Positions 1 to 64,000 of a DNA stretch of 64,000 nucleotides are shown piece after piece; positions within the stretch are counted from its first letter, which is position 1; every line of letters begins with the position of its first letter. The DNA lies in contig VBBR01000032.1 in assembly GCA_005881615.1 (NCBI GenBank), positions 3,183 through 67,182 on the forward strand, read 5' to 3'. The position numbers and the translations under genes were made by a program. This DNA is from Candidatus Bathyarchaeota archaeon (GTDB lineage Archaea > Thermoproteota > Bathyarchaeia > 40CM-2-53-6). Below the pieces are notes generated by a model that was given only the letters and a program-made list of their open reading frames with translations, searched no databases and was not told the origin of the DNA.

Positions 1-302
1 CCCGCTGCCTTGAAGTGCCGAAGGGCGTCTTCCAAGAGCAGCTTCGCGATGCCGTGATTCCTGTGAGCCTTCGCCACGGCAATGTAGTACACATAGCCGA
101 CGTTCGACTCTATCGTCTTCAGCATGACCAGCCCGACAGGTTTGCCTAGCAAGATTGCGGCTCTGACCACATCTACGTTTCGGAGGGTCCCTTTCGAATG
201 TCTCAGGTACCATCCTTCAAAGCTCTCGTTAAGTATCCATTCCAGGCCCGCCCTTTTCTCGACGGGAATGTCGACGATTACGGCTCCCTCCTGTTCTGTC
301 AT
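1..302 (-). CDS. GNAT-family N-acetyltransferase, N-terminal part only (gene runs off the left edge of the window)
   Basis: Reverse-strand translation from ATG at 302..300: MTEQEGAVIVDIPVEKRAGLEWILNESFEGWYLRHSKGTLRNVDVVRAAILLGKPVGLVMLKTIESNVGYVYYIAVAKAHRNHGIAKLLLEDAL. Typical GNAT motif A (R-x-x-G-I-A-x-x-LL). Its ATG overlaps the TGA of the upstream amidohydrolase (ATGA), suggesting coupling. Not in the ORF track because no stop falls in the window. Confidence 0.55.
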   Translation of the reverse strand, partial: MTEQEGAVIVDIPVEKRAGLEWILNESFEGWYLRHSKGTLRNVDVVRAAILLGKPVGLVMLKTIESNVGYVYYIAVAKAHRNHGIAKLLLEDALRHFKAA

Positions 303-1126
303 AGACGGAACACTCGCTCCGCATTGTGCGACAAGATTTTTTCCTTGTCGCGTTCATCCACTTCCAATCTCCTCACCAGCGCCAACGCGTCGGAGTGTTT
401 GGTGATAGGATAATCTGTTCCGAAGATGACTTTCTCGGCGTTGCCTGCGAAATAGATGGCTTCGCTAATCTTTCTGGCGAGCCACGCCGCATACTTCTCC
501 GCGTATGCAACATCGCCTGTGATCAATCCGGAGATGTCGGCGTAGACGTTAGGGTGTTTGTAGGTTAGCTCCGCGGCATCCTCGAACCATGGATTGCCAA
601 AGTGGCAGAGGACTATGGTCAGCTCCTCTCTCCTGTTCGCTAGTCGGTCCAGGGTTAGCGGGTGCGAGCGGGCGAGGTCTCCAGTGCTAAACGCAGTGTC
701 TCCGGTATGAAAGAGCACTGGGAGTCTCTTCGACTCGGCATAATCATATAGTTCGTCGAAAACCGGACTGTCTGCCGATGCCTTCACGTAACCCAGCCTG
801 ACTTTGAAGGCCTTAACCTCCCCCGGGTTCTCCTCAGCGAGCTTGAGTGCAGCCTTCACCTCCTTCATTGAGGGTTCTACCGTAACTACCGGCGCGAGAA
901 TTCCGTCGCTCCTCCTGCACAGCCTGATGACTTGCTCGTTGGGAAGAGCGGTGGTTCCTTGTAGAGGCGGACTGAGGAGCAGCCCATTTTTGACCTTGCA
1001 TCTTCGCATGGTGCCCAGTAGTTCGTTCATATTGTAGCTGAGACCGTTTATCCGCGCGAATCTGATGAGGGCGTCATCTCTACGCTCGGACAGGTGGACA
1101 TGGGCGTCGATTATTTTTGCGGCCAT
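299..1126 (-). CDS. metal-dependent amidohydrolase (amidohydrolase-2 / TIM-barrel hydrolase family)
   Basis: 275-aa ORF. N-terminus KIIDAHVHL (His-x-His metal motif) and C-terminal D-x-H...TDYP are typical of amidohydrolase_2-type TIM-barrel hydrolases. Confidence 0.7.
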   Translation of the reverse strand: MAAKIIDAHVHLSERRDDALIRFARINGLSYNMNELLGTMRRCKVKNGLLLSPPLQGTTALPNEQVIRLCRRSDGILAPVVTVEPSMKEVKAALKLAEENPGEVKAFKVRLGYVKASADSPVFDELYDYAESKRLPVLFHTGDTAFSTGDLARSHPLTLDRLANRREELTIVLCHFGNPWFEDAAELTYKHPNVYADISGLITGDVAYAEKYAAWLARKISEAIYFAGNAEKVIFGTDYPITKHSDALALVRRLEVDERDKEKILSHNAERVFRL

Positions 1127-1258
1127 TTCTCACACTCGCCTTCTTCCAGCGGACCCCGCTGTAGGACAGATCAATCCTGCCGGAGACTCCCACTAATACC
1201 TCCTTGCGTAAGCTGGGCAGAAAGCAGATATGGAAAAGCATACCGTTAGCCACTCACC

Positions 1259-1822
1259 ATGGGCGAACTGGTCGTCAAAGAACTAACGCCGTCTCTGAGA
1301 GACGACTTCCTGCTGTTCTTCGATAGTGTGGCGTTCGCGGACAATCCTGACTGGTCTGACTGTTACTGTTCCCTCTATCATTTCGCAAACAAGGGAAAGG
1401 CTGAGAGTCGCCGCCAGGCCTCAAGCCACATCGAGGAGGAAAGGATCCACGGATTCCTTGCCTACGACAATGGAAAACCCGTTGGCTGGTGTAACGCCGC
1501 CAACCGCAACAGCTACCCCACGCTCCACTGGCTGATGGGTCCTGGTCCCGACAAGTCAGAGCGAGTTGGTGCAATCGTCTGCTTCGTAATAGCCGCTTCA
1601 CATCGCAACCAAGGAGTCGCCTCCCACCTACTGGACGCCGCGTGCAGAAAATTTTCACAAAAAGGATTAGAATTCGCTGAAGCCTACCCGGTGAAGGAGT
1701 CAAAGTCATCTGCTTACAACTTTCCAGGCCCGCTGTCAATGTACCTCAAGAATGGTTTCACCCAACATCGCGACGCCGATTGGTATCTGGTAGTGCGAAA
1801 GCGACTCGAAACAACATCCTGA
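1259..1822 (+). CDS. GNAT-family acetyltransferase
   Basis: 187 aa. Central segment VGWCNA...IVCFVIAASHRNQGVASHLLDAACRKF matches the GNAT acetyl-CoA binding motif (R/Q-x-x-G-x-A/G). Confidence 0.55.
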   Translation: MGELVVKELTPSLRDDFLLFFDSVAFADNPDWSDCYCSLYHFANKGKAESRRQASSHIEEERIHGFLAYDNGKPVGWCNAANRNSYPTLHWLMGPGPDKSERVGAIVCFVIAASHRNQGVASHLLDAACRKFSQKGLEFAEAYPVKESKSSAYNFPGPLSMYLKNGFTQHRDADWYLVVRKRLETTS

Positions 1823-1897
1823 GGCAGACCGCCCCCTTTCTAACAATAGGCAGCTCCAGCAACGACCTGGGATGCTGGAAATCCAACAGTAATGTGA

Positions 1898-1912
1898 TGG
1901 GCCCGCCCGGAT
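1898..1912 (+). repeat. 15-nt direct copy (tgggcccgcccggat) of the 3' end of tRNA(CAU) at 10159-10274; putative att-core remnant
   Basis: Exact match to the tRNA acceptor/T-stem 3' strand at 10162-10176, in the same orientation. Lies in a non-coding 540-bp gap. Confidence 0.5.
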
Positions 1913-2359
1913 ACTACCGGCTAGCCTAGTGCGCCAGGAGAACTGTTCCTTTTTTTTGTGGCGCAGAACCTTTTGCACAACAGAATCTTCCTGTCGTTAG
2001 TTGTCATAAACGACAGGGCCTTTTTCAGCGTTACTAGTCGGCGAACTAGTCGATCAAGGAATGGTCCCTGCCCCGGTGTTTCTTGATGGACCCTGTTGTT
2101 GACGAAGTATCTTTCTAGTGTTCAGAGTTATCATAATCGAACCGGTCGGCCCTTGCGAAATCGCCCAGCCTACAGTCGCGTAGCTTGCAGGAATGGCTTC
2201 CAAAGCTCCCTACCGTCACTACCGGCATAGCGAGGTGAATCAATTCCTGGAATACACTAAGGTAGACTCGAGACATACGGAGCGCGCTTTGGCAATCCGC
2301 CGCCGGTCGTATATTGGCTAGTCTTATCTACGCATCTCTGGCGAAGTTATTCCCGAAAA

Positions 2360-4432
2360 ATGGTTATGATTTCTAAGTTAATGCGCGTACGACTGAATAC
2401 ACCAAGACTAAATCAACAACTGGTCACGAAGGCATTCTTGGTAATCGCAATCCTATCAGTCTCGACTCTCTCGGCCCTGCCCTCTGTGGCAGGTCAAACG
2501 ATCACGGGATCTCTGACCTTCCAAAGAGGTGAGAACAATGCCTTCACAGGTCTGATCGATGCAACCCACGGGTTTGCATACTTTGCGACCGATACTCAGC
2601 CAGGACAAATCGTGAAGGTTAGACTCTCCGACTTCACTAAAGTCAGCACTTTGGTGCTGAATCCACATGAGGATTTCCTGTCAGCTGGAGTCATTGACCC
2701 AGGCAACGACTTCGCATACTTCGGGACCTACAACCTTGGATCTCCAAATGCAAGCATAATCAAAGTCAGGCTATCCGACCTGACACGTGTAGGCGCGATT
2801 CAGATCAGTTCAAGAAACAATAGATTCTTCACGACCGCCGTGATCGACAGCGCGAACGGTTTCGCGTACTTCGGAAGTCTCCGAGGGGGCGTTATTGACA
2901 AGATCAGACTGTCAGACTTCACGCTGGTTGCTACGCTGAACCTTCCGAATGGCTTTGGGCTCTTCGGGTCAGCTATCGACACTACCGGGTTCGCATACTT
3001 CTCCACAGGCACCGGAACCGGTTACATCTTTAAGATCAGACTCTCGAACTTCACCTTGGCGAAGACGCTCACGGTGGGGGAACCGTTGGGATCAACCCCG
3101 CTAATCGACCCGACCACGGGGCTCTCTTACTGGCCAACCGACACTAACCCAGGGTCAATACTGCGAGTGAAAGTATCAGACCTCACCATCACCGGGAACA
3201 TGACTCTGAATGCGGGAGAATTATCCCCGAATTCCGGCGTGATCGATCCTTCCGAAGGTTTCGCCTATTTCGGAACACAAGGGACCCCATCGGAGATTGT
3301 TAAGATCAACATTGCAACCTTCAAACTGGCAAACACGTTGAAACTCGCGCCCTACGAGTCCCTGCTCTTCTTGAGCGCAGCAGGGGTGATTCAGAGTGAA
3401 ACGAGGGGTGGTAGCTTCGGCTACTTCGCGACCTACACCTCTCCGAGCTTCATTGTAAAGGTCAAACTGTCCGACATGAGCCGCGCTGGTACAATGACTC
3501 TCAAGCAGGGAGAGCAAGCCTTCGACAATTCGATAATCGACACGGCAGCAGGATTCGTATACTTCGGGAGCGATTCAGTGTTTGGGACGGGATCGGGTAC
3601 TGGCGCAATATCTAGAATAAGGACCTCCGATTTCACGGATGCTGGAACACTGCTGCTCAACCCTGGCGAAGGCCCCCTATGCTCGGCGGTCATAGATACG
3701 ACTAATGGGTTTGCCTACTTCGGAACGAGCACCTTTCCGGCAAAGATCATCAAAGTCAGACTCTCGGACTTCAGTCGCGTCGGGGTTCTCACGCTCGCCA
3801 CGGGCGAGGACCTTGCTTGTACGGGCGTAATTGATCCTCTGAACGGTTTCGCGTACTTTGCTACCCAAGACGACCCCGCAATTGTCCTCAAGGTCAGACT
3901 CTCCGATTTCTCTCTAGTTGGAACAGGCACCTTGGGCGCCTTCGAAGGTATCCCCATCAGCTCTATCATAGACGTTCAGCACGGTTTCGCCTATTTCGGA
4001 ACACTAAGTTTCCCTGGAGTCATTGATATGGTGAGACTCTCCGACCTTACGGAGGTAGCGTCGCTGACAATCGACCAGGATCAACCGGCCGCCGCCGCGA
4101 TTGACACTTTAGGAGGCTTTGCCTACTTCGGAACCTTTGAGGGCGTAGTGAAGCTTCGGCTGTCTGATTTCAGCGAGAACATGTCGATGACGCTGAATGG
4201 GCTTCAATCCTCCGTCGGCTCCGTCGTCCTCGACTTGTCTCTCGGTTTCGGCTACTTTGGAGGTGTCGGTTTCGTCGCGAAGATTCAGCTCTCGACCTTG
4301 AACGAGGTCGGCTCGACGATGACAGCGAGTCCGAACGATTTTCTCTTTAGTGCCAGCATCGATCCTGCGGCTGGAACAGCATACTTCGGCGTCCTATCGG
4401 ACCCAGGCAAAGTCTACAGAGTTAGCCTCTAA
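2360..4432 (+). CDS. secreted tandem-repeat protein (about 12 repeats of roughly 55 aa; beta-propeller-like)
   Basis: 690-aa ORF with an N-terminal hydrophobic signal/anchor (AFLVIAILSVSTLSALPSVAG). The unit 'IDxxxGFAYFGTxxxPGxIxKVRLSDFTxVxTLxL' recurs about every 55-57 residues along the whole length. The true start may be an internal Met (MRVRLNTPRL). Confidence 0.7.
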   Translation: MVMISKLMRVRLNTPRLNQQLVTKAFLVIAILSVSTLSALPSVAGQTITGSLTFQRGENNAFTGLIDATHGFAYFATDTQPGQIVKVRLSDFTKVSTLVLNPHEDFLSAGVIDPGNDFAYFGTYNLGSPNASIIKVRLSDLTRVGAIQISSRNNRFFTTAVIDSANGFAYFGSLRGGVIDKIRLSDFTLVATLNLPNGFGLFGSAIDTTGFAYFSTGTGTGYIFKIRLSNFTLAKTLTVGEPLGSTPLIDPTTGLSYWPTDTNPGSILRVKVSDLTITGNMTLNAGELSPNSGVIDPSEGFAYFGTQGTPSEIVKINIATFKLANTLKLAPYESLLFLSAAGVIQSETRGGSFGYFATYTSPSFIVKVKLSDMSRAGTMTLKQGEQAFDNSIIDTAAGFVYFGSDSVFGTGSGTGAISRIRTSDFTDAGTLLLNPGEGPLCSAVIDTTNGFAYFGTSTFPAKIIKVRLSDFSRVGVLTLATGEDLACTGVIDPLNGFAYFATQDDPAIVLKVRLSDFSLVGTGTLGAFEGIPISSIIDVQHGFAYFGTLSFPGVIDMVRLSDLTEVASLTIDQDQPAAAAIDTLGGFAYFGTFEGVVKLRLSDFSENMSMTLNGLQSSVGSVVLDLSLGFGYFGGVGFVAKIQLSTLNEVGSTMTASPNDFLFSASIDPAAGTAYFGVLSDPGKVYRVSL

Positions 4433-4649
4433 ACACGCTGCGAAGCGGCTCCAACCTTTCCCCTTTTTTCTCGTCGAAGAGTTCCTACGTCGATCTGGTG
4501 CTCCTAACTGCTTTGTGACGTGGTCATCTCGTTTTGTTCCCGCTTCTGTTGCTTCAACCCAATCCCTGAAACAAGGATGCCCTTTGTCGACAAGCTTGGA
4601 GACCAACGCAAAAGCAGCCATCCCCGGAATGTCCACTAGGCTAAACTGC

Positions 4650-4667
4650 TGGGCCCGCCCGGATTCG
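4650..4667 (+). repeat. 18-nt direct copy (tgggcccgcccggattcg) of the tRNA(CAU) 3' end; putative att-core remnant
   Basis: Matches 10162-10179 (tRNA 3' strand) 18/18 and is followed by 'ct' as at 10141-10149. Same orientation as the copy at 1898 and as the intact tRNA. Confidence 0.5.
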
Positions 4668-4844
4668 CTTGAAAACTACAGCGAATCCATTCTCTGTGTT
4701 CGAAACCCTTCTAGATTCTCCTAAATTCAGATGCTTCTTGGACACCAGTCTGTACAGGTATATGCTAGAGTTGATTTTCGACGACCTCGCCGTGCCTCAG
4801 GGTCGCAGTTTATGGAAACTGTCGAAGTCGAACTGTCGCTGACA

Positions 4845-5192
4845 TTAGGCCTCCGCTATCCCCCAGATTTGCCCACCTGGTGCCTGGAAGTAGAAGCGGT
4901 TGCTAATTGGATGTTTCACTTGGGACAAACCCGCCGCCAGAACCTTCTTTTTCAGAGCAGACGGATCCTCAGTCTTGACCTCCAGCCAGGCCCCCCGCCA
5001 AGGTTGCTTCCCGTCGAGTGCGTCCTTGGCAAACTCGACGCTCAACGAAGCCCCGTTGGGAAATACGAAGACAAGCATTGACCCTGGCAACGCCACAAGC
5101 TCGCAACCAAAGATATCGGTGAAAAAACTGGTCAACCTTTCTTTATTCTCGAGTCTTGCAAAAGTATGCACACGATTCGTCATGCCTATCAT
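4845..5192 (-). CDS. VOC (glyoxalase/bleomycin-resistance/dioxygenase) family protein
   Basis: 115 aa, single betaalphabetabetabeta-like module. C-terminal FYFQAPGGQIWGI is typical of glyoxalase-fold proteins. Weak. Confidence 0.4.
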   Translation of the reverse strand: MIGMTNRVHTFARLENKERLTSFFTDIFGCELVALPGSMLVFVFPNGASLSVEFAKDALDGKQPWRGAWLEVKTEDPSALKKKVLAAGLSQVKHPISNRFYFQAPGGQIWGIAEA

Positions 5193-5247
5193 GATACTTT
5201 CCTTTTCTGGATGAGTTGGCCCAGGTGGGGTTAAAAAATTAGTGTGT

Positions 5248-5460
5248 CTAGCCGAAACTAGGGATGATGTCTCTGGCGAACTGTTGCATGGAGTCTAAGC
5301 AGTTATTTTGCCGGAACCCGATCACAAAGTAATGGCAGCCTCTCTCCTCCGCCTCTTTTATCCTGGTAGTGCAGGCTTTTTCGTCGTACTTCGGGCTGAA
5401 GTCCGTGTCAGCGAACGAGACTTTGCTGGCCCGGTTGTGCTGTTTTGCTTCCTGTGACAC
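5248..5460 (-). pseudogene. C-terminal fragment of a luciferase-like monooxygenase (LLM / F420-dependent oxidoreductase) gene
   Basis: The 70-aa ORF ends ...RIKEAEERGCHYFVIGFRQNNCLDSMQQFARDIIPSF, matching the conserved LLM C-terminus (...FAeeVmPaF). No upstream LLM body is present; the ORF abuts the next gene. Confidence 0.4.
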
Positions 5461-5605
5461 GACCGTTTAACGAATTCGGCCCATGTTACCAAGAAAGATC
5501 TCCTCAAACGGTACGCATTTATTGTCCCTGCAGGTTTTATTTGAACATGAAAACGGGACCTGTGCCCGTCCAAATCCCACTCCCGGTGATCTTCAGGTCG
5601 CTCAG

Positions 5606-6016
5606 ATGATGACGAGGAAAACCGGGTCTCTGCAACATATTGAAATCAACGTGACAAACCTGGAGACGTCGAAAGGCTTCTACGATGGCTTCCTTACTTG
5701 GATAGGCTATAATCGCGTAATGGACGAGAAGGACATAGCAGGATGGAGCAACGGTGATATTCAGATTTTTCTGGTCAACTGCGAACCCCACTATCGCAGT
5801 GCAGAGTTCCACCGAAAACATGTAGGCCTAAACCACGTTGCGTTTAGAGCTAGCTCCAGGGAAGATGTTGATAGGTTCTTCAGCGAGTTCCTATCCACAA
5901 GGAGAATCACAGTTCTGTATGGTGGACCGAAAGCGTATCCTGAGTACAGCCTGACGTACTACTCGGTGTACTTCGAGGACCCTGACAGAATAAAACTCGA
6001 ATTCATGCATGCGTGA
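5606..6016 (+). CDS. VOC/glyoxalase-family protein
   Basis: The ORF frame (5483..6016) contains HIEINVTNLETSKGFYDGFLTWIGY...HVGLNHVAFRASSREDVDRFF...YFEDPDRIKLEFMH, a typical VOC fold with the metal-binding H/E pattern. Start placed at the internal Met doublet (MMTRKTG); the upstream 41 codons look non-coding. Confidence 0.6.
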   Translation: MMTRKTGSLQHIEINVTNLETSKGFYDGFLTWIGYNRVMDEKDIAGWSNGDIQIFLVNCEPHYRSAEFHRKHVGLNHVAFRASSREDVDRFFSEFLSTRRITVLYGGPKAYPEYSLTYYSVYFEDPDRIKLEFMHA

Positions 6017-6172
6017 TTCGACGTGCGACCAGTCAGAATCTCCGATCTTCAGAGACATTATGAAAGACGGGCGCCGAAGATGGCTTAGAGTCGGGGTCGA
6101 TGATCATGCATGTTCAGCCTGCTTCAAGTCCCAATGCGTAACGGGCCCATTCTGACTGACCATTACTCATCT

Positions 6173-6709
6173 CTAATGGCATCTCTTCACTTGGATCGAG
6201 ACCTGGTCTCTCATTGAGACAGCTCGATCCGTATCCACGGCTGGAGGGTTTCTCAATCGTGGAGACCCCAAGAGGTGGCGGTCCTTCTGGCTCAAAGCAC
6301 AGTTGCTCCGATCCTCCATCGTCAAAACGGATGGTCCTCCGCGTTGTTTGTGCATGAGAAGTAGCGTGTGACCGTCGGGGTCCTCAAAGTAAATCCATCG
6401 ATGCCTCTCGTTGTCCGATCTCCATTCTTCAATCTCGCCTTTCAGGTTCGCCCCCGCAGCCTTCAGTTCCCGCACGGCGCTGTCCAAGTCTTCTACCAGA
6501 AGCCCCACTGCTGGACAGCGTCCGTCCTGTCTTCTCGCGAGACGGGTATCCCTTGCAAGAATTTCAAGATTTGTTGTCTCATCGATCGCGTAATAGGCGT
6601 AAGCAGGCGTATCCTCAACAAGGTTTAGCCCAAGAACCTCAGCATAAAATCGCCGCGTCTCTGGACGATCACTTACGAGACCCAACCAACCGATCCCAGA
6701 GACTTTCAT
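6173..6709 (-). CDS. VOC/glyoxalase-family protein
   Basis: N-terminus MKVSGIGWLGLVSDRPETRRFYAEVLGL...WIYFEDPDGHTLLLMH is a glyoxalase-like module. Its stop sits 4 bp inside the next gene (6706), suggesting an operon. Confidence 0.65.
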   Translation of the reverse strand: MKVSGIGWLGLVSDRPETRRFYAEVLGLNLVEDTPAYAYYAIDETTNLEILARDTRLARRQDGRCPAVGLLVEDLDSAVRELKAAGANLKGEIEEWRSDNERHRWIYFEDPDGHTLLLMHKQRGGPSVLTMEDRSNCALSQKDRHLLGSPRLRNPPAVDTDRAVSMRDQVSIQVKRCH

Positions 6710-7170
6710 GGATAGTTACCGATGTGCCACTGCCATTTCTTGCCGTCCAGTCGGACAAAGTCTTCGAAAGCAGACGGTCCCTTTCGCTGGTACTCACACC
6801 AAGACGCGATTTTTCCGTCACGAACTTTGACGATGACAACACCATGGTCAGCAGAGGATTTGCCTTTCAAGCCAAATGAGAACTCGCCAGCACCAACTTG
6901 GTTTGACTCGTCAAACGAAAGATGGTGAAAGACCATGAAGGTCCCAGGCGTAAGGGCCCCAAAGTAAGAACGCAGCTGTTCTTGTCCATGATAAAACTGA
7001 ACATCCGGTGGCTCAAAGTAAACCGCGTCGCTTGTGAAACACTCCAGCGCAGATTCGGTATCCTGTCGACTCCAGGCCTGAGCAAGCTTTGTCATCAAGG
7101 CATGGTATTCCTGAGGACCCAACACTAACATGCCGACACCCCGAATCGCGTCAGGTCTCAGTAAATACAT
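6706..7170 (-). CDS. SnoaL-like / NTF2-fold protein
   Basis: 154 aa; ...LAQAWSRQDTESALECFTSDAVYFEPP...DGKIASWCEY matches the SnoaL-like (NTF2-like) pattern. Confidence 0.5.
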   Translation of the reverse strand: MYLLRPDAIRGVGMLVLGPQEYHALMTKLAQAWSRQDTESALECFTSDAVYFEPPDVQFYHGQEQLRSYFGALTPGTFMVFHHLSFDESNQVGAGEFSFGLKGKSSADHGVVIVKVRDGKIASWCEYQRKGPSAFEDFVRLDGKKWQWHIGNYP

Positions 7171-7502
7171 TTGTCTCCAAGCAACACTCTGAGTCGCTTC
7201 TCGAAACCACTCGTAACACCGCGGTGGTGAGAGGGGAGGGGGTCCGAGTATCCAAACATGTGTCGAGCCATGGGTTGAGCGAGTAACACGCTGTCGTCTG
7301 GTCGAATTGATGGTGGGTGACGTCCCAAGAAAAAAAGCCGCAGCTGCGAATCAGCCTTTGATGGGCAAAACCACTACAAGGGTGCCTGAAAATCAAGATT
7401 CAAAAGTCATGAGACACCGCCAGAGAGACATCGCGCAAAATCCGTGTCGCTCAATGAGGCTAGTCTATTAGACGATTCCAAACCAGGCTCGGCAGATTAC
7501 TA

Positions 7503-8342
7503 TTGGAGTCCGGATTGCTTCAAGTCGACGACGGCAGGCTATACTACGAGGTCAACGGTCGCGGCGACCCGATCGTCCTCATACACGCAGGCTTCCTAGA
7601 CAACAGAATGTGGGACGAACAATTCCAATTATTCGCCCAGCACTACAAGGTCATCCGTTACGATGTAAGAGGCTACGGCAAGTCCGACGAGCCAAAAACC
7701 AGTTTCTCCGACTATAAGGACCTCCACAGGCTACTCGCCCATCTAAGCGTCAAAACCGTCCACATAGTCGGCGTCTCAAACGGTGGAAGAATCGCCCTTG
7801 ACTTCGCCGTGGAATACCCTGAGATGATTCACTCTCTGATTCTGGTCGGAACGGGGGTTAGAGGCCGCGGGGTCTCGGGGCCAGAAGAGGAAAAGTTCTG
7901 GGGCGAGTTCGAGACGCAGATGAAACTCCAAGAAGAGGCTGTCAAAGGAGACAGGCTGGCCGAGGCTACAGAAATAGATGTGGACACTTGGGCCACTGCT
8001 CAGACACCCGCTTCACAAAAGCGCATTCTCGAAATAGCCCTTGAAAACTCCCACGTTCAAAAAGACGAACCTGGAAAATTCCAAGTGTCACCCGAGCCAG
8101 CTGCTTACAAGAGGCTATCCGAAATACGCGCCCCGACTCTGGTGATAATTGGAGACCGAGACGTTCGAGGGATGCGGTATATCGCCGATGACGTTCACTC
8201 GAAAATCCAAGGCTCCAAGAAACTGGTGGTTCAGGGAGCAGACCATATAGTCAACATGTCCAAGCCAAAGGAATTCAACAAGATGGTTTTAGAATTCTTG
8301 GAAAGCAGTGCAGATCCTCCGCAAGATGTGGTCAGAGGATAA
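7503..8342 (+). CDS. alpha/beta-fold hydrolase
   Basis: 279 aa; YYEVNGRGDPIVLIHAGFLDNRMW (oxyanion-hole HGG-like region) and GVSNGG nucleophile-elbow (G-x-S-x-G) variant. Confidence 0.7.
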   Translation: MESGLLQVDDGRLYYEVNGRGDPIVLIHAGFLDNRMWDEQFQLFAQHYKVIRYDVRGYGKSDEPKTSFSDYKDLHRLLAHLSVKTVHIVGVSNGGRIALDFAVEYPEMIHSLILVGTGVRGRGVSGPEEEKFWGEFETQMKLQEEAVKGDRLAEATEIDVDTWATAQTPASQKRILEIALENSHVQKDEPGKFQVSPEPAAYKRLSEIRAPTLVIIGDRDVRGMRYIADDVHSKIQGSKKLVVQGADHIVNMSKPKEFNKMVLEFLESSADPPQDVVRG

Positions 8343-8410
8343 AGCGAGCTTCAACGGCAAGTTCTACCGGATAAAAGATGCCTACTGTAACCCCGAGACA
8401 GGTCGTTCTG
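8308..8410 (+). pseudogene. short N-terminal-like fragment of an LLM/F420-dependent oxidoreductase
   Basis: MWSEDKASFNGKFYRIKDAYCNPE resembles the conserved LLM motif (W.ed.vsf.Gkfy.l.da...P). Fused out of frame to the 3' end of the hydrolase gene, with no remaining LLM body. Confidence 0.3.
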
Positions 8411-8562
8411 TCTTATACTGTTTGCTCTTGGCAATCCGGCACGAACCAACTATCCAGTACCGAGGGAGGGGAGAGGCAGGTCTCACGTTGGAACTATTCT
8501 CGGCCGACTCCAGCAGAATATTAATCACAGGATGTTGGAACGTCCGTTGCAAGCGGTAAGAA

Positions 8563-9309
8563 ATGTCAGCTAGTCGAGAGGAGACTTTCGCACGGATGTC
8601 CTCCCGTGACTGGCCCACGGAGGTTCATACGCTTGATGATCTAGAGGGCCAAGTAGCGCTGGTCACAGGTGCATCTCGGGGCATAGGCGCAGCTGTTGCT
8701 GCGGAATTGGACGACCTCGGAGCAATTGTATATGGTGGAATGCGAAGGCCAAAGGCTGTAAACGGCCTGAAGCCAATCGTCCTCGATGTTACTCAAGAAG
8801 CCATAATCTCAGCCGCAATCGACCAAATCCAACACGAAGCGGGCCGCCTGGACATCCTAGTCAACAACGCGGGCGTAGGCGTGTCGGACGGGGACTTGGC
8901 GGTGATCTCTACCGAGGAGATAAGAGAGGTGCTGGAGACAAACCTCCTAGGGCCCATGCTTGTGAGCAAGCATGCTCTCCCCATTCTACTGAAGCGGCGC
9001 GGCGGGAGGATCGTGAACGTTTCCAGCCTCGTCGGAGCTGTGACGGGGGGCATGGAAGGTAATTACCCCGCTTATCGGATCTCCAAGACTGGCCTAAATG
9101 GGCTCACGGTCTATCTTCACGGGGAATATGGGCCACAGGGCCTTATCGCGAATTCCGTCTGTCCCGGACATACTAGGACCGACCTAGGCGGGCCAGACGC
9201 CGAACGTAGCGTGGAAGAAGGAGCTGAAACTCCAGTATGGCTCGCGACCTTTGCTCCTGGAGGTCCCGGGGGGCTCTTCTGGCGCGACAAGAAGGTTATT
9301 CCTTGGTGA
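8563..9309 (+). CDS. short-chain dehydrogenase/reductase (SDR)
   Basis: VALVTGASRGIGAAVAAEL (TGxxxGIG Rossmann motif), NNAGV, and YRISKTGLNGLT (catalytic Y-x-x-x-K). Confidence 0.8.
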   Translation: MSASREETFARMSSRDWPTEVHTLDDLEGQVALVTGASRGIGAAVAAELDDLGAIVYGGMRRPKAVNGLKPIVLDVTQEAIISAAIDQIQHEAGRLDILVNNAGVGVSDGDLAVISTEEIREVLETNLLGPMLVSKHALPILLKRRGGRIVNVSSLVGAVTGGMEGNYPAYRISKTGLNGLTVYLHGEYGPQGLIANSVCPGHTRTDLGGPDAERSVEEGAETPVWLATFAPGGPGGLFWRDKKVIPW

Positions 9310-9447
9310 CATTTCGACCGGACTGCACCTACCTGGCCACTTACCAACCTAGGGTCCGCTTCATCAGAGGTATGATGGAGAGCATTCGTAGCCTAAGGGA
9401 CAGACCGCGTAACCACTCGCTTCTAGGAAACCCTCGAGAATATCTTG

Positions 9448-10158
9448 GCGGGGTCTATGGCTATTAGGTCAGGGTTTGGGCCAGATCTTTATGGCCTGAT
9501 CGGCAAGCGTCTGGGCTCTTTGAGCTATGGACTCCTGATTCCATGTCTGATACTTGGCAACTTGCTTGTTCAGCTCAAGATTGCTGGTCGAGTAGGTTTG
9601 CTTCTTCTCCGAGAATGGCCTGTTTGGACAACTCAGGGTTGTATGCTGATAGGGTAAGGTTGCCTAGCGTGTGGAGCCATGCTTGATGAACTTCTTCATA
9701 ATTCGCGCCGAGATCCTTGACCCAGGGGGTCGTTCAAGGTTTGAGGCATGATGTGCTCGACCTGCGTGTTCTCTAGAAGAGCGGGTTCTTTGTGATGATA
9801 GCTCCCTTCCAGGGAAGAGAGAATGTTCCAAGCACCCAGTCCCATGTATAGTTGGGCTGTCTTGAGACCCTAAGTGAAGGCGTTGTCATCAGGCCAGCCG
9901 TAATGCGTCAACCCTTGGACGAGTGATCCCAGGACATTTCCTTTGTCGACAGATTTCGAAATTGCTGGAAAGTATCTGTTCAAGGATCTTGCAGAATAGT
10001 TGAGGACGAGCCTCCGTACCAGAAAGGACTCGATGAGCTCGAGCCCTGTCGCAAAATCATTCATTGGCAAAGCGCCCTCTGAGTGTATTTCGTAGAGTTT
10101 CAGGAGCAAAGGATAGGCTGTGTTTACATCCCACCAAAAAGGATTCGCTGAATTTTTT
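9448..10158 (-). pseudogene. remnant of a GmrSD/DUF1524-type (His-Me finger, type IV restriction-like) gene, 5'-truncated at the tRNA and carrying at least three frameshifts
   Basis: Minus-strand frames give ...FATGLELIESFLVRRLV...GWPDDNAFT* / ...LENTQVEHIMPQTLNDP / WVKDLGANYEEVHQAWLHTLGNLTLSAYNPELSKQAILGEEANLLDQQS* / LNKQVAKYQTWNQESIAQRAQTLADQAIKIWPKP*. The (V/I)EHI-x-PQ ... lGNLtL...N pattern is the DUF1524 HNH-like core. The listed ORF 9870..10298 is an artefact fusing the first fragment to the antisense of the tRNA. Confidence 0.45.
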
Positions 10159-10274
10159 TGGTGGGCCCGCCCGGATTCGAACCGGGGACCGTCAGGTTTC
10201 CCGAACTTGGGGCTATGAGCCTGCCGCTCTTTCAGTTCTTCAACCTGAAGAAAACCTAGCTGAGCTACGGGCCC
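10159..10274 (-). tRNA. tRNA(CAU) (elongator Met or Ile2) with two introns (D-loop and canonical 37/38)
   Basis: Reverse complement: GGGCCCG-TA-GCTC-AGCTAGGT[TTTCTTCAGGTTGAAGAACTGAA]A-GAGC-G-GCAGG-CTCATA[GCCCCAAGTTCGGGAA]A-CCTGA-CGGTC-CCCGG-TTCGAAT-CCGGG-CGGGCCC-A-CCA. The 7-bp acceptor, T-arm, CAU anticodon and encoded CCA are all in place; both bracketed inserts can form hairpins (BHB-like). Confidence 0.7.
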
Positions 10275-10611
10275 TCCAAGAAAGCCGCTCGCACACACCT
10301 AATTCTTAATGGTTTAGCGCAGACTCAATCCTGTAACGACCTTAATTTGCGACATGTAATAGCTACTCTACGGTATCGGTAAGGTACGTTGTAGCGGTTC
10401 TTGGGACTTTTCTGATTTTGTTTGGGCTCGTTGCACGTTCTACGGGCCTGATGAAGAGTCGAAGAGACTCAAACTATGGTCTGGCGACAGTCTGGTTCAA
10501 TCCCGTTTCTCTCGGAGCGATATTCATACTGGACGGGTTTTTCGTCTTGTAGATGATGCTGCCTATCTTTTAATAAACGGGGCTTGTCGGGTTGTCGGTT
10601 GCCGCCGGCTG

Positions 10612-10760
10612 TATGCGGGCCGCCGTTCCCTCAGAGGTTTGGGGGCGCGAGCTCAGTGGTAGAGCAGCGGACTCGGCTTGTGGCTGAGGCTGAAGCTGTT
10701 AAAGTGGAAGGTCCACTGTAGCAACCCGTTGGTCACAGGTTCGAACCCTGTCGGCGGCGC
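10612..10760 (+). tRNA. tRNA with multiple non-canonical introns; best guess tRNA-Thr(UGU)
   Basis: Perfect 7-bp acceptor GCCGCCG (10612-18) / CGGCGGC (10750-56) followed by G-CCA. Canonical D-arm GCTC-AGTGGTA-GAGC, T-arm ACAGG-TTCGAAC-CCTGT, and a clean anticodon arm CTCGG-CTTGTGG-CTGAG (anticodon TGT). About 70 extra nucleotides are spread between acceptor and D-stem, before the anticodon stem, and in the variable region. Exact exon boundaries unresolved by eye. Confidence 0.5.
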
Positions 10761-11479
10761 CAACTTCGAGAAACCTAGCATTTGGCTGGGGCCACCAGAA
10801 CGACCTGAGACTTGGGTTTGCCCTTGCTCAGGCGTTCTTAAGTGATCCCTTCGTGGTTACAACATTTCTAACTGTCCGGGCCGCTACTTCTGAGCCCATA
10901 TCATCGGCTGTGAGAACGAAAGAGTTCCTTGAGTTCCATGGCACTGTCAACTCTTCGGTTGCTGTTTCTTGTTCTTCGGTCGTCTCTAACTGTTTTGTTC
11001 GAGGAGTGACCGATTATTCGTTAGGGGCGTTCGTCAGATGAGCCCTGTTACGCTTGGGGGAGGTGACTGGTTGGTTGGCCACTGTAAAATCCCTGCCTTG
11101 CAACGGGCCAAGCTACCACGCTACGGGCGTGAGGGGGCGGTTGAGGTTCGACCGTTCCCTGCCGAAAAGAGGCTCGGTGTCCCTGAGGCGCAAGGGCTCT
11201 CAGGTGAAGCAGTGAAGGGGAACCCGATGACGACGGTAATCCTCGGAGTCGATGAGAACAAGTCTAGTCTTCGAACAACCGAAGACTTGACAGAACCAGT
11301 TCCAGCAAACGCTAAGGGAGCTAGAAAGCCAGGTTCGTAAGCTCCTGAAGGAAGCAGCGGAAAGCGGTCCTTCCGAGAGAACCCGGGATCTTACTGGGAG
11401 AGTCTACGATCTGGCCGAACGAGCCAACCAAATTCGGCCCCAAGAAGCTAGGAACCAGTCTACTACCAACCAGTCAGTC

Positions 11480-11881
11480 TTGGAAAAGCTTCCCGAAGAG
11501 TTCAATGAGGATTTTGGTAGATTCAAGGCATTGGTAACCTTCGTTGAACCGGTCCGAAAGCAGCACTATAACGCCACGGGTCACAATATAGGAAGAACCT
11601 ATGGTTCCTTTGGAACCAGTGAACTCTCGCCAGGACACCACCACGGCAAGTCCGTCATCAGTACCCTAGAAATCCGTTGCGACGCCTGCGGTAACGAATC
11701 CCCCCAGTCAGAAAGAAGAGATTACCCAATTCACGTTCTGCTTCACGACCGAGAACAATGGGAAGTTTGTACCGGTCAATCCGGCTGTGAATGCCAAGGC
11801 TACGAGGGCAAGGGCGTTCGAATTGGCGTCAACCTTTCTCCTGAGAGAGTAGGGAAAAGGGAAAGAGCCCAAGCTCTCTGA
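11480..11881 (+). CDS. hypothetical Cys-rich protein (frame is open from 11291 with no canonical start before the TTG at 11480)
   Basis: C-terminal CDACGN...CTGQSGCECQGY suggests a metal-binding module. The upstream in-frame segment (QNQFQQTLRELESQVRKLLKEAAESG...) looks coiled-coil-like. ORF 11038..11340 in another frame may be part of the same gene disrupted by a frameshift. Confidence 0.3.
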   Translation: MEKLPEEFNEDFGRFKALVTFVEPVRKQHYNATGHNIGRTYGSFGTSELSPGHHHGKSVISTLEIRCDACGNESPQSERRDYPIHVLLHDREQWEVCTGQSGCECQGYEGKGVRIGVNLSPERVGKRERAQAL

Positions 11882-12155
11882 GTAGTTTTCGCATACCGCT
11901 CCACGTATAAGTCGAACTCTCGGTTTGCTGGCAAGTCACTCACTGATCATTTTTCGAACGTTCTTCCGAAAAATAGGCACGCTCTTCTCAAGAAGCGGTT
12001 TGGGAAGATTCATAATCCTTGTCGCCGTTGTGACCTAGGAAATCGCTATCCATGCAAATATGTATCAAAAGATAGAAATCGGATTGATGATTTGTCAATC
12101 CTTATTATTCGCGGCGACGAGTATCGACGATAAGGACGCTTTGACAAATGTAGAT

Positions 12156-13493
12156 ATGCGCCTCAGGGCTGATGCTGAACGACTTTCTCAGTCTTGGCTA
12201 TCAGACCGCTGGAATGGAATCCGTCGGCTTTACTCGGCCGAGGACGTCTGCAAGCTCCGGGGGACCGTCCATCCAGAGTGCACCTTGGCTCGACTCGGTG
12301 CGGAAAAGTTTGAGCGCCTCTTAAGGGACGAGGCGTACATTCCCACTCTCGGCGCTCTGACTGGGGTACAAGCTGTCCAGATGGTCCAGGCTGGGCTCAA
12401 GGCGATCTACATGAGCGGCTGGCAGGTAGCCGCAGACGCTAACCTTTCAGGCCAAACTTACCCTGACCAAAGTCTGTACCCGGCCAACAGTGTTCCGAAT
12501 CTAGTGAAGAGGATCAATCAGGCATTCCAGAGAGCCGACCAGATACAATTCGTGAGTGGCCAAGGGAGAATCGACTGGCTCGCACCGATCATTGCCGACG
12601 CAGAGGCAGGGTTCGGAGGCCCCCTCAACGCCTTCGAACTGATGAAAATGATGATAGAGGCTGGAGCGGCAGGAGTGCACTTCGAAGACCAGCTCGCTTC
12701 AGAGAAGAAATGCGGCCACCTAGGCGGAAAGGTCCTAGTTCCCACTCACCAGTTCATCAAGACTCTGATCGCGGCCCGACTTGCATCCGACATAATGGGC
12801 GTCCCAACATATCTCATCGCGCGAACAGATGCAATGGGAGCCAAACTCTTGTCGAGCGACTCCGATCCGAGAGACCTGCCTTACATGACCGGTGAGAGAA
12901 CCGCGGAGGGTTTCTACAGAATCAAGCCCGGCATAGAGGCTGCCATTGCGCGAGGTATGAGCTACGCGCCTTACGCTGACATCCTGTGGTGTGAGACTTC
13001 CACTCCGGACCTTGAGGAGGCGAGAAGGTTCGCAGATGCTGTTCACAGAGTGTTCCCTGGAAAGCTGCTAGCATACAATTGCTCGCCATCATTCAATTGG
13101 GAGAAACATCTGGATCCGGAGAGCATTCGGCGTTTTCAGAGAGAACTGGGCATGATGGGTTACAAGTTCCAGTTCGTCACATTGGCCGGTTTCCACAGTC
13201 TCTCAGTATCCATGTTCGAGCTGGCGAAACAGTACGCTGTTGAAGGAATGGCGGCATATGTTCGCGTCCAGAGGAAAGAGTTCGAAGCCGAACCTGCAGG
13301 CTACACCGCGGTGAAGCACCAGGCGTTTGTGGGAACAGAATACTTCGACGAGGTCGCAAACGTAATCTCGAGCGGAATGTCTTCGACCACAGCCATGAGC
13401 GAATCTACTGAAGCGGTCCAGTTCAAAGAACAATCCGTTCTGGTACCGCCTCCAGTTTCAAGCACCAAATCTGACCGAGACCGGAACCAGTAG
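12156..13493 (+). CDS. aceA: isocitrate lyase
   Basis: ...[13 protein letters not shown]...[11 protein letters not shown]...[20 protein letters not shown] carries the ICL signature K-K-C-G-H. Start placed at the Met of [14 protein letters not shown], where homology to ICL N-termini begins (ORF-track start 12060). Confidence 0.85.
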
Positions 13494-13495
13494 GT

Positions 13496-15109
13496 TTGCA
13501 CTTATCCGACGAAACGAAAAGCCAATCCGCGCTAGCACTGGAACCGCGAAGCCTCAAAATTACAGGGCCCCACATACAGGGTTTAGAAGAGATACTGACA
13601 CCTGACGCTTTAGCCTTTGTCGGAGATCTTGTTCTAGAATTTTCTCCACGTCTCGAGTCGCTACTGGGGAAGAGAATGATCGTTCACGAGAATCTCCGAA
13701 ACGGAGCACTTCCCGATTTTCTGGAAGAGACACGTGAAATTAGAACATCCGAATGGAAAGTCGGACCTATCCCACCTGATCTTCGACAAAGACGGGTAGA
13801 GATCACTGGCCCGGTCGACCGGAAGATGGTGATAAACGCGCTCAACTCTGGCGCTGATGTCTACATGGCCGATTTCGAGGACTCCCACTCGCCGACCTGG
13901 GAGGGAACCGTTCAGGGCCAAGCTAACCTTCGAGACGCGGTAGACCGGACCATTAGATACACTGGTCCTGACGGCCGAGAGTACAAGTTAGGTGAGAAAC
14001 TTGCAACTCTCATGGTGCGGCCTCGAGGCTTACACCTAATTGAGAAACATGTTCTAATCGAGTCCCGCCCGATTCCAGCTTTCCTCTTCGACTACGGCCT
14101 CTTTCTCTACCACAACGCCAATAAATTGATCAGGCAAGGGACCGGGCCGTACTTCTACATCCCGAAACTCGAGAGCTATCTAGAAGCCCGCCTCTGGAAC
14201 GACATCTTCGACTACTCTGAGAAAACCCTCAAGCTTCCGCGCGCCGGCATAAAGTGCAGTGTTCTAATCGAAACAATTCTAGCCGGATTCCAGATGGACG
14301 AAGTCCTCTACCAATTGCGCGAGAGGATTACAGCCCTCAACCTCGGCCGCTGGGACTACATCTTTAGCCTGATCAAATTCCTGGGCCACGACCCGAGATT
14401 TCTAGTTCCCGAAAGACCCCTCCTCCCCATGACAGCACCCTTCCTCAAGTCCAGCTCCGTTCTATTGGCCCAATCCTGCCACCGACGAGGCGCCTACGCA
14501 ATCGGAGGGATGGCTGCCCAGGTCCCCATCAAAGGCGACCCCCGTTCCCAGGAAGCCATCGACAAAGTAGTCGCTGATAAGACGCGGGAAGTTGCTGAGG
14601 GATACGAGGGCGCTTGGGTCGCCCATCCTGGTCTGGTACCAGTCGTGATGAATGTCTTCGACAGCCGTCCTGTAGAATCTAAGAACATTGAAGCGATTAC
14701 GGAGATAAGCCGCGAGGATCTCCTCAAAGTGCCCGAGCCAAAGATAAGCGAACAGTCTCTAAGAGCAAATGTCGCTGTCAGCCTAAAGTATCTAGAATCC
14801 TGGCTGGGAGGTCTCGGTTGCGTCGCAATCAACAACCTAATGGAAGACACTGCCACGGTGGAAATATGCAGAGCCCAGATCTGGCAGTGGATTCATCACT
14901 CCGCCAAGCTTCTTGACGGCCAGACGATTACGCGCGAGCTGTTCAGGAGAATTTTGAGGGAAGAAACGGCCAGAATAAGTGGAGGAGTCAAATCGCAAGC
15001 CGACGCAGAACCCAATTTCAAGATCGCAGGAGATCTGCTTGACTCACTTGTGACTAGTGATACCTTTTCCGAGTTCATCACGCTGCTCGCCTACAACTAT
15101 CTAAGCTGA
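13496..15109 (+). CDS. aceB: malate synthase A
   Basis: RRVEITGPVDRKMVINALNSGADVYMADFEDSHSPTW plus the length (537 aa) are typical of malate synthase A. Starts 3 nt after the aceA stop. Confidence 0.85.
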   Translation: MHLSDETKSQSALALEPRSLKITGPHIQGLEEILTPDALAFVGDLVLEFSPRLESLLGKRMIVHENLRNGALPDFLEETREIRTSEWKVGPIPPDLRQRRVEITGPVDRKMVINALNSGADVYMADFEDSHSPTWEGTVQGQANLRDAVDRTIRYTGPDGREYKLGEKLATLMVRPRGLHLIEKHVLIESRPIPAFLFDYGLFLYHNANKLIRQGTGPYFYIPKLESYLEARLWNDIFDYSEKTLKLPRAGIKCSVLIETILAGFQMDEVLYQLRERITALNLGRWDYIFSLIKFLGHDPRFLVPERPLLPMTAPFLKSSSVLLAQSCHRRGAYAIGGMAAQVPIKGDPRSQEAIDKVVADKTREVAEGYEGAWVAHPGLVPVVMNVFDSRPVESKNIEAITEISREDLLKVPEPKISEQSLRANVAVSLKYLESWLGGLGCVAINNLMEDTATVEICRAQIWQWIHHSAKLLDGQTITRELFRRILREETARISGGVKSQADAEPNFKIAGDLLDSLVTSDTFSEFITLLAYNYLS

Positions 15110-15387
15110 CAAACTGTCCGACCGAAGCGAGCGTGCAAAGGGGCTTTTTCCAAACATTTCCAAAAATAAGCATACTCTTTCTAGACCCCCGGGGTGGTCG
15201 ATTTTCGCGTGTCCCGCCTTCCTGAAAACCTTCCAAAAAAAGGATCTATTCTTGGATAATCGTAACCATGTCGGTTACTATTGTCCATACTATGGATGCG
15301 TGGGTACCGACACGAATTATAAGCCGATTCCGCTAGTAGTCATCTAACGAACAGAAAAGCTACGAGCTTGTTTGTTGGTTTTAGCAA

Positions 15388-15699
15388 ATGAAGCTTGACC
15401 AAGGACCTTCCGGAGAGCTAACTGTCCTAGATTCAGGATACACAGACCAAGTCTTACTAGATTGTGTCAGCGAGGAGTATCTGCGGATCAAAGCGATCAT
15501 CTACAACTCGCTCAACGACATGAACAAGCTCTTCCTGGTCGACCGGGCGTTGTACACGAACAGTCCGGAGAGACCCCTCTTCATGGAGCTGACACCCCAA
15601 AACATGTCGGCCATGAGAAAGCCCCTAGTGATCTCGGAAGTGAAACTGTACAGCGTGGAGAGGACTTGGGGTCTATCCACACTTAGAATGATGAAGTAA
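15388..15699 (+). CDS. hypothetical protein
   Basis: 103-aa ORF without recognisable motifs; sits between aceB and albA. Confidence 0.3.
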   Translation: MKLDQGPSGELTVLDSGYTDQVLLDCVSEEYLRIKAIIYNSLNDMNKLFLVDRALYTNSPERPLFMELTPQNMSAMRKPLVISEVKLYSVERTWGLSTLRMMK

Positions 15700-15704
15700 G
15701 ATTT

Positions 15705-15989
15705 TCAGTCGTTTCTTGTCAGAACAATCTCTATGGTGGACACGTTCCGCTGTTCGTCTCCCTCGCCAAGCAACTCAGTCGCAATCTTAACTTCCTTGAT
15801 AACCAGCTTGCCCTGGAAGAACCGGTTCCTAACGACCTCGACAACATCCACGGCGTGGCTGATCGATTGACCACGGGCCTTGACCGTTATTTGTTTGGAA
15901 CCCATGTTGAAGTGCATCATGACAGCCGTAGCATAGGCCATCAAAGGCTTCTTTCCGATGAATACTACGTCCGGCGGAGCCCTGTTCAT
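15705..15989 (-). CDS. albA: Alba (Sso10b-type) DNA/RNA-binding protein
   Basis: MNRAPPDVVFIGKKPLMAYATAVMMHFNMGSKQITVKARGQSISHAVDVVEVVRNRF...VSTIEIVL is the canonical Alba fold sequence. The ORF-track version (to 16076) adds a spurious 29-aa basic leader. Confidence 0.8.
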   Translation of the reverse strand: MNRAPPDVVFIGKKPLMAYATAVMMHFNMGSKQITVKARGQSISHAVDVVEVVRNRFFQGKLVIKEVKIATELLGEGDEQRNVSTIEIVLTRND

Positions 15990-16223
15990 AGGACGTGCAG
16001 GATGTGTCTCAGGGGTTCTTTCCGGGGTTCGTTCTGTACGTGCGGGACGTTTCGGTTCAGTTTTTTCCACTTGCAAACACTAGCCTCTTTGAATCCTTAC
16101 GGTAACGAAGCGGGGAAGGTTCTCGCGACTTAAGCCTTTGCGCACCAACGGTTGCGGAAGAAGAAGAGAAAAAAAGAGAAATTGGGAATTTTGGAGGGGA
16201 GAACGTTCCCCCGAGACGTTGTT

Positions 16224-17354
16224 CTAGATAATGTCTCGGGTGAGAGCTTCTCGGAACTTGACCCTGCAGTCTTGGCACTGGAAGAGGCCGATCAACACGT
16301 TCTTCTTGGATTTGCCGCCTTTGAGTTCCCAGACCTTTGCAGCCTTGGGAACGTCAGCGCCGCACTTTGGACAGACAACCTTGTAGAACTGGCTTGGCAG
16401 CTGTAGGCTTGGCTGGGCCATGTCGGGTCCTGAGGGGATGCCTGGGACAGTTTCGGTGCCAGGGATTGTTGGTGAGATCTCGCTCTCTGTTGTTGCGATC
16501 GCTGAGGAAGCTTCGAGAGTAGGCATGTCATCGACGACTTTGACGACAAGCGCGTCAGCAACATCCTCAACGTATTCCTGAGCTGGTGCTGCATTGAAAG
16601 AATCTTCGACGATGGGTGTGCTTGCTTGAGTCAATGGAATAATTGGGGCTGCGATGGTATCCTCAGAGACTACGGATAGTGGTTGAGCCTGCTCTTGGAC
16701 CGGTGGGGTGAACACCGGAGTCGGAACGGAGACTGGAGCGCTAGTCGGAGCATTGTTTGTTTGAGGATTCGTCCAGGTTGAACCGTTACTGGATGGCTGG
16801 GGCGGGACGGGTGTTGTCGGGGGAGCCCATGGTCTCTCGGAGACAATGGAGCTCGCAGCGAACTTGACGCTTGGCGAAGTGGGCGTCGGTGCTGGTGCTT
16901 GTTGTGCTGGAGATGGTGTCTGTTGTGGAGCATTCCGTGCCCATTCCTCGATGAGAGTTCGTGGAGCCGGTGGATTGGCCTGTTTGAAGTCGGCTGGTGC
17001 TAGGGGTCTGGTCTCAATGTGGGTTAGGACCTCGATCATGTCTTTGATTTCTTCGATGCTGTGGAGGTTTCGCTGTAGGAGGCCCTTGAACTCTTCGCGT
17101 TGTCCGCGGTATTCTTGTTCGCTGACTTCACCGGTAACGTATTTCGTTTCTAGATTCAGCAGTCGTTGTGGTGTGCTGCCGATCTGGTCCTTTGTCTCTT
17201 TGAGGTGCTCGTTCAACGTGTATCCTAGCACGTTGATTCTGTCTTGGAGGTCTTGTGAGGCTCGTCCGTATTCCTCGTATATGGTCCGCATTTTTTCTTT
17301 GTAGCCGTTGATCTCGCTGATTAACTTCTCTAGAGTTAGATCGTTTAGTACCAT
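16224..17354 (-). CDS. coiled-coil / Pro-Thr-Ala-Gln-rich linker / C-terminal C4 zinc-ribbon protein
   Basis: 376 aa: N-terminal ~120-aa heptad-like segment, ~170-aa low-complexity P/T/A/Q-rich region, C-terminal KVVCPKCGADVPKAAKVWELKGGKSKKNVLIGLFQCQDCRVKF (CxxC-x19-CxxC). Divergently transcribed from the cdv array. Confidence 0.6.
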   Translation of the reverse strand: MVLNDLTLEKLISEINGYKEKMRTIYEEYGRASQDLQDRINVLGYTLNEHLKETKDQIGSTPQRLLNLETKYVTGEVSEQEYRGQREEFKGLLQRNLHSIEEIKDMIEVLTHIETRPLAPADFKQANPPAPRTLIEEWARNAPQQTPSPAQQAPAPTPTSPSVKFAASSIVSERPWAPPTTPVPPQPSSNGSTWTNPQTNNAPTSAPVSVPTPVFTPPVQEQAQPLSVVSEDTIAAPIIPLTQASTPIVEDSFNAAPAQEYVEDVADALVVKVVDDMPTLEASSAIATTESEISPTIPGTETVPGIPSGPDMAQPSLQLPSQFYKVVCPKCGADVPKAAKVWELKGGKSKKNVLIGLFQCQDCRVKFREALTRDII

Positions 17355-17689
17355 TTTTTTTCATCCTAGGGAAGCGACTTCTATGAGGTAAAATGGTAAA
17401 AGCGTTCAACCGCAAAAACCTCTGAAAACAGGGGTTGTAAACCCAGAATCAGCAATTTGGTAGAAACAAGACTGTCAATGATGCGCGCTGAATTGACCTG
17501 TTTTTAACTAGCAATGCTAAACTGGGATTGGGGAAAACACAACTTCCTACCAATTTTCTGACACCGCATATAAACCAAAACCGTCCTGTGGCCCGCACAA
17601 CATCCCCGCCGAATATCTGTTGACAACATGCAACCTATTGCCTGAGCTAGAATTTCTCTAGCCCGTATACTACGAAACCATACCCTTAC

Positions 17690-18394
17690 GTGTCAAGAAC
17701 CCACTTGGAACGCGTCCCAAGTAAACCAGCTTTCAAGATAGAAATGTCATACAAGTCCATGAAGAATTGGGACCGAGAGCAGAGAGAGCCTTTGCTCTCG
17801 AAGGTCACCGATCGCATCCACCACCAAGAACCGCTCAAGGAGAAGATCTCACAGGTCGTCTACAAGCTCAAAGTACAACAGAATAGGCTTGAAGGAGCCA
17901 ACCTCAAGACACAGCAACACGACAAGTCACTGTTCGACAAGTGCGTCCAAGCCCAGATGTCCAAAGACACCATGCGCAGCGCAATGTACGCCAACGAGAT
18001 CGCGGAGATCCGGAAAATCGCCAAAGTTACACTCAGAAGCGAACTAGCACTCGAACAAGTCGTACTCCGACTCGAAACAATCCAGGAATTCGGCGACGTC
18101 GCAGCCATGATGGGCCCAGTCGCAGGAGTAGTACACCAGATCAAGAACCAGATCGCGGGAGTCATCCCACAAGTCGGCTACGAACTAGGCGAGATCTCCG
18201 ACACACTAAACAGCGTAGTCATGGAAGTTGGCGAAGCAACGGGACAAGGCTATGATCTGGAGGCATCAGGTCCAGAAGCCTCGAAGATCATTTCTGAAGC
18301 CAACACCATAGCTGAGACACGGATGCGTGAGAAGTTCCCGGAGTTACCCTCTCCAACCGCCACTGCAGAACACGAGATAGTGATTCCAAGGTAG
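17690..18394 (+). CDS. ESCRT-III / Snf7-family protein (CdvB paralog)
   Basis: Snf7-like helical core (...ANEIAEIRKIAKVTLRSELALEQVVLRLETIQEFGDVAAMMGPVAGVVHQIKNQIAGVIP...), closely related to the ORFs at 19196 and 22831. No C-terminal winged helix. Confidence 0.75.
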   Translation: MSRTHLERVPSKPAFKIEMSYKSMKNWDREQREPLLSKVTDRIHHQEPLKEKISQVVYKLKVQQNRLEGANLKTQQHDKSLFDKCVQAQMSKDTMRSAMYANEIAEIRKIAKVTLRSELALEQVVLRLETIQEFGDVAAMMGPVAGVVHQIKNQIAGVIPQVGYELGEISDTLNSVVMEVGEATGQGYDLEASGPEASKIISEANTIAETRMREKFPELPSPTATAEHEIVIPR

Positions 18395-18429
18395 GAGTAA
18401 CTCCGACAACATTTTTTTGGTGCAAAATC

Positions 18430-19143
18430 ATGCCAATAACACTTGAACAAGTCCGACGATTCCTCGGCAGAACCCTCCAAGACCCCTACGGCAGAGCCTT
18501 CGGCAAAGTCGTAGGCATCTCCGCCAACCTCAGAGACGAGGTAACCGGAGTAGGAATAGAGGAAGGCAACGGAGAATTCCTCCAATGCCCCGGCGACAGA
18601 GTCACCATAACAGGTGACACTCTCGTCCTGGCACCGGCCTGGAAGGTGGAAGCAGAGGAGTTCCGGAAAGAATTCGACATCGTAACTAGACGCCTCCGAG
18701 CCCTTGACGAGCTGTTCAGTGTCGGCGACATCCAGAAGGACGTCTACGAGGATCTAAGGAAACAGCACGAGGACGCGATCAACGAGCTGAAAGGCAAGAG
18801 AAAGGAGATAATCGACACTCTGGCTCAACGAACCAGCGTTCTCAACACGCAGTTGCGACAGTTACAGACACACCTCGCAGGCAACAAGATGTTGCATGCG
18901 TCCGGCGAGTTCGACGATATGAATTACAAACAGGCTAGCGACGCTATCGACAGCGGTCTCGTCCGCGCGATGGCCGAGAAGAAGGACGTTGAGTCAATCT
19001 ACAGTTACCTACAGAAGCTCGACGCGGCCCAAGCGCCCCCCGCTGCACAACAGCCCCAACCCATAGCTCCAACCCCTCAACCAACCACAACAACCTCCCC
19101 CGCGAGAGACCCTGTTCTAGTACTTCACGTGAGGGAGACTTAG
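18430..19143 (+). CDS. cdvA: CdvA (PRC-barrel + coiled-coil cell-division protein)
   Basis: N-terminal PRC-barrel-like segment (LGRTLQDPYGRAFGKVVGI...GVGIEEGNGEFL...), a long coiled coil, and a Pro/Gln-rich tail. Located between two cdvB-type genes. Confidence 0.75.
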   Translation: MPITLEQVRRFLGRTLQDPYGRAFGKVVGISANLRDEVTGVGIEEGNGEFLQCPGDRVTITGDTLVLAPAWKVEAEEFRKEFDIVTRRLRALDELFSVGDIQKDVYEDLRKQHEDAINELKGKRKEIIDTLAQRTSVLNTQLRQLQTHLAGNKMLHASGEFDDMNYKQASDAIDSGLVRAMAEKKDVESIYSYLQKLDAAQAPPAAQQPQPIAPTPQPTTTTSPARDPVLVLHVRET

Positions 19144-19195
19144 GAGGATTCAAGGGCTGTTCCGAAAATTCGAGGAGAAAGTCCATCCTATTCCG

Positions 19196-19960
19196 TTGAA
19201 AGAGCGCATAGCGCAAGCTTTGTTCCGACTCGGATCACAGAAAGAAAAACTAGAGCACATGTCCGCTAGGCTCCAGCAACGCGACAAAGAGATGTTTCAG
19301 CGATGCATCGGCGCTCAGCTCTCCAAGGATCCCTCTCACGCAGCTCTCTACGCCAACGAGTGTGCTGAGATTCGGAAAATGGCTCATCTTACGCTCAGCA
19401 GTGAACTGGCCCTCGAACGTGTCATCCTCCGAATGCAGACGGTCGAAGAGTTCGGCGACATTATGGCCCAGATCGCACCGGTCATCGGAGTCGTACGCGA
19501 GACACGCGGTAGAATTGCAGGTGTCATTCCCGAAGTGGCCAACGAGCTTGGCGAGGTCAACAACATGCTAAGTGACATGAGCATGGAAACCGGCCAGGTC
19601 GGCGAAGACCAGGGCTTCGACATGAGCGCCTCAAGCGCCGAAGCACGCAAGGTTCTCGAAGAATCCAGCGCCATTGCATCCCAAGAAATGAAAGAACGAT
19701 TCCCGGAGCTGCCAATGCCTGAGACCCGCCAACCAGTTCGAGAAGCCGCAACACGCGCCCCAGAACAAAGAATCCCCATCGCCATAACCACAAACGGCTC
19801 AGAAGAAGCTCCCCTGGAAGACAGGCTCCTAAGCTACATCAAATCACACAACGGAGAACTCAGCCTCAACAACTGCTCCGCAGAGCTCCTGGTCCCGAGC
19901 GACGACATCAGGCGTTCCCTACAACGGCTCAAGGATGACGGAAAGATAGTCATGGACTAG
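19196..19960 (+). CDS. cdvB: CdvB (ESCRT-III with C-terminal winged-helix-like domain)
   Basis: Snf7 core plus a C-terminal ...LSYIKSHNGELSLNNCSAELLVPSDDIRRSLQRLKDDGKIVMD winged-helix-like module, as in CdvB proteins that bind CdvA. Confidence 0.8.
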   Translation: MKERIAQALFRLGSQKEKLEHMSARLQQRDKEMFQRCIGAQLSKDPSHAALYANECAEIRKMAHLTLSSELALERVILRMQTVEEFGDIMAQIAPVIGVVRETRGRIAGVIPEVANELGEVNNMLSDMSMETGQVGEDQGFDMSASSAEARKVLEESSAIASQEMKERFPELPMPETRQPVREAATRAPEQRIPIAITTNGSEEAPLEDRLLSYIKSHNGELSLNNCSAELLVPSDDIRRSLQRLKDDGKIVMD

Positions 19961-20255
19961 ACGGGAGATAAGTGCTCCCGTCCAAGCCCTTCAGTATCAC
20001 AAGAGGGGACAAGTAATCTCAGCATCCGAAGAACTGGAATCGCTTGCAGTAAAATACGCGAAAGAAGCTATCGAGCTGGAGAGAAAAGGCTCCAAACGGC
20101 TTGCCGCAACAAAATACCAGCGAGCCATCGAAGTCCTCCTCAAACTATGCTCATTATACCCAGCCGCGGTTCAAAACAAGGTCTACACGGAACACGTAGA
20201 AGCATACAAGAAACGAATCCAAGAACTCCAGTCAGACGAACCAATAACTCATTCT

Positions 20256-21161
20256 ATGGATTCGACTGAGACCCGTGAGTCCAAGACCATCAAGCTCGAT
20301 CAGTGGGTCCTGACGGAGAAACCGGACATCAGCTGGAGCGACATCGCCGACCTTGAGAAGCCGAAACGAGCGATCGAAGAATCAATAATCTTCCCCGTTC
20401 GAAGACCGGATCTCTTCCCTCTTGGCTGGCCTCGAGGAATACTCTTCTTCGGACCCCCAGGTTGCGGAAAAACCCTACTCGCTGCCGCCATTGCGAGCGA
20501 GATCAAGGGGATGTTCTTCTGTGCGGACGCCGCTTCCCTAATGTCAAAGTGGCTTGGAGAATCCGAACGAAACGTCTCCCAACTCTTCACAAAAGCAAGG
20601 GAAGTGTCTGAGAACGGGCAACCAGCCATCGTTTTCATCGACGAAATAGACTCGTTAATGGGCGTCCGGGGGGAAGAGGTCGGCGGAGAAGTCCGCGTCC
20701 GAAACCAGTTCCTCAAAGAGATGGATGGCATCCTCGACAAGAACAAGAAATTCCACGTCTACCTCATCGGTGCAACAAACAAGCCGTGGGTCCTGGACGA
20801 GCCGTTCATCCGACGCTTCCAGAAGAGAATCTACGTTCCACTACCAGACGTCAAAGCCCGCATGGACATGTTCCAGATCTATGCCCAGAATCTGAAGTTC
20901 CAGAACAACGTGGACTTCGCTGAGCTAGCGCGAAGGACTGAAGGCTACTCTGGAGGAGATATTCGCGATCTGTTCCAGTCCACCCAGATCAAGGTGGTCC
21001 GCGACTTCTTCCAGCGTGGTGCCGCTAACGATCTCAACGCTATTCCAGACCCGATTACTATGGAGGATTTCGAGACCATCATCGTGGGCCGACGGCCAAG
21101 CGTCTCGCAGAACATCATCAAACGATACTTCGACTGGGACGAATCGTTCAAGGCATCATAG
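20256..21161 (+). CDS. cdvC: CdvC / Vps4-type AAA+ ATPase (ATPase core from the first canonical ATG; MIT domain encoded in-frame upstream, 19959-20255)
   Basis: Walker A LFFGPPGCGKTLLAAAIA, Walker B IVFIDEIDSL, a SRH region and a Vps4 C-terminal helix. Upstream in the same frame with no ATG/GTG/TTG: ...ISASEELESLAVKYAKEAIELERKGSKRLAATKYQRAIEVLLKLCSLYPAAVQNKVYTEHVEAYKKRIQEL, a clear MIT domain. Confidence 0.85.
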   Translation: MDSTETRESKTIKLDQWVLTEKPDISWSDIADLEKPKRAIEESIIFPVRRPDLFPLGWPRGILFFGPPGCGKTLLAAAIASEIKGMFFCADAASLMSKWLGESERNVSQLFTKAREVSENGQPAIVFIDEIDSLMGVRGEEVGGEVRVRNQFLKEMDGILDKNKKFHVYLIGATNKPWVLDEPFIRRFQKRIYVPLPDVKARMDMFQIYAQNLKFQNNVDFAELARRTEGYSGGDIRDLFQSTQIKVVRDFFQRGAANDLNAIPDPITMEDFETIIVGRRPSVSQNIIKRYFDWDESFKAS

Positions 21162-21174
21162 AGGATGAAAAGAC

Positions 21175-21645
21175 GTGAACCTTGACGGAACTGACCTACG
21201 CATCCTCGCGGAGCTCGTGGAGAACTCCAAACAATCCTATGTTGAGATAGGCCGCAAACTCGCCCTCCATCCCAACGTCATCGCCTACAGAGTCAACCGA
21301 CTAGAAGACGCCCACATTATCCGCGAATACACAACACTCATCGACTTCGGAAAGCTCGGCCTCTTAGAACAAGTCATCGTCGCCGCAAACTTCCCCAGCA
21401 GCCCCTCCAGAGAAGACATTCTGAAACAGATATGCGAGATCCCAGAAACCCTCAACGTCATCAGCTCCCTCGGAACCCCAGAAGGACTCGTCTTCATAGT
21501 CGCCCGCAACAAAGAGGTCGTAAACGCGGTCCTGTCAAAGCTCCGTTCAATGAACCTTGACATCGATTTCGCATCCTCAGTCATCAGGACCTATGACGAG
21601 GGACGCTTGGGAATGTTCCTCCGGTCCATGGCAGGCCCAGAATAG
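21175..21645 (+). CDS. Lrp/AsnC-family transcriptional regulator
   Basis: LDGTDLRILAELVENSKQSYVEIGRKLALHPNVIAYRVNRLEDAHII (HTH) plus a C-terminal RAM-like domain. Confidence 0.8.
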   Translation: MNLDGTDLRILAELVENSKQSYVEIGRKLALHPNVIAYRVNRLEDAHIIREYTTLIDFGKLGLLEQVIVAANFPSSPSREDILKQICEIPETLNVISSLGTPEGLVFIVARNKEVVNAVLSKLRSMNLDIDFASSVIRTYDEGRLGMFLRSMAGPE

Positions 21646-21659
21646 AAGGTCGATCCTAA

Positions 21660-22127
21660 TTGGAAAAGCCATCCTGGACCCCAATTGTCCTATCCGGCGC
21701 CATCCCACGAGAAGCCACGGACCTACTCGCAATTCTAGTGATTGGCATAGTAGCCCTCCAGGCGTCTCTTGCCGCAATAGGTCCAACAATCCCCGAGTCA
21801 CGACTCTGGCTCTCTCTCCTAGTTGTTCCACCGACATGTGCCCTAGCGTCTGTATCTACTACGACAAGACGGACGAAGGAGGAATTAGCCCTCTTCGCCT
21901 ACGGAGGCTCCGGCTGGCAGATTCTCCTACGCTACTTCATCAGAGGAGCGATCATTGCTCTGCTCGCATTCTCTCCAGTCCTGCTTCAAGAATTCCTCAC
22001 AACCACTCCGATGCTCGAACTAGCTACAACAGTGATCATTCTGTTGTTCGCAGGAGGTCTGTTCTATTCGCTACCCAGTCTTCGCCGAATACGATCCTCA
22101 TCGTTTGTTGAGCACTACAAGAGTTAG
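21660..22127 (+). CDS. small 4-TM membrane protein with FtsX/MacB-permease-like C-terminal signature
   Basis: RRTKEELALFAYGGSGWQILLRYFIRGAIIALLA resembles the FtsX-domain consensus (R.eiailkAlGas...il.qfl.E.l.l.l). Lacks the large extracytoplasmic domain of full-length FtsX/MacB. Sits 6 nt upstream of the ABC ATPase. Confidence 0.5.
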   Translation: MEKPSWTPIVLSGAIPREATDLLAILVIGIVALQASLAAIGPTIPESRLWLSLLVVPPTCALASVSTTTRRTKEELALFAYGGSGWQILLRYFIRGAIIALLAFSPVLLQEFLTTTPMLELATTVIILLFAGGLFYSLPSLRRIRSSSFVEHYKS

Positions 22128-22132
22128 CAAAC

Positions 22133-22828
22133 ATGCCATCTGTGATCGAAACAAGGTCAGTGGTCGTCGAATACCCTTCAGTCAAAGGGGTTCTGCGGCT
22201 CTACGAGCAAGGCGTTTCCTTGAAAGTGGATCAGGGAGACTTCCTCGCCGTCCTCGGCGGGTCTGGCTGGGGAAAATCAACACTCGTCAACGTAGTCTTG
22301 GGACTGGAGAAACCCATTCATGGGTCGGTCAGCTTTCGCGACCACGACGTCACACGGGAATCATTCGTAAAACGGTGTGCCTTGGTTAAGACAGCCGCCG
22401 TGTTTCAGCGTCCAACCGCGCTCCCGCAGATGACAGTTTCACAGAACCTGCACCTAGCCCTCTCGCTAGCGGGGGTCCCGAGAAAGGATCGAGATGAAAG
22501 GATCAAAGAAGCCCTCGCATTTTTTGGATTAGACAAGATCGAACGATCATACCCTGACGGGCTCAGCGCTGGCCAGCGAAGGCGAATCGATCTCGCAAGA
22601 GCTTTGGCCGTCAAACCCGAACTACTGGTGATCGACGAGCCGACGGGCGACTTAGATGGGTCCGCTACAAACCTGCTAATCCCTCTTCTAAGGGGACTAA
22701 ACCGGAACCAGGGAACAACAATTTTCATGACCACAGCACTGCCTCGTCAAGCGTCGCAAGCAAAGCACCAGGTGCATCTCAGACCGCCTTTGTACCTCAC
22801 TCCGGAAAACAGGATGATCGGAGACTAA
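22133..22828 (+). CDS. ABC transporter ATP-binding protein (FtsE/MacB/LolD-like)
   Basis: Walker A GGSGWGKST, signature LSAGQRRR, Walker B LLVIDEPTGDLD. Confidence 0.8.
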   Translation: MPSVIETRSVVVEYPSVKGVLRLYEQGVSLKVDQGDFLAVLGGSGWGKSTLVNVVLGLEKPIHGSVSFRDHDVTRESFVKRCALVKTAAVFQRPTALPQMTVSQNLHLALSLAGVPRKDRDERIKEALAFFGLDKIERSYPDGLSAGQRRRIDLARALAVKPELLVIDEPTGDLDGSATNLLIPLLRGLNRNQGTTIFMTTALPRQASQAKHQVHLRPPLYLTPENRMIGD

Positions 22829-22830
22829 CA

Positions 22831-23439
22831 ATGTTCCGCGACAATCCCTCATTAACCGACAGAATCCGGGAAGCGATCAAGCCGACACCGATGAAACAGC
22901 GGATCCAGTTCGCTTCCCACAAACTCCGTCTACAAACTACAAGGCTGGAGCGAAGCATTACCCAGATGGAATCACGAGACCAGACACTTCGAGATAAGTG
23001 CACCAAAGCACTGGAGGCGCGAGATACTCAAACCGCGACCGTTTTCGCAAACGAATGCGTCCAAATTCGAAAACTCATCAAGACATCCCTCCGAAGCCAG
23101 ATCTGCCTCGAACAAGCACTACTCCGCCTCGAGACGGTGGAACAGTTCGGCGACCTGGTCCACAGCATGGGCTCAGTCAAAGGACTCCTCGGCGCAGTAA
23201 GAGGCGAGCTAGAAGGCAAACTTCCCGAAATTTCAACAGGTATCGGCGATGTCGAAGACTCGCTAGAGAATCTCACGATGGAAATTGGGGAAGCAGTTGA
23301 CTCGGATGGGATGTCCATCCCGGTCAATGATGAATCCGCTCACATCTTGAAGGAGGCGGATCTTATGGCCGAGCAGAAGATGAAAGAGAAATTCCCTGAA
23401 ATTCCTCAGATAGCGAATCCGGCTCATCGAGTGAGGTAG
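22831..23439 (+). CDS. ESCRT-III / Snf7-family protein (third CdvB paralog, no winged helix)
   Basis: ...TVFANECVQIRKLIKTSLRSQICLEQALLRLETVEQFGDLVHSMGSVKGLLGAVRGELEGKLPEI... is colinear with the ORFs at 17690 and 19196. Confidence 0.75.
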   Translation: MFRDNPSLTDRIREAIKPTPMKQRIQFASHKLRLQTTRLERSITQMESRDQTLRDKCTKALEARDTQTATVFANECVQIRKLIKTSLRSQICLEQALLRLETVEQFGDLVHSMGSVKGLLGAVRGELEGKLPEISTGIGDVEDSLENLTMEIGEAVDSDGMSIPVNDESAHILKEADLMAEQKMKEKFPEIPQIANPAHRVR

Positions 23440-23557
23440 AATCTATCTGCTCTCTCCTGAGCTGGAGACGAAAGCTCTCCTCGGACGAAGTGTCAACGAC
23501 ATCTACGGCAGACTGCTAGGACGGGTAATCGGCATCGAGCGCAACCCCTTCGGAGAG

Positions 23558-24064
23558 ATGGAAGGAGTCCAGATAGAAGCGACAGGCGGAATTATTCTCA
23601 CAGCCAAAGCCAGGCAAATGGCCCTCACCCCGAAAACAATCACGATATCCCCGGAGTGGAAGCTTGAGTCCGAGGACATCATCTCCGAACTGACACTGTT
23701 GAGGAAGAGGATTGGTGCCCTGGAATCGTTGAAAGATTCGAGGGAGATTGACGGAGAAATCTATTCGGAGCTTCTCGAGTCGCAGAAGGCCGGCTACCTG
23801 GACAAGGTGAAACTGGCGAGCGCCCTGGTCGGCTCAATGCGATCTAGACTAGCCGAAATCACTGGACAAATCACGAGCCTGACAAGATATCTTGTCAATG
23901 CGAAGCTTGATCACAAGAGTGGGGAGCTTGACGAGGATTCTCTGAAACTCGCGCAGGGCTCTATCGAGCCGAGTCTTCGGCCTTTGATCGCGGAGAGAAA
24001 CGATCTTTCCCTGTCGATCAAAGTTGTCGAGCAGGTCCTGCCATCAAAGGTCAGCATTAACTAG
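23558..24064 (+). CDS. CdvA-like paralog (PRC-barrel + coiled coil); coding frame actually opens at 23435 with no canonical start before the ATG at 23558
   Basis: The in-frame upstream segment SPELETKALLGRSVNDIYGRLLGRVIGIERNPFGEMEGVQIE aligns with the CdvA N-terminus (MPITLEQVRRFLGRTLQDPYGRAFGKVVGISANLRDEVTGVGIE). The downstream part aligns with the CdvA PRC/coiled-coil region (ISPEWKLESEDI / LAPAWKVEAEEF). Confidence 0.6.
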   Translation: MEGVQIEATGGIILTAKARQMALTPKTITISPEWKLESEDIISELTLLRKRIGALESLKDSREIDGEIYSELLESQKAGYLDKVKLASALVGSMRSRLAEITGQITSLTRYLVNAKLDHKSGELDEDSLKLAQGSIEPSLRPLIAERNDLSLSIKVVEQVLPSKVSIN

Positions 24065-24190
24065 GACCCTACTATCCTTGTCCGGTTGAGGATAGGGAAG
24101 TGGCTACCTTCGACAGTCGGGTCCGGGTACTGTAACAGCCATATTTTCCGTTGCCATTTTCCAAATAACAGCGTAGAGTTGCGATGATTC

Positions 24191-24529
24191 ATGACCAGTA
24201 AAGCGAGAAAGAACAAGCCTACAAGGATCGAAAAGGTCCTGCCCTTGGACAAGGTTATCGGGTTCTTCCGTCAACGATTCCACGATCCCTATCTGAATCC
24301 GGAAGCTGAGTTGAGCTTCGTGGATTTTCAAACCGGCTTCCCGGAAGTTCCGCGCGAGGACTTGGAGGAAGGATTGTCTCACTGGGTTATGAGACCCGGC
24401 GCAAGAGTACTCTCAACGAAAACAACTGCTATTGATGGACTTGAACTGCAAGTGTGGTACATTCATGGGCTTCACGAGGAACACGCGGACTTGGAGGATT
24501 CAATGAGCCGGAGCCCCATCCAAGCCTAG
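24191..24529 (+). CDS. hypothetical protein
   Basis: 112-aa ORF, no recognisable motif. Confidence 0.3.
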   Translation: MTSKARKNKPTRIEKVLPLDKVIGFFRQRFHDPYLNPEAELSFVDFQTGFPEVPREDLEEGLSHWVMRPGARVLSTKTTAIDGLELQVWYIHGLHEEHADLEDSMSRSPIQA

Positions 24530-24984
24530 CAGCGAAAAGACGCAACCTCCATCAATCGACTTTCTTACTAATTAGAGTAGGAAATCATAATTCAATATTC
24601 GTGGGAAAATCTTCCGACCCCCCATTTTGAAATCAATTGTGGGAAATCGCCCATTGTCCGCCCTATTCTGAAATCTGGGACCCCCTCTGAACTCTCCCCT
24701 AAGAATCGTTCGTGTTTGGCTGAAATAATGACAGGTTTCGCCTCGGCATGCGAACTTGGATTGCGCCCTAAATCATTGGACTCGCCCATTATCATTGCAG
24801 ACACGAAATCGTCTCCCGAAAAAGTGGGGTATGTTTCAGCGGTTTTGTGACGCATGAGTGGGCTCCCCGGACCATCGTGAAAGTAATCGCCTCGAGCTAG
24901 CTCATCAATCCCGAGGATTCTCGATTACAGACAATTGAAGCCCTTATACCGATCGAAGACCCGCCGCGAAATCGCGAGATACGT

Positions 24985-25698
24985 TTGAAGGCGTTTGTTC
25001 TTGCCGGTGGCGCGGGAACCCGGCTCTCACCGCTAACAAGCTACGTCCCAAAAGGAATGATACCTATAGCTGGCAAGCCATTCATCGATTATGTCATCAG
25101 CTATCTCGCGAGCCATGGAATAAGAAACATCATCATGTTGCTATCCGATGAGGATAGCGAGGTATATCGCAACCACTTGGACGATGGATCGAAGTACGGT
25201 GTCAACATCGGGTACAGCATCAGTCCTCGAACAGGCACCTCGAACGCGCTCAAAGACGCCAGTAGCCACATTGACGGAACATTCCTTGTCTACTACGGCG
25301 ATGTCCTCACAAGTCTCGACCTAACCGATATGATTCGGTTCCACAGGGAGAAGAAAGCCGTTTGCACAGTCGCACTAAGCACCGGCGTCCGAATCGATTA
25401 CGGCGTCGGACGAGTCGACAAGGATAACAGGATAGAATATTTTGAGGAGAAACCGGTGCTCAAGGATTATCCTGTCGCGATCGGTGTATGCCTCTGCGAG
25501 CCCTCGTTCCTAAAGTACTGTTCAAGCGGATCAGACATAGCAGCAAACGTCATACCAGCACTCGTCGCCAAAGGCGAACGAGTCTACGGATACCTAACGC
25601 CGGAACCACACCACGACATCGGATCATTCAAGCAGCTGGACGAGGTAAAGAAGATCCTAAAGACTCACAGCAAGACGCAGACAAAGAGTCAGAACTAA
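24985..25698 (+). CDS. sugar-phosphate nucleotidyltransferase (NTP_transferase family)
   Basis: MKAFVLAGGAGTRLSPLTSYVPKGMIPIAGKPFIDY matches the G-x-G-T-R-L...K-P-M/L signature of glucose-1-phosphate nucleotidyltransferases. Confidence 0.7.
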   Translation: MKAFVLAGGAGTRLSPLTSYVPKGMIPIAGKPFIDYVISYLASHGIRNIIMLLSDEDSEVYRNHLDDGSKYGVNIGYSISPRTGTSNALKDASSHIDGTFLVYYGDVLTSLDLTDMIRFHREKKAVCTVALSTGVRIDYGVGRVDKDNRIEYFEEKPVLKDYPVAIGVCLCEPSFLKYCSSGSDIAANVIPALVAKGERVYGYLTPEPHHDIGSFKQLDEVKKILKTHSKTQTKSQN

Positions 25699-27098
25699 GT
25701 TATCCAGTGCGTCTCCTCAGCCGAATCCTCAACCACAAAACCAAGCTTGGCCATCCGATCGCGGATGCGATCAGCTGACTCGTAATCACGCTTGCTCCGC
25801 AGCTCGTTCCGCAGCTCCAGGACGAAGTTCACCAGCTCGGAAGCCCGGTTCTGCGCAACAGTCTCGGTCTCCAACACGCCAAGCACAGAGCCCAAGTCCT
25901 CCAAAGCACCAATTATCGCGTTCCCAGATTCGGCCTTCGGATTTCTTGCCTCCTCCTCTGCCAGCCCGACTATTCTGATGTAGGCAGCGAGCGCTCCCGG
26001 CGTGTTGAAGTCATCGTCCATGGCCTTGAAGAACTCGTCTCGCGCCTCGTCCAACGGTTTCAGAACCGAGTTTATCTCATTCTCGTTCCGAGTTATCTTG
26101 TCTCGAGCCAGCGCGAGCTGATCGTGCGCCCGCCTGAACCTTCTCGCAAGGCTAACCGCTTGCTGCAACGCCTCCTCGGTAAAGTCCAACGGACTCCTGT
26201 AGTGCGTTCCTGCGTAGAACACACGCAAACCCGGAGTGCCAACCTTTCTGACCATGTCCCGTATCGGGATAAAGTTCCCGAGCGATTTGTGCATCTCTTG
26301 TCCCTTGATGCTCATCAATCCGGTGTGAAGCCAATAGCGCGCCAATGGTTTCTTACCAGTCAGACTCTCCGCCTCGGCGATCTCAGCTTCATGATGAGGA
26401 AAGATGAGGTCCGAACCGCCACCATGCACATCATACGTTGGGCCAAAGTACGTTAGAGTAATCGCAGTGTCCTCGATGTGCCAGCCAGGCCGTCCCTTTC
26501 CCCAAGGACTCTCCCAGAATATCTCGCCAGGCTTCTGGCTCTTCCACAAGGCAAAGTCTCCAGGATTCTTCTTCCGCGGATCCGGATCAATCCGGTGAAC
26601 CGTAAGATCCGCAAGTTTTTGGTGGGAGAGTTTTCCGTAGCCTGGAAACTTGGAAATGTCGAAATAGACGTCTCCGTCAACCCTGTAAGCTATTCCCTTC
26701 TTGAGAAGTCCAGTGATCTGATCGAGGATTTCGGGAATATGATCCGAAGCCTTCGCGTACAGATTAACACTGTCCACGTGGAGTTCTTTCATGTCCTTGA
26801 AGAAAGCCCTCGCTAACCGATCGGCCAAAGCGAGCGGCTGTTCTCCTATATCGTGAGCCTTGTTGATGATCTTATCGTCAACATCGGTAATGTTGAGCAG
26901 AAAGAAGAGACTGAAGCCCTTCCTCCGCAAATAGCGGGCGATGATATCGTAAGCGACGTAGGTCTTCCCGTGGCCAATATGGGACACATCCCAGACCGTT
27001 GGGCCACAGACAAACATGTTCACCCGGTTGGCTCGGATAGTCTCGAACTTGTCCAGTTTCCGCGTCAGCGTATTGTAGACTCGAAGCTCAGAAGACAT
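25695..27098 (-). CDS. cysS: cysteinyl-tRNA synthetase
   Basis: Class I motifs: CGPTVWDVSHIGHGKTY (HIGH), KMSKS-like EMHKSLGNF; overall length 467 aa. Confidence 0.9.
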   Translation of the reverse strand: MSSELRVYNTLTRKLDKFETIRANRVNMFVCGPTVWDVSHIGHGKTYVAYDIIARYLRRKGFSLFFLLNITDVDDKIINKAHDIGEQPLALADRLARAFFKDMKELHVDSVNLYAKASDHIPEILDQITGLLKKGIAYRVDGDVYFDISKFPGYGKLSHQKLADLTVHRIDPDPRKKNPGDFALWKSQKPGEIFWESPWGKGRPGWHIEDTAITLTYFGPTYDVHGGGSDLIFPHHEAEIAEAESLTGKKPLARYWLHTGLMSIKGQEMHKSLGNFIPIRDMVRKVGTPGLRVFYAGTHYRSPLDFTEEALQQAVSLARRFRRAHDQLALARDKITRNENEINSVLKPLDEARDEFFKAMDDDFNTPGALAAYIRIVGLAEEEARNPKAESGNAIIGALEDLGSVLGVLETETVAQNRASELVNFVLELRNELRSKRDYESADRIRDRMAKLGFVVEDSAEETHWIT

Positions 27099-27160
27099 CG
27101 GATCTATCAGCGCGGAAACCTCACAGCCATTTCACTCAAGCTAGTCCTCTATAACAGGCT

Positions 27161-27658
27161 CTAACTGGTTGGAAGCTTGCCCTGACCCTGCTTGGCTTCT
27201 GAGGAATGGCTCTTCTCGGATTGGATATTGCTCCAGGCCTTCGAAAGCATCTCCTTCTCGTTCGGGTACGACAAGGTATGAAGAGCCTTCTCGTACGGCA
27301 TCCACTCCATCGCATCATGCTCCGTCCCCACCTTCGCATCAGCCTGATCAGTCTCAAAGAGAAAGAAATGGACAGTCTTGTCGTAAGTCTTCGCACGGAA
27401 CCCGAACTGGTACTTGATCGCGCCAAGCTTCCCATGCAGCTTCACCCTGCTCACACCAGTCTCCTCACGCACCTCCCTCATAGCCGTCGTGACCTCGTCC
27501 TCCCCCTCCTCGATCAAACCCTTCGGCAAACACCACACACCTCTCTTATTGCTCGTCAACAGCAGAAAAAGCGGATTATCCTTGTCCCAGCGATAGACGA
27601 CTCCCCCAGCTGATGTAACCCGGATCCTCTGCCTGGGCTGCATTCCGCCCCCGTACAT
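27161..27658 (-). CDS. NUDIX hydrolase
   Basis: Nudix box GLIEEGEDEVTTAMREVREETGV (G-x5-E-x7-REUxEExGU). Confidence 0.75.
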   Translation of the reverse strand: MYGGGMQPRQRIRVTSAGGVVYRWDKDNPLFLLLTSNKRGVWCLPKGLIEEGEDEVTTAMREVREETGVSRVKLHGKLGAIKYQFGFRAKTYDKTVHFFLFETDQADAKVGTEHDAMEWMPYEKALHTLSYPNEKEMLSKAWSNIQSEKSHSSEAKQGQGKLPTS

Positions 27659-27680
27659 GACTACACTCTACGCTCTGCGA

Positions 27681-28889
27681 CTATAATTCGATATCTTTCG
27701 ACAAAGGCGTGATGTTTTCCGAAGGAGAACCAACAACCACAATGTCCTCTATCCTGATACCACCCCACTTGGGCTCGTAGAGCCCTGGCTCGATCGTCAC
27801 CACGGATCCTTTTCTCAGGTTATCCTTGCCGTACAGAGAGAGATACGGCCTTTCTCCAATAGTCAGTCCCACTCCATGACCGAGGCCGTGCATGAACCCA
27901 TGAGTCCGCGCTTCTTTGTTCCCCTTGACCAGTTGTCTCGCCGTTGGGTATCCTTTCCTCTCAAAGATCTTGCAGGCATTTGCCATCATGTCCTTGCAGG
28001 GAACCTGCTCCTTCACCATGTCGAGGGCTGATGTCTGGACCTCGAGAACGGCGTCATACATTTCCTTAATCTTCTTCGGCGCGGAACCGAACAGGTAGGT
28101 CCGAGTCAAGTCATGCCAGTAACCATCCGGCTCAGAGGGAAATATGTCGAAGACAATAGGCTCACCAGCTCGGACAATATCTTCGTCTTCACCTCTATAG
28201 TGAGGGTCACTCGATCTCCTGCCTGGCGCGAATATCGTGTCCTCCGGCGCGACCAAGTTCTGCTCGGAAAGCGACCTTCCGATAACCTTCTTGACGGTTC
28301 CAACACTCAAGGGCGTTGACTTGTAAGATACCCTCTTTCCATTGACCTTTGCTCCTCGTAGAAACCGGAGCGTGTCTTCCACGACTCGGATGGTCTTCTT
28401 TCCGAGAACTCTCAGCCTTTCGACCTCCCAACGATCCTTCGTCTCACGTGCAGCTTCGATGATCGTAGGCGACTTTTCCCCTGTAATCTTCACGCCCTTT
28501 CTGCGAAGAGCATCGATCATGTGCAGTGTATTGGACACGTCATTTCTTCCAGCCAGAATTATGGACCCGTGAAGTCCCTCGTCCTTCATGATTTTCTGAT
28601 AGAATCGGATCCTGGCCTCATCCCGGTCATACTTGCTAGCGATCCGCTCGTATCCATAGTCCGAGTAGGTCTTGATGTTGCGAACCTTTCCTTGGCGCGC
28701 GCTGCCCACGTCGATGTTGCTTACTATGAGCGTTGGGTCATGTGATCTTCGTTTCAGAAATATTCCCCCTCTCGGCAGAGAGGTTCCTGCCGCGTACCGA
28801 AGGTCTGGGTTTCCGACCGTTGAATCTCCGAAGACTATGATTGAATTGAGATTTCTTTTTTCCATCTCCACGTCGAGATCTTTGATCAA
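27681..28889 (-). CDS. M24-family metallopeptidase (Xaa-Pro aminopeptidase / prolidase-like)
   Basis: HGLGHGVGLTIGERP and EPGLYEPKWGGIRIEDIVVV are typical metal-ligand regions of the pita-bread fold. Confidence 0.8.
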   Translation of the reverse strand: MIKDLDVEMEKRNLNSIIVFGDSTVGNPDLRYAAGTSLPRGGIFLKRRSHDPTLIVSNIDVGSARQGKVRNIKTYSDYGYERIASKYDRDEARIRFYQKIMKDEGLHGSIILAGRNDVSNTLHMIDALRRKGVKITGEKSPTIIEAARETKDRWEVERLRVLGKKTIRVVEDTLRFLRGAKVNGKRVSYKSTPLSVGTVKKVIGRSLSEQNLVAPEDTIFAPGRRSSDPHYRGEDEDIVRAGEPIVFDIFPSEPDGYWHDLTRTYLFGSAPKKIKEMYDAVLEVQTSALDMVKEQVPCKDMMANACKIFERKGYPTARQLVKGNKEARTHGFMHGLGHGVGLTIGERPYLSLYGKDNLRKGSVVTIEPGLYEPKWGGIRIEDIVVVGSPSENITPLSKDIEL

Positions 28890-28978
28890 GAAGATGCCCT
28901 AGCAACAGGGGGCGAGAATAGTATATTATGATTGGGAACGATCAGTGCGATAAATTGCTCGATAGATTGATGAAGGAT

Positions 28979-29260
28979 CTAGTTCTTCCTGGCGGAAACC
29001 AGAGGCTTCTGAAGGGAAGTCCGAAACAGCCTTTTCTGAGTGGACCTGCGGTGCCGCCTCTCTAGCTCGCTCTTCAACCGTCTTTCCTCCGCCCCGTGTA
29101 GCCAGTCAGGGATTAGAAGAACCCGGATCAGTTCCTGGACAGTGACGCCTCTCTGAATTGCGAGTTGCTTGAGCCTTAGGTAAACGGCTCGGTCGAGGAC
29201 CTGCATGAACTTGACGGAGTCTTTGGTGCCCCGAGTTCTCGATACTGGCATAGGAACCAC
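28979..29260 (-). CDS. small ribbon-helix-helix-like protein (possible regulator)
   Basis: SVKFMQVLDRAVYLRLKQLAIQRGVTVQELIRVLL shows the beta-strand/helix/helix pattern of CopG/Arc-type RHH proteins. Weak. Confidence 0.35.
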   Translation of the reverse strand: MVPMPVSRTRGTKDSVKFMQVLDRAVYLRLKQLAIQRGVTVQELIRVLLIPDWLHGAEERRLKSELERRHRRSTQKRLFRTSLQKPLVSARKN

Positions 29261-29381
29261 GGGAGTCCACTACTATTCATGGCTCATCTACTCTTCTTAT
29301 AGAATAAACTCTAAACAAAAACAAGCTTCCAACCAGCAGGCGGAAATCGGTTAAATTGGACGACAAAGATAGGAACTGCTC

Positions 29382-30410
29382 ATGCTGGCTTGTCTAATCA
29401 ACGGACCTGGGCTTGCGGAGGTCAAAGAGGTCCCAGTTCCCAGACTCCAGCCGGGCGAAGTCTTGATCAAACTCGCAGCAGCCGGAATATGCGGGACTGA
29501 CGTCGAAAAAGTCCATGGTGCATATGGACTTGGCGGAATCCTCGGCCACGAAGTCAGCGGGACCATCGCCAGCGTAGGTGAGGGAGTGACCGATCTGAGA
29601 AAATCGGACAGAGTCATCGCGCATCATCACGCGCCATGCTACAATTGCGAATACTGCCGATACGGGGACCACACCATGTGCGATCTCTTCAAGAAAACAA
29701 ACTTTGATCCCTGCGGACTTGCAGAGTACTTCCGAGTTCCCGAGGCAAACGTCACTCGAGGAGCGGTAGTACGCTTGCCCAAAGAGACAAGCTTCGAAGA
29801 AGGATCCATGATAGAACCGACCGCCTGTTGCGTGAGGGCCCTCGGCAAGGCGGGAGTTAACCCTGGAGACAAAGTCCTCGTCGTAGGCCTAGGCCCGACT
29901 GGCCTGACACAAATACAATTACTCAGGAAAATGGGCGCGGCAAAAATAATCGGCGTCGATATTCTGCCCCATCGACTCGAAATGGCACAAAAGCTGGGGG
30001 CCGACGAGTCGATTGATCCTTCCTCAAAAGATGTCCCTAAACAAGTTACGAAATCAACCCGAGTTGGTGTTGATTTGGCAATCGTATCGACTGGGAATCA
30101 GAAGGCAATACAGCCCGCGCTTGCCTCGGTTAGAAAAGGGGGCAAACTCCTTCTGTTTGGCGCCCCCGCTCAAGGCGCGACCATTGATCTCGATGTCGGC
30201 GCGTTGTTCAGCCGGCAGATCTCAATTGTGACGAGCTATTCTTGTGTAGAATCGGATATTCATCGCGCTCTCGGATTTCTGGCAAAAAGAGAGATAGACC
30301 TTCGGTCTATGGTTACTGACCGATTTGCCTTACGAGACGCTCCAAAAGCGCTTGAGCATGCTCGAACTTCGAGAACTGCCGTCAAGACCGTGATCTTGTC
30401 CCAAGCGTAA
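29382..30410 (+). CDS. zinc-dependent medium-chain alcohol dehydrogenase (threonine/sorbitol dehydrogenase-like)
   Basis: GICGTDVEKVHG...GHEVSGTIASVGEGV (catalytic zinc), C-x2-C-x2-C-x7-C structural-zinc motif (CYNCEYCRYGDHTMC), GLGPTGL Rossmann motif. Confidence 0.8.
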   Translation: MLACLINGPGLAEVKEVPVPRLQPGEVLIKLAAAGICGTDVEKVHGAYGLGGILGHEVSGTIASVGEGVTDLRKSDRVIAHHHAPCYNCEYCRYGDHTMCDLFKKTNFDPCGLAEYFRVPEANVTRGAVVRLPKETSFEEGSMIEPTACCVRALGKAGVNPGDKVLVVGLGPTGLTQIQLLRKMGAAKIIGVDILPHRLEMAQKLGADESIDPSSKDVPKQVTKSTRVGVDLAIVSTGNQKAIQPALASVRKGGKLLLFGAPAQGATIDLDVGALFSRQISIVTSYSCVESDIHRALGFLAKREIDLRSMVTDRFALRDAPKALEHARTSRTAVKTVILSQA

Positions 30411-30449
30411 CACGATGCCAGAGGGAGTTGGCGCTAGTCTTTCCATGCT

Positions 30450-30779
30450 TTGTTCGAGGCGAATCTGACAACGCAATTTCAGTTTGACGAAAAGGTGGAC
30501 TTGGCGATAGGCAAGTCTGTGAAGGCCACGCTCAGGTTCTACAACGAGCTCAGAAAGCAAGCGGTTGCTCGAGGCGAGGTGGTGAAGCCTCCCAGCTACG
30601 AGACGTTCTCGACAATGGCGAGAGGCCTCATGGATGCAAACAAACAGGTTGATCTCGACCGACTGAAGAACGCGAGCATGCGAGACCTCTTCGAGCGAAC
30701 ATGGTCACAGAAGCTTCTCAACTATTCGACGCAGAAACTTCAGAGAGAGGCCTACGAGACTCTCATGAGGAGATACTAG
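30450..30779 (+). CDS. hypothetical protein
   Basis: 109-aa ORF, helical, no motif recognised. Confidence 0.35.
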   Translation: MFEANLTTQFQFDEKVDLAIGKSVKATLRFYNELRKQAVARGEVVKPPSYETFSTMARGLMDANKQVDLDRLKNASMRDLFERTWSQKLLNYSTQKLQREAYETLMRRY

Positions 30780-31056
30780 GAGCATATTGCACTCGACGCT
30801 TTGTGACTCGACAACGGCTACGGCCCTCATAGATTCTCCTCAGTGGTCGTCGAAATTATCGAGGATCTTTCAGGCTCTAATAGATGTTCTCGTCCCACTT
30901 CTGGGACAAGATGCTGAATAAGCACTTTTCCAGACGATTTCATCTCAAAGAAACTATATTCTCGCTGCTTTTCGCTCTCGTCCCTCATGGATATTCTCGC
31001 GTTCTGCGTGAGTTTCAAATACTACCACGCTCCAGTGCACGCTCAACTGAATAGAA

Positions 31057-31200
31057 ATGCCACAAGCATACTGCGTCAAATGCAAAGCAAATATCGAGAT
31101 CAAGAACCCAACGAACGTCACGCTCAAGAACGGAAAGGCTGCGGTCAAAGGCGTATGCCCCAACTGCGGAACCTCCGTCTTCCGAATCGGAAAGGGTTAG
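31057..31200 (+). CDS. small (47 aa) zinc-ribbon protein
   Basis: MPQAYCVKCKANIEIKNPTNVTLKNGKAAVKGVCPNCGTSVFRIGKG: CxxC-x25-CxxC. Below the 60-aa cutoff of the ORF track; overlaps a less plausible 95-aa ORF in another frame. Confidence 0.45.
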   Translation: MPQAYCVKCKANIEIKNPTNVTLKNGKAAVKGVCPNCGTSVFRIGKG

Positions 31201-31275
31201 CGGCTCATCTTAAGCCTCGCGCTCCCCTCCAATATTTTTCCACGCTGAAACACTCCTCTCGTAGAACCTTTTAAC

Positions 31276-33069
31276 TTGAAGAGAGGTCTCTCTCATGAGA
31301 GAACGGTGAGTACGCTCCGCGTCGCATTAGTAATCGTCCTTATGCTGATTGCAACGATAAGTCTCTCTCACACACAAGGAGCGATGGGAACTAGCCCGGC
31401 CACTCAGATAAATCGACTCTTCTACCTCTCTTCCTCAGGGGCACTTAGTTCGGCACCCCCATCGGGAAGCGCGCTCCCTTCCATGTCCAACATAACCAGC
31501 TCGCCAAGCAGTTTTTCCATTCAAACACCTCTTCTCTCATCGGCTTCGATTATCGGGCAACCTACATTCTCTATGTGGACCGATTGGACTGGAAACAAGT
31601 CCGCCCCCCCGCCCCTCTTGATAGGAGTATTCAGTTATCGGCTCCCTGGACAGATTTGGTCTAACACGACATCGACGGCGCAAACGATTTCCTCAGGACT
31701 CGGACCTCAACATCTTAACCTCACCTTGCCAACGCTTAACGCCAATTTGCTAGAAGGCACGTCCTTAGCCATTCAAGTTGTTGCGACCTTAGTTCCTCGC
31801 CACTCAAACATTACTTTAGATTGGGGGTCCGGTTCCGCTCCTTCCTTTGTCGTGCTGCCGCTCTCGGGTTATACGTCGCTATTTCAGATTAGCATTCTCA
31901 ATCACGATGAAGTCCCGACTACCTACTTCAACGTAAATGCAACTCCTGGAAACAACATCGTTCTTGTTAAGGTACTCGTCAACTCGGCCTTTGGATGTTC
32001 AGACGTATCCAAAGTCAACATGACCATTGTGGATCCTCTTTCCCGTCCCGCAGTCGGCGCATCCAACAGGGCCATGCAACAAACCCCTCCATGCCCGGCG
32101 GGACAGAGTCCCTTCGAATTCATCGCCGCTTGGACCTATCTTCCGGGCGCTGCACAGGCAACTTATCAAGTGTGGGTGGATATTATCGACATACAAGGTA
32201 ACACCGCATACAGTTATCGTGGCCCGGCTAGCTTCGGGCTCGTTCCCCCTGGTTTTATCCCACCACCTTACGATCTGATCCCATATTTCGCTGTCGCTGG
32301 CATAGGAGTTGTAGGAGTCTCAGTTGGAGCATTCTATTATCGAAGGAGAAGGGGCAAGAGCTACCTAGCCCCATTTGCACACTTCAACACCCTAACTTCC
32401 GGCGAATTGAACGGAGGAACCGTATCCATTGAAGGCAACACAGGATCGGGGAAAACCATTCTGTCCGAACAACTCATGTTCGAGGACCTCAAGCGAGGGA
32501 AGCCATGCATCTTCGTCTCCACCGGTGACTTTCCCTCTAACGTAAGATCGGGGATGAAGTCAATGGGTCTTGACGTAAGGGGTTACGAACAGAGCGGGCT
32601 CCTGACGTTTGTGGATGGATACTCGGCTGAGGCGGGGCAGGAATCGACCGAGAAATTTTCAGTCCCATCCATTGGGGACCTGACGACGCTGGGCATGAAG
32701 ATCTCATCATCTCTACCATCGCAGTCCAAGGGGGCGAGCCTCTACTTCGATTCCCTGGTCCCCCTAGCATCCAAGACGAAGCCGGAGAGTATCGTCTCGT
32801 TTGTCCAGTCGATTGGTGCGAAAATGAGAGGGATCGGAGGAAAGGCGGTTTTCACTCTGGGCCCCAGCGTCGATCCGATGGTGCAGAAACAACTAGAGGA
32901 CATGTCGGACTGTGTTGTCCAAATGGAAGCATTCGAAGAGCGCGGAGTTCGTCGTAGACGACTAAAGATTGCAAAGCTTAGAGCGAGGAGGCATCAGGAA
33001 GGTTGGAACGTCTTCGCCATAGAAGATGGAAAGGGAATAATCTTCTATTCGAAGAGGCCTAAGACCTAG
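31276..33069 (+). CDS. membrane protein: N-terminal anchor, ~280-aa extracellular domain, TM helix, cytoplasmic KaiC/RecA-like ATPase domain
   Basis: N-terminal hydrophobic helix (VALVIVLMLIATISL), a Ser/Thr-rich extracellular region, a second TM (IPYFAVAGIGVVGVSVGAFYYRRRRGK), then ...GGTVSIEGNTGSGKTILSEQLMFEDLKRGKPCIFVSTGDFP... (Walker A, KaiC/RecA-like). Confidence 0.7.
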   Translation: MKRGLSHERTVSTLRVALVIVLMLIATISLSHTQGAMGTSPATQINRLFYLSSSGALSSAPPSGSALPSMSNITSSPSSFSIQTPLLSSASIIGQPTFSMWTDWTGNKSAPPPLLIGVFSYRLPGQIWSNTTSTAQTISSGLGPQHLNLTLPTLNANLLEGTSLAIQVVATLVPRHSNITLDWGSGSAPSFVVLPLSGYTSLFQISILNHDEVPTTYFNVNATPGNNIVLVKVLVNSAFGCSDVSKVNMTIVDPLSRPAVGASNRAMQQTPPCPAGQSPFEFIAAWTYLPGAAQATYQVWVDIIDIQGNTAYSYRGPASFGLVPPGFIPPPYDLIPYFAVAGIGVVGVSVGAFYYRRRRGKSYLAPFAHFNTLTSGELNGGTVSIEGNTGSGKTILSEQLMFEDLKRGKPCIFVSTGDFPSNVRSGMKSMGLDVRGYEQSGLLTFVDGYSAEAGQESTEKFSVPSIGDLTTLGMKISSSLPSQSKGASLYFDSLVPLASKTKPESIVSFVQSIGAKMRGIGGKAVFTLGPSVDPMVQKQLEDMSDCVVQMEAFEERGVRRRRLKIAKLRARRHQEGWNVFAIEDGKGIIFYSKRPKT

Positions 33070-33815
33070 AATACCTTGTCGCGCGGGAAAACCTCTATTC
33101 CGGCGGTCCCAAATTGATATGGACGAATCTGCGTGTCATGAGCAATTCCACGCATTTTTTCGACTTGTACCGCTCGGACGAAGTTTCCTTGATGCATGAG
33201 TGTGTGAAGTACAACTACTCCGTGTGAAAGAAACTCCTCAAGTTGAAATCTTCGGTCCAAAAGCGATGTCTTCAACTCGCTCGTCACCAGAGAAGTGCAA
33301 CCCGTATCGGCCAGTGCATCGAAGAATTCCACGGTTGCTCTCCGTCTTTTCACCTCATCCCCGTACCTCAACATAATAGATGTGATAGGGTCGAGAGCGA
33401 TCCGCTCTACGTTCTCGCCCTCAACTAGTTTTGTAAGAGTTTTCAAGACCTCGGTGAAGCCGACCCCTTCAGAGGAGTCGGAAGAAAATAGCGCGTGAGG
33501 TCCATTGTTCTTGGTCTTAGTTCTCCGGAGACCGCTGGCGTCTAAGAACAGGAGTCGGCCTTTCTTCTCGACGCTATCCAGGTCCCAGTTGTAAGATTGA
33601 AAGTTCTGTTTGATCATGTCAGGATATTCGTCCAGAGTAACGTAGAGTCCTGTTTCGCCTTGAAGCGCCCCGCTGTAGAGATACTGAATCGCAAAAGTCG
33701 TCTTTCCGGAGCCAGGGCTCCCAACTACCAGAATGCATTTTCCCAAAGGGAAGCCTCCCCCGAGAAGCTCGTCGAGGCCTTTGATCCCTGTGGGAACTCT
33801 GTCCAACGCGATCAT
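33066..33815 (-). CDS. single-domain KaiC/RadA-like ATPase
   Basis: IPTGIKGLDELLGGGFPLGKCILVVGSPGSGKTTFAIQYLYSGALQGETGLYVTLDEYPD (KaiC-type Walker A region). Convergent with the previous gene and overlapping it by 4 nt. Confidence 0.8.
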   Translation of the reverse strand: MIALDRVPTGIKGLDELLGGGFPLGKCILVVGSPGSGKTTFAIQYLYSGALQGETGLYVTLDEYPDMIKQNFQSYNWDLDSVEKKGRLLFLDASGLRRTKTKNNGPHALFSSDSSEGVGFTEVLKTLTKLVEGENVERIALDPITSIMLRYGDEVKRRRATVEFFDALADTGCTSLVTSELKTSLLDRRFQLEEFLSHGVVVLHTLMHQGNFVRAVQVEKMRGIAHDTQIRPYQFGTAGIEVFPRDKVF

Positions 33816-33862
33816 TAATCAGGCGGTTATCAATGTATAAAAATAGTATTTCGAAATCAGCC

Positions 33863-34738
33863 CTAGACTTCCCGGAATTTTCCAGGTGGATTTTCCAGCC
33901 ATATTTTTGAAGAAACGACTCTAGAACTCACCTTCTCAGTTAGCACTGTGCGTGCTATGTGTCGATTTGCGGGGTCAGCTGCTAGGTTGCAGCCGAGAGC
34001 GAAGCACCAGCATACGCCGATTAGGAGAAGGAAGATGTAAGCGAGGGTGCTGAAGATTGGCCGGGTTAGGGCAGTGTAGAGGAGCGAGAAGCCCCCTGAT
34101 GCACCTATCACCATGGAGAGAATCGTGGTGTGGAAGGGACCCACATCAATGCTCCGAAGCCTCAGCCCTCCAAAGTATGGAAGCGCAAGGGCAACCAGCG
34201 GGAGCATTAGTGATGAGGTCATCGTGAGTGTCACAAAATCCTGAGTTATCAGGCTGACAATGTCTGTTGTCCGGGCGAGAGGCGAGATCAAGGGGAGGTC
34301 TTTGTGATTGGCTTCGTAGGTTGCAAAAGGTACTACAACCGCGAGGATGAATCCGAAGTACATGATCTGTCTACGAAGTTTCAGTCGCAAACCGCGGGAG
34401 GCTTGGACCGTTGAGAGTTCTGAGGTCTTGGATCCGATTACGTGAGTTCCCTTTGTGATGAAGAGATAGAGCTTAATCGCCTTCGTTGATATGACCCCGC
34501 CAAAGAAGTACATGTACGTGAACCCTATTGGAATGCCAATAAGAGAGATTACGAGGGTCAACGTCGCGCTCAACGTTAATGTGAGGAGTCCTAACTGCGC
34601 ATTTCTTGGCAGTATTCTATTCGCCGACTCGAGGATGGGAAGAACTGTAGATGATCCGATGAAAAAGAGAGCGAAAGTGGCAGCGCAGCAGACGAGTAAG
34701 TTTCGTCGGTTGTGTGAGCTTCCAGTGCCGCCTGACAA
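33863..34738 (-). CDS. integral membrane protein (about 8 TM helices)
   Basis: 291-aa ORF dominated by hydrophobic helices; no specific family recognised. Confidence 0.55.
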   Translation of the reverse strand: MSGGTGSSHNRRNLLVCCAATFALFFIGSSTVLPILESANRILPRNAQLGLLTLTLSATLTLVISLIGIPIGFTYMYFFGGVISTKAIKLYLFITKGTHVIGSKTSELSTVQASRGLRLKLRRQIMYFGFILAVVVPFATYEANHKDLPLISPLARTTDIVSLITQDFVTLTMTSSLMLPLVALALPYFGGLRLRSIDVGPFHTTILSMVIGASGGFSLLYTALTRPIFSTLAYIFLLLIGVCWCFALGCNLAADPANRHIARTVLTEKVSSRVVSSKIWLENPPGKFREV

Positions 34739-34827
34739 CGTTGCCCGAGTTGAGAATCCGGTTATTGAACAATATTTAGGAAGGCTGGTCCTCTAGCTCC
34801 ATCTAGCTAGTTAATGGAGAACTTCTC

Positions 34828-35604
34828 TTGCCTGAAGAAATGGATCTGATTCTAAAGATCGTTAGGACGTATCGTCCGACCGGCCGTGTGTCGATCCGAC
34901 GGATCGGGAGTTTCGTCAATGATGTATTCCTGGTTAAGGTGGACAACGAGAAACTGGTGGCCAAAAGGTACACGAACTGGGTGTCTCTCAAGTGGGTGAC
35001 GTTGAGTCTCTTTGGCCTGGGTTCGGTTCACTTCTCGATATCCGGGAAGAGACGGATGGAGGCTGAGTATGCCTTCAACGACCTTTTGTCACGTCGGGGG
35101 ATACCAGTGCCCTCGATTCTTGGGGCTGACCAGAAATCTAGGACGATACTGTTCTCCTTCGTTTCCGGCGACCAATTATCCAGTCTTCTTCCCAAGTTGG
35201 CCGGGGTTGCTCAAATAGGACAAAGGGAGCGAGAAGCAGCGTACCAGGCTGGAAAACTGATGGCGGGTGCACATCAGCTCGAAGCTTCGCTAGGCGATAC
35301 GAAGCCAGAGAACTTTCTCGTTGAAAAGAAAGGCGAGGTAACCCTCGTCGACCTTGAGCAAGCTCGCCACAGAGGGGATTATGCTTGGGATTTGGCGGAG
35401 TTCCTATTCTATTCAGGTCATTACTGGTTCTCGTTCAACAAAACTCTCGAGGGATACGTTGATTCCTTCATCAAGGGCTACAAGGAGCAAGGAAGTGCGA
35501 GCACGATAAGAGCTGCCGCCTCTCCACGATACGTTAGAGTCTTCTCCGTATGGACTCCCCCGAATATCCTGCATAACATGAGAAAGAAACTAACGGAGAT
35601 CTAA
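34828..35604 (+). CDS. protein-kinase-like fold protein (Bud32/RIO/Kdo-kinase-like)
   Basis: GDTKPENFLVEKKGEVTLVDLEQAR resembles a catalytic-loop (D-x-K-x-x-N) and DFG-equivalent (DLE) arrangement of small atypical kinases. Confidence 0.45.
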   Translation: MPEEMDLILKIVRTYRPTGRVSIRRIGSFVNDVFLVKVDNEKLVAKRYTNWVSLKWVTLSLFGLGSVHFSISGKRRMEAEYAFNDLLSRRGIPVPSILGADQKSRTILFSFVSGDQLSSLLPKLAGVAQIGQREREAAYQAGKLMAGAHQLEASLGDTKPENFLVEKKGEVTLVDLEQARHRGDYAWDLAEFLFYSGHYWFSFNKTLEGYVDSFIKGYKEQGSASTIRAAASPRYVRVFSVWTPPNILHNMRKKLTEI

Positions 35605-35633
35605 AGGCACCGTGATTCCTATAACTTGGTAAA

Positions 35634-35692
35634 ATCGCCCATAATCAGCCTTGATCGCGATTCTGGGATGCCGTCTGATTGCGCGGCACGAG
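35634..35692 (+). repeat. 59-bp element, copy 1 of an inverted pair (58/59 identical to 40416-40474)
   Basis: atcgcccataatcagccttgatcgcgattctgggatgccgtctgattgcgcggcacgag. Lower-identity similarity extends to about 35725. Lies in a 375-bp convergent intergenic region. Confidence 0.75.
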
Positions 35693-35979
35693 CGGTTTTC
35701 CCGGGAGTTCTCAGGTGGTAAGGTCGGCTATTTTCAGCCTTGATTCGTGATTTGAACAGGCTCGTCCGAACATGTGATATTTCGTGCTGTAAACCCGGAT
35801 AATTCCCGATCAGCAAAAGCCTGGATCGTGCTTTGATTGTTCTGTCTCGCCCATAATCACCATCAGACAGGAAATGTTCCAGGAAAAAATAGGGGGTATT
35901 AGCGACCGACCCTAGCACCGCATGAGCGGTTCTGCGAGATTGTACGGACAGGCGCTTAAACGAGGAGAGAAGGGATGTT

Positions 35980-37665
35980 CTAGAACTCTTCGTCGCCGCC
36001 GGGCGGTTTGAAGTCTTTTCCGCCACCGGCACCCTTGTCGACTCCTTTGGACGCGATGACATCGTCTATTCTCAGAATCATCGATGCAGCTTCGGAGGCG
36101 GATTTGATCACCTGCTGCTTGACTCTCAAGGGTTCGAGAACGTTCAGTTTTCGCATATCCTTCACATCACCCGTGAAGACGTCGATTCCGAACCATGGGC
36201 TCCCCGCTCGCTCGTGCTTTGAGCGCAGTTCGACCAAGACATCAATCGGGTCGAAGCCAGCGTTTTCTGCAAGCGTAGTTGGCACGGCTTCGAGTGATTC
36301 CGCGAATGCTTCGATTGCGAGCTGTTCTCTTCCGCCTACTTTTACCGCGTATTCTCGGAGGCGCTTGGCCAACTCTGCCTCAGGCGCTCCTCCCCCAGCA
36401 ACAATCTTGCCGTCTTCTAGAGCGTTTCTCACAACGCATAGCGCGTCGTGAAGTGATCTGTCCGCTTCATCGACTACATGTTCCGTTCCTCCACGAATTA
36501 CAATCGTGACTGCTTTCGGGTTCTTGGAATCGCGAATGTAGAGAAGTTTGTCATCGCCAATCTTGACTTCCTCGATAAGTTTCGCTTCTCCTAATGCGTC
36601 TTTCGCTAGATCTTTGACGCTGGCAACTATTCGTGCGCCTGTAGCCTTGGAAATTTTCTCCATATCGCCGCTGCTGACGTTCTTGACTGCGCCTATTCCT
36701 TTCTTTGCTAGATAGTGTAGTGCAACATCGTCTATTCCTTTCTCGCTAAAGACAATATTCGCGCCGGTTTTTTCGATCTGCGAAACCATGTCAACCAGCA
36801 TTTTCTCTTCTTCTTCAATGAAGAGGTGCATCTGGTCAGGATTGTTGATGTTGATCTTTGCATCGAACTCCGTCTTCTCCACTTCGATCTTGGCGTTGAG
36901 TAGAGCGATTCGCGCGCCTGTTATCGTCTTCGGCATTTGAGCATGGGCGAGTTCTTTGTCGATGACAATTCCCTTGACGAGTTCCGTTTCTTCGAGGCTC
37001 TTGCCATGTTTCTTGAGAATCTTGATCTGATCGATATCAGCCTTGATCTTACCATCGGTTTTCTCAGCAATATGCTTTACAGCTTTGACGGCGATATCCG
37101 AGAAGTGTTCTTTCGCAACCGCAATGCCCTTGCTGTACATCGATGTGGTTGCGACTTGTCGAAGGATCACATCGTCCTTCTCTGAGATAGGGATCGATAA
37201 CTTCTCAAGGATCTCGATCGCTTTCTCTGCCGCCTTCTTGTAACCATCAACAATCACTGTTGGATGGACATCCTTGTCCAACAACTTCTCCGCCTTCTCC
37301 AGAAGTTCGCCAGACAATAGGACGGCAGTCGTAGTTCCGTCGCCAACCTCGTTATCTTGGGTTTTGGATACTTCAACAAGCATTTTCGCGGCTGGATGCT
37401 GCACGTCAAGCTCCTTCATTATCGTCGCCCCATCGTTCGTGATCGTCACGTCGCCGATACTGCTTACCAGCATCTTGTCCATTCCTCGGGGTCCGAGGGT
37501 GGAGCGCACGGTTTCCGCTACAACCTTTGCAGCCGTGATGTTATTCCTCTGAGCTTCCTTACCAGTTGATCGTCCTGTTCCTTCCTTTAGGATATAGACA
37601 GGTACTCCTTGGGATCCTTGTGCAGACATTCTTTCAAGCCTTCTCGAATTGGAATTCGAAAGCAA
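35980..37665 (-). CDS. thermosome subunit (group II chaperonin)
   Basis: 561 aa with the full CCT/thermosome pattern (…GPRGMDKML…, …TITNDGATIL…, …VGDGTTT…, C-terminal GGxxGGxxM-like tail). Confidence 0.95.
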   Translation of the reverse strand: MLSNSNSRRLERMSAQGSQGVPVYILKEGTGRSTGKEAQRNNITAAKVVAETVRSTLGPRGMDKMLVSSIGDVTITNDGATIMKELDVQHPAAKMLVEVSKTQDNEVGDGTTTAVLLSGELLEKAEKLLDKDVHPTVIVDGYKKAAEKAIEILEKLSIPISEKDDVILRQVATTSMYSKGIAVAKEHFSDIAVKAVKHIAEKTDGKIKADIDQIKILKKHGKSLEETELVKGIVIDKELAHAQMPKTITGARIALLNAKIEVEKTEFDAKININNPDQMHLFIEEEEKMLVDMVSQIEKTGANIVFSEKGIDDVALHYLAKKGIGAVKNVSSGDMEKISKATGARIVASVKDLAKDALGEAKLIEEVKIGDDKLLYIRDSKNPKAVTIVIRGGTEHVVDEADRSLHDALCVVRNALEDGKIVAGGGAPEAELAKRLREYAVKVGGREQLAIEAFAESLEAVPTTLAENAGFDPIDVLVELRSKHERAGSPWFGIDVFTGDVKDMRKLNVLEPLRVKQQVIKSASEAASMILRIDDVIASKGVDKGAGGGKDFKPPGGDEEF

Positions 37666-37879
37666 GGGAGAACGGGATTTCTTAAGGTTTACCCGCTTCC
37701 CGACTGGAACCGAGGATTGTTCAGGTCAGAATCTAGACGTGCGTCGTTTCGATAGGAGATTGTTGGTGCTGTTGTTAGGATTGAGAACGTTTTGCCGAGG
37801 TTTGCAACTCAACTAGGACTTGAATGATACAAGACCAGTACCACTTTCTTCTTTCAAGGGGCAAGCCTGAAGGTACCTT

Positions 37880-38311
37880 ATGGCTTCATCGCAGAACCCG
37901 ATGGCATATTTGCTGGAAAATGGCCTTCGGAGAGTCGAAAGCGAGAGGCCCGAACTTTCGAACGACTCTAGGTATCAGGAGCTGAAGGAGCAACTGCTTC
38001 AAGATGCCGAGGGCCATTTCCGGGAGATACAGGCCACCTATGCGACTATTCTGAAGACCCAATGCCATTGCGGGGGCCAATTGGAGCCGGTGGACCACGA
38101 CTTCGGCAAGTCAGGAGGCACAATCTATGACAGCGTTATCGCAAAATGCAAGTCCTGTGGCGAGGCGCAGGCTTTCCAATTTCCTAAAGAGGGATTCATC
38201 TCGGAAGCTCGATCAGCCATGGCATTGAGAGACTATCTTCAAGCTACGTACGCGATCGACTACGCGGGCGCAGTCAGAAGCGATCTTGAGAGTCGTGCCG
38301 TAAGACACTAG
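37880..38311 (+). CDS. hypothetical protein with two CxxC pairs (possible zinc-binding)
   Basis: CHCGG...CKSCGE within a 143-aa ORF. Confidence 0.4.
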   Translation: MASSQNPMAYLLENGLRRVESERPELSNDSRYQELKEQLLQDAEGHFREIQATYATILKTQCHCGGQLEPVDHDFGKSGGTIYDSVIAKCKSCGEAQAFQFPKEGFISEARSAMALRDYLQATYAIDYAGAVRSDLESRAVRH

Positions 38312-38335
38312 AGTCTTCAGGTCCCCGTCCGCAAC

Positions 38336-38899
38336 CTAAGTGCCAACGGTTTTCTCGTACATTTTCCGGAATGTCCATCTGACAGCGTTCTTAATCTCGC
38401 TAAGACGAGTCTCGTCCCCATAGTTCTTGACGCGCAGCTGTTTCAGAAGGTTGCCCTCCTGATCGAGATCAAAAGACAACACTCGATCCGGGGATAATCC
38501 GCCCTTTCGTACAGCTTCTTCGTCTTTCTTCTGCATTGGCTCAAGCACCTTTCCGAGAAGGAAAGGCCGGAACGGCGGAGTATTGGTGTCGAACTTCATG
38601 CCTTCACCTAGTACGACGCGTAGGTTTGGGCCGTCAACGTGCATGTCAGCTAAAACCACTCCGCTGATCGTTCTAATGCTCTGCGGAGGAGCCTCCTGTT
38701 TCTTTGTGTCCTGCGCCAGAGTTTTCGGAACCTCAACTCTTCGATAGCTTCGCTCAGTGAGTAGGAGATCTATTACTTCTAGGAAGGATCTCAGTGTTCT
38801 GATCTCTTCCTCATCTTCTAGAACTTTCTTTTCGAGGTAAGCTTTCAGCTCGGCAAGCTTCTTTGTCGACCGTTCTCTCAGCTCTGACATAATCGTCAC
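38336..38899 (-). CDS. hypothetical protein
   Basis: 187 aa with an N-terminal charged/coiled segment; no family recognised. Confidence 0.45.
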   Translation of the reverse strand: MTIMSELRERSTKKLAELKAYLEKKVLEDEEEIRTLRSFLEVIDLLLTERSYRRVEVPKTLAQDTKKQEAPPQSIRTISGVVLADMHVDGPNLRVVLGEGMKFDTNTPPFRPFLLGKVLEPMQKKDEEAVRKGGLSPDRVLSFDLDQEGNLLKQLRVKNYGDETRLSEIKNAVRWTFRKMYEKTVGT

Positions 38900-38955
38900 A
38901 TGGTTGGTCGTATTGGGATTCTTAAATAATCCGAAGGCTGGTCAAACGTTGAGTT

Positions 38956-40275
38956 TTGCGGGGTCTAGAAATGCAGTACGTCGCCGCGGTAAAGGAAGTT
39001 CTGCAAGGAACCTTCGACTCAAAGCAAGTTCTCGTCCGTGGATGGCTGCAGAACAAGCGGACGGGCGGCGGAATAATCTTCCTCCTATTGCGCGATGGCT
39101 CAGGGGTTATCCAGTGTACCCTGCGAAAAGGGAAGGTCGACGAGAAGATTTTCGACGAGTTCCAGTCTGCTCGGATCGAGTCCAGTGTTGAGTTGAGAGG
39201 CGACGTTAGGCCTGATCCTCGAGCGCCTGGTGGGAGAGAGCTTCAAGTGGTTGAGGGGCGCGTCGTGCATCCTGCCCTTGAAGAGTTTCCGATTGCGAAG
39301 CAATTCCATGGTCCCGAGTTCCTCTTGGACAAGAGGCACCTGTTTGTCCGGAGCGACAAGATGCGCTCGACCCTCAGAGTTCGCGCGGTCGTTCTCTCGG
39401 CGGTGCGGGAATGGTTTGACAAGCACAGTTTCACAGAAGTTCACGTTCCAACCCTGACATCGGCCGCGGTCGAGGGCGGCGCGACCCTGTTCGAGGTGAA
39501 ATATTTTGATCAAAAAGCGTACTTGACGCAGAGTTGGCAGTTGTATGCTGAAGCGTTGATCGCTAGCATTGGCAACATCTACACTGTCGCTCCATCCTTC
39601 AGAGCCGAGAAATCTCGGACTAGGAGGCACTTGACAGAGTACTGGCACGTGGAGGCTGAGGCGCCTTGGTGTGACCTGAACTGTATAATCGGGGTGGAGG
39701 AGCAATTGTTGAGCCACATCGTAGCGACTTTGGTGGAAAAATGCAAGACCGAACTGGCACTGTTCGAGCGGAAACTGGAGGATTTGGAGAAGGTGAAGCC
39801 GCCGTTTGAGAGAGTCACATACGACCAGGCGTTCAAGATGATCGGAGAAGAAGAATCGGGAATAAAATGGGGCGACGATCTCGGGTACGAGCAGGAGAAA
39901 ATCCTGACTGCGAAATTTGATCGGCCTTTCTTCGTCACTCATTATCCCAAAAAAGCGAAGGCGTTCTATCACATGCCTGATCCGTCGAATCCAGAGGTGA
40001 CCTTGTCTGTGGACTGTTTGGCTCCTGAAGGTTACGGGGAAATTACAGGTGGAGGACAGAGGATTGAGGAATATGATGCGCTGCTGGCGAGGATTCGCGA
40101 AGAGGGATTAGACCCGAAAAGCTACGAATGGTATTTGGATCTGAGAAAGTTCGGCAGCGTCACCCATTCAGGCTTTGGACTTGGACTTGAACGGGTTGTT
40201 TCTTGGGTCTGCAATCTCGACCACATACGAGACGCAATAGCGTTTCCTCGGCTTATCAACCGAATCTACCCATAA
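38956..40275 (+). CDS. class IIb aminoacyl-tRNA synthetase, asparaginyl-tRNA synthetase-like (AsnRS/AspRS)
   Basis: N-terminal OB fold, motif 2 FRAEKSRTRRHLTEYWHVEAE (closest to the AsnRS pattern FRAE-x-S-x-T-x-RHL-x-EFW), motif 3 GGGQRIEEY...GFGLGLER. 439 aa. Confidence 0.85.
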   Translation: MRGLEMQYVAAVKEVLQGTFDSKQVLVRGWLQNKRTGGGIIFLLLRDGSGVIQCTLRKGKVDEKIFDEFQSARIESSVELRGDVRPDPRAPGGRELQVVEGRVVHPALEEFPIAKQFHGPEFLLDKRHLFVRSDKMRSTLRVRAVVLSAVREWFDKHSFTEVHVPTLTSAAVEGGATLFEVKYFDQKAYLTQSWQLYAEALIASIGNIYTVAPSFRAEKSRTRRHLTEYWHVEAEAPWCDLNCIIGVEEQLLSHIVATLVEKCKTELALFERKLEDLEKVKPPFERVTYDQAFKMIGEEESGIKWGDDLGYEQEKILTAKFDRPFFVTHYPKKAKAFYHMPDPSNPEVTLSVDCLAPEGYGEITGGGQRIEEYDALLARIREEGLDPKSYEWYLDLRKFGSVTHSGFGLGLERVVSWVCNLDHIRDAIAFPRLINRIYP

Positions 40276-40415
40276 AGCCAAGAGCGTCTCGCCCGAGTCA
40301 CGTGTCTCACCACAGTCTCCGACCTGTACAAGGGCTCAAATCGTCCCTAGATGAAGGTCCGCCGAAATGCTATCCTGTCATGACTTGATCACTTTCGAAG
40401 GGGTCTGAGGGAACC

Positions 40416-40474
40416 CTCGTGCCGCGCAATCAGACGGCATCCCCGAATCGCGATCAAGGCTGATTATGGGCGAT
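40416..40474 (-). repeat. 59-bp element, copy 2 (inverted) of the pair with 35634-35692
   Basis: ctcgtgccgcgcaatcagacggcatccccgaatcgcgatcaaggctgattatgggcgat is the reverse complement of copy 1 with a single mismatch. Lies in the convergent gap between the AsnRS-like gene and the dehydrogenase gene, overlapping the latter's last codons. Confidence 0.75.
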
Positions 40475-41456
40475 TCTTGGATCCAGCGTTGTCGAGGAGC
40501 TGCGGTTTTGCTATTCGGGCAGCGGTTTTCTGTGCTTCGGAGACTATCTTCTGCGCAAGCTCCACGCTCTCTCGGCGCTGTGCTTGAAGGGTTTGGGCAC
40601 CTATATGGCAGGTTGCCACAGTGACCCCGTTTGGGAACAATACTATGGCCTTTTCCCATTCGTCGACTGGAGGTTCAAGGTGGAAGACATCTAGCCCAGC
40701 ACCGGCTAGCTGGCCTTGCCGAAGCAGTTCCAGGAGGCTGGGACCATCAACAATGTCCCCTCTCGAAGTGTTGATCAAGTAGGAACCTCTCCTCATCATC
40801 GCTAGCCGTTTACCGTCTAGAAGATGGTGAGTCTGAGGAGTGTACGGAACATGGATCGTAACAATCTCGGATTTTTGCAGGAGTTCTTCGATGGATTCGG
40901 TGAAGTCGTAGCTGAGTCCAGGAACCCCGCGGGGCTTGATCACATCGTAACCAAGGACCTCCGCCTGGAAGCCCACTGAAAGAATCCTTGACACCTCATT
41001 TCCTATCCGGCCCGCGCGTCCGATGACCCCGACTTTTTTTCCCTGCAGCTCTTCTCCCATCAGCTGGTTCTTGATCCAGCGACCGGCCTTCATCTCGCGA
41101 TCTGCTAGGGGAATCCTTCGCAGCAACGACAAGATCAGACCAACTGTTAGCTCTGCAACGCTGGTCGAAGGTGCGGCTGGAGTGTTCCAGACCTGTATTC
41201 CTGCGGCCTTCGCTGCCTCGACATCTATGTTGTCGAGTCCTACTCCAGCTCTTCCGATGATCTTGAGATTTCTCGCTGCCTCGATCGTATTGGCATTGAG
41301 CTTCGTTCGGCCGCGAACAATTGCGATCTCGTAATTCGGGATAACTTCTGCCAGTCTTGCCTTGTCGATGCTCGCCTGATCGTCAACCTGGAAGCCTCCT
41401 GCTCGGAGAATCGCCAATCCATCAGAGTGAATAGGATCGCAAACGAGAACTCGCAA
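40464..41456 (-). CDS. D-isomer-specific 2-hydroxyacid dehydrogenase (D-3-phosphoglycerate dehydrogenase-like)
   Basis: NAD-binding GVIGRAGRIGNEV, catalytic R/E/H arrangement, 330 aa. Confidence 0.8.
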   Translation of the reverse strand: MRVLVCDPIHSDGLAILRAGGFQVDDQASIDKARLAEVIPNYEIAIVRGRTKLNANTIEAARNLKIIGRAGVGLDNIDVEAAKAAGIQVWNTPAAPSTSVAELTVGLILSLLRRIPLADREMKAGRWIKNQLMGEELQGKKVGVIGRAGRIGNEVSRILSVGFQAEVLGYDVIKPRGVPGLSYDFTESIEELLQKSEIVTIHVPYTPQTHHLLDGKRLAMMRRGSYLINTSRGDIVDGPSLLELLRQGQLAGAGLDVFHLEPPVDEWEKAIVLFPNGVTVATCHIGAQTLQAQRRESVELAQKIVSEAQKTAARIAKPQLLDNAGSKNRP

Positions 41457-41460
41457 TTCC

Positions 41461-42861
41461 CTAGTTCTCCACCGTCGTAACTGGACGGGACTTTGCTTGA
41501 GAAGCTTGAAGCTTCCGCAACAATGCCTGGGCCGCGATCGTCACTGGATCCCAGACTGGAGCTAGTGGCGGGGAGTAGCAAGTCTCTACCTGCTCGAATT
41601 CCTCTACGGTCAGTCCTAAGTGTCCGGCCATTGATGCGAAGTTGGCTCTCAAGGTGCCTCCCTCCTCACCTACAAGCTGAGCCCCTAACAACCGGCCATC
41701 CTTCAGGTCTGCCAGAAGCTTGACAGTAAGATCTTTGCCTCCAGGGTAGTATGGAAGCCGAGTAGACCCGGTCACCCTAACAGATATTGAGTGTATTCCC
41801 AATTTTTCCAAAAGTGCTGTCGTGGGTCCGAAGGAAGCTATCTCTAGGCCAAACAATTTGACAGTCGTCACGCCCGTCGAGCCGGGATACTTTGCACTGC
41901 CTCCCGCCGCATTGATCCCAGCGACCAAAGCTTGTCTGACCGCTGTCGTGGAAAGCTGAAAGAAGACATGTCGACGGGTTATTAGATCGTAGGTTTCTAT
42001 GCAGTCGCCCGCGGCATATACGTTCGGTGCAGAGGTCGCCATTCGCTCGTCTGTTTTGATTCCTCCTGATTCTCCGAGAATAATTCTGGCTTGTTTGGCC
42101 AACTCGGTGTTTGGCTTCACTCTGACTGCTACGATAACAGCATCGACTGGATGCTCTTTTCCGGGTAGGCGAACTCCAGAGACCCGACCGTTCCGGCCTA
42201 TTATTGCCTCTAGGGTCGATTGAAGATGGTACTCAACGCCATGTTCCTCAGCGCGTGTTCTGACGATCGAAGCCATGTCGGGGTCGAGTATTGCAGGGAG
42301 AATTTCTGGGACAATTTCTGCCTCGAGAACAGCTATGCCCTGGTGAAGCAGTGCTTCGGCCATTTCAGAACCTGTAAGTCCTGCTCCCACGATTGCTACT
42401 CGTTTAGCGTTGTTTTCAGCGAGATGATTTGTCAGTCTCTCAATGTCACTCAACGTCCGGACGGTGAATACTCCCTTGAGGTTGGATCCGGGGACTGATA
42501 CTGTGCTGGGCCGCGCCCCCGTCGTGACAATTAGCGTATCATACTCGATAGTCTCGGTTGAGTCGTCATTAGTCCTGATGGCTTCTAGGCTTCGCTTCTC
42601 CGTGTTGATGCTTGTGGCTTTCCAGCCGAGGCGGAGGTCTATCCGGTTCATCTGCTCATAGAAGGCTTCGTCATGTCCTATCAATGCTTCAAGGTTTGGC
42701 ACGACATGGCTGAAGGCATAGGGGAGGCCGCACCTGGAGTATTCGGGCAATTCCTCATCGCCTAGAAGAACGATCTGTGCAGTTCTGTCTGTTTTTCGTG
42801 CGTGAAACGCGGCAGTTGTACCAGAGACTCCGCAACCGATGATCACAATACGCCGGGGCAT
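41461..42861 (-). CDS. FAD-dependent pyridine nucleotide-disulfide oxidoreductase (NADH oxidase / CoA-disulfide reductase family)
   Basis: RIVIIGCGVSGTTAA (FAD GxGxxG), single redox Cys in YSRCGLPY, second dinucleotide-binding motif IVGAGLTG. Confidence 0.8.
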   Translation of the reverse strand: MPRRIVIIGCGVSGTTAAFHARKTDRTAQIVLLGDEELPEYSRCGLPYAFSHVVPNLEALIGHDEAFYEQMNRIDLRLGWKATSINTEKRSLEAIRTNDDSTETIEYDTLIVTTGARPSTVSVPGSNLKGVFTVRTLSDIERLTNHLAENNAKRVAIVGAGLTGSEMAEALLHQGIAVLEAEIVPEILPAILDPDMASIVRTRAEEHGVEYHLQSTLEAIIGRNGRVSGVRLPGKEHPVDAVIVAVRVKPNTELAKQARIILGESGGIKTDERMATSAPNVYAAGDCIETYDLITRRHVFFQLSTTAVRQALVAGINAAGGSAKYPGSTGVTTVKLFGLEIASFGPTTALLEKLGIHSISVRVTGSTRLPYYPGGKDLTVKLLADLKDGRLLGAQLVGEEGGTLRANFASMAGHLGLTVEEFEQVETCYSPPLAPVWDPVTIAAQALLRKLQASQAKSRPVTTVEN

Positions 42862-42918
42862 GGCGCTTCATGATTTCCTTCGTCCGATAACGGTTTCCTT
42901 AGCGCGGGGGAAGCCGGT

Positions 42919-43764
42919 TTGTGGGCAAGGGTTAGTTTAAAGTGGGGAAGAACGGATTTTGAGCTTAGAGAATCTATGAAAGCTAACATGAGCAATTTTC
43001 TGAGAGACGGAAAAGGGATGCTGCTCGCATATGATCAGGGTTTCGAACACGGACCCTCGGCGGACTTTAACGATAAGAACATCGATCCAAACTACATCCT
43101 CGACATCGCTGCAAAGGGAGATTTTACTGGACTAGTTCTCCACAAGGGCATTGCCGAAAAATACTATACAGGAAAAATCCCGCTCATCGTAAAGCTCAAT
43201 GGAAAGACCAGTCTGTCCAAGGGCGAACCTGTCTCGACCCAAGTTTGTAGCGTGGAAGAGGCGGTCAGCTTGGGAGCGAAGGGCGTGGGATACACCATCT
43301 ATCTGGGGAGCGCTCATGAGAGCCTGATGCTACAAGAGTTTGGCGAGATTCAGGAGGAAGCCCACGACGACGGGATTCCGGCTATCGCCTGGATCTATCC
43401 GAGGGGTGAGTCTGTGAAAAACGATACCAGCCCGGAAATAGTGTCGTACGCTGCGCGGGCCGGCCTTGAGGTCGGTGCTGATGCTGTCAAGATCAAGTAC
43501 TCTGGGTCGCCTGAGACGTTCAGCTGGGCGGTTAAGGCGGCTGGGTTGATCAAAGTATTCATGTCGGGTGGACCTAAAGCTCCAACCGACGAGACATTCC
43601 TCAGCCAGGTTAAAGGAGCGATGGACGGCGGGGCCGCCGGTCTAGCGGTCGGGCGAAACGTCTGGCAGCACCAAGAACCGCTCAAGATGGCGTCGGCTCT
43701 GAAAGAGATCATCTTTAACGGTCGCGAAGTCGATAAGGCCTTACAGCTTGTAGTAGCGCAGTAG
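42919..43764 (+). CDS. archaeal-type class I aldolase (DhnA/FbaB family; FBP aldolase or ADH synthase)
   Basis: LLAYDQGFEHGP...IKYSG... pattern of the DhnA family with the Schiff-base lysine region. Adjacent fbp/tpiA favours FBP aldolase. Confidence 0.7.
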   Translation: MWARVSLKWGRTDFELRESMKANMSNFLRDGKGMLLAYDQGFEHGPSADFNDKNIDPNYILDIAAKGDFTGLVLHKGIAEKYYTGKIPLIVKLNGKTSLSKGEPVSTQVCSVEEAVSLGAKGVGYTIYLGSAHESLMLQEFGEIQEEAHDDGIPAIAWIYPRGESVKNDTSPEIVSYAARAGLEVGADAVKIKYSGSPETFSWAVKAAGLIKVFMSGGPKAPTDETFLSQVKGAMDGGAAGLAVGRNVWQHQEPLKMASALKEIIFNGREVDKALQLVVAQ

Positions 43765-43776
43765 AGTAGGTTCTCG

Positions 43777-44697
43777 ATGGCGGCACGGAAACTCCGCGAG
43801 CTTCTTGAAACCGAGGACCGGAGTCTTGGCAAGCTTGTAGAGCTTCTTGCTGAACTCTCCCTTAGGATCGTGCGGGAGATTCCTCGAACCCTGGGAATGA
43901 CCGAGGGGGTGAATATTTACGGGGATAGACAGACAGAGCTTGATGTCTGGTCTAATGGGCTTCTGACCAAGAGGTTGCTTAGAAGCGGGCTGGTTCGACA
44001 GGTGGCCTCCGAAGAGATGGAGACGGTAATGAACGCCGATCATGGCGAGTATACTGTTGCGCTAGACCCGCTAGACGGCTCCTCGAACATCAAGACGAAC
44101 AATCTCATGGGCACAATTATTGGAATCTATCATGACGAGTCTCTTCCAGCAACCGGCCGCGACCTATTGTCTGCCCTCTATTTCCTCTACGGACCCTACG
44201 TTGAAGCGGTCGTAGGAACAAAGACCGGTGTATATCTCGCCGCCCCAGCAGGGAGGGGAATTGGGGCATCCAAATTCATCTCAACTGGAGAGCCGCACCG
44301 TCTGCCCCAGAAAGGCTCGATCTACGGGATCGGGGGATCGCGGGACAATTGGACACCAAGGGTTCGTGAATTCGCTGACAAGCTTGAGAAGAGGAAACTC
44401 AAGTTCCGATATGGTGGCTCTTTCGTGGGTGATTATAATCAAGTGCTTTGTAGCGGCGGGTTCTTCGCCTATCCCGATTTACTCGACGCCCCTGATGGAA
44501 AATATCGATTACAGTTCGAGTCGAATCCGATGGGGTACATCACCGAGAAGGCCGGTGGAAAGGCCAGCACTGGAAAAGGGAGAATACTAGATGTTGAACC
44601 TGTCAGTATATCCCAACGTGTTCCTACTTATTTGGGCAACAAGGAGTTGGTTTCTGAGTTTGAAGAGCGCTCCGGCATGAGTGCTGGTTTTTCCTAG
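43777..44697 (+). CDS. fbp: fructose-1,6-bisphosphatase, class 1 (FIG-superfamily, bacterial/eukaryal type)
   Basis: VASEEME...VALDPLDGSSNIKTNNLMGTIIGIY is the class I FBPase metal-binding signature. Confidence 0.75.
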   Translation: MAARKLRELLETEDRSLGKLVELLAELSLRIVREIPRTLGMTEGVNIYGDRQTELDVWSNGLLTKRLLRSGLVRQVASEEMETVMNADHGEYTVALDPLDGSSNIKTNNLMGTIIGIYHDESLPATGRDLLSALYFLYGPYVEAVVGTKTGVYLAAPAGRGIGASKFISTGEPHRLPQKGSIYGIGGSRDNWTPRVREFADKLEKRKLKFRYGGSFVGDYNQVLCSGGFFAYPDLLDAPDGKYRLQFESNPMGYITEKAGGKASTGKGRILDVEPVSISQRVPTYLGNKELVSEFEERSGMSAGFS

Positions 44698-44709
44698 GAA
44701 AGCCAGGGG

Positions 44710-45408
44710 ATGAATCGAATAAAACGAATCCGAACCCCGCTGATACTTGTGAACTTCAAAACCTACATTGAGGCGACCGGAAAGAGGGGTGTTGAGCTAG
44801 CGAAAATCGCTGATCAGGTTTCGAGAGATAGCGGAGTGACCATTGCAGTTGCGCCACAGTTCACTGACTTGAAGACCGTAACTGAGGCTGTCGAGATACC
44901 TGTTTTCAGCCAACACATAGATCCTATCAAGCCTGGTGCCTATACGGGTCATGTCTTGGCCGAGGCGGTCAAGGCCGCAGGCGCATCGGCAACGCTTCTG
45001 AATCACTCTGAGAGGCGAATCAGGATATCAGACATTGAGGAGGTTCTCTCCTTTGCAAGAGTCTCTGACCTTGCCACTCTGGTATGCACTGACACCCCCG
45101 GTGTAAGCGCAGCGGTTGCTTCACTCAACCCCGACATTATCGCTATTGAACCTCCAGACCTCATAGGAACTGGGGTTGCTGTTTCGAAAGCTCGGCCGGA
45201 GCTAATCACGAATGCGATTAAACGGATTAGGTCAATCAATAACTCCGTCGACATTCTGTGTGGTGCAGGGGTAAGCACGGCAGTGGATGTCGGCAAAGCA
45301 CTTGAGCTTGGAACCCGTGGTGTGCTCGTCTCAAGTAGTGTCGTAAAAGGAACGAATCCGGGCCAGCTATTGGAGAACATGACCGACGAAGTCCTCAGGT
45401 CCAAGTAA
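44710..45408 (+). CDS. tpiA: triosephosphate isomerase (archaeal short type)
   Basis: LILVNFKTY...NHSERR...IAIEPPDLIGTG... matches archaeal TIM (~230 aa). Confidence 0.85.
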   Translation: MNRIKRIRTPLILVNFKTYIEATGKRGVELAKIADQVSRDSGVTIAVAPQFTDLKTVTEAVEIPVFSQHIDPIKPGAYTGHVLAEAVKAAGASATLLNHSERRIRISDIEEVLSFARVSDLATLVCTDTPGVSAAVASLNPDIIAIEPPDLIGTGVAVSKARPELITNAIKRIRSINNSVDILCGAGVSTAVDVGKALELGTRGVLVSSSVVKGTNPGQLLENMTDEVLRSK

Positions 45409-45445
45409 GGGTTCTTCATGGTTAGTGGCTAAATAGAAGCGAAGA

Positions 45446-45955
45446 ATGAGGAGGTTCGGTTGTGGAGCCATGGCGTCGCCTAGAGGAACCGTGGGCCTTC
45501 GAATCTTAGCATACGGGTCAGCCCTCTCAACCTACGTGTTAATAGTCATTGGCGGCTATGTTGTCTTCAGTGGCTCTGGGGTTGCATGCGGCAGTTCGGG
45601 CCCAGATTCATGGCCATTATGCAATGGGCAGGCGCTCCCGACACTCTCAGGACCCGTTCTCGTGGAATGGACACATCGGCTTTTCACACTAGTCGTTGGA
45701 CTTTTCGTGCTCGGGACCACGGTAATTGCATGGTCACGACATAGACAGGAAAAGAGAATTCTCCAGCTCTCAACCATCAGCTCACTTGTTCTCCTCGGCC
45801 AAATCTTGCTGGGTATGGCGACCGTCAAGACGGGTCTTGACCCTCTAGTAAGCACAGCTCACCTGGCCGTTGCTTCCGCACTATTAGCAGTAGTAATGCT
45901 AAACGCGATTACGGTAAGACGATTCACCACCTCATCGGATTTGGTTCTGAGGTAG
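45446..45955 (+). CDS. short 4-TM haem A synthase-like protein (CtaA/Cox15 family, single-module type)
   Basis: Four predicted TM helices, a Cys pair in the first external loop (GVACGSSGPDSWPLCNG), His residues in TM2/TM4; located immediately upstream of coxB/coxA. Confidence 0.45.
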   Translation: MRRFGCGAMASPRGTVGLRILAYGSALSTYVLIVIGGYVVFSGSGVACGSSGPDSWPLCNGQALPTLSGPVLVEWTHRLFTLVVGLFVLGTTVIAWSRHRQEKRILQLSTISSLVLLGQILLGMATVKTGLDPLVSTAHLAVASALLAVVMLNAITVRRFTTSSDLVLR

Positions 45956-46005
45956 TCCCGGTTTGCTTTCGTTATAGTCAGTGCATAACGCTTTAAAAAT
46001 GAAGG

Positions 46006-46743
46006 ATGGGCACGAGGAAAAAGCAAGAGACCCAGAAGATGGCGTTCTCCAACACGGAAGTTGTCTTCAACAATCTGTTCAGCCTCTTCACGTATCTAGC
46101 GGTTCTTGTTGGAGTTATCGTCTTCGCTCTGATGGCATTTCTAATCATCAAATACAGAGAAAGGAAAAACTCTCAGGACCCAGAGGATACCCCGAGACTC
46201 GGACGCATCCCGATAGTTAGAGGTCACGGTAGGAACGTCCTAATCACCGTTTCTCTATCAACAATCATCCTGCTTGCACTGATCATTGGGTCCTTCGCCG
46301 CCGTAGATACCTTGTTGACCCCGCCGAACGGAACTTGGTGCTATGGACTTTATCCCGGATATGGCGCACAATCCCCGCTCAACCAAGACTGCCCCCGAAT
46401 CGATGTCACCGGGCATCAATTCTATTGGGAGTTCTCGTACCCTCACGCGCTCCCTCATGCACCTCTCTACACTGAGAAGTATGTCTTTCGAGTACCGAAA
46501 GATGCAACCGTAGTCATAGATGTGACAAGTGCTGACGTCTTCCACGATTTTGGCATTATCCCATTCAAGATCAAGACGGACGCGATACCAGGACGTGTGA
46601 ATACAATTTGGTTTCAACCTTACCAGAATGGCACATATCTAATCCAGTGCTTCGAGCTGTGCGGATCTGGACACTACTACATGAATGCCACACTGATCGT
46701 AATGCAAGTTCCCCAGTTCCAAGCATGGTACAATTCGACTTAG
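46006..46743 (+). CDS. coxB: haem-copper oxidase subunit II (CuA cupredoxin domain)
   Basis: Two N-terminal TM helices then HDFGIIPF...LIQCFELCGSGHYYMNATLIVM (CuA ligands H, C-x-E-x-C, H, M). Confidence 0.85.
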   Translation: MGTRKKQETQKMAFSNTEVVFNNLFSLFTYLAVLVGVIVFALMAFLIIKYRERKNSQDPEDTPRLGRIPIVRGHGRNVLITVSLSTIILLALIIGSFAAVDTLLTPPNGTWCYGLYPGYGAQSPLNQDCPRIDVTGHQFYWEFSYPHALPHAPLYTEKYVFRVPKDATVVIDVTSADVFHDFGIIPFKIKTDAIPGRVNTIWFQPYQNGTYLIQCFELCGSGHYYMNATLIVMQVPQFQAWYNST

Positions 46744-46752
46744 AGGGTTTCA

Positions 46753-49176
46753 ATGAGCCCGGAACAATTGCCAGCCCGAATTCGCAGATGGCTGTATACT
46801 ACTAACCATAAGGAAATTGGTATCCTATACCTAATCACTTCACTATTCTTTTTCGTCGCAGCAGGTGTATTGGCCCTCACCATGAGGAGTCAACTGTCGG
46901 TCCCGGACAATCATCTTTTGAGCGCGGATCTCTTCAACCAGTTTGTAACCGTTCATGGGCTCCTGATGGTCTTCTGGGTCCTTTCACCCTTCGCCTTTGG
47001 TTTTGCCAACTACATCATTCCTTTGCAAATCGGTGCGAGAGACCTCGCGTTTCCAAGGTTGAACGCGATGAGCTACTGGTTCTACTTGGTCAGTGGTGCA
47101 GCGATGATGATGAGCTTCTTTTTCGGCGGAGCCCCGGACCTCGGCTGGACCCTCTATTCTCCTCAGACTTCGTTCAAGTTCACCCCTACAATCGGATTGA
47201 ACCTTGGGGCCGCAGGGCTCATTCTCATCGTCGTCTCGATAACGATGAGCTCCGTGAACTTTCTAGTGACGATGTTCAAAATGCGAGCACCAGGAATGAA
47301 ACTGAAACACATGCCAGTCTTTCCCTGGGCCATCCTCATCACCATTTTCATGATGCTGTACGCCTTCCCCTCGTTCCTTGCAGCGCTCCTTTTGCTGTAT
47401 GTCGATAGAGCGTTTGGAACGTTCTATTTCTCCTCGATTCAAGGTGGAGCTCTCCTGTGGGACAATGTTTTCTGGTTCTTCGGCCATCCAGAAGTGTACA
47501 TCGTCCTGTTTCCTGCGATAGGTGTAATCGCAGACGCCATTTCCACCTTTACAAGACGACCACTATACGGAAGCAAGTACATCATCGGCTCGATGATAGC
47601 CGCTGCCATAATCAGTTTCATCGTCTGGGGTCATCACATGTTCGTGACCGGAATCGGGCTAACTTCCACAAAACTATACACTGTTACGACAATCGCCGTC
47701 TCACTACCCTTCGACGTAATGGTCATTGCGATGATAGAAACACTAGTAAAGGCTCGAGTAAGACTCAAAGCAGCTGCTCTCTTCACATTGGGAGCCGTTG
47801 CGTTATTTGTTATCGGCGGCATAACAGGCGTGTACCTGGCATCGGTCGCTCTCGATCACGCCCTTAGAGGCACGTATTTCGTCGTCGCTCACTTCCACTA
47901 CATCATGGTTGGTGCAAGCATCATGGGACTCATCGGAGGCTTGTACTATTGGTTTCCGAAAATGACTGGTAGAATGTATAACGAGGGCCTCGCGAAAATT
48001 CACTTCATCTTCTCCTTCATCGGTTTCAACATTCTCTACTTCCCGATGTTCCTCCTCTTAGACATGCCAAGGAGAATTGCTACCTACGCGCCAAGCACCG
48101 GGTGGGCCGCTTTGAATTTGATGTCGACGGTTGGGGGTTTCATCTTCGGATTAGCCCAGATACTTCTATTCGTCAACTTGTTCGCTAGCCTGCGAAGAGG
48201 CTCAATTTCTGGCCCCAACCCTTGGGAGGCTTGGACCCTAGAATGGTCCCTTCCTTCACCGCCACCGGCTCACGACTTCGACACGATCCCCGCTATTGCG
48301 GAAGATGGAACGTATCATTTTGGGAACAGTTCTGGCTATCCCAACGGATCCGGCTATCCGAATGGTTCGAAGATGGGAAATGGCACCGTCCATTCGCATC
48401 TCGAAGGACAAAGCCCTTGGCCCGTTGTTGTAGCGTTCGCGGCCTTCATCTTCTTCCTCGGAATTACAATTGGGCAACCAAGCAACCCAAGTGTACCAGT
48501 CACATTCCAGCCTTTCTGGCCCTTGGTTCTAGATGGGGCGATCTTGGGAGTGATAGCGCTGTATGGCTATAGTCGGGAGAGGTTCTCCGTACACGAAGAG
48601 ACCAATGTTGAGAGCTGGCCCTTCCGAGAGGTTCCAAACGTAAAACTCGGAATCTGGACGTTTCTGGGTGCAGAGGTTATCTTCTTCGGGGTCCTCATTG
48701 GCGCGTACTTCTTTGTCAGAACAAACTCCGCCACCTGGCCAGCAGTCGGCTCATTGTTTGAGGTTCGAAGCGGTTTTGCTATGACACTTGTCCTGCTTAC
48801 AAGCAGTCTTACCGCGATCATGGCCCTCGTCTCGGCAAAAGTTGGATCCCGTAACGGCTTGATGGCAAGTTTATTCGCTACTTTTGGATTGGGAGTTGCG
48901 TTTCTCTACATCAAGGCAACAGAGTGGATCTCTCTTGGAGCAAATGGGGTTTTTTCAGTCGCAAACGGTCTTCCGGCAACCAGCTATTTCATCACAACTG
49001 GGGTACACGGAGTGCACGTTTTCGCCGGCATGCTGATGACGCTGTATTTGCTAGTCAACGCCCTAAAGGGCCGCTATCTCAAGGGAGACTATCATGCTAT
49101 CGAGCATTTTGGTCTCTATTGGCACTTCGTCGATATCGTCTGGGTGTTCCTCTTCCCCTTGTTCTATCTCATCTAG
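46753..49176 (+). CDS. haem-copper oxidase subunit I fused to subunit III
   Basis: WFFGHPEVYIVLFPAIG and the conserved His ligands of subunit I. C-terminal ~250 aa (…YWHFVDIVWVFLFPLFYLI) correspond to subunit III. 807 aa, with an Asn/Gly/Ser-rich periplasmic linker (GNSSGYPNGSGYPNGSKMGNGT). Confidence 0.9.
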   Translation: MSPEQLPARIRRWLYTTNHKEIGILYLITSLFFFVAAGVLALTMRSQLSVPDNHLLSADLFNQFVTVHGLLMVFWVLSPFAFGFANYIIPLQIGARDLAFPRLNAMSYWFYLVSGAAMMMSFFFGGAPDLGWTLYSPQTSFKFTPTIGLNLGAAGLILIVVSITMSSVNFLVTMFKMRAPGMKLKHMPVFPWAILITIFMMLYAFPSFLAALLLLYVDRAFGTFYFSSIQGGALLWDNVFWFFGHPEVYIVLFPAIGVIADAISTFTRRPLYGSKYIIGSMIAAAIISFIVWGHHMFVTGIGLTSTKLYTVTTIAVSLPFDVMVIAMIETLVKARVRLKAAALFTLGAVALFVIGGITGVYLASVALDHALRGTYFVVAHFHYIMVGASIMGLIGGLYYWFPKMTGRMYNEGLAKIHFIFSFIGFNILYFPMFLLLDMPRRIATYAPSTGWAALNLMSTVGGFIFGLAQILLFVNLFASLRRGSISGPNPWEAWTLEWSLPSPPPAHDFDTIPAIAEDGTYHFGNSSGYPNGSGYPNGSKMGNGTVHSHLEGQSPWPVVVAFAAFIFFLGITIGQPSNPSVPVTFQPFWPLVLDGAILGVIALYGYSRERFSVHEETNVESWPFREVPNVKLGIWTFLGAEVIFFGVLIGAYFFVRTNSATWPAVGSLFEVRSGFAMTLVLLTSSLTAIMALVSAKVGSRNGLMASLFATFGLGVAFLYIKATEWISLGANGVFSVANGLPATSYFITTGVHGVHVFAGMLMTLYLLVNALKGRYLKGDYHAIEHFGLYWHFVDIVWVFLFPLFYLI

Positions 49177-49184
49177 GTGATCCA

Positions 49185-49496
49185 ATGAACACCACATACC
49201 TCTACCTTCTCGTCTTCGCAATTCTTGTGGGAAGCACCGACATCGAAGTCAACATAGTCGCCTTGTATCCATCAGCCCCAAGTAATGGGGTAATGCTGTT
49301 TGGAACGATTGCGCTTTCATACGGAGTTATCGTAAGCATTCTACTCGGTTTGGCTGGGATGAAGGCGCTCCTGATAGCGTTGTTCTACCAGCATCTAAAA
49401 TATGAGCCTAAGTCCCTATCATCATGGGTCCTCATCGGGCTCGTCATGGCCTCACTTCTAATGTCATTAGTCTTCATACAGCTGCATGTTCACTAA
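49185..49496 (+). CDS. small 3-TM membrane protein (possible oxidase accessory subunit)
   Basis: 103 aa starting MNTTYLYLLVFAILVG, 9 nt after the coxI/III stop. The ORF-track entry 48924..49496 is extended 5' into the coxI/III gene. Confidence 0.5.
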   Translation: MNTTYLYLLVFAILVGSTDIEVNIVALYPSAPSNGVMLFGTIALSYGVIVSILLGLAGMKALLIALFYQHLKYEPKSLSSWVLIGLVMASLLMSLVFIQLHVH

Positions 49497-49608
49497 GAAA
49501 CCGATAAGGACTGGGTCATTCGCCAGTTATGAATTCCAATTAGGGTACTGAGTTGAACGTCACCAAAGGACGCCCGCAAATCCGTCAGTCAAAGGCTGAG
49601 CGGTTTCG

Positions 49609-50457
49609 ATGAAGAATGGTGTATTTTCCGGTGGAACTCGATTATTGAATAGTGCTCTTCTCGGCGGTCTCATGGTGACCTTAGGAGTAGTCACTTATCC
49701 CTTCATAGATGCTCTTGGTCTTTCGCTGGGCATCGGAAACGACGGTTTTGTGGTGAGCTACGCCTATTTGACGCTAGGCCTTACAGTAACCGGATCTCTC
49801 ATTCTATTCTACTGCGCAACCAGAATCCTGACCGATTGGTCGTATGGCGAGAAGTCTATGAATTCGTTGTCTAGCCTCTCAATCCTCGGTCAAGTCTTTG
49901 CAAGGAGGCAATATTCTCGATTATTCCTGTTGTCAGCCCTTGTGTACGGTGCATTCTACGCACTCGCTTCTGGAATGATCGTCTTTCAACCTGCCTTAGA
50001 CTTCTCAGAAGTTTATCATGTGGGCATACCTTCGCTGTCAATCGCCACCTGTTGCGGGCCATTCGGAGAAACCCCAGAGATGGTCATTTACGTTACCCAA
50101 CATCTAGGGCTTCTCTTGGTTCCAGTCAACCTGCTCCTCCTCTTCTCAATTTCGTGGCTTGTTGGTCTAAACGCAAGTTTCGCAGCGTTCGCTCTGTCAT
50201 TTCGAACCAAGAACATCGGATCGAGCTGGATTGGAGGGGCAGGTGCATTCCTCGGCCTTTTTTCCTCGTGTCCGACTTGTGCGGGACTCGCTATTATCGC
50301 GCTCTTCGGTGGGACCGGGACATTATCCGCTGCATTCTTTCTCGGACCTCTTCAGGCCCTGTTCGTTGGTCTCAGCATACCAATACTCATAGGAGCCCCG
50401 ATAATGTCCGCGCGATCGTTACGTAACCTCGAAGGCCAAGGTTGTCCGAGACCTTAG
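49609..50457 (+). CDS. polytopic membrane protein with CPTC motif
   Basis: 282 aa, about 8 TM helices; ...LFSSCPTCAGLAIIALFGG... Unknown family; position suggests an oxidase-associated (copper handling or assembly) role. Confidence 0.5.
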   Translation: MKNGVFSGGTRLLNSALLGGLMVTLGVVTYPFIDALGLSLGIGNDGFVVSYAYLTLGLTVTGSLILFYCATRILTDWSYGEKSMNSLSSLSILGQVFARRQYSRLFLLSALVYGAFYALASGMIVFQPALDFSEVYHVGIPSLSIATCCGPFGETPEMVIYVTQHLGLLLVPVNLLLLFSISWLVGLNASFAAFALSFRTKNIGSSWIGGAGAFLGLFSSCPTCAGLAIIALFGGTGTLSAAFFLGPLQALFVGLSIPILIGAPIMSARSLRNLEGQGCPRP

Positions 50458-50562
50458 TATCGAAGAGACCACGACTGGAATTAGTGCCGGCACTTTATCC
50501 GATCAAACGGTAAACATAGAAAAAAGGAGGTGGGATTCTTGCATCAACGATCCAGGGTCAGT

Positions 50563-50994
50563 TTAGTTTACGTTTATGATGCCTTTCATCCACGCGTGGA
50601 TGGTGCAGTAGTAGTGGTAAGTGCCCTTTACCGTGAATGTGTGGGAGTAGGTCCCGCCGTGTGCGATGGAGTTGGAGGTAAACGTGTCCAAGCCGTTCGC
50701 GTTCAAAGTGGAATTAGTCCCTACCGTGTGATTGACGCCCCCGTCGTTTCTCCAGAAGACCGCCGCGCCGTTTACGGTGGCATTATATGATGCCGGATTG
50801 AAGAGGCAACTAGCGTCGTTGAGACCGCACGCTGTGTCGTCTTGAATAATGACGTTCGCGTTCGTCGGGGTCTGTTGCGTGAGAATGTAAGCTGCGACGC
50901 CGACAACGATCAGTATTACTACGACTATCGCGATGAGCTTCCATGTCATGCTCTTAGGCTTCGATGGTTCAGGTGGTTTTGGTGTTGTTTCCAT
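50563..50994 (-). CDS. membrane-anchored plastocyanin/azurin-like blue copper protein
   Basis: N-terminal TM anchor, then a cupredoxin signature ...YHYYCTIHAWMKGIINVN (C-x2-H-x2-M) with an upstream His (NHTVG). Confidence 0.75.
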   Translation of the reverse strand: METTPKPPEPSKPKSMTWKLIAIVVVILIVVGVAAYILTQQTPTNANVIIQDDTACGLNDASCLFNPASYNATVNGAAVFWRNDGGVNHTVGTNSTLNANGLDTFTSNSIAHGGTYSHTFTVKGTYHYYCTIHAWMKGIINVN

Positions 50995-51152
50995 TTTTTT
51001 CCCTTGATTCGAGTCGGGTTTCCTGCTTTTGGTATAAAGGTTGTTTCAAGCATCTACATACCGATAATCAAGGATGGGATCTGTGGGGTTGCAACCGATT
51101 AAATATGAGCACGGACACTAGCTATCTGAAATCCTAATGAGATGATGGTTGA

Positions 51153-52085
51153 ATGAGCGTCTTTCCTCCGGTCTTCAAGAGTTGGCGGGGCCCGATACAG
51201 GACAAGATTGACAATACTCTTGAAACGAATTTCGATCGAGAAGAAGCGAATCAGATTATCAAGTATATGTTCAAGACTGGGGGGAAACGTTGCAGGCCAT
51301 TGTTGGTCATTCTTTCAACGAAGGCGTTCGGAGGAGACCCTAATGAGGCGCTGGATGCTGCCGCAGCGCTTGAGATAATTCACGCTGCCACTCTCGTCTT
51401 TGACGATCTGATCGACAAGGACCAGGTTCGGAGGGGCGCTCCGTCAGTTCATATGGCGTTTAGCAACGAGAAAGCCTTGACCTCGGGATTATTTCTGGCG
51501 TCCAAAGGTGTTCAGCTCTTGTCGAATTACAAGAACGCAGAGGTCATGAGGATGATCGGCTCGACGCTCGTGGACGTAAGTAGGGGAGAGCTTCTAGACA
51601 TTATTTCCGACTTGAATGCGAGCGTAAGCGAGTGTATTGCGATTGCTGATTTGAAAACAGCATCTCTGTTCGGAAGCGCCGCTGGTATCGGAGCTGCAAT
51701 TGCCGGAGTAGAGGGAAAGGATCTTGTCAGCATGCAAAAATTTGGGCGGTCAGGTGGAATGGCGTTTCAGATTCAAGATGACGTACTGGACTTCCACAAC
51801 GGTTCCGGGGAACAGCTGTTGAAGGGACCGAACATTGTGACTTCCCACTGTCTTCATGAAGCACCACGTCCCAACCATAACTCAGACGTATTGAACTCGA
51901 ACAACGGTCACAGCAACAGAGAGGTCCTTCGATTTTTGAAAAAAACCGGCTCTCTAGAATTCGCACGAAAACGCGCGAGAGACTACGCAATCGAAGCAAA
52001 GGCATCGTTGCGGAAGGTAAAACGGTTGAGAAACCGGAAGATTCTCGAAGAATACGCCGATTATCTGTGGAAGAGGAAGGAATAG
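51153..52085 (+). CDS. polyprenyl (geranylgeranyl) diphosphate synthase
   Basis: First Asp-rich motif LVFDDLIDKD, second FQIQDDVLDF. Confidence 0.8.
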   Translation: MSVFPPVFKSWRGPIQDKIDNTLETNFDREEANQIIKYMFKTGGKRCRPLLVILSTKAFGGDPNEALDAAAALEIIHAATLVFDDLIDKDQVRRGAPSVHMAFSNEKALTSGLFLASKGVQLLSNYKNAEVMRMIGSTLVDVSRGELLDIISDLNASVSECIAIADLKTASLFGSAAGIGAAIAGVEGKDLVSMQKFGRSGGMAFQIQDDVLDFHNGSGEQLLKGPNIVTSHCLHEAPRPNHNSDVLNSNNGHSNREVLRFLKKTGSLEFARKRARDYAIEAKASLRKVKRLRNRKILEEYADYLWKRKE

Positions 52086-52165
52086 GCGCAGAATTACTCT
52101 CTAACTCAAACGTTTATAATAGCTAAACTCCCGGTGGCTCGAAGATCGAACCACGGGTCCAAAAA

Positions 52166-52537
52166 ATGGTCGCACAGGGAATCCCGGAGATCGGAGCCTA
52201 CATTGGTTTTCTCTTCGTCTCGACCGTCGCTCTCATCATCGTTCTAAGACTCCTGGTTACACCGCGAGATCCTCGACCGACCCCTGAAAAGAAGAAACCA
52301 TTCGAATCAGGCCAGATCGCGATCGGACCTGGTAGGACCCGATTCATCATCCAGTACTATCCATACCTCTTGATGTTCGTTGTCTATGACGTTATGGCCA
52401 TGTTCCTGTTCGCTTGGGGACTGAATCTAAGGGCTCTTGGCGAGGCAGGGTCCCTTCCAGTTCTCGTCTTCATCGTCGTGCTCTTGATTCCCCTTGGGTA
52501 CGCGCTCCACCTCGCCGATCATCGGGAGAACTGGTAG
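52166..52537 (+). CDS. nuoA: NADH-quinone oxidoreductase subunit A
   Basis: 3-TM, ...PFESGQIAIGPGRTRFIIQYYPYLLMFVVYDV... matches NuoA/ND3. Confidence 0.8.
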   Translation: MVAQGIPEIGAYIGFLFVSTVALIIVLRLLVTPRDPRPTPEKKKPFESGQIAIGPGRTRFIIQYYPYLLMFVVYDVMAMFLFAWGLNLRALGEAGSLPVLVFIVVLLIPLGYALHLADHRENW

Positions 52538-52552
52538 GAGCTTACACCAAAC

Positions 52553-53560
52553 TTGGCGCCAATGCTGGGCCCGCTGCAACCTCTAGTTGACATGATCACA
52601 AGTCCGCTTTTCCTCATGATTGTGCTCTTTCCAGGCCTAACTTCGATCGCGATCATAGGCGCACTTCTCGGATGGTTAGAGCGCAAGGTGACTGCCCGAG
52701 TGCAACTTCGCATCGGCCCTCTGTACGCAAGCCCAGCTGGCGGGATTCTTCAGATGTTTGCGGATCTGATCAAGCTCTCGTTCAAGGAACTGTTCGTTCC
52801 AGAGAATTCCGACGCCTTCTTCTTCATAATGGCTCCAACTACTGGGCTCGTCATCGGAGCCGCCCTCGTGGGGCTTATCCCATTCGCACCAGGACTTCAA
52901 ATCGCGAACATCGAGGTTGGGCTTCCCGCCTTCCTAGCAATCATCACCCTATCTCCCAGCCTCGTGCTTCTCGCGGGATGGAGTGCGAATAGCAAATTCC
53001 CATTTATCGGTGGACTGCGAGCGCTCTTCCAACAAACAGCATATGAGATTCCCCTCTGGCTGTCCGCGCTTGGAGTGATCATGATGGCAGGATCACTGAA
53101 CCTGGCTCAGATTGTAGCGGCACAATCCGCCGGATGGTTCATCATTCCCCAGGCTCTGGGAGCTTTCATCTTCTTGGTCACTAGTGTCGCGGAGATGGAA
53201 AGACTGCCCTTCGACCTGCCCGAGGCGGAGTCTGAGATCATGATGGGTTGGCAGGCAGAATATCCTGGGGTCTTATTCCTCGCAGCCCAAGGCCCAGGCT
53301 TTGTGAAACTCTACGCTTTCTCAGCCCTCTTCACCACAATATACCTTGGGGGCTTCCTTGGACCGAGCTTTCTTCCCCCGCTGTTCTGGATGTTGCTGAA
53401 AACTCTCGTAATAATCGTCTTGATAATGTTGTTACGGTCGACCTTTCCCAGGGTCCGACTGGACCAGCTTCTCAGGGCGGGTTGGACAACTCTGCTCTCT
53501 CTCGCGATAGTCAACATAGGCGTAACCTACCTCTTGGTCGTAGGACTACCGACGTTCTAA
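52553..53560 (+). CDS. nuoH: NADH-quinone oxidoreductase subunit H
   Basis: ...GWLERKVTARVQLRIGPLYASPAGGILQMFADLIKLSFKE... canonical NuoH/ND1. Confidence 0.9.
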   Translation: MAPMLGPLQPLVDMITSPLFLMIVLFPGLTSIAIIGALLGWLERKVTARVQLRIGPLYASPAGGILQMFADLIKLSFKELFVPENSDAFFFIMAPTTGLVIGAALVGLIPFAPGLQIANIEVGLPAFLAIITLSPSLVLLAGWSANSKFPFIGGLRALFQQTAYEIPLWLSALGVIMMAGSLNLAQIVAAQSAGWFIIPQALGAFIFLVTSVAEMERLPFDLPEAESEIMMGWQAEYPGVLFLAAQGPGFVKLYAFSALFTTIYLGGFLGPSFLPPLFWMLLKTLVIIVLIMLLRSTFPRVRLDQLLRAGWTTLLSLAIVNIGVTYLLVVGLPTF

Positions 53561-53568
53561 TCCAAAAA

Positions 53569-54063
53569 ATGACAGACCTCTTGTTTCTAGCCTTCGCCGC
53601 AGTGACAATCGGCGCCGCAATCCTTGCGATCGAAGCAAGAGATCTAGTTTACGGTGCTGCGGCTCTCGGTATAGCATTCCTCGGGGTAGCAGGATTATTC
53701 TTTCTACTTGACGCGGCCTATGTAGGCTGGTTTCAGATTGCGGTCTACATTGGCGCGGTAGTTGTTCTGATTCTGTTCACGGTTATGCTCGTTGGGCCAA
53801 AGATGGGAGAAACACCGCTGGGGCTCAAACGAGTATCGCTCCTCGCAGCTATTCTGGTATCCTTGCTACTAGGAATGACCGGCGCACTAGCCAACGCAAC
53901 GGCATTTCCGGGACCAGACTCCTGCGGATCGGGTTGCAGTCTCACTCTGCTCAGTACTTCTCTTCTGAAGAGCTACGGAGTACAACTAGAGTTCATGTCT
54001 CTTGTGATGGCGGCTGCCGTAATTGGCGCGTTGGCATTGTCGAAGACAGATCGAGGGCAATGA
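53569..54063 (+). CDS. nuoJ: NADH-quinone oxidoreductase subunit J
   Basis: MTDLLFLAFAAVTIGAAILAIEARDLVYGAAALGIAFLGVAGLFFLLDAAYVGWFQIAVYIGAVVVL = NuoJ/ND6. The ORF-track entry 53248.. is extended upstream over the nuoH 3' end. Confidence 0.7.
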   Translation: MTDLLFLAFAAVTIGAAILAIEARDLVYGAAALGIAFLGVAGLFFLLDAAYVGWFQIAVYIGAVVVLILFTVMLVGPKMGETPLGLKRVSLLAAILVSLLLGMTGALANATAFPGPDSCGSGCSLTLLSTSLLKSYGVQLEFMSLVMAAAVIGALALSKTDRGQ

Positions 54064-54066
54064 CAA

Positions 54067-54375
54067 ATGGAGCCTCTGTCAAGCTTCTTCGCCGTTTCAG
54101 TAATTCTCCTCGGCATTGGAATCTACGGTCTTACGACAAAGCGGAACGCTATCCGAATTCTTTTCTCCGTAGAACTGATCTACAACGCAGCCAATCTCAA
54201 TATCATAGCCTTCGCGCGCCTCCGTAGTCCCCCCCTGGTTACCGGGCAGGTCCTAGTATTGTTCACTATCGCGCTCGCCGCGATGGAAGCTGCTGTCGGG
54301 CTCTCGATCATCATCCTAGTCTCGAGATTGAATGCCGAGATAGATCTCTCCAAACTTTCGAAGCTGAAAGGTTAG
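54067..54375 (+). CDS. nuoK: NADH-quinone oxidoreductase subunit K
   Basis: ...AIRILFSVELIYNAANLNIIAF... NuoK/ND4L. Confidence 0.8.
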   Translation: MEPLSSFFAVSVILLGIGIYGLTTKRNAIRILFSVELIYNAANLNIIAFARLRSPPLVTGQVLVLFTIALAAMEAAVGLSIIILVSRLNAEIDLSKLSKLKG

Positions 54376-54382
54376 ACCCGAA

Positions 54383-55888
54383 ATGACCCTCCTTCTAATC
54401 GGCGCGATAATCGTACCGCTGATGGCCATTCCAATTCTTTACACACTTGCGAGGCGGCTAAAGGAGAAAACCGGATTCGTTTCCTTCGCTCTTCTTCTCA
54501 TCCCGCTCGTAACAATACTCTACGCCGCGCTTCAAGGAACTGGATCCAACCAAGGAACCTACCAAGAACTGTACTCTTGGTCTCCAATCGGAAACTTCGG
54601 CTTCCGAGTCGACAACCTAAGCCTTCCAATTCTCTTCATCATCGGCCTGCTCACATCCCTAGTTTCTCTCTTCTCTGTCCCCTACATGCGTCAAAGAATA
54701 GGCGACGACCCAGGACGCTATGGGCTGTACTACAGCCTCTATGCCCTGTACTCTCTCGGAATGATTGGGACGGTTTTAGCGACCAACCTGATCGAGTTCT
54801 ATCTCTTCTTTGAGATAATGCTCGTTCCATCTTTCTTCCTCATCGCCGAATGGGGTTACGGCGAGAAAGAAAGAATCTCGCTAACATACTTCATTTGGAC
54901 CCATGTCGGGGCGTTGGTGCTTCTCGTCGGGATCCTAGTCACCGCTTTTCTGACTGGCGCTACCGATATGGACGTCGTAATCGGCAACCTCACGGCGACC
55001 CCAGGACTCATCTCAACAACTCTCCGACTTGGGATAGTCGCAGCTATGTGCTTCGGATTTTTCGTAAAGATTGGCCAGTTCGGATTACACGTCTGGCTTC
55101 CATCGGCCTACGCCGAGGCGCCCGCGCCAGTCAGCACAATTCTAGCTGCTGCTATGACGGGAATAGGTGGATACGCGACCGTTAGGATAGTCATGACGAT
55201 ATTCCCGCAGTCCTTCCTGACTTTTTCGGCCTTCTTCGCAGGCTGGGCCCTTATCACAATGATCTATGGTAGCGCGATGGCGCTGGTGCAAGATGACATC
55301 AAGCGGTTGCTAGCATATTCTAGTATCAGCCAGATGGGCTACATTCTATTCGGGCTCGCAGCATTCAACTCGTTCGGCGTTTCGGGCTCTATGTTTCAAT
55401 ACGTGAGCAATGGGACCGCCAAAGGAATACTCTTCATCGTAGTCGGCGCGGTCATGCTTCAGGTCCGAGGCGAGAGAAGCCTAAGCAAACTCGGGGGACT
55501 CGCGAGCAAAATGCCCATCACGGCTACCGCCGCCTTCATCGGATCTCTAACTCTCGCCGGTCTGCCCTCCACCAACGGGTTCCTATCCGAATTCTTCCTG
55601 TTCCAAGGCGGATTCGTAAGAGCTACCGATACAGCCTCGGAATACCGTCTCGTAATTGCTGTCCTTGGAATTATAGCCACAGCCCTCACAGCAGGCTACT
55701 CCCTAATGGCAATGAAGAAGATCTTCTTTGGAGCACCAAACTCGGATACCGCCGATGTCAAGGAAGCGCCGTGGACGATTACCCTTCCTCTCATCACACT
55801 CAGCATCGTAACCTTAGTCTTGGGCATCTATCCGGAGCCTATACTCGGTCGACTACTTTCTGCAGCAAGGGCCATCGTGGGGTCATAG
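54383..55888 (+). CDS. additional NuoM/MrpD-like antiporter-type subunit
   Basis: 501 aa; WLPSAYAEAPAPVSTILAAAMTGIGGYA resembles the NuoM/ND4 TM7 motif but is distinct from the canonical nuoM at 57985. Confidence 0.75.
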   Translation: MTLLLIGAIIVPLMAIPILYTLARRLKEKTGFVSFALLLIPLVTILYAALQGTGSNQGTYQELYSWSPIGNFGFRVDNLSLPILFIIGLLTSLVSLFSVPYMRQRIGDDPGRYGLYYSLYALYSLGMIGTVLATNLIEFYLFFEIMLVPSFFLIAEWGYGEKERISLTYFIWTHVGALVLLVGILVTAFLTGATDMDVVIGNLTATPGLISTTLRLGIVAAMCFGFFVKIGQFGLHVWLPSAYAEAPAPVSTILAAAMTGIGGYATVRIVMTIFPQSFLTFSAFFAGWALITMIYGSAMALVQDDIKRLLAYSSISQMGYILFGLAAFNSFGVSGSMFQYVSNGTAKGILFIVVGAVMLQVRGERSLSKLGGLASKMPITATAAFIGSLTLAGLPSTNGFLSEFFLFQGGFVRATDTASEYRLVIAVLGIIATALTAGYSLMAMKKIFFGAPNSDTADVKEAPWTITLPLITLSIVTLVLGIYPEPILGRLLSAARAIVGS

Positions 55889-55892
55889 GCAA

Positions 55893-57983
55893 TTGGCCAC
55901 CTCTCTTCTCGCATGGCTCATCTGGATCACGCCACTAGTAGGCGCCCTTCTCACCCCGCTAATCGCGAAGATTCACTCTAGAGTTCGCGATATCGCAGCA
56001 GTAGGTTTCACCCTTGTTGCTGCTGTATTGGCGACTATGACGGCACTAACGGTCTCGGCCGGAGACTACACTGTCGCCTGGATTCCCTCTCTCACCATCA
56101 CCGCCGGAGTTCTTGTCGATCCTCTTAGCCTCTTCATGGCAAACATAGTTGCATGGATCAGCCTCGTCATCATGATCTATAGCGTCGGCTACATGAAGGG
56201 CGAATTCGGCATGACGCGATACTGGTTCTTCATGAACCTCTTCATCGGAAACATGCTACTTCTCGTGCTCGCTGACAATCTGCTAATGATGTTCTTCGGT
56301 TGGGAAGGCGTAGGCCTCTGCTCCTACGCATTGATCGGTCACTTCTATCGAGACGAGGCACAATACTGGGTAGGTAGCCCCGGCGACAAAGCACTAGGTG
56401 TCTCGGAAGAATATTCTCCAACAAAGTCAGGGATGAAGGCGTTCATCATGACGAGAATCGGAGACGTCGCGTTGCTGATCTCGATCTTTCTTATCTACGC
56501 TTTTGCGAGGACCTTCAACTACAATCAGCTAGTAATAGAGCTAGGCGGTGCAGGGAGCTGGGCCGCCAATCTAGCTCGACTCGGCCTGCTGCTTCCCACG
56601 GCACTACTGTTCTTCGGAGGACCGATCGGGAAATCGGCTCAGTTTCCCTTGCAGGAATGGCTTCCGGACGCGATGACCGGTCCTGCCTCAGTCTCCGCTC
56701 TAATCCACGCCGCTACGATGGTCAAGGCGGGTGTCTTCCTTACTGGAAGAATGGGACCAGTATTCTTCATCGCGCTATCTCAGTTCAACCAAGTCCCACA
56801 ATTCTTCGGCGTGATCGCTTGGATAGGCGCGTTTACAGCGCTCCTAGCCGCGAGCCAAGCCGCAGTCGCTCGAGAAATAAAGAAAGTCCTAGCCTACTCT
56901 ACAGTCTCTCAGATCGGCTACATGATGCTGGCCCTCGGCGTGGCAGGGCTTAGCGCCAACTTCCTGGCCGGATACACCGCAGGACTATTTCACCTTCTCA
57001 GCCACGCCGTGTTCAAGGCCTCGCTATTCCTTGCAGCAGGATGGGTGTTGCACGTCACAGAATCCCGTTTCATGGACGAAATGGGCGGGTTGGCAAGAGC
57101 GATGAGGCTGACCTCCGCGTCGATGCTTCTGGCTGGGCTCTCTCTTATGGGAATCCCCCCGTTCAGCGGGTTCTGGACAAAAGACGCGATACTTTCGGTC
57201 AGCTTCCTCGGGGGACAATACATCCTCTATGGATTAGCACTCGCTACCGCATTCATCACCGGTTTCTACACGGTCAGAATGCTCGGGATCACTCTTGCTG
57301 GAAAGCCTAGCAAACATGCCGAGGATCTGACGGAGAGTGGAAAGCATCCTCACGAAGCCGGGTTCATGATGCTAATGCCCTATTTGCTTCTGGCCGTTGG
57401 CAGTCTTGGTTTGGGACTTGCTTACCCATTCTACAGTGGTCCATTGACCACATATATTGCGAGCACTTTCAGCTCAGCCCTCTACAAGTTCCCAGCTGCA
57501 ACCATCTCGACTTCTGGTCTTACAGACCTTCTCCTTCTCTCCGTGAGCACACTCGTAGCCGTGACGGGCGGCATAGTGGGTTACCTTCTCTACTTCAAGA
57601 AAACCTACGAGTTCAAAACGGACATGAACCCTATCCAACGATTCCTCTACAAACGATGGTATCTCGACGCCATCTACTACAAAGTCTTCGTATCGGGCAT
57701 ACTCGCAGCGAGCCGTGGACTTTTCACCTACGTTGAGCAGGGGATCTGGAACAGGTTGAACAACGCGTTTGCTCAAGATATCATGGATTATTCCAAGGCG
57801 AGTGATCAGCTTGACACACAGGTTGTAGACCGAGCCGCAAACGAAGTGGCGTCGTACGGCTCGCGGCTTAGCAACTTCCTCCGAAAGCTACAATCAGGAG
57901 TAACTGAGCAGTACGTCATTGCCTTCGCCATCGGAATAATTCTCCTCCTAGCCTACATGCTATTCGTTGTAGGGGCCACCTAA
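55893..57983 (+). CDS. nuoL: NADH-quinone oxidoreductase subunit L
   Basis: 696 aa; WLPDAMTGPASVSALIHAATMVKAGVFL and a long C-terminal extension as in NuoL/ND5. Confidence 0.85.
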   Translation: MATSLLAWLIWITPLVGALLTPLIAKIHSRVRDIAAVGFTLVAAVLATMTALTVSAGDYTVAWIPSLTITAGVLVDPLSLFMANIVAWISLVIMIYSVGYMKGEFGMTRYWFFMNLFIGNMLLLVLADNLLMMFFGWEGVGLCSYALIGHFYRDEAQYWVGSPGDKALGVSEEYSPTKSGMKAFIMTRIGDVALLISIFLIYAFARTFNYNQLVIELGGAGSWAANLARLGLLLPTALLFFGGPIGKSAQFPLQEWLPDAMTGPASVSALIHAATMVKAGVFLTGRMGPVFFIALSQFNQVPQFFGVIAWIGAFTALLAASQAAVAREIKKVLAYSTVSQIGYMMLALGVAGLSANFLAGYTAGLFHLLSHAVFKASLFLAAGWVLHVTESRFMDEMGGLARAMRLTSASMLLAGLSLMGIPPFSGFWTKDAILSVSFLGGQYILYGLALATAFITGFYTVRMLGITLAGKPSKHAEDLTESGKHPHEAGFMMLMPYLLLAVGSLGLGLAYPFYSGPLTTYIASTFSSALYKFPAATISTSGLTDLLLLSVSTLVAVTGGIVGYLLYFKKTYEFKTDMNPIQRFLYKRWYLDAIYYKVFVSGILAASRGLFTYVEQGIWNRLNNAFAQDIMDYSKASDQLDTQVVDRAANEVASYGSRLSNFLRKLQSGVTEQYVIAFAIGIILLLAYMLFVVGAT

Positions 57984-57984
57984 G

Positions 57985-59475
57985 ATGATCGGACTGCTTT
58001 CAATTGCCATCTTTCTCCCAGCAGTACTGGCAGCCCCGACATATTTGCTCGGCAGAAAGAACGCCAAAGTGGCAAAGATTCTGGGATTAGGAACCACTGC
58101 CATCGTCTTCGTTATTTCAATCATGATTCTTGTGGTCTTTCAATATGGTCAGGCCGGGTTCCAGCTCTCTGAGAGCATTCCGTGGGCGGGGTCCTTCGGG
58201 CTCAACTACAAAGTCGGAATTGACGGTATCAGCCTTCCACTCCTCATGATAGCCACGTTTCTGAGCCTGCTATCCGCAGCGGGATCTTGGGATCAGATTA
58301 CCTTCAGACACGCTGAGTACTATGCTCTCTTCCTCATCTTCGAAACGGGAATTATAGGCGTCTTCACTTCCCTCAACCTGATTCTGTTCTATCTTTTCTG
58401 GGAGATCGTTCTCATTCCAATGTTCTTTTTCATCGGAATCTGGGGCGGACCCCGCCGGAGATATGCCTCTCTAAAATTCCTCATTTTCACATATTCCGGT
58501 AGCGCGGTGATGCTCTTCGGTTTTCTTGCCCTATATGCCTGGACCGGAACCTCGGCCTACCCTGGAGGGCCCTCGTTCGATTATGATGTTCTGGCGGCGA
58601 GGATTCCTAACCTTGCACTGCCACTCCAGCTCGTCGTAGCAATCACAACCTTCGTTGGATTCGCTGTGAAGCTTCCAATATTCCCACTTCACACCTGGCT
58701 GCCTGATGCCCACGTAGAGGCCCCGGCACCGGTAAGCGTTCTCCTTGCTGGTTTGCTTCTCAAGATGGGCGGTTATGGATTGATTCGATACAACCTGCTA
58801 CTATTCCCGAAAGCGGTGAATGTTCTCTGGCCCTACTTCACAACCATCGGCCTCATCACAATGATCTATGGTGCATCAGTCGCGCTCGTCGCCAAGGACA
58901 TCAAGAGAATGATTGCCCTTACGAGCGTCAATCACATGGGCTACGTTCTCCTCGGAGCCTTCACCGCTACGGTCGCAGGGGTTTCAGGAGCGGTCTTTCA
59001 AATGTTCAGCCACGGGCTTGCAGTTGGAATGCTCTTCCTCATGTCCGGGTACATCCATGACCATACAGGAACGAGAAATATCGACGAACTCAAAGGGCTG
59101 AGAGGAAAGATGCCCCAGACAGTCACACTCCTCTTCTTGGCGTCAATGGCTGCCATGGCAGTTCCTGGTTTCGCCAATTTCATCAGCGAATATCTCGTGA
59201 TCCAGGGAGCCCTCAGCGTGAGCTATCTCTTCGCGATCGCCATCGTCGCACCAGCTCTCACCGTCGGATACTTCCTCTGGATGCTAAGACGAGTCGCCAT
59301 GACCCCGGGGGTTGGTCCTAAGAACGAACTCAGACTTCACTCGATCCTGATTCTAGTCGCATTTCTCGTCCCGTTGCTGATCTTCGGAGTGTATCCTCCA
59401 CCAATACTAGGGAGTGTGATAACGCCAACGGTGGAGAAATGGATTGGAACGATAGTTGCTCTGGGAGCAAGGTAG
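57985..59475 (+). CDS. nuoM: NADH-quinone oxidoreductase subunit M
   Basis: HTWLPDAHVEAPAPVSVLLAGLLLKMGGYG (ND4-type). Confidence 0.85.
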   Translation: MIGLLSIAIFLPAVLAAPTYLLGRKNAKVAKILGLGTTAIVFVISIMILVVFQYGQAGFQLSESIPWAGSFGLNYKVGIDGISLPLLMIATFLSLLSAAGSWDQITFRHAEYYALFLIFETGIIGVFTSLNLILFYLFWEIVLIPMFFFIGIWGGPRRRYASLKFLIFTYSGSAVMLFGFLALYAWTGTSAYPGGPSFDYDVLAARIPNLALPLQLVVAITTFVGFAVKLPIFPLHTWLPDAHVEAPAPVSVLLAGLLLKMGGYGLIRYNLLLFPKAVNVLWPYFTTIGLITMIYGASVALVAKDIKRMIALTSVNHMGYVLLGAFTATVAGVSGAVFQMFSHGLAVGMLFLMSGYIHDHTGTRNIDELKGLRGKMPQTVTLLFLASMAAMAVPGFANFISEYLVIQGALSVSYLFAIAIVAPALTVGYFLWMLRRVAMTPGVGPKNELRLHSILILVAFLVPLLIFGVYPPPILGSVITPTVEKWIGTIVALGAR

Positions 59476-59481
59476 TCCTAA

Positions 59482-60936
59482 TTGGCATTACTATCGCTGA
59501 CCCCGTTTCTCAGCCTAGCGGTATTCGGGCTACTCGCCACTCCTGCGGGCTTCCTCCGTTTCAGAAATTCGAAGCTTGGTCTCGCGCCCTTCGTTTCTAT
59601 CTTAGGCTTGGCTGTGGCCATGGTCTCCACGGTATGGCTTGGATTCACCAGCTCCTCGCCAGTATCTTTCGGAGGGCTCCAAATTGACTCGTTTACCCTG
59701 TTCTTTTCAGGAGTCCTGCTAATTGTAGCGATGTTCGTGGCTGTTGCCTCGCTGCAATACATGCGAGATGACCCCAACAAGGGGCCGTTTTTCGGACTCC
59801 TGTTGCTTTCGACCCTCGGCATGATCGTTCTGGCCGCTTCAATGGATCTGATCCTTCTCTATGTGGGCTGGGAGTTGATGAGCATTCCCACCTATGCCTT
59901 GACAGCGTTCAGGAAGAACGACCCGAATTCCAACGAAGCCGCTATGAAATTCTTCGTCCTCTCAGCGCTCTCCTCCGCGCTCATCGTCTATGCCATCTCC
60001 CTGGTTTTCGGCATAACAGGCTCAACCGGGCTGACGGCTATTGCGAGCGCCCTATCGACAGCTGGACCAGATGTTCGTCCATTCGGCGTCCTCGCCATAG
60101 TCCTGTTCATCGTCGGGTTCGGGGTGAAGATGGCAGTCGTTCCATTTCACATGTGGATACCCGACGCTTTCGAAGGCGCCCCAGTGACTATTGGTGCGTT
60201 TTTGGCGGCGGGCGCGAAGATGGCCGCATTCGCGGCAGCGTTTCGAGTATTCATTGTAGGAATCTTACCTTTCAACGTGGACTTCTACTCGACATTTGCG
60301 ATTGTAGCGGTGGTAACAATGACTATGGGAAACGTTGCGGCCCTTATGCAGAAGAGCTTCACACGCCTCCTTGCATACTCTAGCATCGCCCAGGCCGGCT
60401 ACGTCCTAATGGCCCTTGCCACTCCATTCACGACGACCAATGTGCCGTTGGGTCTGGCTGGCGGACTCTTCCACGTGCTGAACTATGCAATCCTGAAGAC
60501 CGCGGCATTCGTTGCCGCGGCGGCGATCGCTACCAAGCTTTCAGTTAGAGACCTTGATTCTCTCAACGGGCTCTCCCGAAGAATGCCCCAAACGTCTCTC
60601 AGCATAGCGGTAATTTTTCTCGGCCTCGCAGGAGTGCCTCCCCTGAACGGCTTTTTCAGCAAAGTAATGTTGTTCACGGGCGCGATCTATTCGCCGTATA
60701 GCTGGGGCGGCTACCTAGCATTGGCCGCGCTGATTAACAGCGGTTTCAGCATGAGCTACTATGGTTGGGTCATCAAGAGAATGTATTTTGACGAACCGTC
60801 AGATCAGTCCAGGATTCCCGAACCACGAATCTACATGGCCGTTCTTTGGGCAGCCACGATCTTGATCTTTGCCATAGGACTATATCCTGACCCCTGGATT
60901 CGGTTGGTTCTGAGCGCTGCCGCTGCATTGCACTAG
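59482..60936 (+). CDS. nuoN: NADH-quinone oxidoreductase subunit N
   Basis: MWIPDAFEGAPVTIGAFLAAGAKMAAFAA (ND2-type). Confidence 0.85.
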   Translation: MALLSLTPFLSLAVFGLLATPAGFLRFRNSKLGLAPFVSILGLAVAMVSTVWLGFTSSSPVSFGGLQIDSFTLFFSGVLLIVAMFVAVASLQYMRDDPNKGPFFGLLLLSTLGMIVLAASMDLILLYVGWELMSIPTYALTAFRKNDPNSNEAAMKFFVLSALSSALIVYAISLVFGITGSTGLTAIASALSTAGPDVRPFGVLAIVLFIVGFGVKMAVVPFHMWIPDAFEGAPVTIGAFLAAGAKMAAFAAAFRVFIVGILPFNVDFYSTFAIVAVVTMTMGNVAALMQKSFTRLLAYSSIAQAGYVLMALATPFTTTNVPLGLAGGLFHVLNYAILKTAAFVAAAAIATKLSVRDLDSLNGLSRRMPQTSLSIAVIFLGLAGVPPLNGFFSKVMLFTGAIYSPYSWGGYLALAALINSGFSMSYYGWVIKRMYFDEPSDQSRIPEPRIYMAVLWAATILIFAIGLYPDPWIRLVLSAAAALH

Positions 60937-61523
60937 TCGCCTCGCGAGGCCATGAGCCGCCCATTTAGAATGTCTGCAATCTCAGAGAGGTCGCTGATCA
61001 CCTTCTCCCGCTGAAACTGTCTTTCTTCATGACCAAAATCAATTTGGATGGTTTCAACAACGAAATCACCCTTCTCATCTTTCTGGCTGTAACTCGTGAC
61101 TATGCTTCTGGGCTCCGGCTTCACGAATTCCTTGTCCATCGTTATCGCGAAGTCTTTGACCAGCCTTGCCCTTACTAGCTCCATCGTGGAGTCAGAACTC
61201 ATCTGCCCTAGGGCTGTCCCGATGTCGACACCTGGGTCCTTCTTGCCGTGGATGTCTAGAACATATCTGATTCCATCTTCTGCTATGAAAGTCTCAATGC
61301 CCTTTCGGAGCTCTGATTTCGCAGATTGAATCTTATTCAGATCCAAGAATTCTTTGCTGACCTTACCAATAACAGCATAGGATCTCGAAGTTAAGGCTGC
61401 TTCCTCAACGATTGAACCAGTATAGAGGTCTGCGTCAGGGCTCGCGACGTGCGGAGCAATTAAAAGAACACGTCCTATACCGACGATTTCTACGTGATCA
61501 GGGTGAATAATCTTGACGGGCAC
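60933..61523 (-). CDS. hypothetical protein (possibly amidohydrolase-like, e.g. N-formylglutamate amidohydrolase-type fold)
   Basis: 196 aa; LLIAPHVASP...YVLDIHG pattern hints at a Zn-hydrolase of the FGase/AstE type. Weak. Confidence 0.4.
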   Translation of the reverse strand: MPVKIIHPDHVEIVGIGRVLLIAPHVASPDADLYTGSIVEEAALTSRSYAVIGKVSKEFLDLNKIQSAKSELRKGIETFIAEDGIRYVLDIHGKKDPGVDIGTALGQMSSDSTMELVRARLVKDFAITMDKEFVKPEPRSIVTSYSQKDEKGDFVVETIQIDFGHEERQFQREKVISDLSEIADILNGRLMASRGD

Positions 61524-61689
61524 TCCCTAGGCACCTCGTATGTAGAATAAGGCTTGGAAACTATATCAAAACTGGCTTTGTCAGGCTATCGGTTTTTTTT
61601 GACCACTTTCATTCACCTATCTGTAAAATAGTTCTCTGGCACGTCTATGTTGGTAGTCATCAGTCGATGAAGCCTAGTCTGGAGGCGAG

Positions 61690-61920
61690 ATGTGGGTTTT
61701 GACCCGAAATAGCCGACTGGGCCGATGCTGGGTAGAAGGTTGCCTTGACCAGGCGTAAAACCCTGACTTGCAAACGGTCTAGCTGGCCCGGTGAATGCCA
61801 GGCGAGAACCGTGAGGTTCGCGGCCGTCGCGTCCACAAGTGAAGCAATAGTACGGGAACCCCAGACTGAGGGCAATCCTGAAAGTCGATGCAGATGAGTC
61901 AGGACTCATCAATCAAGGAC
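61690..61920. other. GC-rich, ORF-poor segment with repeated CCAGGCG motifs; candidate structured ncRNA (strand undetermined)
   Basis: 500-bp divergent gap between the gene at 60933-61523 and atpH. The only ORFs here (61613..61912, 61660..61875, minus) have an odd Pro/Gly/Ser/Arg composition. Motifs ttgaccaggcgtaaaacc and atgccaggcgagaacc recur. Confidence 0.2.
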
Positions 61921-62021
61921 CTGACAGAACCTCAAAACCCATCCTCGAACAGTTTTATAGCGATCGTTGAGGGCATGCGTTTGAAACCTCAGTTTCATGG
62001 TGTCTTTGGAGCAGAAATTGC

Positions 62022-62339
62022 TTGTCCGGAATGGAGGCTGTAAGGAAGATTGTGGAAACTGAGGCACAGGCTAAGCGGATAATCGAGGATGCGAAGTTAA
62101 GGGCTCAGGAAATTCTAGAGAGTGCCTCTGCAGAGTCACAGAGGGTTCGGCAGACCGCTATATCTGGTGCAGATCAGGATAAGGCTCGGATATTGAAAGA
62201 GGCACGAGAGAAGGCCGAAGCTGACGCTAGAAGTTCAGACGAAGAGACCAACGCTTTACTGGAGAATTACAAAAATCTCTTCGAGAAAAGGAAAGAAGTC
62301 GCCGTAAAGAAAGCCGTTGAATTGATCTTGGGAGGCTGA
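62022..62339 (+). CDS. atpH: A-type ATP synthase subunit H
   Basis: 105-aa all-helical, Glu/Lys/Ala-rich protein (MSGMEAVRKIVETEAQAKRIIEDAKLRAQEIL...) at the head of an atp operon. Confidence 0.65.
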   Translation: MSGMEAVRKIVETEAQAKRIIEDAKLRAQEILESASAESQRVRQTAISGADQDKARILKEAREKAEADARSSDEETNALLENYKNLFEKRKEVAVKKAVELILGG

Positions 62340-62344
62340 AAGAA

Positions 62345-62950
62345 TTGGCGGAGTCTTTGGAGAAGCTTCACAACCGGATACTGTCCGACGCAAAACTGAA
62401 GGCCGCCGATGTCATCCGAGAGGCAGAAGAAAAGGCAAGGCAGAGTGTAGAAGAGTCTAGGGTTCAGGCACAAAAGGATGCAGACGAGATCCTCTCGAAG
62501 GCCAACTTAGAAGCTGAGAGTATCAGAAGAGGCATTCTCAGCTCGAGAATTAGAGCGAACCGTCTCCGAGTTCTCGATGAAAAGAATAAGATCGTTCAGA
62601 GCGTCCTCAAGTCTGTGGAACAGAGGCTTTCTGACATTGCCAGCACGGATCAGTTCCAGCCAGCTCTGAAACGGTTTGTCGCCGAGGCCGTTGATGCGGT
62701 GGGGGCGGATGATATAGTTGTGAGAGTTGGCTTTCAGAATGCGGAGAGAAAAAGTCTCGACTCTCTGGGACGAACTCTCCCAACGAGGACTAGATTCGTC
62801 GTCGAGGACAAATCCATCGACGACCTAGGTGGAGTGGTTGCAGGCGACGTCGGGGGAAAGATGATTTTCAATAATTCTTTTAGGGCTCGCATTGAGAGAC
62901 TGGACAACCAACTGCTGACGACGATTTCCTCTACAATATTTGGCGAGTAG
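62345..62950 (+). CDS. atpE: A/V-type ATP synthase subunit E
   Basis: 201 aa; long N-terminal helix plus a C-terminal globular part ...DLGGVVAGDVGGKMIFNNSFRARIERL... as in subunit E. Confidence 0.65.
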   Translation: MAESLEKLHNRILSDAKLKAADVIREAEEKARQSVEESRVQAQKDADEILSKANLEAESIRRGILSSRIRANRLRVLDEKNKIVQSVLKSVEQRLSDIASTDQFQPALKRFVAEAVDAVGADDIVVRVGFQNAERKSLDSLGRTLPTRTRFVVEDKSIDDLGGVVAGDVGGKMIFNNSFRARIERLDNQLLTTISSTIFGE

Positions 62951-62979
62951 GTCCGAATTTCTTGCTTAGACCAGAGACG

Positions 62980-64000
62980 ATGCATCAGGTCAGCATCATA
63001 GTCGCAAAGGACCAGATCCACAACCTCCTCTCATACGCCGGGAAAGAACACGTGATCCATCTCGTTACCGTTGAGGATGAAAAACTTCCACCCGGTGCCG
63101 CTCCATTCGAAGCTACCAGTCTTCTGTCCAAATCTGCGACTATCAGGAACCGCATCTCAGCACTATCCGCTGCTCTTCAACCGATTAAAGGTGAACCGGA
63201 GAAGATCGAAGCTCCCATTCATAACATCGATGAACTCGCACTCTTCCTCGATCAGGAAACCTCGAAACTCGAAGGGTCCGTTCACGAACTTGAAGAATCG
63301 CAAGGCAAATTGCTTTCCGACAAGGAGAGAACCTCAGAATTTTCACGGTTTCTTTCAGGGTTAGAAACTATCGGGATGCCACTCGGGGCTATAGGCGGCA
63401 GCGGTTTCTTGGTCACTCTCGCCGGAGAATGCGCGAGAGAGTCAACTGTCGCCATCCAGCGGGACTTAGATGAGCAGACCTACGGTAATCTGATCTTCGT
63501 CATCACCCATAGCACCGAAAGAACTCAGACCTTCTTGGCGATTTTTCCCCATGCCTTCGAAGATGACGCTAAACAAGCGGCCGCGGCACTAGGTGCAAAG
63601 GTGGAAGAGCCTTGGCAGGATCTTCCCCCAGACCCCAAGCAAGCCAAGGACTTCATTGATGCCAGACTCGCGGAGATAGAGGATACAGAGAAGAAACTTG
63701 ATCACCAGCGTGAACTCCTTAGGAAGGAGTACGGACCAAGGCTCAAGACTCTTGAATATCTGACCGAGATTCTGGAAGCCCGATCCAGAGCAGTTTCAAA
63801 TTCTTCCACTACAGAGTCTACCTTCATGCTGAGGGGGTGGGTCGCGAAAGATAGGATCCAAAACCTGACAGAAGGAGCTTCGCAAGCTTGCAAAGGACTC
63901 GTTTCTGTTCACGTAGAGAAGGCTCAAGGGCATCAGATCTCACATGGCGAGTCCCTAGAAAACGGCTTCGAGGCCAGCGACCGCCAGACTCCACCAACTC
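62980..64000 (+). CDS. atpI: A/V-type ATP synthase subunit I (a-subunit), N-terminal cytoplasmic part; continues past the window end
   Basis: Open frame from ATG 62980 to the window edge: MHQVSIIVAKDQIHNLLSYAGKEHVIHLVTVED...STFMLRGWVAKDRIQNL... is typical of the subunit I N-terminal domain. Absent from the ORF track because no stop falls in the window. Confidence 0.7.
   Translation, partial: MHQVSIIVAKDQIHNLLSYAGKEHVIHLVTVEDEKLPPGAAPFEATSLLSKSATIRNRISALSAALQPIKGEPEKIEAPIHNIDELALFLDQETSKLEGSVHELEESQGKLLSDKERTSEFSRFLSGLETIGMPLGAIGGSGFLVTLAGECARESTVAIQRDLDEQTYGNLIFVITHSTERTQTFLAIFPHAFEDDAKQAAAALGAKVEEPWQDLPPDPKQAKDFIDARLAEIEDTEKKLDHQRELLRKEYGPRLKTLEYLTEILEARSRAVSNSSTTESTFMLRGWVAKDRIQNLTEGASQACKGLVSVHVEKAQGHQISHGESLENGFEASDRQTPPT

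What the first reader, a model, noticed from the sequence alone, without database searches (positions are those of the whole stretch)
31276..33815. Convergent, overlapping pair of KaiC/RecA-like ATPases, one fused to a transmembrane/extracellular module
The first protein (597 aa) has an N-terminal anchor, a ~280-aa Ser/Thr-rich extracellular domain, a second TM helix and then a cytoplasmic KaiC-like ATPase domain (GNTGSGKT). The second (249 aa) is a stand-alone KaiC-like domain (GSPGSGKTT) on the opposite strand; the stops overlap by 4 nt. This resembles a transmembrane signalling or secretion-associated ATPase with a soluble partner, an architecture not covered by the characterised archaeal KaiC homologues I know (FlaH, ArlH).
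Basis: partly seen in the sequence, partly recalled or inferred. Interest (0 to 1): 0.55.

Follow-up and report, generated by a model that had tools for sequence, protein, structure and literature searches.

The report
Receptor-like KaiC ATPase with soluble partner
An uncultured soil archaeon (Bathyarchaeia) makes a glycosylated cell-surface protein whose cytoplasmic tail is a KaiC-type ATPase domain; it is almost always encoded tail-to-tail with a second, soluble KaiC ATPase, and its outer part is swapped between close relatives like a variable surface antigen, so it is probably an undescribed kind of archaeal transmembrane sensing or envelope-control device.

Summary
ORF A (31276..33069 +, 597 aa) and ORF B (33066..33815 -, 249 aa) are real, convergent KaiC-domain genes whose ends overlap by 4 nt.

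- **A** is a type-I membrane protein. It has a signal-peptide-like N-terminus and a confidently folded all-beta ectodomain (jelly-roll plus Ig-like, pLDDT 91, sequon-rich). One TM helix followed by RRRR leads to a divergent KaiC domain. Walker A, Walker B and the Arg finger are kept, but the catalytic Glu-Glu pair is Gly-Asp.
- **B** is a canonical, apparently active single-domain KaiC.
- **Not a chimera:** more than 100 full-length homologues exist, all named ones from Bathyarchaeia.
- **A and B are linked:** B lies directly downstream of A-type fusions in about 27 of 29 informative loci outside the window's syntenic clade. A reciprocal search starting from B finds A.
- **Neighbours:** an ePK/APH-like kinase recurs. 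In other lineages so do GT2, PMT-type GT-C glycosyltransferases and an archaeosortase-like gene.
- **New finding:** the ectodomain is a polymorphic cassette. At least 17 types exist. Proteins with KaiC domains at least 95% identical have a median ectodomain identity of 47%. DNA homology breaks exactly over the ectodomain.

The best reading is a transmembrane surface-sensing or envelope-control module signalling through an A-B KaiC assembly. That mechanism is inferred, not shown. It is not ArlH and not a clock KaiC.

The parts
31276..33069 (+). Gene A: type-I membrane protein with a surface ectodomain, one TM helix and a cytoplasmic KaiC-like domain (597 aa from TTG 31276; 587 aa if the in-frame GTG at 31306 is the start)
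   Evidence: ORF; Pfam KaiC and DUF7504; >100 full-length homologues; start-codon ambiguity
31276..31386 (+). Signal-peptide-like N-terminus (residues 1-37)
   Evidence: Hydropathy 8-37; n/h/c-region pattern with small -3/-1 residues across homologues; predicted helix 13-31
31387..32268 (+). Ectodomain (residues 38-331): jelly-roll plus Ig-like beta-sandwich, sequon-rich. This is the polymorphic cassette.
   Evidence: AF2 pLDDT 90.9; Foldseek hits to the CocE/NonD/PepX C-terminal jelly-roll and phage tail-fibre distal domains; sequons 283 observed vs 132 expected; DNA homology to L009/L010/L013 lost between ~31200-31280 and ~32233-32356; >=17 types
32269..32340 (+). Transmembrane helix (residues 332-355), followed by RRRRGK (positive-inside)
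   Evidence: Hydropathy; AF2 helix 335-355; related surface proteins share a juxtamembrane PPP-I-Y motif, TM and basic anchor
32368..33066 (+). Cytoplasmic divergent KaiC domain (residues 365-597). Walker A G387-T394 (32434-32457), G417-D418 at the catalytic Glu-Glu position (32524-32529), Walker B D492 (32749-32751), K567/R569 finger (32974-32982)
   Evidence: Pfam; residue-level alignment to KaiC-CI and PH0284; column conservation in 33 homologues
33066..33815 (-). Gene B: soluble single-domain KaiC ATPase (249 aa). Walker A G32-T39 (33699-33722), D62-E63 at the catalytic position (33627-33632)
   Evidence: Pfam 2.9e-56; phmmer vs PDB: KaiC 8e-50, PH0186 1e-36, PH0284 8e-34, with motifs aligned; adjacency to A-type genes in distant loci
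34828..35604 (+). ePK/APH-like kinase (258 aa; motifs LVAK, GDTKPEN, VDLE). Probable accessory component.
   Evidence: Pfam APH/Kdo and NCBIfam Bud32-like hits below cut-off; homologues (36-37% id, E 1e-54 to 1e-65) next to A+B in L029, L031, L035 and L041/L045/L049
33863..34738 (-). Mem291: 6-7-TM membrane protein 47 nt upstream of B on the same strand. Clade-specific neighbour, not part of the conserved core.
   Evidence: No Pfam/NCBIfam/PADLOC hit; hydropathy; present throughout the soil clade but absent from distant loci; not related to the archaeosortase
31057..31200 (+). 47-aa CxxC..CxxC zinc-ribbon protein (DUF5679) 75 nt upstream of A. It forms the conserved upstream flank of the variable cassette.
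   Evidence: ORF; DUF5679 in orthologous positions; 85-100% aa identity in all soil-clade loci, absent from distant loci

Best explanation
A and B form a conserved two-gene module of Bathyarchaeia.

A is a glycosylated type-I surface protein. Its lectin/adhesin-like ectodomain is homologous to the N-terminal 'head' of large archaeal surface proteins. A single TM helix holds a KaiC-like domain within about 10 residues of the inner membrane face. That domain keeps the nucleotide-binding and ring-interface residues but has lost the first catalytic Glu, so it is predicted to bind ATP and oligomerise but hydrolyse poorly.

B is a soluble, catalytically complete KaiC-CI-like ATPase.

Proposed mechanism (inferred). 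Engagement or clustering of the ectodomain changes the oligomeric or nucleotide state of the membrane-tethered A ring. The ligand could be a surface glycan, a neighbouring envelope component, a cell or a virus. The A ring docks or releases a B hexamer, either as a mixed ring or as a stacked ring-on-ring, a split and membrane-anchored analogue of KaiC's CI/CII double ring. B's ATPase cycle, together with the co-occurring ePK-like kinase, relays the state into the cell. The most likely target is surface-glycoprotein biogenesis.

The ectodomain exists as many old allelic types that are exchanged by recombination onto a conserved cytoplasmic domain, as expected for an exposed recognition surface.
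For: SHOWN:
- Domain identities.
- Topology indicators. TM followed by RRRR. Sequons number 6-11 in the ectodomain and 0 in the cytoplasmic part in all 33 homologues (283 vs 132 expected and 0 vs 25 expected).
- The ectodomain is folded and binding-type. It is shared with 600-2500-aa surface proteins that have a signal peptide, a C-terminal TM anchor and Ig-like repeats.
- The fusion is conserved. It also occurs with extra or other Ig-like ectodomains: CarboxypepD_reg, PKD, CARDB.
- A-B linkage. B orthologues (56-61% id) are adjacent to A-type genes in different neighbourhoods: L024/25, L028, L029, L030, L031. In a metagenome census they are adjacent in 20 of 21 informative loci. Two B homologues picked blind both had an A-type gene next door. 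Orientation is convergent in nearly all loci, with stops -44 to +31 nt apart.
- A-type family trait. Walker A, Walker B, K567 and R569 are invariant. The first catalytic Glu is replaced by G/S/A and the second is D or E.
- Kinase co-occurrence in four arrangement classes.
- Glycosylation and archaeosortase neighbours in other lineages.
- Ectodomain polymorphism.

INFERRED: the A-B physical interaction, the direction of signalling, the ligand and the output.
Against: - No direct evidence that A and B interact. Convergent genes cannot be co-transcribed.
- A alleles whose KaiC domain differs by 18-20% coexist with a B that is 94-96% identical, so there is no tight A-B co-variation.
- A related 685-aa TM-KaiC subfamily (L059-L070), P0131 (L027) and L048 lack an adjacent B.
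- Neither protein has the KaiC-CII S431/T432 phospho-sites. These positions align to E541-D542 in A and to E-E in B, so a KaiC-like autophosphorylation switch is not supported.
- No DNA-binding or other classical output domain is linked in the window.
- The KaiC part of the full-length model has only moderate confidence (pLDDT 60-80).
- Topology rests on hydropathy, the positive-inside rule and sequon statistics, not on a dedicated predictor.
Confidence: 0.5

Rival explanations
1. Inside-out envelope-biogenesis machine. The A+B KaiC ATPases are not a sensor. They are a membrane-bound energising or scaffolding unit for maturation of surface glycoproteins (glycosylation by GT2/PMT-type GT-C enzymes, C-terminal processing by an archaeosortase). 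The A ectodomain would act as a chaperone or adaptor, or would itself be a displayed product.
For: In other lineages A+B sit inside a cluster: kinase <- 2x PMT_2-type GT-C <- GT2 <- | A -> <- B <- archaeosortase-like. Alternatively they sit next to PTPS-related/GT87 genes and large surface proteins. The A ectodomain is homologous to heads of surface proteins and shares their juxtamembrane anchor motif. ArlH shows that a KaiC-like protein can be part of a surface-structure assembly motor (abstract of 10.1101/2021.03.19.436134).
Against: In the window's own clade none of the glycosyltransferase or archaeosortase genes is adjacent. Only the kinase and a clade-specific membrane protein are. RecA/KaiC-fold proteins are not known to drive glycosylation or sortase reactions (my knowledge). 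An allelically hypervariable ectodomain is unusual for a housekeeping assembly factor.
Confidence: 0.25
2. Polymorphic recognition receptor. The ectodomain's main role is discrimination: homotypic kin or self recognition between cells, or a virus receptor or decoy under frequency-dependent selection. The KaiC pair reports engagement.
For: At least 17 ectodomain types occur on near-identical cytoplasmic domains. Median ectodomain identity is 47% when KaiC identity is >=95%. Types are shared across more divergent genomes and differ between closer ones. Purifying selection acts within a type (dN/dS ~0.1), so each type is functional. The jelly-roll resembles distal receptor-binding domains of phage tail fibres and, weakly, the homophilic MAM-Ig module of RPTPmu.
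Against: Hypervariability of exposed proteins is common and does not by itself imply recognition signalling. There is no match to known defence systems and no toxin or effector genes adjacent. The structural similarities are to generic folds with low TM-scores (0.2-0.45).
Confidence: 0.15
3. No functional coupling. A is simply a surface adhesin or S-layer-associated protein with a degenerate, possibly inert KaiC-derived tail. B is an unrelated housekeeping KaiC-like ATPase that happens to lie next to it.
For: A lacks the first catalytic Glu. The genes are convergent, so they are not an operon. Some TM-KaiC relatives lack an adjacent B.
Against: Adjacency survives complete turnover of the surrounding genes and holds in both search directions. 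The A KaiC domain is under strong purifying selection (dN/dS 0.02-0.05; 84% mean column identity, with Walker A/B and the Arg finger invariant), which argues against an inert relic.
Confidence: 0.07

Closest known systems
ArlH/FlaH (KaiC-like component of the archaellum motor)
   Same: A single KaiC-like domain working at the membrane in a complex with other proteins. Nucleotide binding and oligomerisation matter more than turnover. FlaH (4yds) is among the structural matches of A's cytoplasmic domain.
   Different: NCBIfam ArlH model scores are 40 and 39 bits against a cut-off of 215. No arlI/arlJ or archaellin genes are nearby. A is itself an integral membrane protein with an ectodomain. The partner is a second KaiC, not a secretion-type ATPase.
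Cyanobacterial circadian KaiC
   Same: B aligns end-to-end with the CI half (E 8e-50), with Walker A/B, the catalytic acid pair (D-E) and the Arg finger conserved. The idea of two KaiC rings working together (CI/CII) is the template for the proposed A-B assembly.
   Different: Here each polypeptide has a single domain, so there is no tandem duplication. There are no kaiA/kaiB neighbours. The S431/T432 phospho-sites are absent (E-D and E-E). The TIGR02655 score is 109 bits against a cut-off of 546.
PH0284 / PH0186 (Pyrococcus single-domain KaiC-like hexamers, function unknown)
   Same: These are the closest archaeal solved structures to both A's cytoplasmic domain (2dr3, 1e-18; Foldseek top hit) and B (2zts 1e-36, 2dr3 8e-34).
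   Different: They are soluble stand-alone proteins. They have no membrane or ectodomain fusion and no described obligate KaiC partner.
Archaeal KaiC-like ATPases as 'signal transduction hubs' (Makarova, Galperin & Koonin 2017, mBio; cited in PMC5847659 and PMC6393860; the paper itself is not held, so details are from memory)
   Same: The same superfamily and the same general idea: KaiC-like ATPases, including inactivated 'iKaiC' domains, fused or linked to sensor and output modules.
   Different: I could not verify that this paper describes the architecture found here: signal peptide, surface ectodomain, TM helix and KaiC, with a dedicated soluble KaiC partner and a polymorphic ectodomain. 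No held paper mentions it.
Single-pass receptor enzymes (e.g. bacterial PknB-type receptor kinases; RPTPmu with its MAM-Ig ectodomain)
   Same: The same logic: binding ectodomain, one TM helix, cytoplasmic NTP-dependent or phospho-signalling domain. The MAM-Ig module (2c9a) appears among weak structural matches.
   Different: The cytoplasmic module is a RecA/KaiC-fold P-loop domain, not a kinase or phosphatase. The similarity is architectural only (TM-score ~0.22).
Polymorphic cell-surface recognition receptors (e.g. Myxococcus TraA; from my knowledge)
   Same: A variable beta-sandwich ectodomain exists as discrete allelic types on a conserved remainder.
   Different: There is no evidence here for homotypic binding or cell-cell exchange. 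The domain families and the taxon are different.

Membership tests
KaiC/RecA-like ATPase superfamily (Pfam PF06745) | Domain match above the Pfam gathering score | tested here: met
   A scores 106.7 bits and B 190.9 bits against a cut-off of 26.6
KaiC/RecA-like ATPase superfamily (Pfam PF06745) | Walker A, Walker B Asp and the K-x-R arginine finger | tested here: met
   A has GNTGSGKT, D492 and K567/R569, invariant in 33 homologues. B has GSPGSGKT, the ALDPIT Asp and KMRG.
KaiC/RecA-like ATPase superfamily (Pfam PF06745) | Catalytic Glu-Glu pair after strand beta2 (KaiC-CI E77/E78) | tested here: not met
   A has G417-D418. Across the family the first position is G/S/A/T/I/V and the second is D or E, rarely Q/N/A. 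B has D62-E63, so it is essentially retained.
Circadian clock KaiC (TIGR02655 / PRK09302) | Two tandem KaiC domains and a score above the curated cut-off | tested here: not met
   Each protein has a single domain. B scores 109 bits against 546 and 152 against 408. A scores 37 and 69 bits.
Circadian clock KaiC (TIGR02655 / PRK09302) | CII autophosphorylation sites S431/T432 | tested here: not met
   The aligned positions are E541-D542 in A and E-E in B, which is CI-like
Circadian clock KaiC (TIGR02655 / PRK09302) | kaiA/kaiB genes nearby | tested here: not met
   Neighbours are ADH, a zinc ribbon, a membrane protein, a kinase and a thermosome
ArlH/FlaH (NF052589, PRK06067, PRK08533) | Score above the curated cut-off | tested here: not met
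   A scores 40.3 bits and B 39.0 bits against 215. The FlaH models score 22-33 bits against 194-215.
ArlH/FlaH (NF052589, PRK06067, PRK08533) | Location in an arl/fla operon with ArlI (T2SSE ATPase) and ArlJ | tested here: not met
   No such genes lie within +/-5 kb in the window or in any of about 60 related loci
Curated archaeal KaiC families (TIGR03877 thermo_KaiC_1, TIGR03880 KaiC_arch_3, TIGR03881 KaiC_arch_4) | Score above the curated cut-off | tested here: not met
   The best scores are B at 139 bits against 249 and A at 75.5 bits against 307
RadA/RadB recombinases | Score above the curated cut-off | tested here: not met
   Scores are 17-30 bits against 172-403
Type-I (single-pass, N-out) surface glycoprotein | Signal peptide, extracytoplasmic domain, one TM helix with positive-inside charge | tested here: met
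   Hydropathy and RRRRGK. Signal-peptide pattern across homologues. Sequon excess outside and absence inside. Homology to heads of C-terminally anchored surface proteins. No dedicated predictor (SignalP/DeepTMHMM) was available.
Type-I (single-pass, N-out) surface glycoprotein | Actual glycosylation and surface exposure | not testable with these tools
   This needs glycoproteomics or protease shaving
Known anti-phage defence systems (PADLOC-DB) | Significant match to a defence-system protein model | tested here: not met
   Only weak P-loop-level hits were found (mad8 at 1e-3 and 1e-6; PD-T4-6 at 4e-4 for the kinase)
Archaeosortase substrate (PGF-CTERM-type sorting signal) | Signature motif, TM and basic cluster at the extreme C-terminus | tested here: not met
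   A has PPGF..PPP, a TM helix and RRRR, but these are followed by a 240-aa domain. Related surface proteins often have long cytoplasmic tails. Archaeosortase-like genes are adjacent only in other lineages.

The most novel reading that the evidence does not exclude
The module is an archaeal allorecognition or virus-sensing receptor. Discrete, anciently diverged ectodomain alleles are kept in the population by balancing or frequency-dependent selection. They mediate type-specific binding to like cells or to viruses. Engagement is transduced across the membrane by assembling a split, membrane-anchored KaiC double ring (A+B). This would be a receptor class whose cytoplasmic transducer is a RecA/KaiC-fold ATPase rather than a kinase. 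Its output would be remodelling of the glycoprotein envelope.
Probability: 0.15. Interest if true: 0.85.

Novelty: new variant of a known kind. Interest (0 to 1): 0.62.

Why it matters
Archaea carry many KaiC-like ATPases, and apart from ArlH almost none has a known role. How archaea with few two-component systems sense the outside is an open question.

This module gives that question a concrete, testable object. It is a KaiC domain wired directly to a surface-exposed, glycosylated binding domain, with a dedicated soluble KaiC partner and a recurrent protein kinase.

The clean cassette-type polymorphism of the ectodomain marks it as an exposed recognition surface in Bathyarchaeia, an abundant, barely cultivated soil and sediment lineage. 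It also offers a natural allele series for binding and specificity experiments.

In sister lineages the module is embedded among GT2, PMT-type GT-C and archaeosortase genes. This points to control of archaeal envelope and glycoprotein biogenesis, for which no regulators are known in this group.

Tried and rejected
- **Assembly chimera:** rejected. The fusion is present in more than 100 independent contigs and 19 species-level genomes.
- **ArlH, clock KaiC, RadA/B or curated archaeal KaiC families:** all below curated cut-offs and in the wrong context.
- **Defence system:** no meaningful PADLOC match.
- **Mem291 as a divergent archaeosortase:** no similarity (BLASTP E>=2) and no NCBIfam hit. 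It is also absent from distant loci, so it is not core.
- **DUF5679 zinc ribbon as a core component:** absent from distant loci.
- **Variability from repeats, a DGR-like template or tandem arrays:** only short chance repeats and no tandem repeats. Divergence spans the whole ectodomain rather than specific codons.
- **Variability as decay or relaxed selection:** rejected. dN/dS is about 0.1 within types and the fold is confidently predicted.
- **Paralogue confusion:** rejected. All alleles occupy the same syntenic slot, one per genome.
- **Enzymatic ectodomain:** the matches are to the non-catalytic jelly-roll of CocE/NonD/PepX hydrolases, not to their catalytic domains.
- **Bacterial-type promoter/terminator scan:** no more sites than in shuffles and not applicable to archaea.
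- **Other copies of either module in the 64-kb window:** none.
- **The key KaiC-hub paper (PMC5717392):** could not be read.
Full report
**1. Observation.**
The window is archaeal: a thermosome gene lies at 35980..37665, and every named homologue comes from Bathyarchaeia MAGs, mostly soil. Pfam places a KaiC domain at A residues 375-592 (1.6e-30) and B residues 7-246 (2.9e-56). No other copy of either module occurs in the 64 kb.

**2. Anatomy of A.**

*Topology.*
- Hydropathy gives two hydrophobic segments, residues 8-37 and 332-353. The second is followed by RRRRGK.
- Across homologues the first segment has the form of a Sec signal peptide. It has a short basic n-region, an h-region of 12-15 residues and small residues at -3/-1. 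A conserved ..NRxFYL mature end follows.
- The start may be TTG 31276 or the in-frame GTG 31306, which matches most homologues' 586-aa gene calls.

*Ectodomain fold.*
- Residues 38-331 are predicted with high confidence as an all-beta module. The ectodomain alone gives pLDDT 90.9 and pTM 0.84, and the full-length model agrees.
- The best structural matches are non-catalytic jelly-rolls. They include the C-terminal domain of CocE/NonD/PepX hydrolases (E 5e-7, TMq 0.40) and distal domains of phage tail-fibre-type proteins (TMq ~0.42, rmsd 2.5-4 A).
- Weaker matches are MAM-Ig of RPTPmu, RbmA, GbpA and glycosidase sugar-binding domains.
- I read this as a binding-type module, not an enzyme.

*Sequons.*
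- N-x-S/T sequons number 6-11 in the ectodomain and 0 in the cytoplasmic part in all 33 aligned homologues. The totals are 283 against 132 expected from shuffles, and 0 against 25.
- Several sequon positions are conserved. N248-x-T250 is present in 33 of 33.

*Relatives of the ectodomain.*
- A profile of the ectodomain searched against 1.84 billion representative proteins found 150 relatives. Twenty carry the TM + KaiC tail (564-849 aa, some with an extra CarboxypepD_reg-type Ig domain).
- Most of the rest are surface proteins of 600-2500 aa. They have a signal-like N-terminus, Ig-like repeats and a C-terminal anchor of the form (D/N)YPPPIY-TM-basic, often with long cytoplasmic tails.
- A is therefore a surface-protein 'head' whose cytoplasmic tail has become a KaiC domain.
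- A-type KaiC domains also occur behind PKD/CARDB ectodomains. A more distant 685-aa family has a different Ig-like ectodomain.

**3. The two ATPase domains.**
- **B is a canonical KaiC-CI-like domain.** phmmer against the PDB gives KaiC 8e-50, PH0186 1e-36 and PH0284 8e-34. Walker A (GSPGSGKT), D62-E63 at the E77/E78 position, the Walker B Asp and the KMRG finger all align.
- **A's domain is divergent.** It is only 26% identical to B, over 69 residues, but it aligns end-to-end with KaiC-CI and PH0284 (about 1e-18 to 1e-19). It keeps Walker A, D492 and K567/R569, which are invariant in 33 homologues. The Glu-Glu pair is G417-D418. Family-wide, the first position is non-acidic and the second is D or E.
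- **No phospho-switch.** The KaiC-CII S431/T432 positions align to acidic residues in both proteins, so a clock-like autophosphorylation switch is not supported.
- **Selection.** A's KaiC domain is under strong purifying selection (dN/dS 0.02-0.05). It starts within about 10 residues of the membrane.
- **No curated family fits.** None of the curated NCBIfam families (ArlH, FlaH, clock KaiC, KaiC_arch_3/4, thermo_KaiC, RadA/B) is reached by either protein.

**4. Is the pair a unit?**
- **Within the window's clade.** Gene order is fixed in 19 species-level genomes plus metagenome contigs: ADH, a 109-aa ORF (window 30450..30779), DUF5679, A -> <- B, Mem291, then the kinase and the thermosome. That could be mere synteny.
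- **Distant fusions found through the ectodomain.** These are decisive. B orthologues (56-61% identical) lie directly downstream in quite different contexts.
  - L024/25 and L030: archaeosortase-like gene, PadR.
  - L028: co-directional, then PTPS-related and GT87 genes.
  - L029: ABC transporter.
  - L031: GT2 and polytopic membrane proteins.
  - L026: a B fragment at the contig edge.
  - L027 lacks B.
- **Metagenome census.** A scan with the cytoplasmic domain gave 33 more loci. Of 21 informative loci with a bona fide A-type domain, 20 have a convergent B next to it.
- **Reciprocal test.** Two B homologues at 57-58% identity, chosen only for contig length, both had an A-type fusion adjacent.
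- **Geometry.** The stops are -44 to +31 nt apart, and 30 of the 31 loci examined by that point were convergent. The transcripts must therefore overlap.
- **Exceptions.** L048, L027 and the distant 685-aa subfamily lack an adjacent B.

**5. Wider context.**
- **Kinase.** The kinase at 34828..35604 has ePK-type motifs (LVAK, GDTKPEN, VDLE). Homologues (36-37% id, E 1e-54 to 1e-65), usually as a ~540-aa form, accompany A+B in L029, L031, L035 and L041/45/49.
- **Recurrent cluster.** In several lineages the order is kinase <- two PMT_2-type GT-C proteins <- GT2 <- | A -> <- B <- thaumarchaeosortase-like gene. Large surface proteins sometimes lie nearby.
- **Not core.** Mem291 and the DUF5679 zinc ribbon are specific to the window's clade. 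Mem291 is not an archaeosortase relative.
- **Not defence.** No defence-system signature was found.

**6. The new finding: a polymorphic ectodomain cassette.**
- **Protein level.** In loci whose flanking proteins are 90-97% identical to the window's, A is only 51-65% identical.
  - In L009 and L018 the KaiC domain is 96-97% identical but the ectodomain is 44-45% identical.
  - In L010, L012, L013 and L015 the figures are 80-82% and 33-36%.
- **DNA level.** The 86-87% identical alignment to L009, L013 and L010 stops at 31200-31280 and resumes at 32233-32356. The more distant genome L005 (81%) aligns straight through. Allele type is therefore incongruent with genome relatedness.
- **Family-wide.** Among 80 full-length proteins there are at least 17 ectodomain clusters at 55% identity. 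For 61 pairs with at least 95% identical KaiC domains, the median ectodomain identity is 47% (minimum 36%). The window's own KaiC cluster (at least 90% identical) carries four ectodomain types.
- **Selection.** Within a type dN/dS is about 0.1. Between types the substitutions are saturated.
- **Mechanism of variation.** No repeats or tandem arrays explain this.
- **Interpretation.** These are old, functional alleles moved by homologous recombination between conserved arms, the zinc-ribbon gene upstream and the TM/KaiC region downstream. This pattern is typical of exposed recognition surfaces.

**7. Interpretation.**
- **Shown:** the architecture, the A-B genomic coupling, the conservation pattern of catalytic residues, the polymorphism, and the recurrent kinase and envelope-gene context.
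- **Inferred:** A and B form a hetero-oligomeric or stacked KaiC assembly at the membrane that couples ectodomain engagement to B's ATPase cycle and, with the kinase, to envelope and glycoprotein biogenesis.
- **Rivals:**
  - an inside-out role in surface-glycoprotein maturation;
  - a dedicated allorecognition or virus-receptor function;
  - no coupling at all, which is unlikely given section 4.

**8. Novelty.**
- KaiC-like ATPases as archaeal signalling components are an established proposal (Makarova et al. 2017, cited in PMC5847659 and PMC6393860; the paper itself is not held).
- ArlH is the characterised membrane-associated example (10.1101/2021.03.19.436134).
- I found no description of a signal-peptide, ectodomain, TM and KaiC receptor with a dedicated soluble KaiC partner and a cassette-polymorphic ectodomain.
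- I rate it a new variant of a known kind. The interest is moderately high for specialists in archaeal signalling and cell surfaces.

Noticed in passing
window 10162..10274 (-): Rfam tRNA match (44.9 bits) spanning 113 nt, while ARAGORN reports no tRNA in the window. This is probably an intron-containing archaeal tRNA.
   Followed up: no
window 31057..31200 (+): A 47-aa CxxC..CxxC zinc-ribbon protein (DUF5679) lies 75 nt upstream of A. It is 85-100% identical across all soil-clade loci even where the adjacent ectodomain is only about 35% identical. It is absent from distant loci.
   Followed up: partly
window 34828..35604 (+); L029 5875-7500, L031 980-2602, L035 30-1649: The ePK-like kinase (DxKPxN catalytic loop) is a 258-aa stand-alone domain in the window's clade. 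Elsewhere it is a ~540-aa protein with a ~280-aa N-terminal extension that has a faint Polbeta nucleotidyltransferase match.
   Followed up: partly
L041 114-10739 (also L043-L046, L049, L031, L035): A conserved cluster: kinase, two PMT_2-type GT-C membrane proteins, GT2, A-type TM-KaiC, B-type KaiC and a thaumarchaeosortase-like gene. It looks like a surface-glycoprotein maturation locus.
   Followed up: partly
L059-L070 (e.g. L061 3616..5667): A separate ~685-aa soil family. It has a signal peptide, an Ig-like ectodomain of about 370 aa, a TM helix and a KaiC domain with 'SYDAFP' at the catalytic position, plus a low-complexity C-terminal tail. There is no adjacent B-type KaiC.
   Followed up: partly
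window 33066..33069 and orthologous sites: The stop codons of A and B overlap in a palindromic CTAG or TTAG-type tetranucleotide in 12 loci. Elsewhere they are 1-31 nt apart, or overlap by 44 nt in L031. There is no room for terminators, so convergent transcripts must overlap and antisense interplay is possible.
   Followed up: no
L030 2307..3437 (-), 7047..7716 (+): An IS605-type TnpB/OrfB and a MazE/PIN toxin-antitoxin pair flank the distant A+B pair in this locus.
   Followed up: no
L012 vs L015 (gene A): Within one ectodomain type, the KaiC-domain dS is 0.05 but the ectodomain dS is 0.32. This suggests further recombination inside the gene, even between alleles of the same type.
   Followed up: no

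What the first reader, a model, noticed from the sequence alone, without database searches (positions are those of the whole stretch)
35634..40474. Near-identical 59-bp inverted repeat pair (58/59) bracketing the 4.7-kb thermosome-AsnRS segment
Copy 1 (35634-35692, plus strand) and copy 2 (40416-40474, reverse complement) differ by one base. Weaker similarity extends about 30 nt further on one side. Both lie in convergent intergenic regions, i.e. 3' of genes on both sides. The element has internal dyad symmetry (aatcag…ctgatt, atcgcgat). Options: two copies of a small structured RNA gene, a MITE-like element, or recombination substrates that could invert the thermosome/AsnRS block.
Basis: seen in the sequence. 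Interest (0 to 1): 0.6.

Follow-up and report, generated by a model that had tools for sequence, protein, structure and literature searches.

The report
Repeat-flanked flippable thermosome–AsnRS gene block
The two near-identical 60-bp inverted sequences are shortened copies of a previously undescribed ~250-bp repeat scattered through the genomes of a group of soil archaea (Bathyarchaeia). The 4.7-kb gene block between them occurs in both orientations in natural populations, so the repeats mark a real, recurrently flipping inversion rather than an RNA gene.

Summary
The arms are 35633-35692 (+) and 40416-40475 (-), 60 nt, 59/60 identical, with none expected by chance.

**What the arms are**
- They are not a structured RNA gene. 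Rfam gives no match, folding energy equals that of shuffled sequence, and there is no covariation.
- Each arm is an internally deleted "mini" copy of a ~230-265-bp intergenic repeat unit: the 5' 49 nt joined to about 20 nt of the 3' end.
- The family has a sharp 5' boundary, (A)AATCGCCCATAATCAGCCCTGAT. It sits at about 40 distinct loci in soil Bathyarchaeia metagenomes, often in tandem.
- The window holds two further full-length units, at 24643-24889 and 35722-35945.
- The family has no terminal inverted repeats, no target-site duplications and no transposase partner that I could find.

**The inversion**
- In contigs 99.4-99.9% identical to the window, 13 records have the window's gene order (Bud32-like kinase | thermosome … AsnRS | 2-hydroxyacid dehydrogenase).
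- Seven records have the 4.7-kb block inverted, with both reciprocal junctions inside the repeat.
- Both SNP haplotype groups of the block occur in both orientations.
- Related species also carry the inverted order; one of them has its own 200-bp, 94%-identical inverted repeat.
- No recombinase lies within about 10 kb.

The most likely mechanism is homologous recombination between inverted copies of a dispersed repeat, with little functional consequence. I could not check read-level evidence.

The parts
35633..35692 (+). Inverted-repeat arm 1: core of the 'mini' repeat unit downstream of the Bud32/APH-like kinase gene
   Evidence: nhmmer against the family profile matches 35631-35679 to profile positions 1-49 (E 7e-13).
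40416..40475 (-). Inverted-repeat arm 2: 'mini' unit downstream of, and overlapping the last codons of, the 2-hydroxyacid dehydrogenase gene
   Evidence: nhmmer hit 40476-40426 (E 1.4e-12). In other strains (L002, L003, L007, L118, L001) the same copy is full length, with about 150 extra nt after ...GTCTGATTG.
35693..40415 (.). Invertible 4.7-kb segment: thermosome, 143-aa and 184/187-aa hypothetical proteins, AsnRS
   Evidence: Window 35633-40429 aligns in reverse orientation in L001 at 99.7% identity while both outer flanks stay collinear.
35627..35721 (+). Mini unit at junction 1 with its weakly similar 3' extension, bracketed by the hexamer TGGTAA (35627-35632 and 35716-35721)
   Evidence: (direct repeat D2). 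The hexamer could be a duplication scar. No such signal exists family-wide.
35722..35945 (+). Older, diverged full-length repeat unit at junction 1. It contains the second TCGCCCATAATCA motif at about 35847.
   Evidence: nhmmer 35734-35933, E 6e-29. It is 78% identical to the unit at the same position in L010.
35880..35897 (-). C-rich stretch followed by a T6 run (CCCCCTATTTTTTCC on the minus strand), about 85 nt downstream of the thermosome stop. It is terminator-like and part of the conserved 3' block of the unit.
   Evidence: Sequence. The block AGAAAAAaGGGGGT is conserved across the family. That it acts as an archaeal oligo-T terminator is inference.
24643..24889 (+). Third locus: a full-length unit of the same family, between a 112-aa ORF and an NTP-transferase gene
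   Evidence: nhmmer E 1e-40. Sequence. It is 74% identical to the full junction-2 unit of L002. It is present in all 10 same-species contigs examined.
34828..35604 (+). Outer flanking gene K: APH/Bud32-like kinase
   Evidence: Pfam PF01636. JGI names homologues 'Bud32'.
35980..37629 (-). Thermosome subunit (inner gene, T side)
   Evidence: Pfam Cpn60_TCP1, E 9e-189. The exact 549-aa product is found on 9 contigs.
38971..40275 (+). Asparaginyl-tRNA synthetase-type class II aaRS (inner gene, A side)
   Evidence: Pfam tRNA-synt_2 plus the anticodon OB fold.
40464..41456 (-). Outer flanking gene H: D-2-hydroxyacid dehydrogenase. Its ORF reads into the repeat and ends ...NRP-stop.
   Evidence: Other unrelated genes end the same way in family copies elsewhere.

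Best explanation
The two arms are inverted copies of an internally deleted member of a dispersed ~230-265-bp intergenic repeat family. The family is confined, as far as I could see, to one clade of soil Bathyarchaeia.

One copy follows the kinase gene and the other follows the 2-hydroxyacid dehydrogenase gene. Together they bracket thermosome, two small ORFs and AsnRS. Recombination between the arms flips the 4.7-kb block. This is most likely ordinary homology-dependent (RadA-type) recombination within the shared 49-65 bp.

Both orientations coexist in the species, and flips have happened more than once. Every gene in the block keeps its own promoter, and both junctions supply equivalent 3' flanks. 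The inversion is therefore probably a tolerated structural polymorphism, not a regulatory switch.

Shown here: the repeat, its family, both orientations, and reciprocal junctions inside the repeat. Inferred: the recombination pathway, near-neutrality, and how the family spreads.
For: - **Repeat is real.** 60 nt, 59/60 identical, 0 expected by chance.
- **Inverted order in the same species (99.4-99.9% nt identity).** L001 has kinase | AsnRS … thermosome | dehydrogenase, with breakpoints inside the repeat and both reciprocal junctions on one 27.8-kb contig. The same holds for WNGD01000214.1, a 56-kb contig. Single inverted junctions occur in ERZ27253182, ERZ27253226, WNFX01000176.1, WNGJ01041364.1 and WNGH01171259.1. 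Thirteen records show the window's order.
- **Recombinant junctions are exact.** Examples are K–5' block–150-nt insert–AsnRS side paired with H–mini–thermosome side.
- **Recurrent flipping.** Inner-segment SNPs form two haplotype groups, and each occurs in both orientations.
- **Other species.** L011 (about 90-93% aa identity) is inverted and has its own 200-bp, 94% inverted repeat of the same family at the junctions. L185 and L186-188 are also inverted. Species whose two junction units have diverged (L009, L010, L013, L017, L018, L176, L180) all have the standard order.
- **Dispersed family.** 99 metagenome contigs carry the 23-nt head motif. The 83 long enough to compare fall into 42 clusters, most of them unrelated loci. 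nhmmer finds 145 hits, 104 near full length, with tandem arrays common. The window holds 4 hits.
- **No recombinase.** None among neighbours within about 10 kb, and none in the two hypothetical ORFs inside the block.
Against: - All evidence for the inverted state comes from short-read metagenome assemblies. I could not inspect reads, so repeat-induced misjoins cannot be formally excluded.
- Some ENA and NCBI records may be re-assemblies of the same samples, so the seven inverted records may represent fewer than seven independent samples.
- L185 and L186-188 are inverted yet lack a repeat pair today. Not every historical flip can therefore be tied to the repeat.
- The position-32 SNP is polymorphic at both copies. 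Crossover sites cannot be mapped finely enough to separate general from site-specific recombination.
Confidence: 0.75

Rival explanations
1. The inverted contigs are assembly chimeras created at the repeat, and only the window's orientation exists in nature.
For: All data are short-read metagenome assemblies. Repeats are classic sources of misjoins. No read-level check was possible.
Against: - Seven records from at least two assembly pipelines show the inverted order (MEGAHIT 'k141' contigs and NCBI WN** assemblies).
- Two contigs of 28 and 56 kb carry both reciprocal junctions.
- The shared stretch (49-65 nt) is shorter than the final k of 141 implied by the 'k141' contig names.
- Related species have the inverted order fixed, including L186-188 in three separate records with a 37-nt kinase–AsnRS spacer and no repeat to misjoin.
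- The arms of L011 differ at 6% of positions, so they are distinguishable to an assembler.
Confidence: 0.07
2. The block is a programmed invertible element. A dedicated site-specific recombinase recognises the conserved head motif of the repeat and flips the segment as a switch.
For: The crossover in the insert-bearing recombinants must lie within the conserved 49-nt head block. Flips recur in both haplotype groups. The head motif is the most conserved part of the family.
Against: - No recombinase or transposase domain appears in any gene within about 10 kb or in the two small ORFs inside the block.
- The same motif occurs at other loci in the same genome, including 24643 in this window. A recombinase acting on it would scramble the chromosome.
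- Inversion changes no promoter–gene or coding junction, so there is nothing obvious to switch.
- Inversion tracks the length and identity of shared sequence across species, which fits homology dependence.
Confidence: 0.1
3. The repeats are copies of a non-autonomous transposable element (a MITE or an IS200/IS605-type derivative), and transposase action placed them and drives the rearrangements.
For: - The family is multi-copy and intergenic, with a sharp 5' boundary, internal-deletion derivatives that keep both ends (window; L013 independently), and tandem copies.
- Relatives L012 and L015 have empty junction sites.
- Units at one position are replaced by paralogous types between species.
- Several unrelated genes read into the element and end NRP-stop.
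Against: - No terminal inverted repeats: local score 6.9, against 6.9 for shuffled sequence.
- No target-site duplication: 4.38 nt shared, against 4.47 in mismatched pairs.
- No conserved target word upstream (listing).
- No copy enclosing an ORF in about 1.3 Mb of fetched DNA.
- No match in viral, phage or plasmid collections.
- Block-wise conservation with variable spacers is not what neutral decay of a MITE gives.
- Unit replacement can equally be gene conversion.
Confidence: 0.3
4. Each copy is a gene for a small structured RNA (60-90 nt), or the ~250-nt unit is a structured non-coding RNA.
For: The sequence has short dyads. Blocks are conserved across many copies. The unit often sits just downstream of a co-oriented gene.
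Against: - No Rfam match at gathering score or at E<=10.
- MFE z-scores are -0.07 to -0.60 for the arms. The means are +0.09 (forward) and +0.42 (reverse) for 19 units (mononucleotide shuffles).
- RNAalifold gives -2.6 / -5.3 kcal/mol with no helices supported by covariation.
- The candidate hairpin in the head block is not maintained across copies (by eye, from the sequences).
- The 60-mer is a deletion product lacking about 150 nt of the unit.
Confidence: 0.05

Closest known systems
Inversions by homologous recombination between inverted copies of dispersed repeats (IS elements, rRNA operons, duplicated genes). One example is the S. cerevisiae chromosome XIV 'flip/flop' region (PMC9731477; abstract only, seen).
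   Same: The inverted repeats sit exactly at both breakpoints. Both orientations segregate in natural populations. Flips recur. The repeat copies show signs of homogenisation or gene conversion.
   Different: The repeats here are very short (49-65 bp identical) and non-coding, and they belong to an undescribed archaeal repeat family. The evidence is metagenomic rather than from isolates.
Modular intergenic repeats of bacteria: BOX elements of Streptococcus pneumoniae, ERIC/IRU and the RU-1/2/3 units (own knowledge; abstracts of PMC2759123 and PMC3184786).
   Same: The units are 100-300 bp, non-coding, intergenic and multi-copy. They are built of conserved blocks, with variants lacking the middle module. 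They often lie near gene 3' ends. No transposase is encoded.
   Different: There is no sequence similarity. The host is archaeal. No stable stem-loop or palindromic core was found. Tandem head-to-tail dimers are frequent.
Prokaryotic MITEs (review PMC10969869; abstract only).
   Same: The elements are small, non-autonomous-looking and dispersed. Deletion derivatives keep both ends. Copies can extend or terminate neighbouring ORFs.
   Different: No terminal inverted repeats, target-site duplications or partner IS were found.
Site-specific invertible DNA switches (invertons, shufflons, Hin/Gin-type systems; own knowledge).
   Same: A DNA segment bounded by short inverted repeats is found in both orientations.
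   Different: No recombinase lies nearby. The segment carries complete housekeeping genes with their own promoters. No promoter or coding fusion changes on inversion.

Membership tests
Repeat-mediated (homologous-recombination) inversion polymorphism | Inverted repeats at both breakpoints | tested here: met
   Arms 35633-35692 and 40416-40475, 59/60 identical. L001 breakpoints map inside them.
Repeat-mediated (homologous-recombination) inversion polymorphism | Both orientations observed, with both reciprocal recombinant junctions | tested here: met
   13 standard and 7 inverted records in the same species. L001 and WNGD01000214.1 each carry both junctions.
Repeat-mediated (homologous-recombination) inversion polymorphism | Read-level or long-read support for both orientations, excluding assembly error | not testable with these tools
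   No read data are available. Only assembled contigs were examined.
Repeat-mediated (homologous-recombination) inversion polymorphism | Crossover points distributed along the homology rather than at one fixed site | tested here: inconclusive
   Insert-bearing recombinants place the crossover within the 49-nt head block. The only internal SNP (position 32) is polymorphic at both copies.
MITE | Small, non-coding, multi-copy, dispersed | tested here: met
   Units of ~230-265 bp. The 83 comparable metagenome contigs fall into 42 clusters. nhmmer gives 145 hits.
MITE | Terminal inverted repeats | tested here: not met
   The 5' 45 nt against the reverse complement of the 3' 100 nt gives a mean local score of 6.9, against 6.9 ± 1.3 for shuffled sequence (34 units).
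MITE | Target-site duplications flanking each copy | tested here: not met
   The longest shared word between upstream and downstream flanks is 4.38 nt, against 4.47 nt in mismatched pairs. Only the junction-1 mini copy is bracketed by TGGTAA.
MITE | Cognate autonomous IS with matching ends and a transposase | tested here: inconclusive
   None was seen in about 1.3 Mb of fetched loci or in viral, plasmid or phage collections. Complete genomes of the host were not available.
IS200/IS605-derived element (PATE) | Conserved subterminal hairpins at both ends and a fixed 4-5-nt target word 5' of the left end | tested here: not met
   There is no stable or covarying hairpin. The candidate CCCTGAT…ATCTGGG stem is not maintained across copies (sequences). 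Upstream flanks show no conserved word (listing).
Site-specific invertible switch (inverton/shufflon) | Recombinase gene adjacent to or inside the invertible segment | tested here: not met
   Pfam and NCBIfam scans of all genes in and around the block, within about 10 kb, find no recombinase.
Site-specific invertible switch (inverton/shufflon) | Inversion reconnects a promoter or alternative coding segment | tested here: not met
   The block contains four complete genes arranged as two divergent pairs with internal intergenic regions. The junctions are 3'-to-3' in both orientations.
Structured non-coding RNA gene (Rfam family, C/D-box sRNA and similar) | Match to a curated covariance model | tested here: not met
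   Only a tRNA at 10162-10274 reaches gathering score in the window. There are 0 matches at E<=10 in 35500-36000.
Structured non-coding RNA gene (Rfam family, C/D-box sRNA and similar) | Thermodynamic stability or covariation above background | tested here: not met
   z-scores are about 0. RNAalifold energy is -2.6 / -5.3 kcal/mol.
Structured non-coding RNA gene (Rfam family, C/D-box sRNA and similar) | A discrete transcript | not testable with these tools
   No expression data are available.
REP/BOX-type modular intergenic repeat | Intergenic, multi-copy, modular with module-loss variants and arrays | tested here: met
   Conserved blocks separated by variable spacers. Independent internal deletions in the window and in L013. 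Tandem arrays.
REP/BOX-type modular intergenic repeat | Palindromic stem-loop core | tested here: not met
   No conserved stable hairpin was found.

The most novel reading that the evidence does not exclude
The ~250-bp units may be functional chromosomal modules rather than passive repeats. For example, they could be a lineage-specific, self-propagating 3'-end or bidirectional-terminator cassette, or an array of binding sites (TCGCCCATWATCA occurs twice per unit) for an unknown DNA-binding or recombination protein. In that case the thermosome–AsnRS block would be flipped by a dedicated mechanism acting on the conserved head motif. That would make it a new kind of archaeal mobile or invertible system with no terminal inverted repeats, no target-site duplications and no linked recombinase.
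Probability: 0.12. Interest if true: 0.75.

Novelty: new member of a known kind. Interest (0 to 1): 0.5.

Why it matters
This is a concrete, checkable case of structural polymorphism in an uncultured soil archaeon. A block of essential housekeeping genes (chaperonin and an aminoacyl-tRNA synthetase) exists in two orientations within one species and has flipped repeatedly across a clade, using only 50-65 bp of shared repeat.

It also brings to light a previously undescribed, block-conserved intergenic repeat family in soil Bathyarchaeia. That family breaks metagenome assemblies, extends or terminates neighbouring ORFs (the …NRP-stop endings) and turns over between loci.

For people who assemble genomes and compare gene order, the practical point is that gene-order differences at these loci can be real. 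For archaeal genome biology, the family is a candidate for a new mobile or regulatory element that deserves RNA-seq and long-read follow-up.

Tried and rejected
- **Rfam.** I scanned the whole window at gathering score and 35500-36000 at E<=10. Only an intron-containing tRNA elsewhere was found. ARAGORN found nothing.
- **Folding.** Both arms on both strands and 19 full units fold no better than shuffled sequence. My first script with a dinucleotide shuffle timed out, so one search uses mononucleotide shuffles. RNAalifold on 25 units, both strands, gave no consensus structure.
- **GTDB exact scan.** A 21-nt core of the repeat gave 0 hits in representative genomes. The host species is not a representative, or its copies differ.
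- **Recombinase hunt.** The two hypothetical ORFs inside the block (143 and 187 aa) have no Pfam or NCBIfam hit. The neighbours are housekeeping genes.
- **MITE tests.** Terminal inverted repeats and target-site duplications were both negative. An IS200/605-like target word and a hairpin were not seen.
- **Mobile-element collections.** IMG/VR pattern scan, and blastn against phage and plasmid collections, all gave no match.
- **Terminator/promoter scan.** The consensus scan of 35500-40700 gave nothing above shuffles. It uses bacterial models, so it says little about an archaeon.
- **Presence/absence at the third locus (24643).** The unit is present in all 10 same-species contigs. This gave no empty site from which to define exact ends.
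- **Strict link to convergent gene pairs.** An ORF-based context survey shows mixed contexts, with only a bias towards lying just downstream of a co-oriented gene.
- **Literature.** Two full-text searches found no description of this repeat or inversion in Bathyarchaeia.
- **Crossover mapping.** Using the position-32 SNP to map crossovers was abandoned once that SNP proved polymorphic at both copies.

Full report
**1. The observation**

The repeat finder reports one strong inverted pair in 34000-42000: arms 35633-35692 and 40416-40475, 60 nt, 98% complementary, 4723 nt apart. Each half of the repeat occurs exactly twice in the 64-kb window, with 0.00 expected from dinucleotide shuffles. The only difference is at repeat position 32 (T in copy 1, G in copy 2).

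- an APH/Bud32-like kinase, 34828-35604 (+), here called K;
- copy 1;
- a thermosome subunit, 35980-37629 (-), here T;
- a 143-aa ORF (+) and a 184/187-aa ORF (-);
- AsnRS, 38971-40275 (+), here A;
- copy 2;
- a D-2-hydroxyacid dehydrogenase, 40464-41456 (-), here H.

Both copies have the same orientation relative to the outer gene (K→copy 1, H→copy 2). Copy 2 supplies the last three codons and the stop of H (…NRP-stop). A diverged third copy sits 89 nt downstream of copy 1 (D2).

**2. Not a structured RNA**

Rfam finds only an intron-containing tRNA elsewhere in the window, and nothing at E<=10 around copy 1. Folding of either strand of either arm equals shuffled sequence (z -0.07 to -0.60).

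**3. Both orientations exist**

Looking up the exact thermosome protein in public assemblies returned contigs 99.4-99.9% identical to the window.

- Most have the window's order.
- L001 (ERZ27315388, 27.8 kb) has K(+) | A(-) … T(+) | H(-). Window 28634-35691 and 40412-50128 align collinearly, while 35633-40429 aligns reversed.
- The junction sequences are exact recombinants within the repeat.

Further look-ups and a metagenome scan added more inverted records:
- WNGD01000214.1, 56 kb, with both junctions;
- ERZ27253182 and ERZ27253226, both ~55-kb contigs;
- WNFX01000176.1;
- WNGJ01041364.1 (A…T | H);
- WNGH01171259.1 (H | T-side).

In all there are 7 inverted records against 13 standard ones.

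SNPs inside the 4.7-kb block define two haplotype groups.
- Group alpha is standard in the window, L002, L003 and L007, and inverted in L001.
- Group beta is standard in L118, and inverted in L158, L160, WNGD, L161 and L137.

Both backgrounds therefore occur in both orientations, which means at least two flips, or flips back.

**4. The 60-mer is a deletion derivative**

In L001, L002, L003, L007 and L118, the copy next to AsnRS carries about 150 extra nt after …GTCTGATTG. The sequence then resumes with TGCGCGGCACGAGCGGTT.

The window's copies therefore join the 5' 49 nt of a longer unit to its 3' end. The deletion lies between short direct repeats (TTGTGCGC / TTTTGCGCG). L013 shows an independent internal deletion of the same unit at the same place (AATCGCCCATAATCAGCCCT | CGCGTCGCATGAGTGG).

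At junction 1 the mini copy lies upstream of an older, diverged full-length unit (35722-35945).

**5. A dispersed family**

The host is a soil Bathyarchaeia lineage. The closest GTDB genomes are 'Candidatus Bathyarchaeota BA_n' MAGs.

A scan of JGI metagenomes for AATCGCCCATAATCAGCCYTGAT gave 99 contigs. Only about 17 are this locus. The 83 long enough to compare fall into 42 clusters, most of them unrelated loci.

Alignment shows a ~230-265-bp unit with a sharp 5' boundary and conserved blocks separated by variable spacers:
- head: (A)AATCGCCCATAATCAGCCCTGATCTCGAATCTGGGA;
- …TCGTTC… and GTTTCGCC;
- AAGCCCAGACCGTGCCCTGAATCGCCTGACTCGCCCATTATCAGTGCCAGACAGGAAAT;
- AGAAAAAAGGGGGTCTTAGCGA…CTCGCGACGCATGAGTGGTTCTCCGGA.

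An nhmmer profile gave these results:
- 4 hits in the window, including a full unit at 24643-24871 (E 1e-40);
- 145 hits in the metagenome loci, 104 near full length, with frequent head-to-tail dimers and arrays ending in a lone head fragment;
- among GTDB relatives, hits only in the closer ones (L009-L011, L013, L017, L018, L025, L038);
- L012 and L015 have short, empty junctions.

Upstream genes are unrelated housekeeping genes: ADP-forming acetyl-CoA synthetase, a family-B DNA polymerase, a HerA-like ATPase and methionine aminopeptidase (the first three named from reading their translated sequences, without a domain scan). Several of them read into the element and end NRP-stop. The wider gene context is mixed.

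**6. What the family is not**

- There are no terminal inverted repeats and no target-site duplications.
- No consensus RNA structure or stability was found.
- There are no viral, phage or plasmid matches.
- No ORF-bearing version appears in the DNA held.
- I found no description in the literature.

Units do turn over between loci. The full junction-2 unit of this species is closest to the paralogue at 24643 (74%), not to units at the same position in relatives (62-67%). The junction-1 unit of L013 is of the L010 junction-2 type (87%). This fits either mobility or gene conversion.

**7. Across species**

- The standard order is found in distant relatives (L014, L015, L019), in L012, and in L009, L010, L013, L017, L018, L176-179 and L180-184.
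- L011 is inverted and has a 200-bp, 94%-identical inverted repeat of the family at its junctions.
- L185 and L186-188 are inverted but lack a repeat pair now. L186 has a 37-nt K–A spacer.

The block has therefore flipped several times in this clade. Where flips are recent or polymorphic, long and similar inverted units are present. Where the two junction units have diverged, the order is standard.

**8. Mechanism**

The best-supported reading is homology-dependent recombination between inverted copies of a dispersed repeat.
- The junctions are 3'-to-3' in both orientations, and the four genes form two divergent pairs with internal promoter regions. Nothing is visibly rewired by the flip.
- No recombinase is encoded within about 10 kb or inside the block.
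- A site-specific mechanism acting on the conserved head block cannot be excluded, because crossovers cannot be mapped more finely than the 49-nt block.
- Assembly error is unlikely, for the reasons listed under the rival explanations, but it is not formally excluded without reads.

**9. Verdict**

The inversion idea is supported, the MITE idea is half right, and the RNA idea is not supported.

As a kind of phenomenon this is known: repeat-mediated inversion polymorphism and a modular intergenic repeat. The repeat family and this instance are new. Interest is moderate. It would rise if the family proved to be a functional or mechanistically novel element.

Noticed in passing
window 10162-10274 (-): Rfam finds a 113-nt tRNA (44.9 bits). 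ARAGORN in its bacterial setting misses it. The length suggests an archaeal intron-containing tRNA gene.
   Followed up: no
window ~21000-24064 (Snf7-like 22831-23439, CdvA-like 23558-24064): A Cdv/ESCRT-type cell-division cluster lies upstream of the third repeat unit: a Vps4-like AAA ATPase, Snf7/ESCRT-III and CdvA. An AsnC-type HTH gene and an ABC ATPase sit between them. The annotation comes from same-species contigs.
   Followed up: partly
window ~45400-49500 (L001 16968-21018): Haem-copper oxidase genes (COX15/CtaA, COX2, a 768-aa probable subunit I, COX4_pro) lie next to FBPase, TIM and DeoC genes. This implies aerobic respiration in this soil Bathyarchaeia lineage.
   Followed up: no
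L014 6753-6844 and 11374-11464: A distant relative (a Centralia MAG labelled 'bacterium') has a 92-nt, 85%-identical DIRECT repeat in the same two intergenic regions. It contains TATCGCCCATAGGGCCC, reminiscent of the head motif. This may be a related family in a different orientation.
   Followed up: no
L084, L074, L097, L076 (acetyl-CoA synthetase), L077 (DNA polymerase B), window 40464-40475: Several unrelated genes have their reading frames run into the repeat head and end with the same three residues, N-R-P, then TAA. The repeat rewrites protein C-termini.
   Followed up: partly
L066 6601-7104 (and 8 similar contigs): This is an array of two full tandem units followed by a lone 25-30-nt head fragment that abuts unrelated sequence. 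The layout head–body–head–body–head hints that the head motif bounds each unit on both sides.
   Followed up: partly
window 33066-33815 and 31276-33069; L001 2673-5182: Two adjacent KaiC/RecA-superfamily ATPase genes (PF06745, DUF7504) lie just upstream of the kinase gene. Their arrangement is conserved across the clade.
   Followed up: no
window 40416-40430 versus L002 7210-7225: The window's copy 2 has a private 1-nt deletion (GAG-GGTT against GAGCGGTT in every other contig). Its junction-2 haplotype (mini, G32, AsnRS side, standard order) was not seen in any other record.
   Followed up: partly
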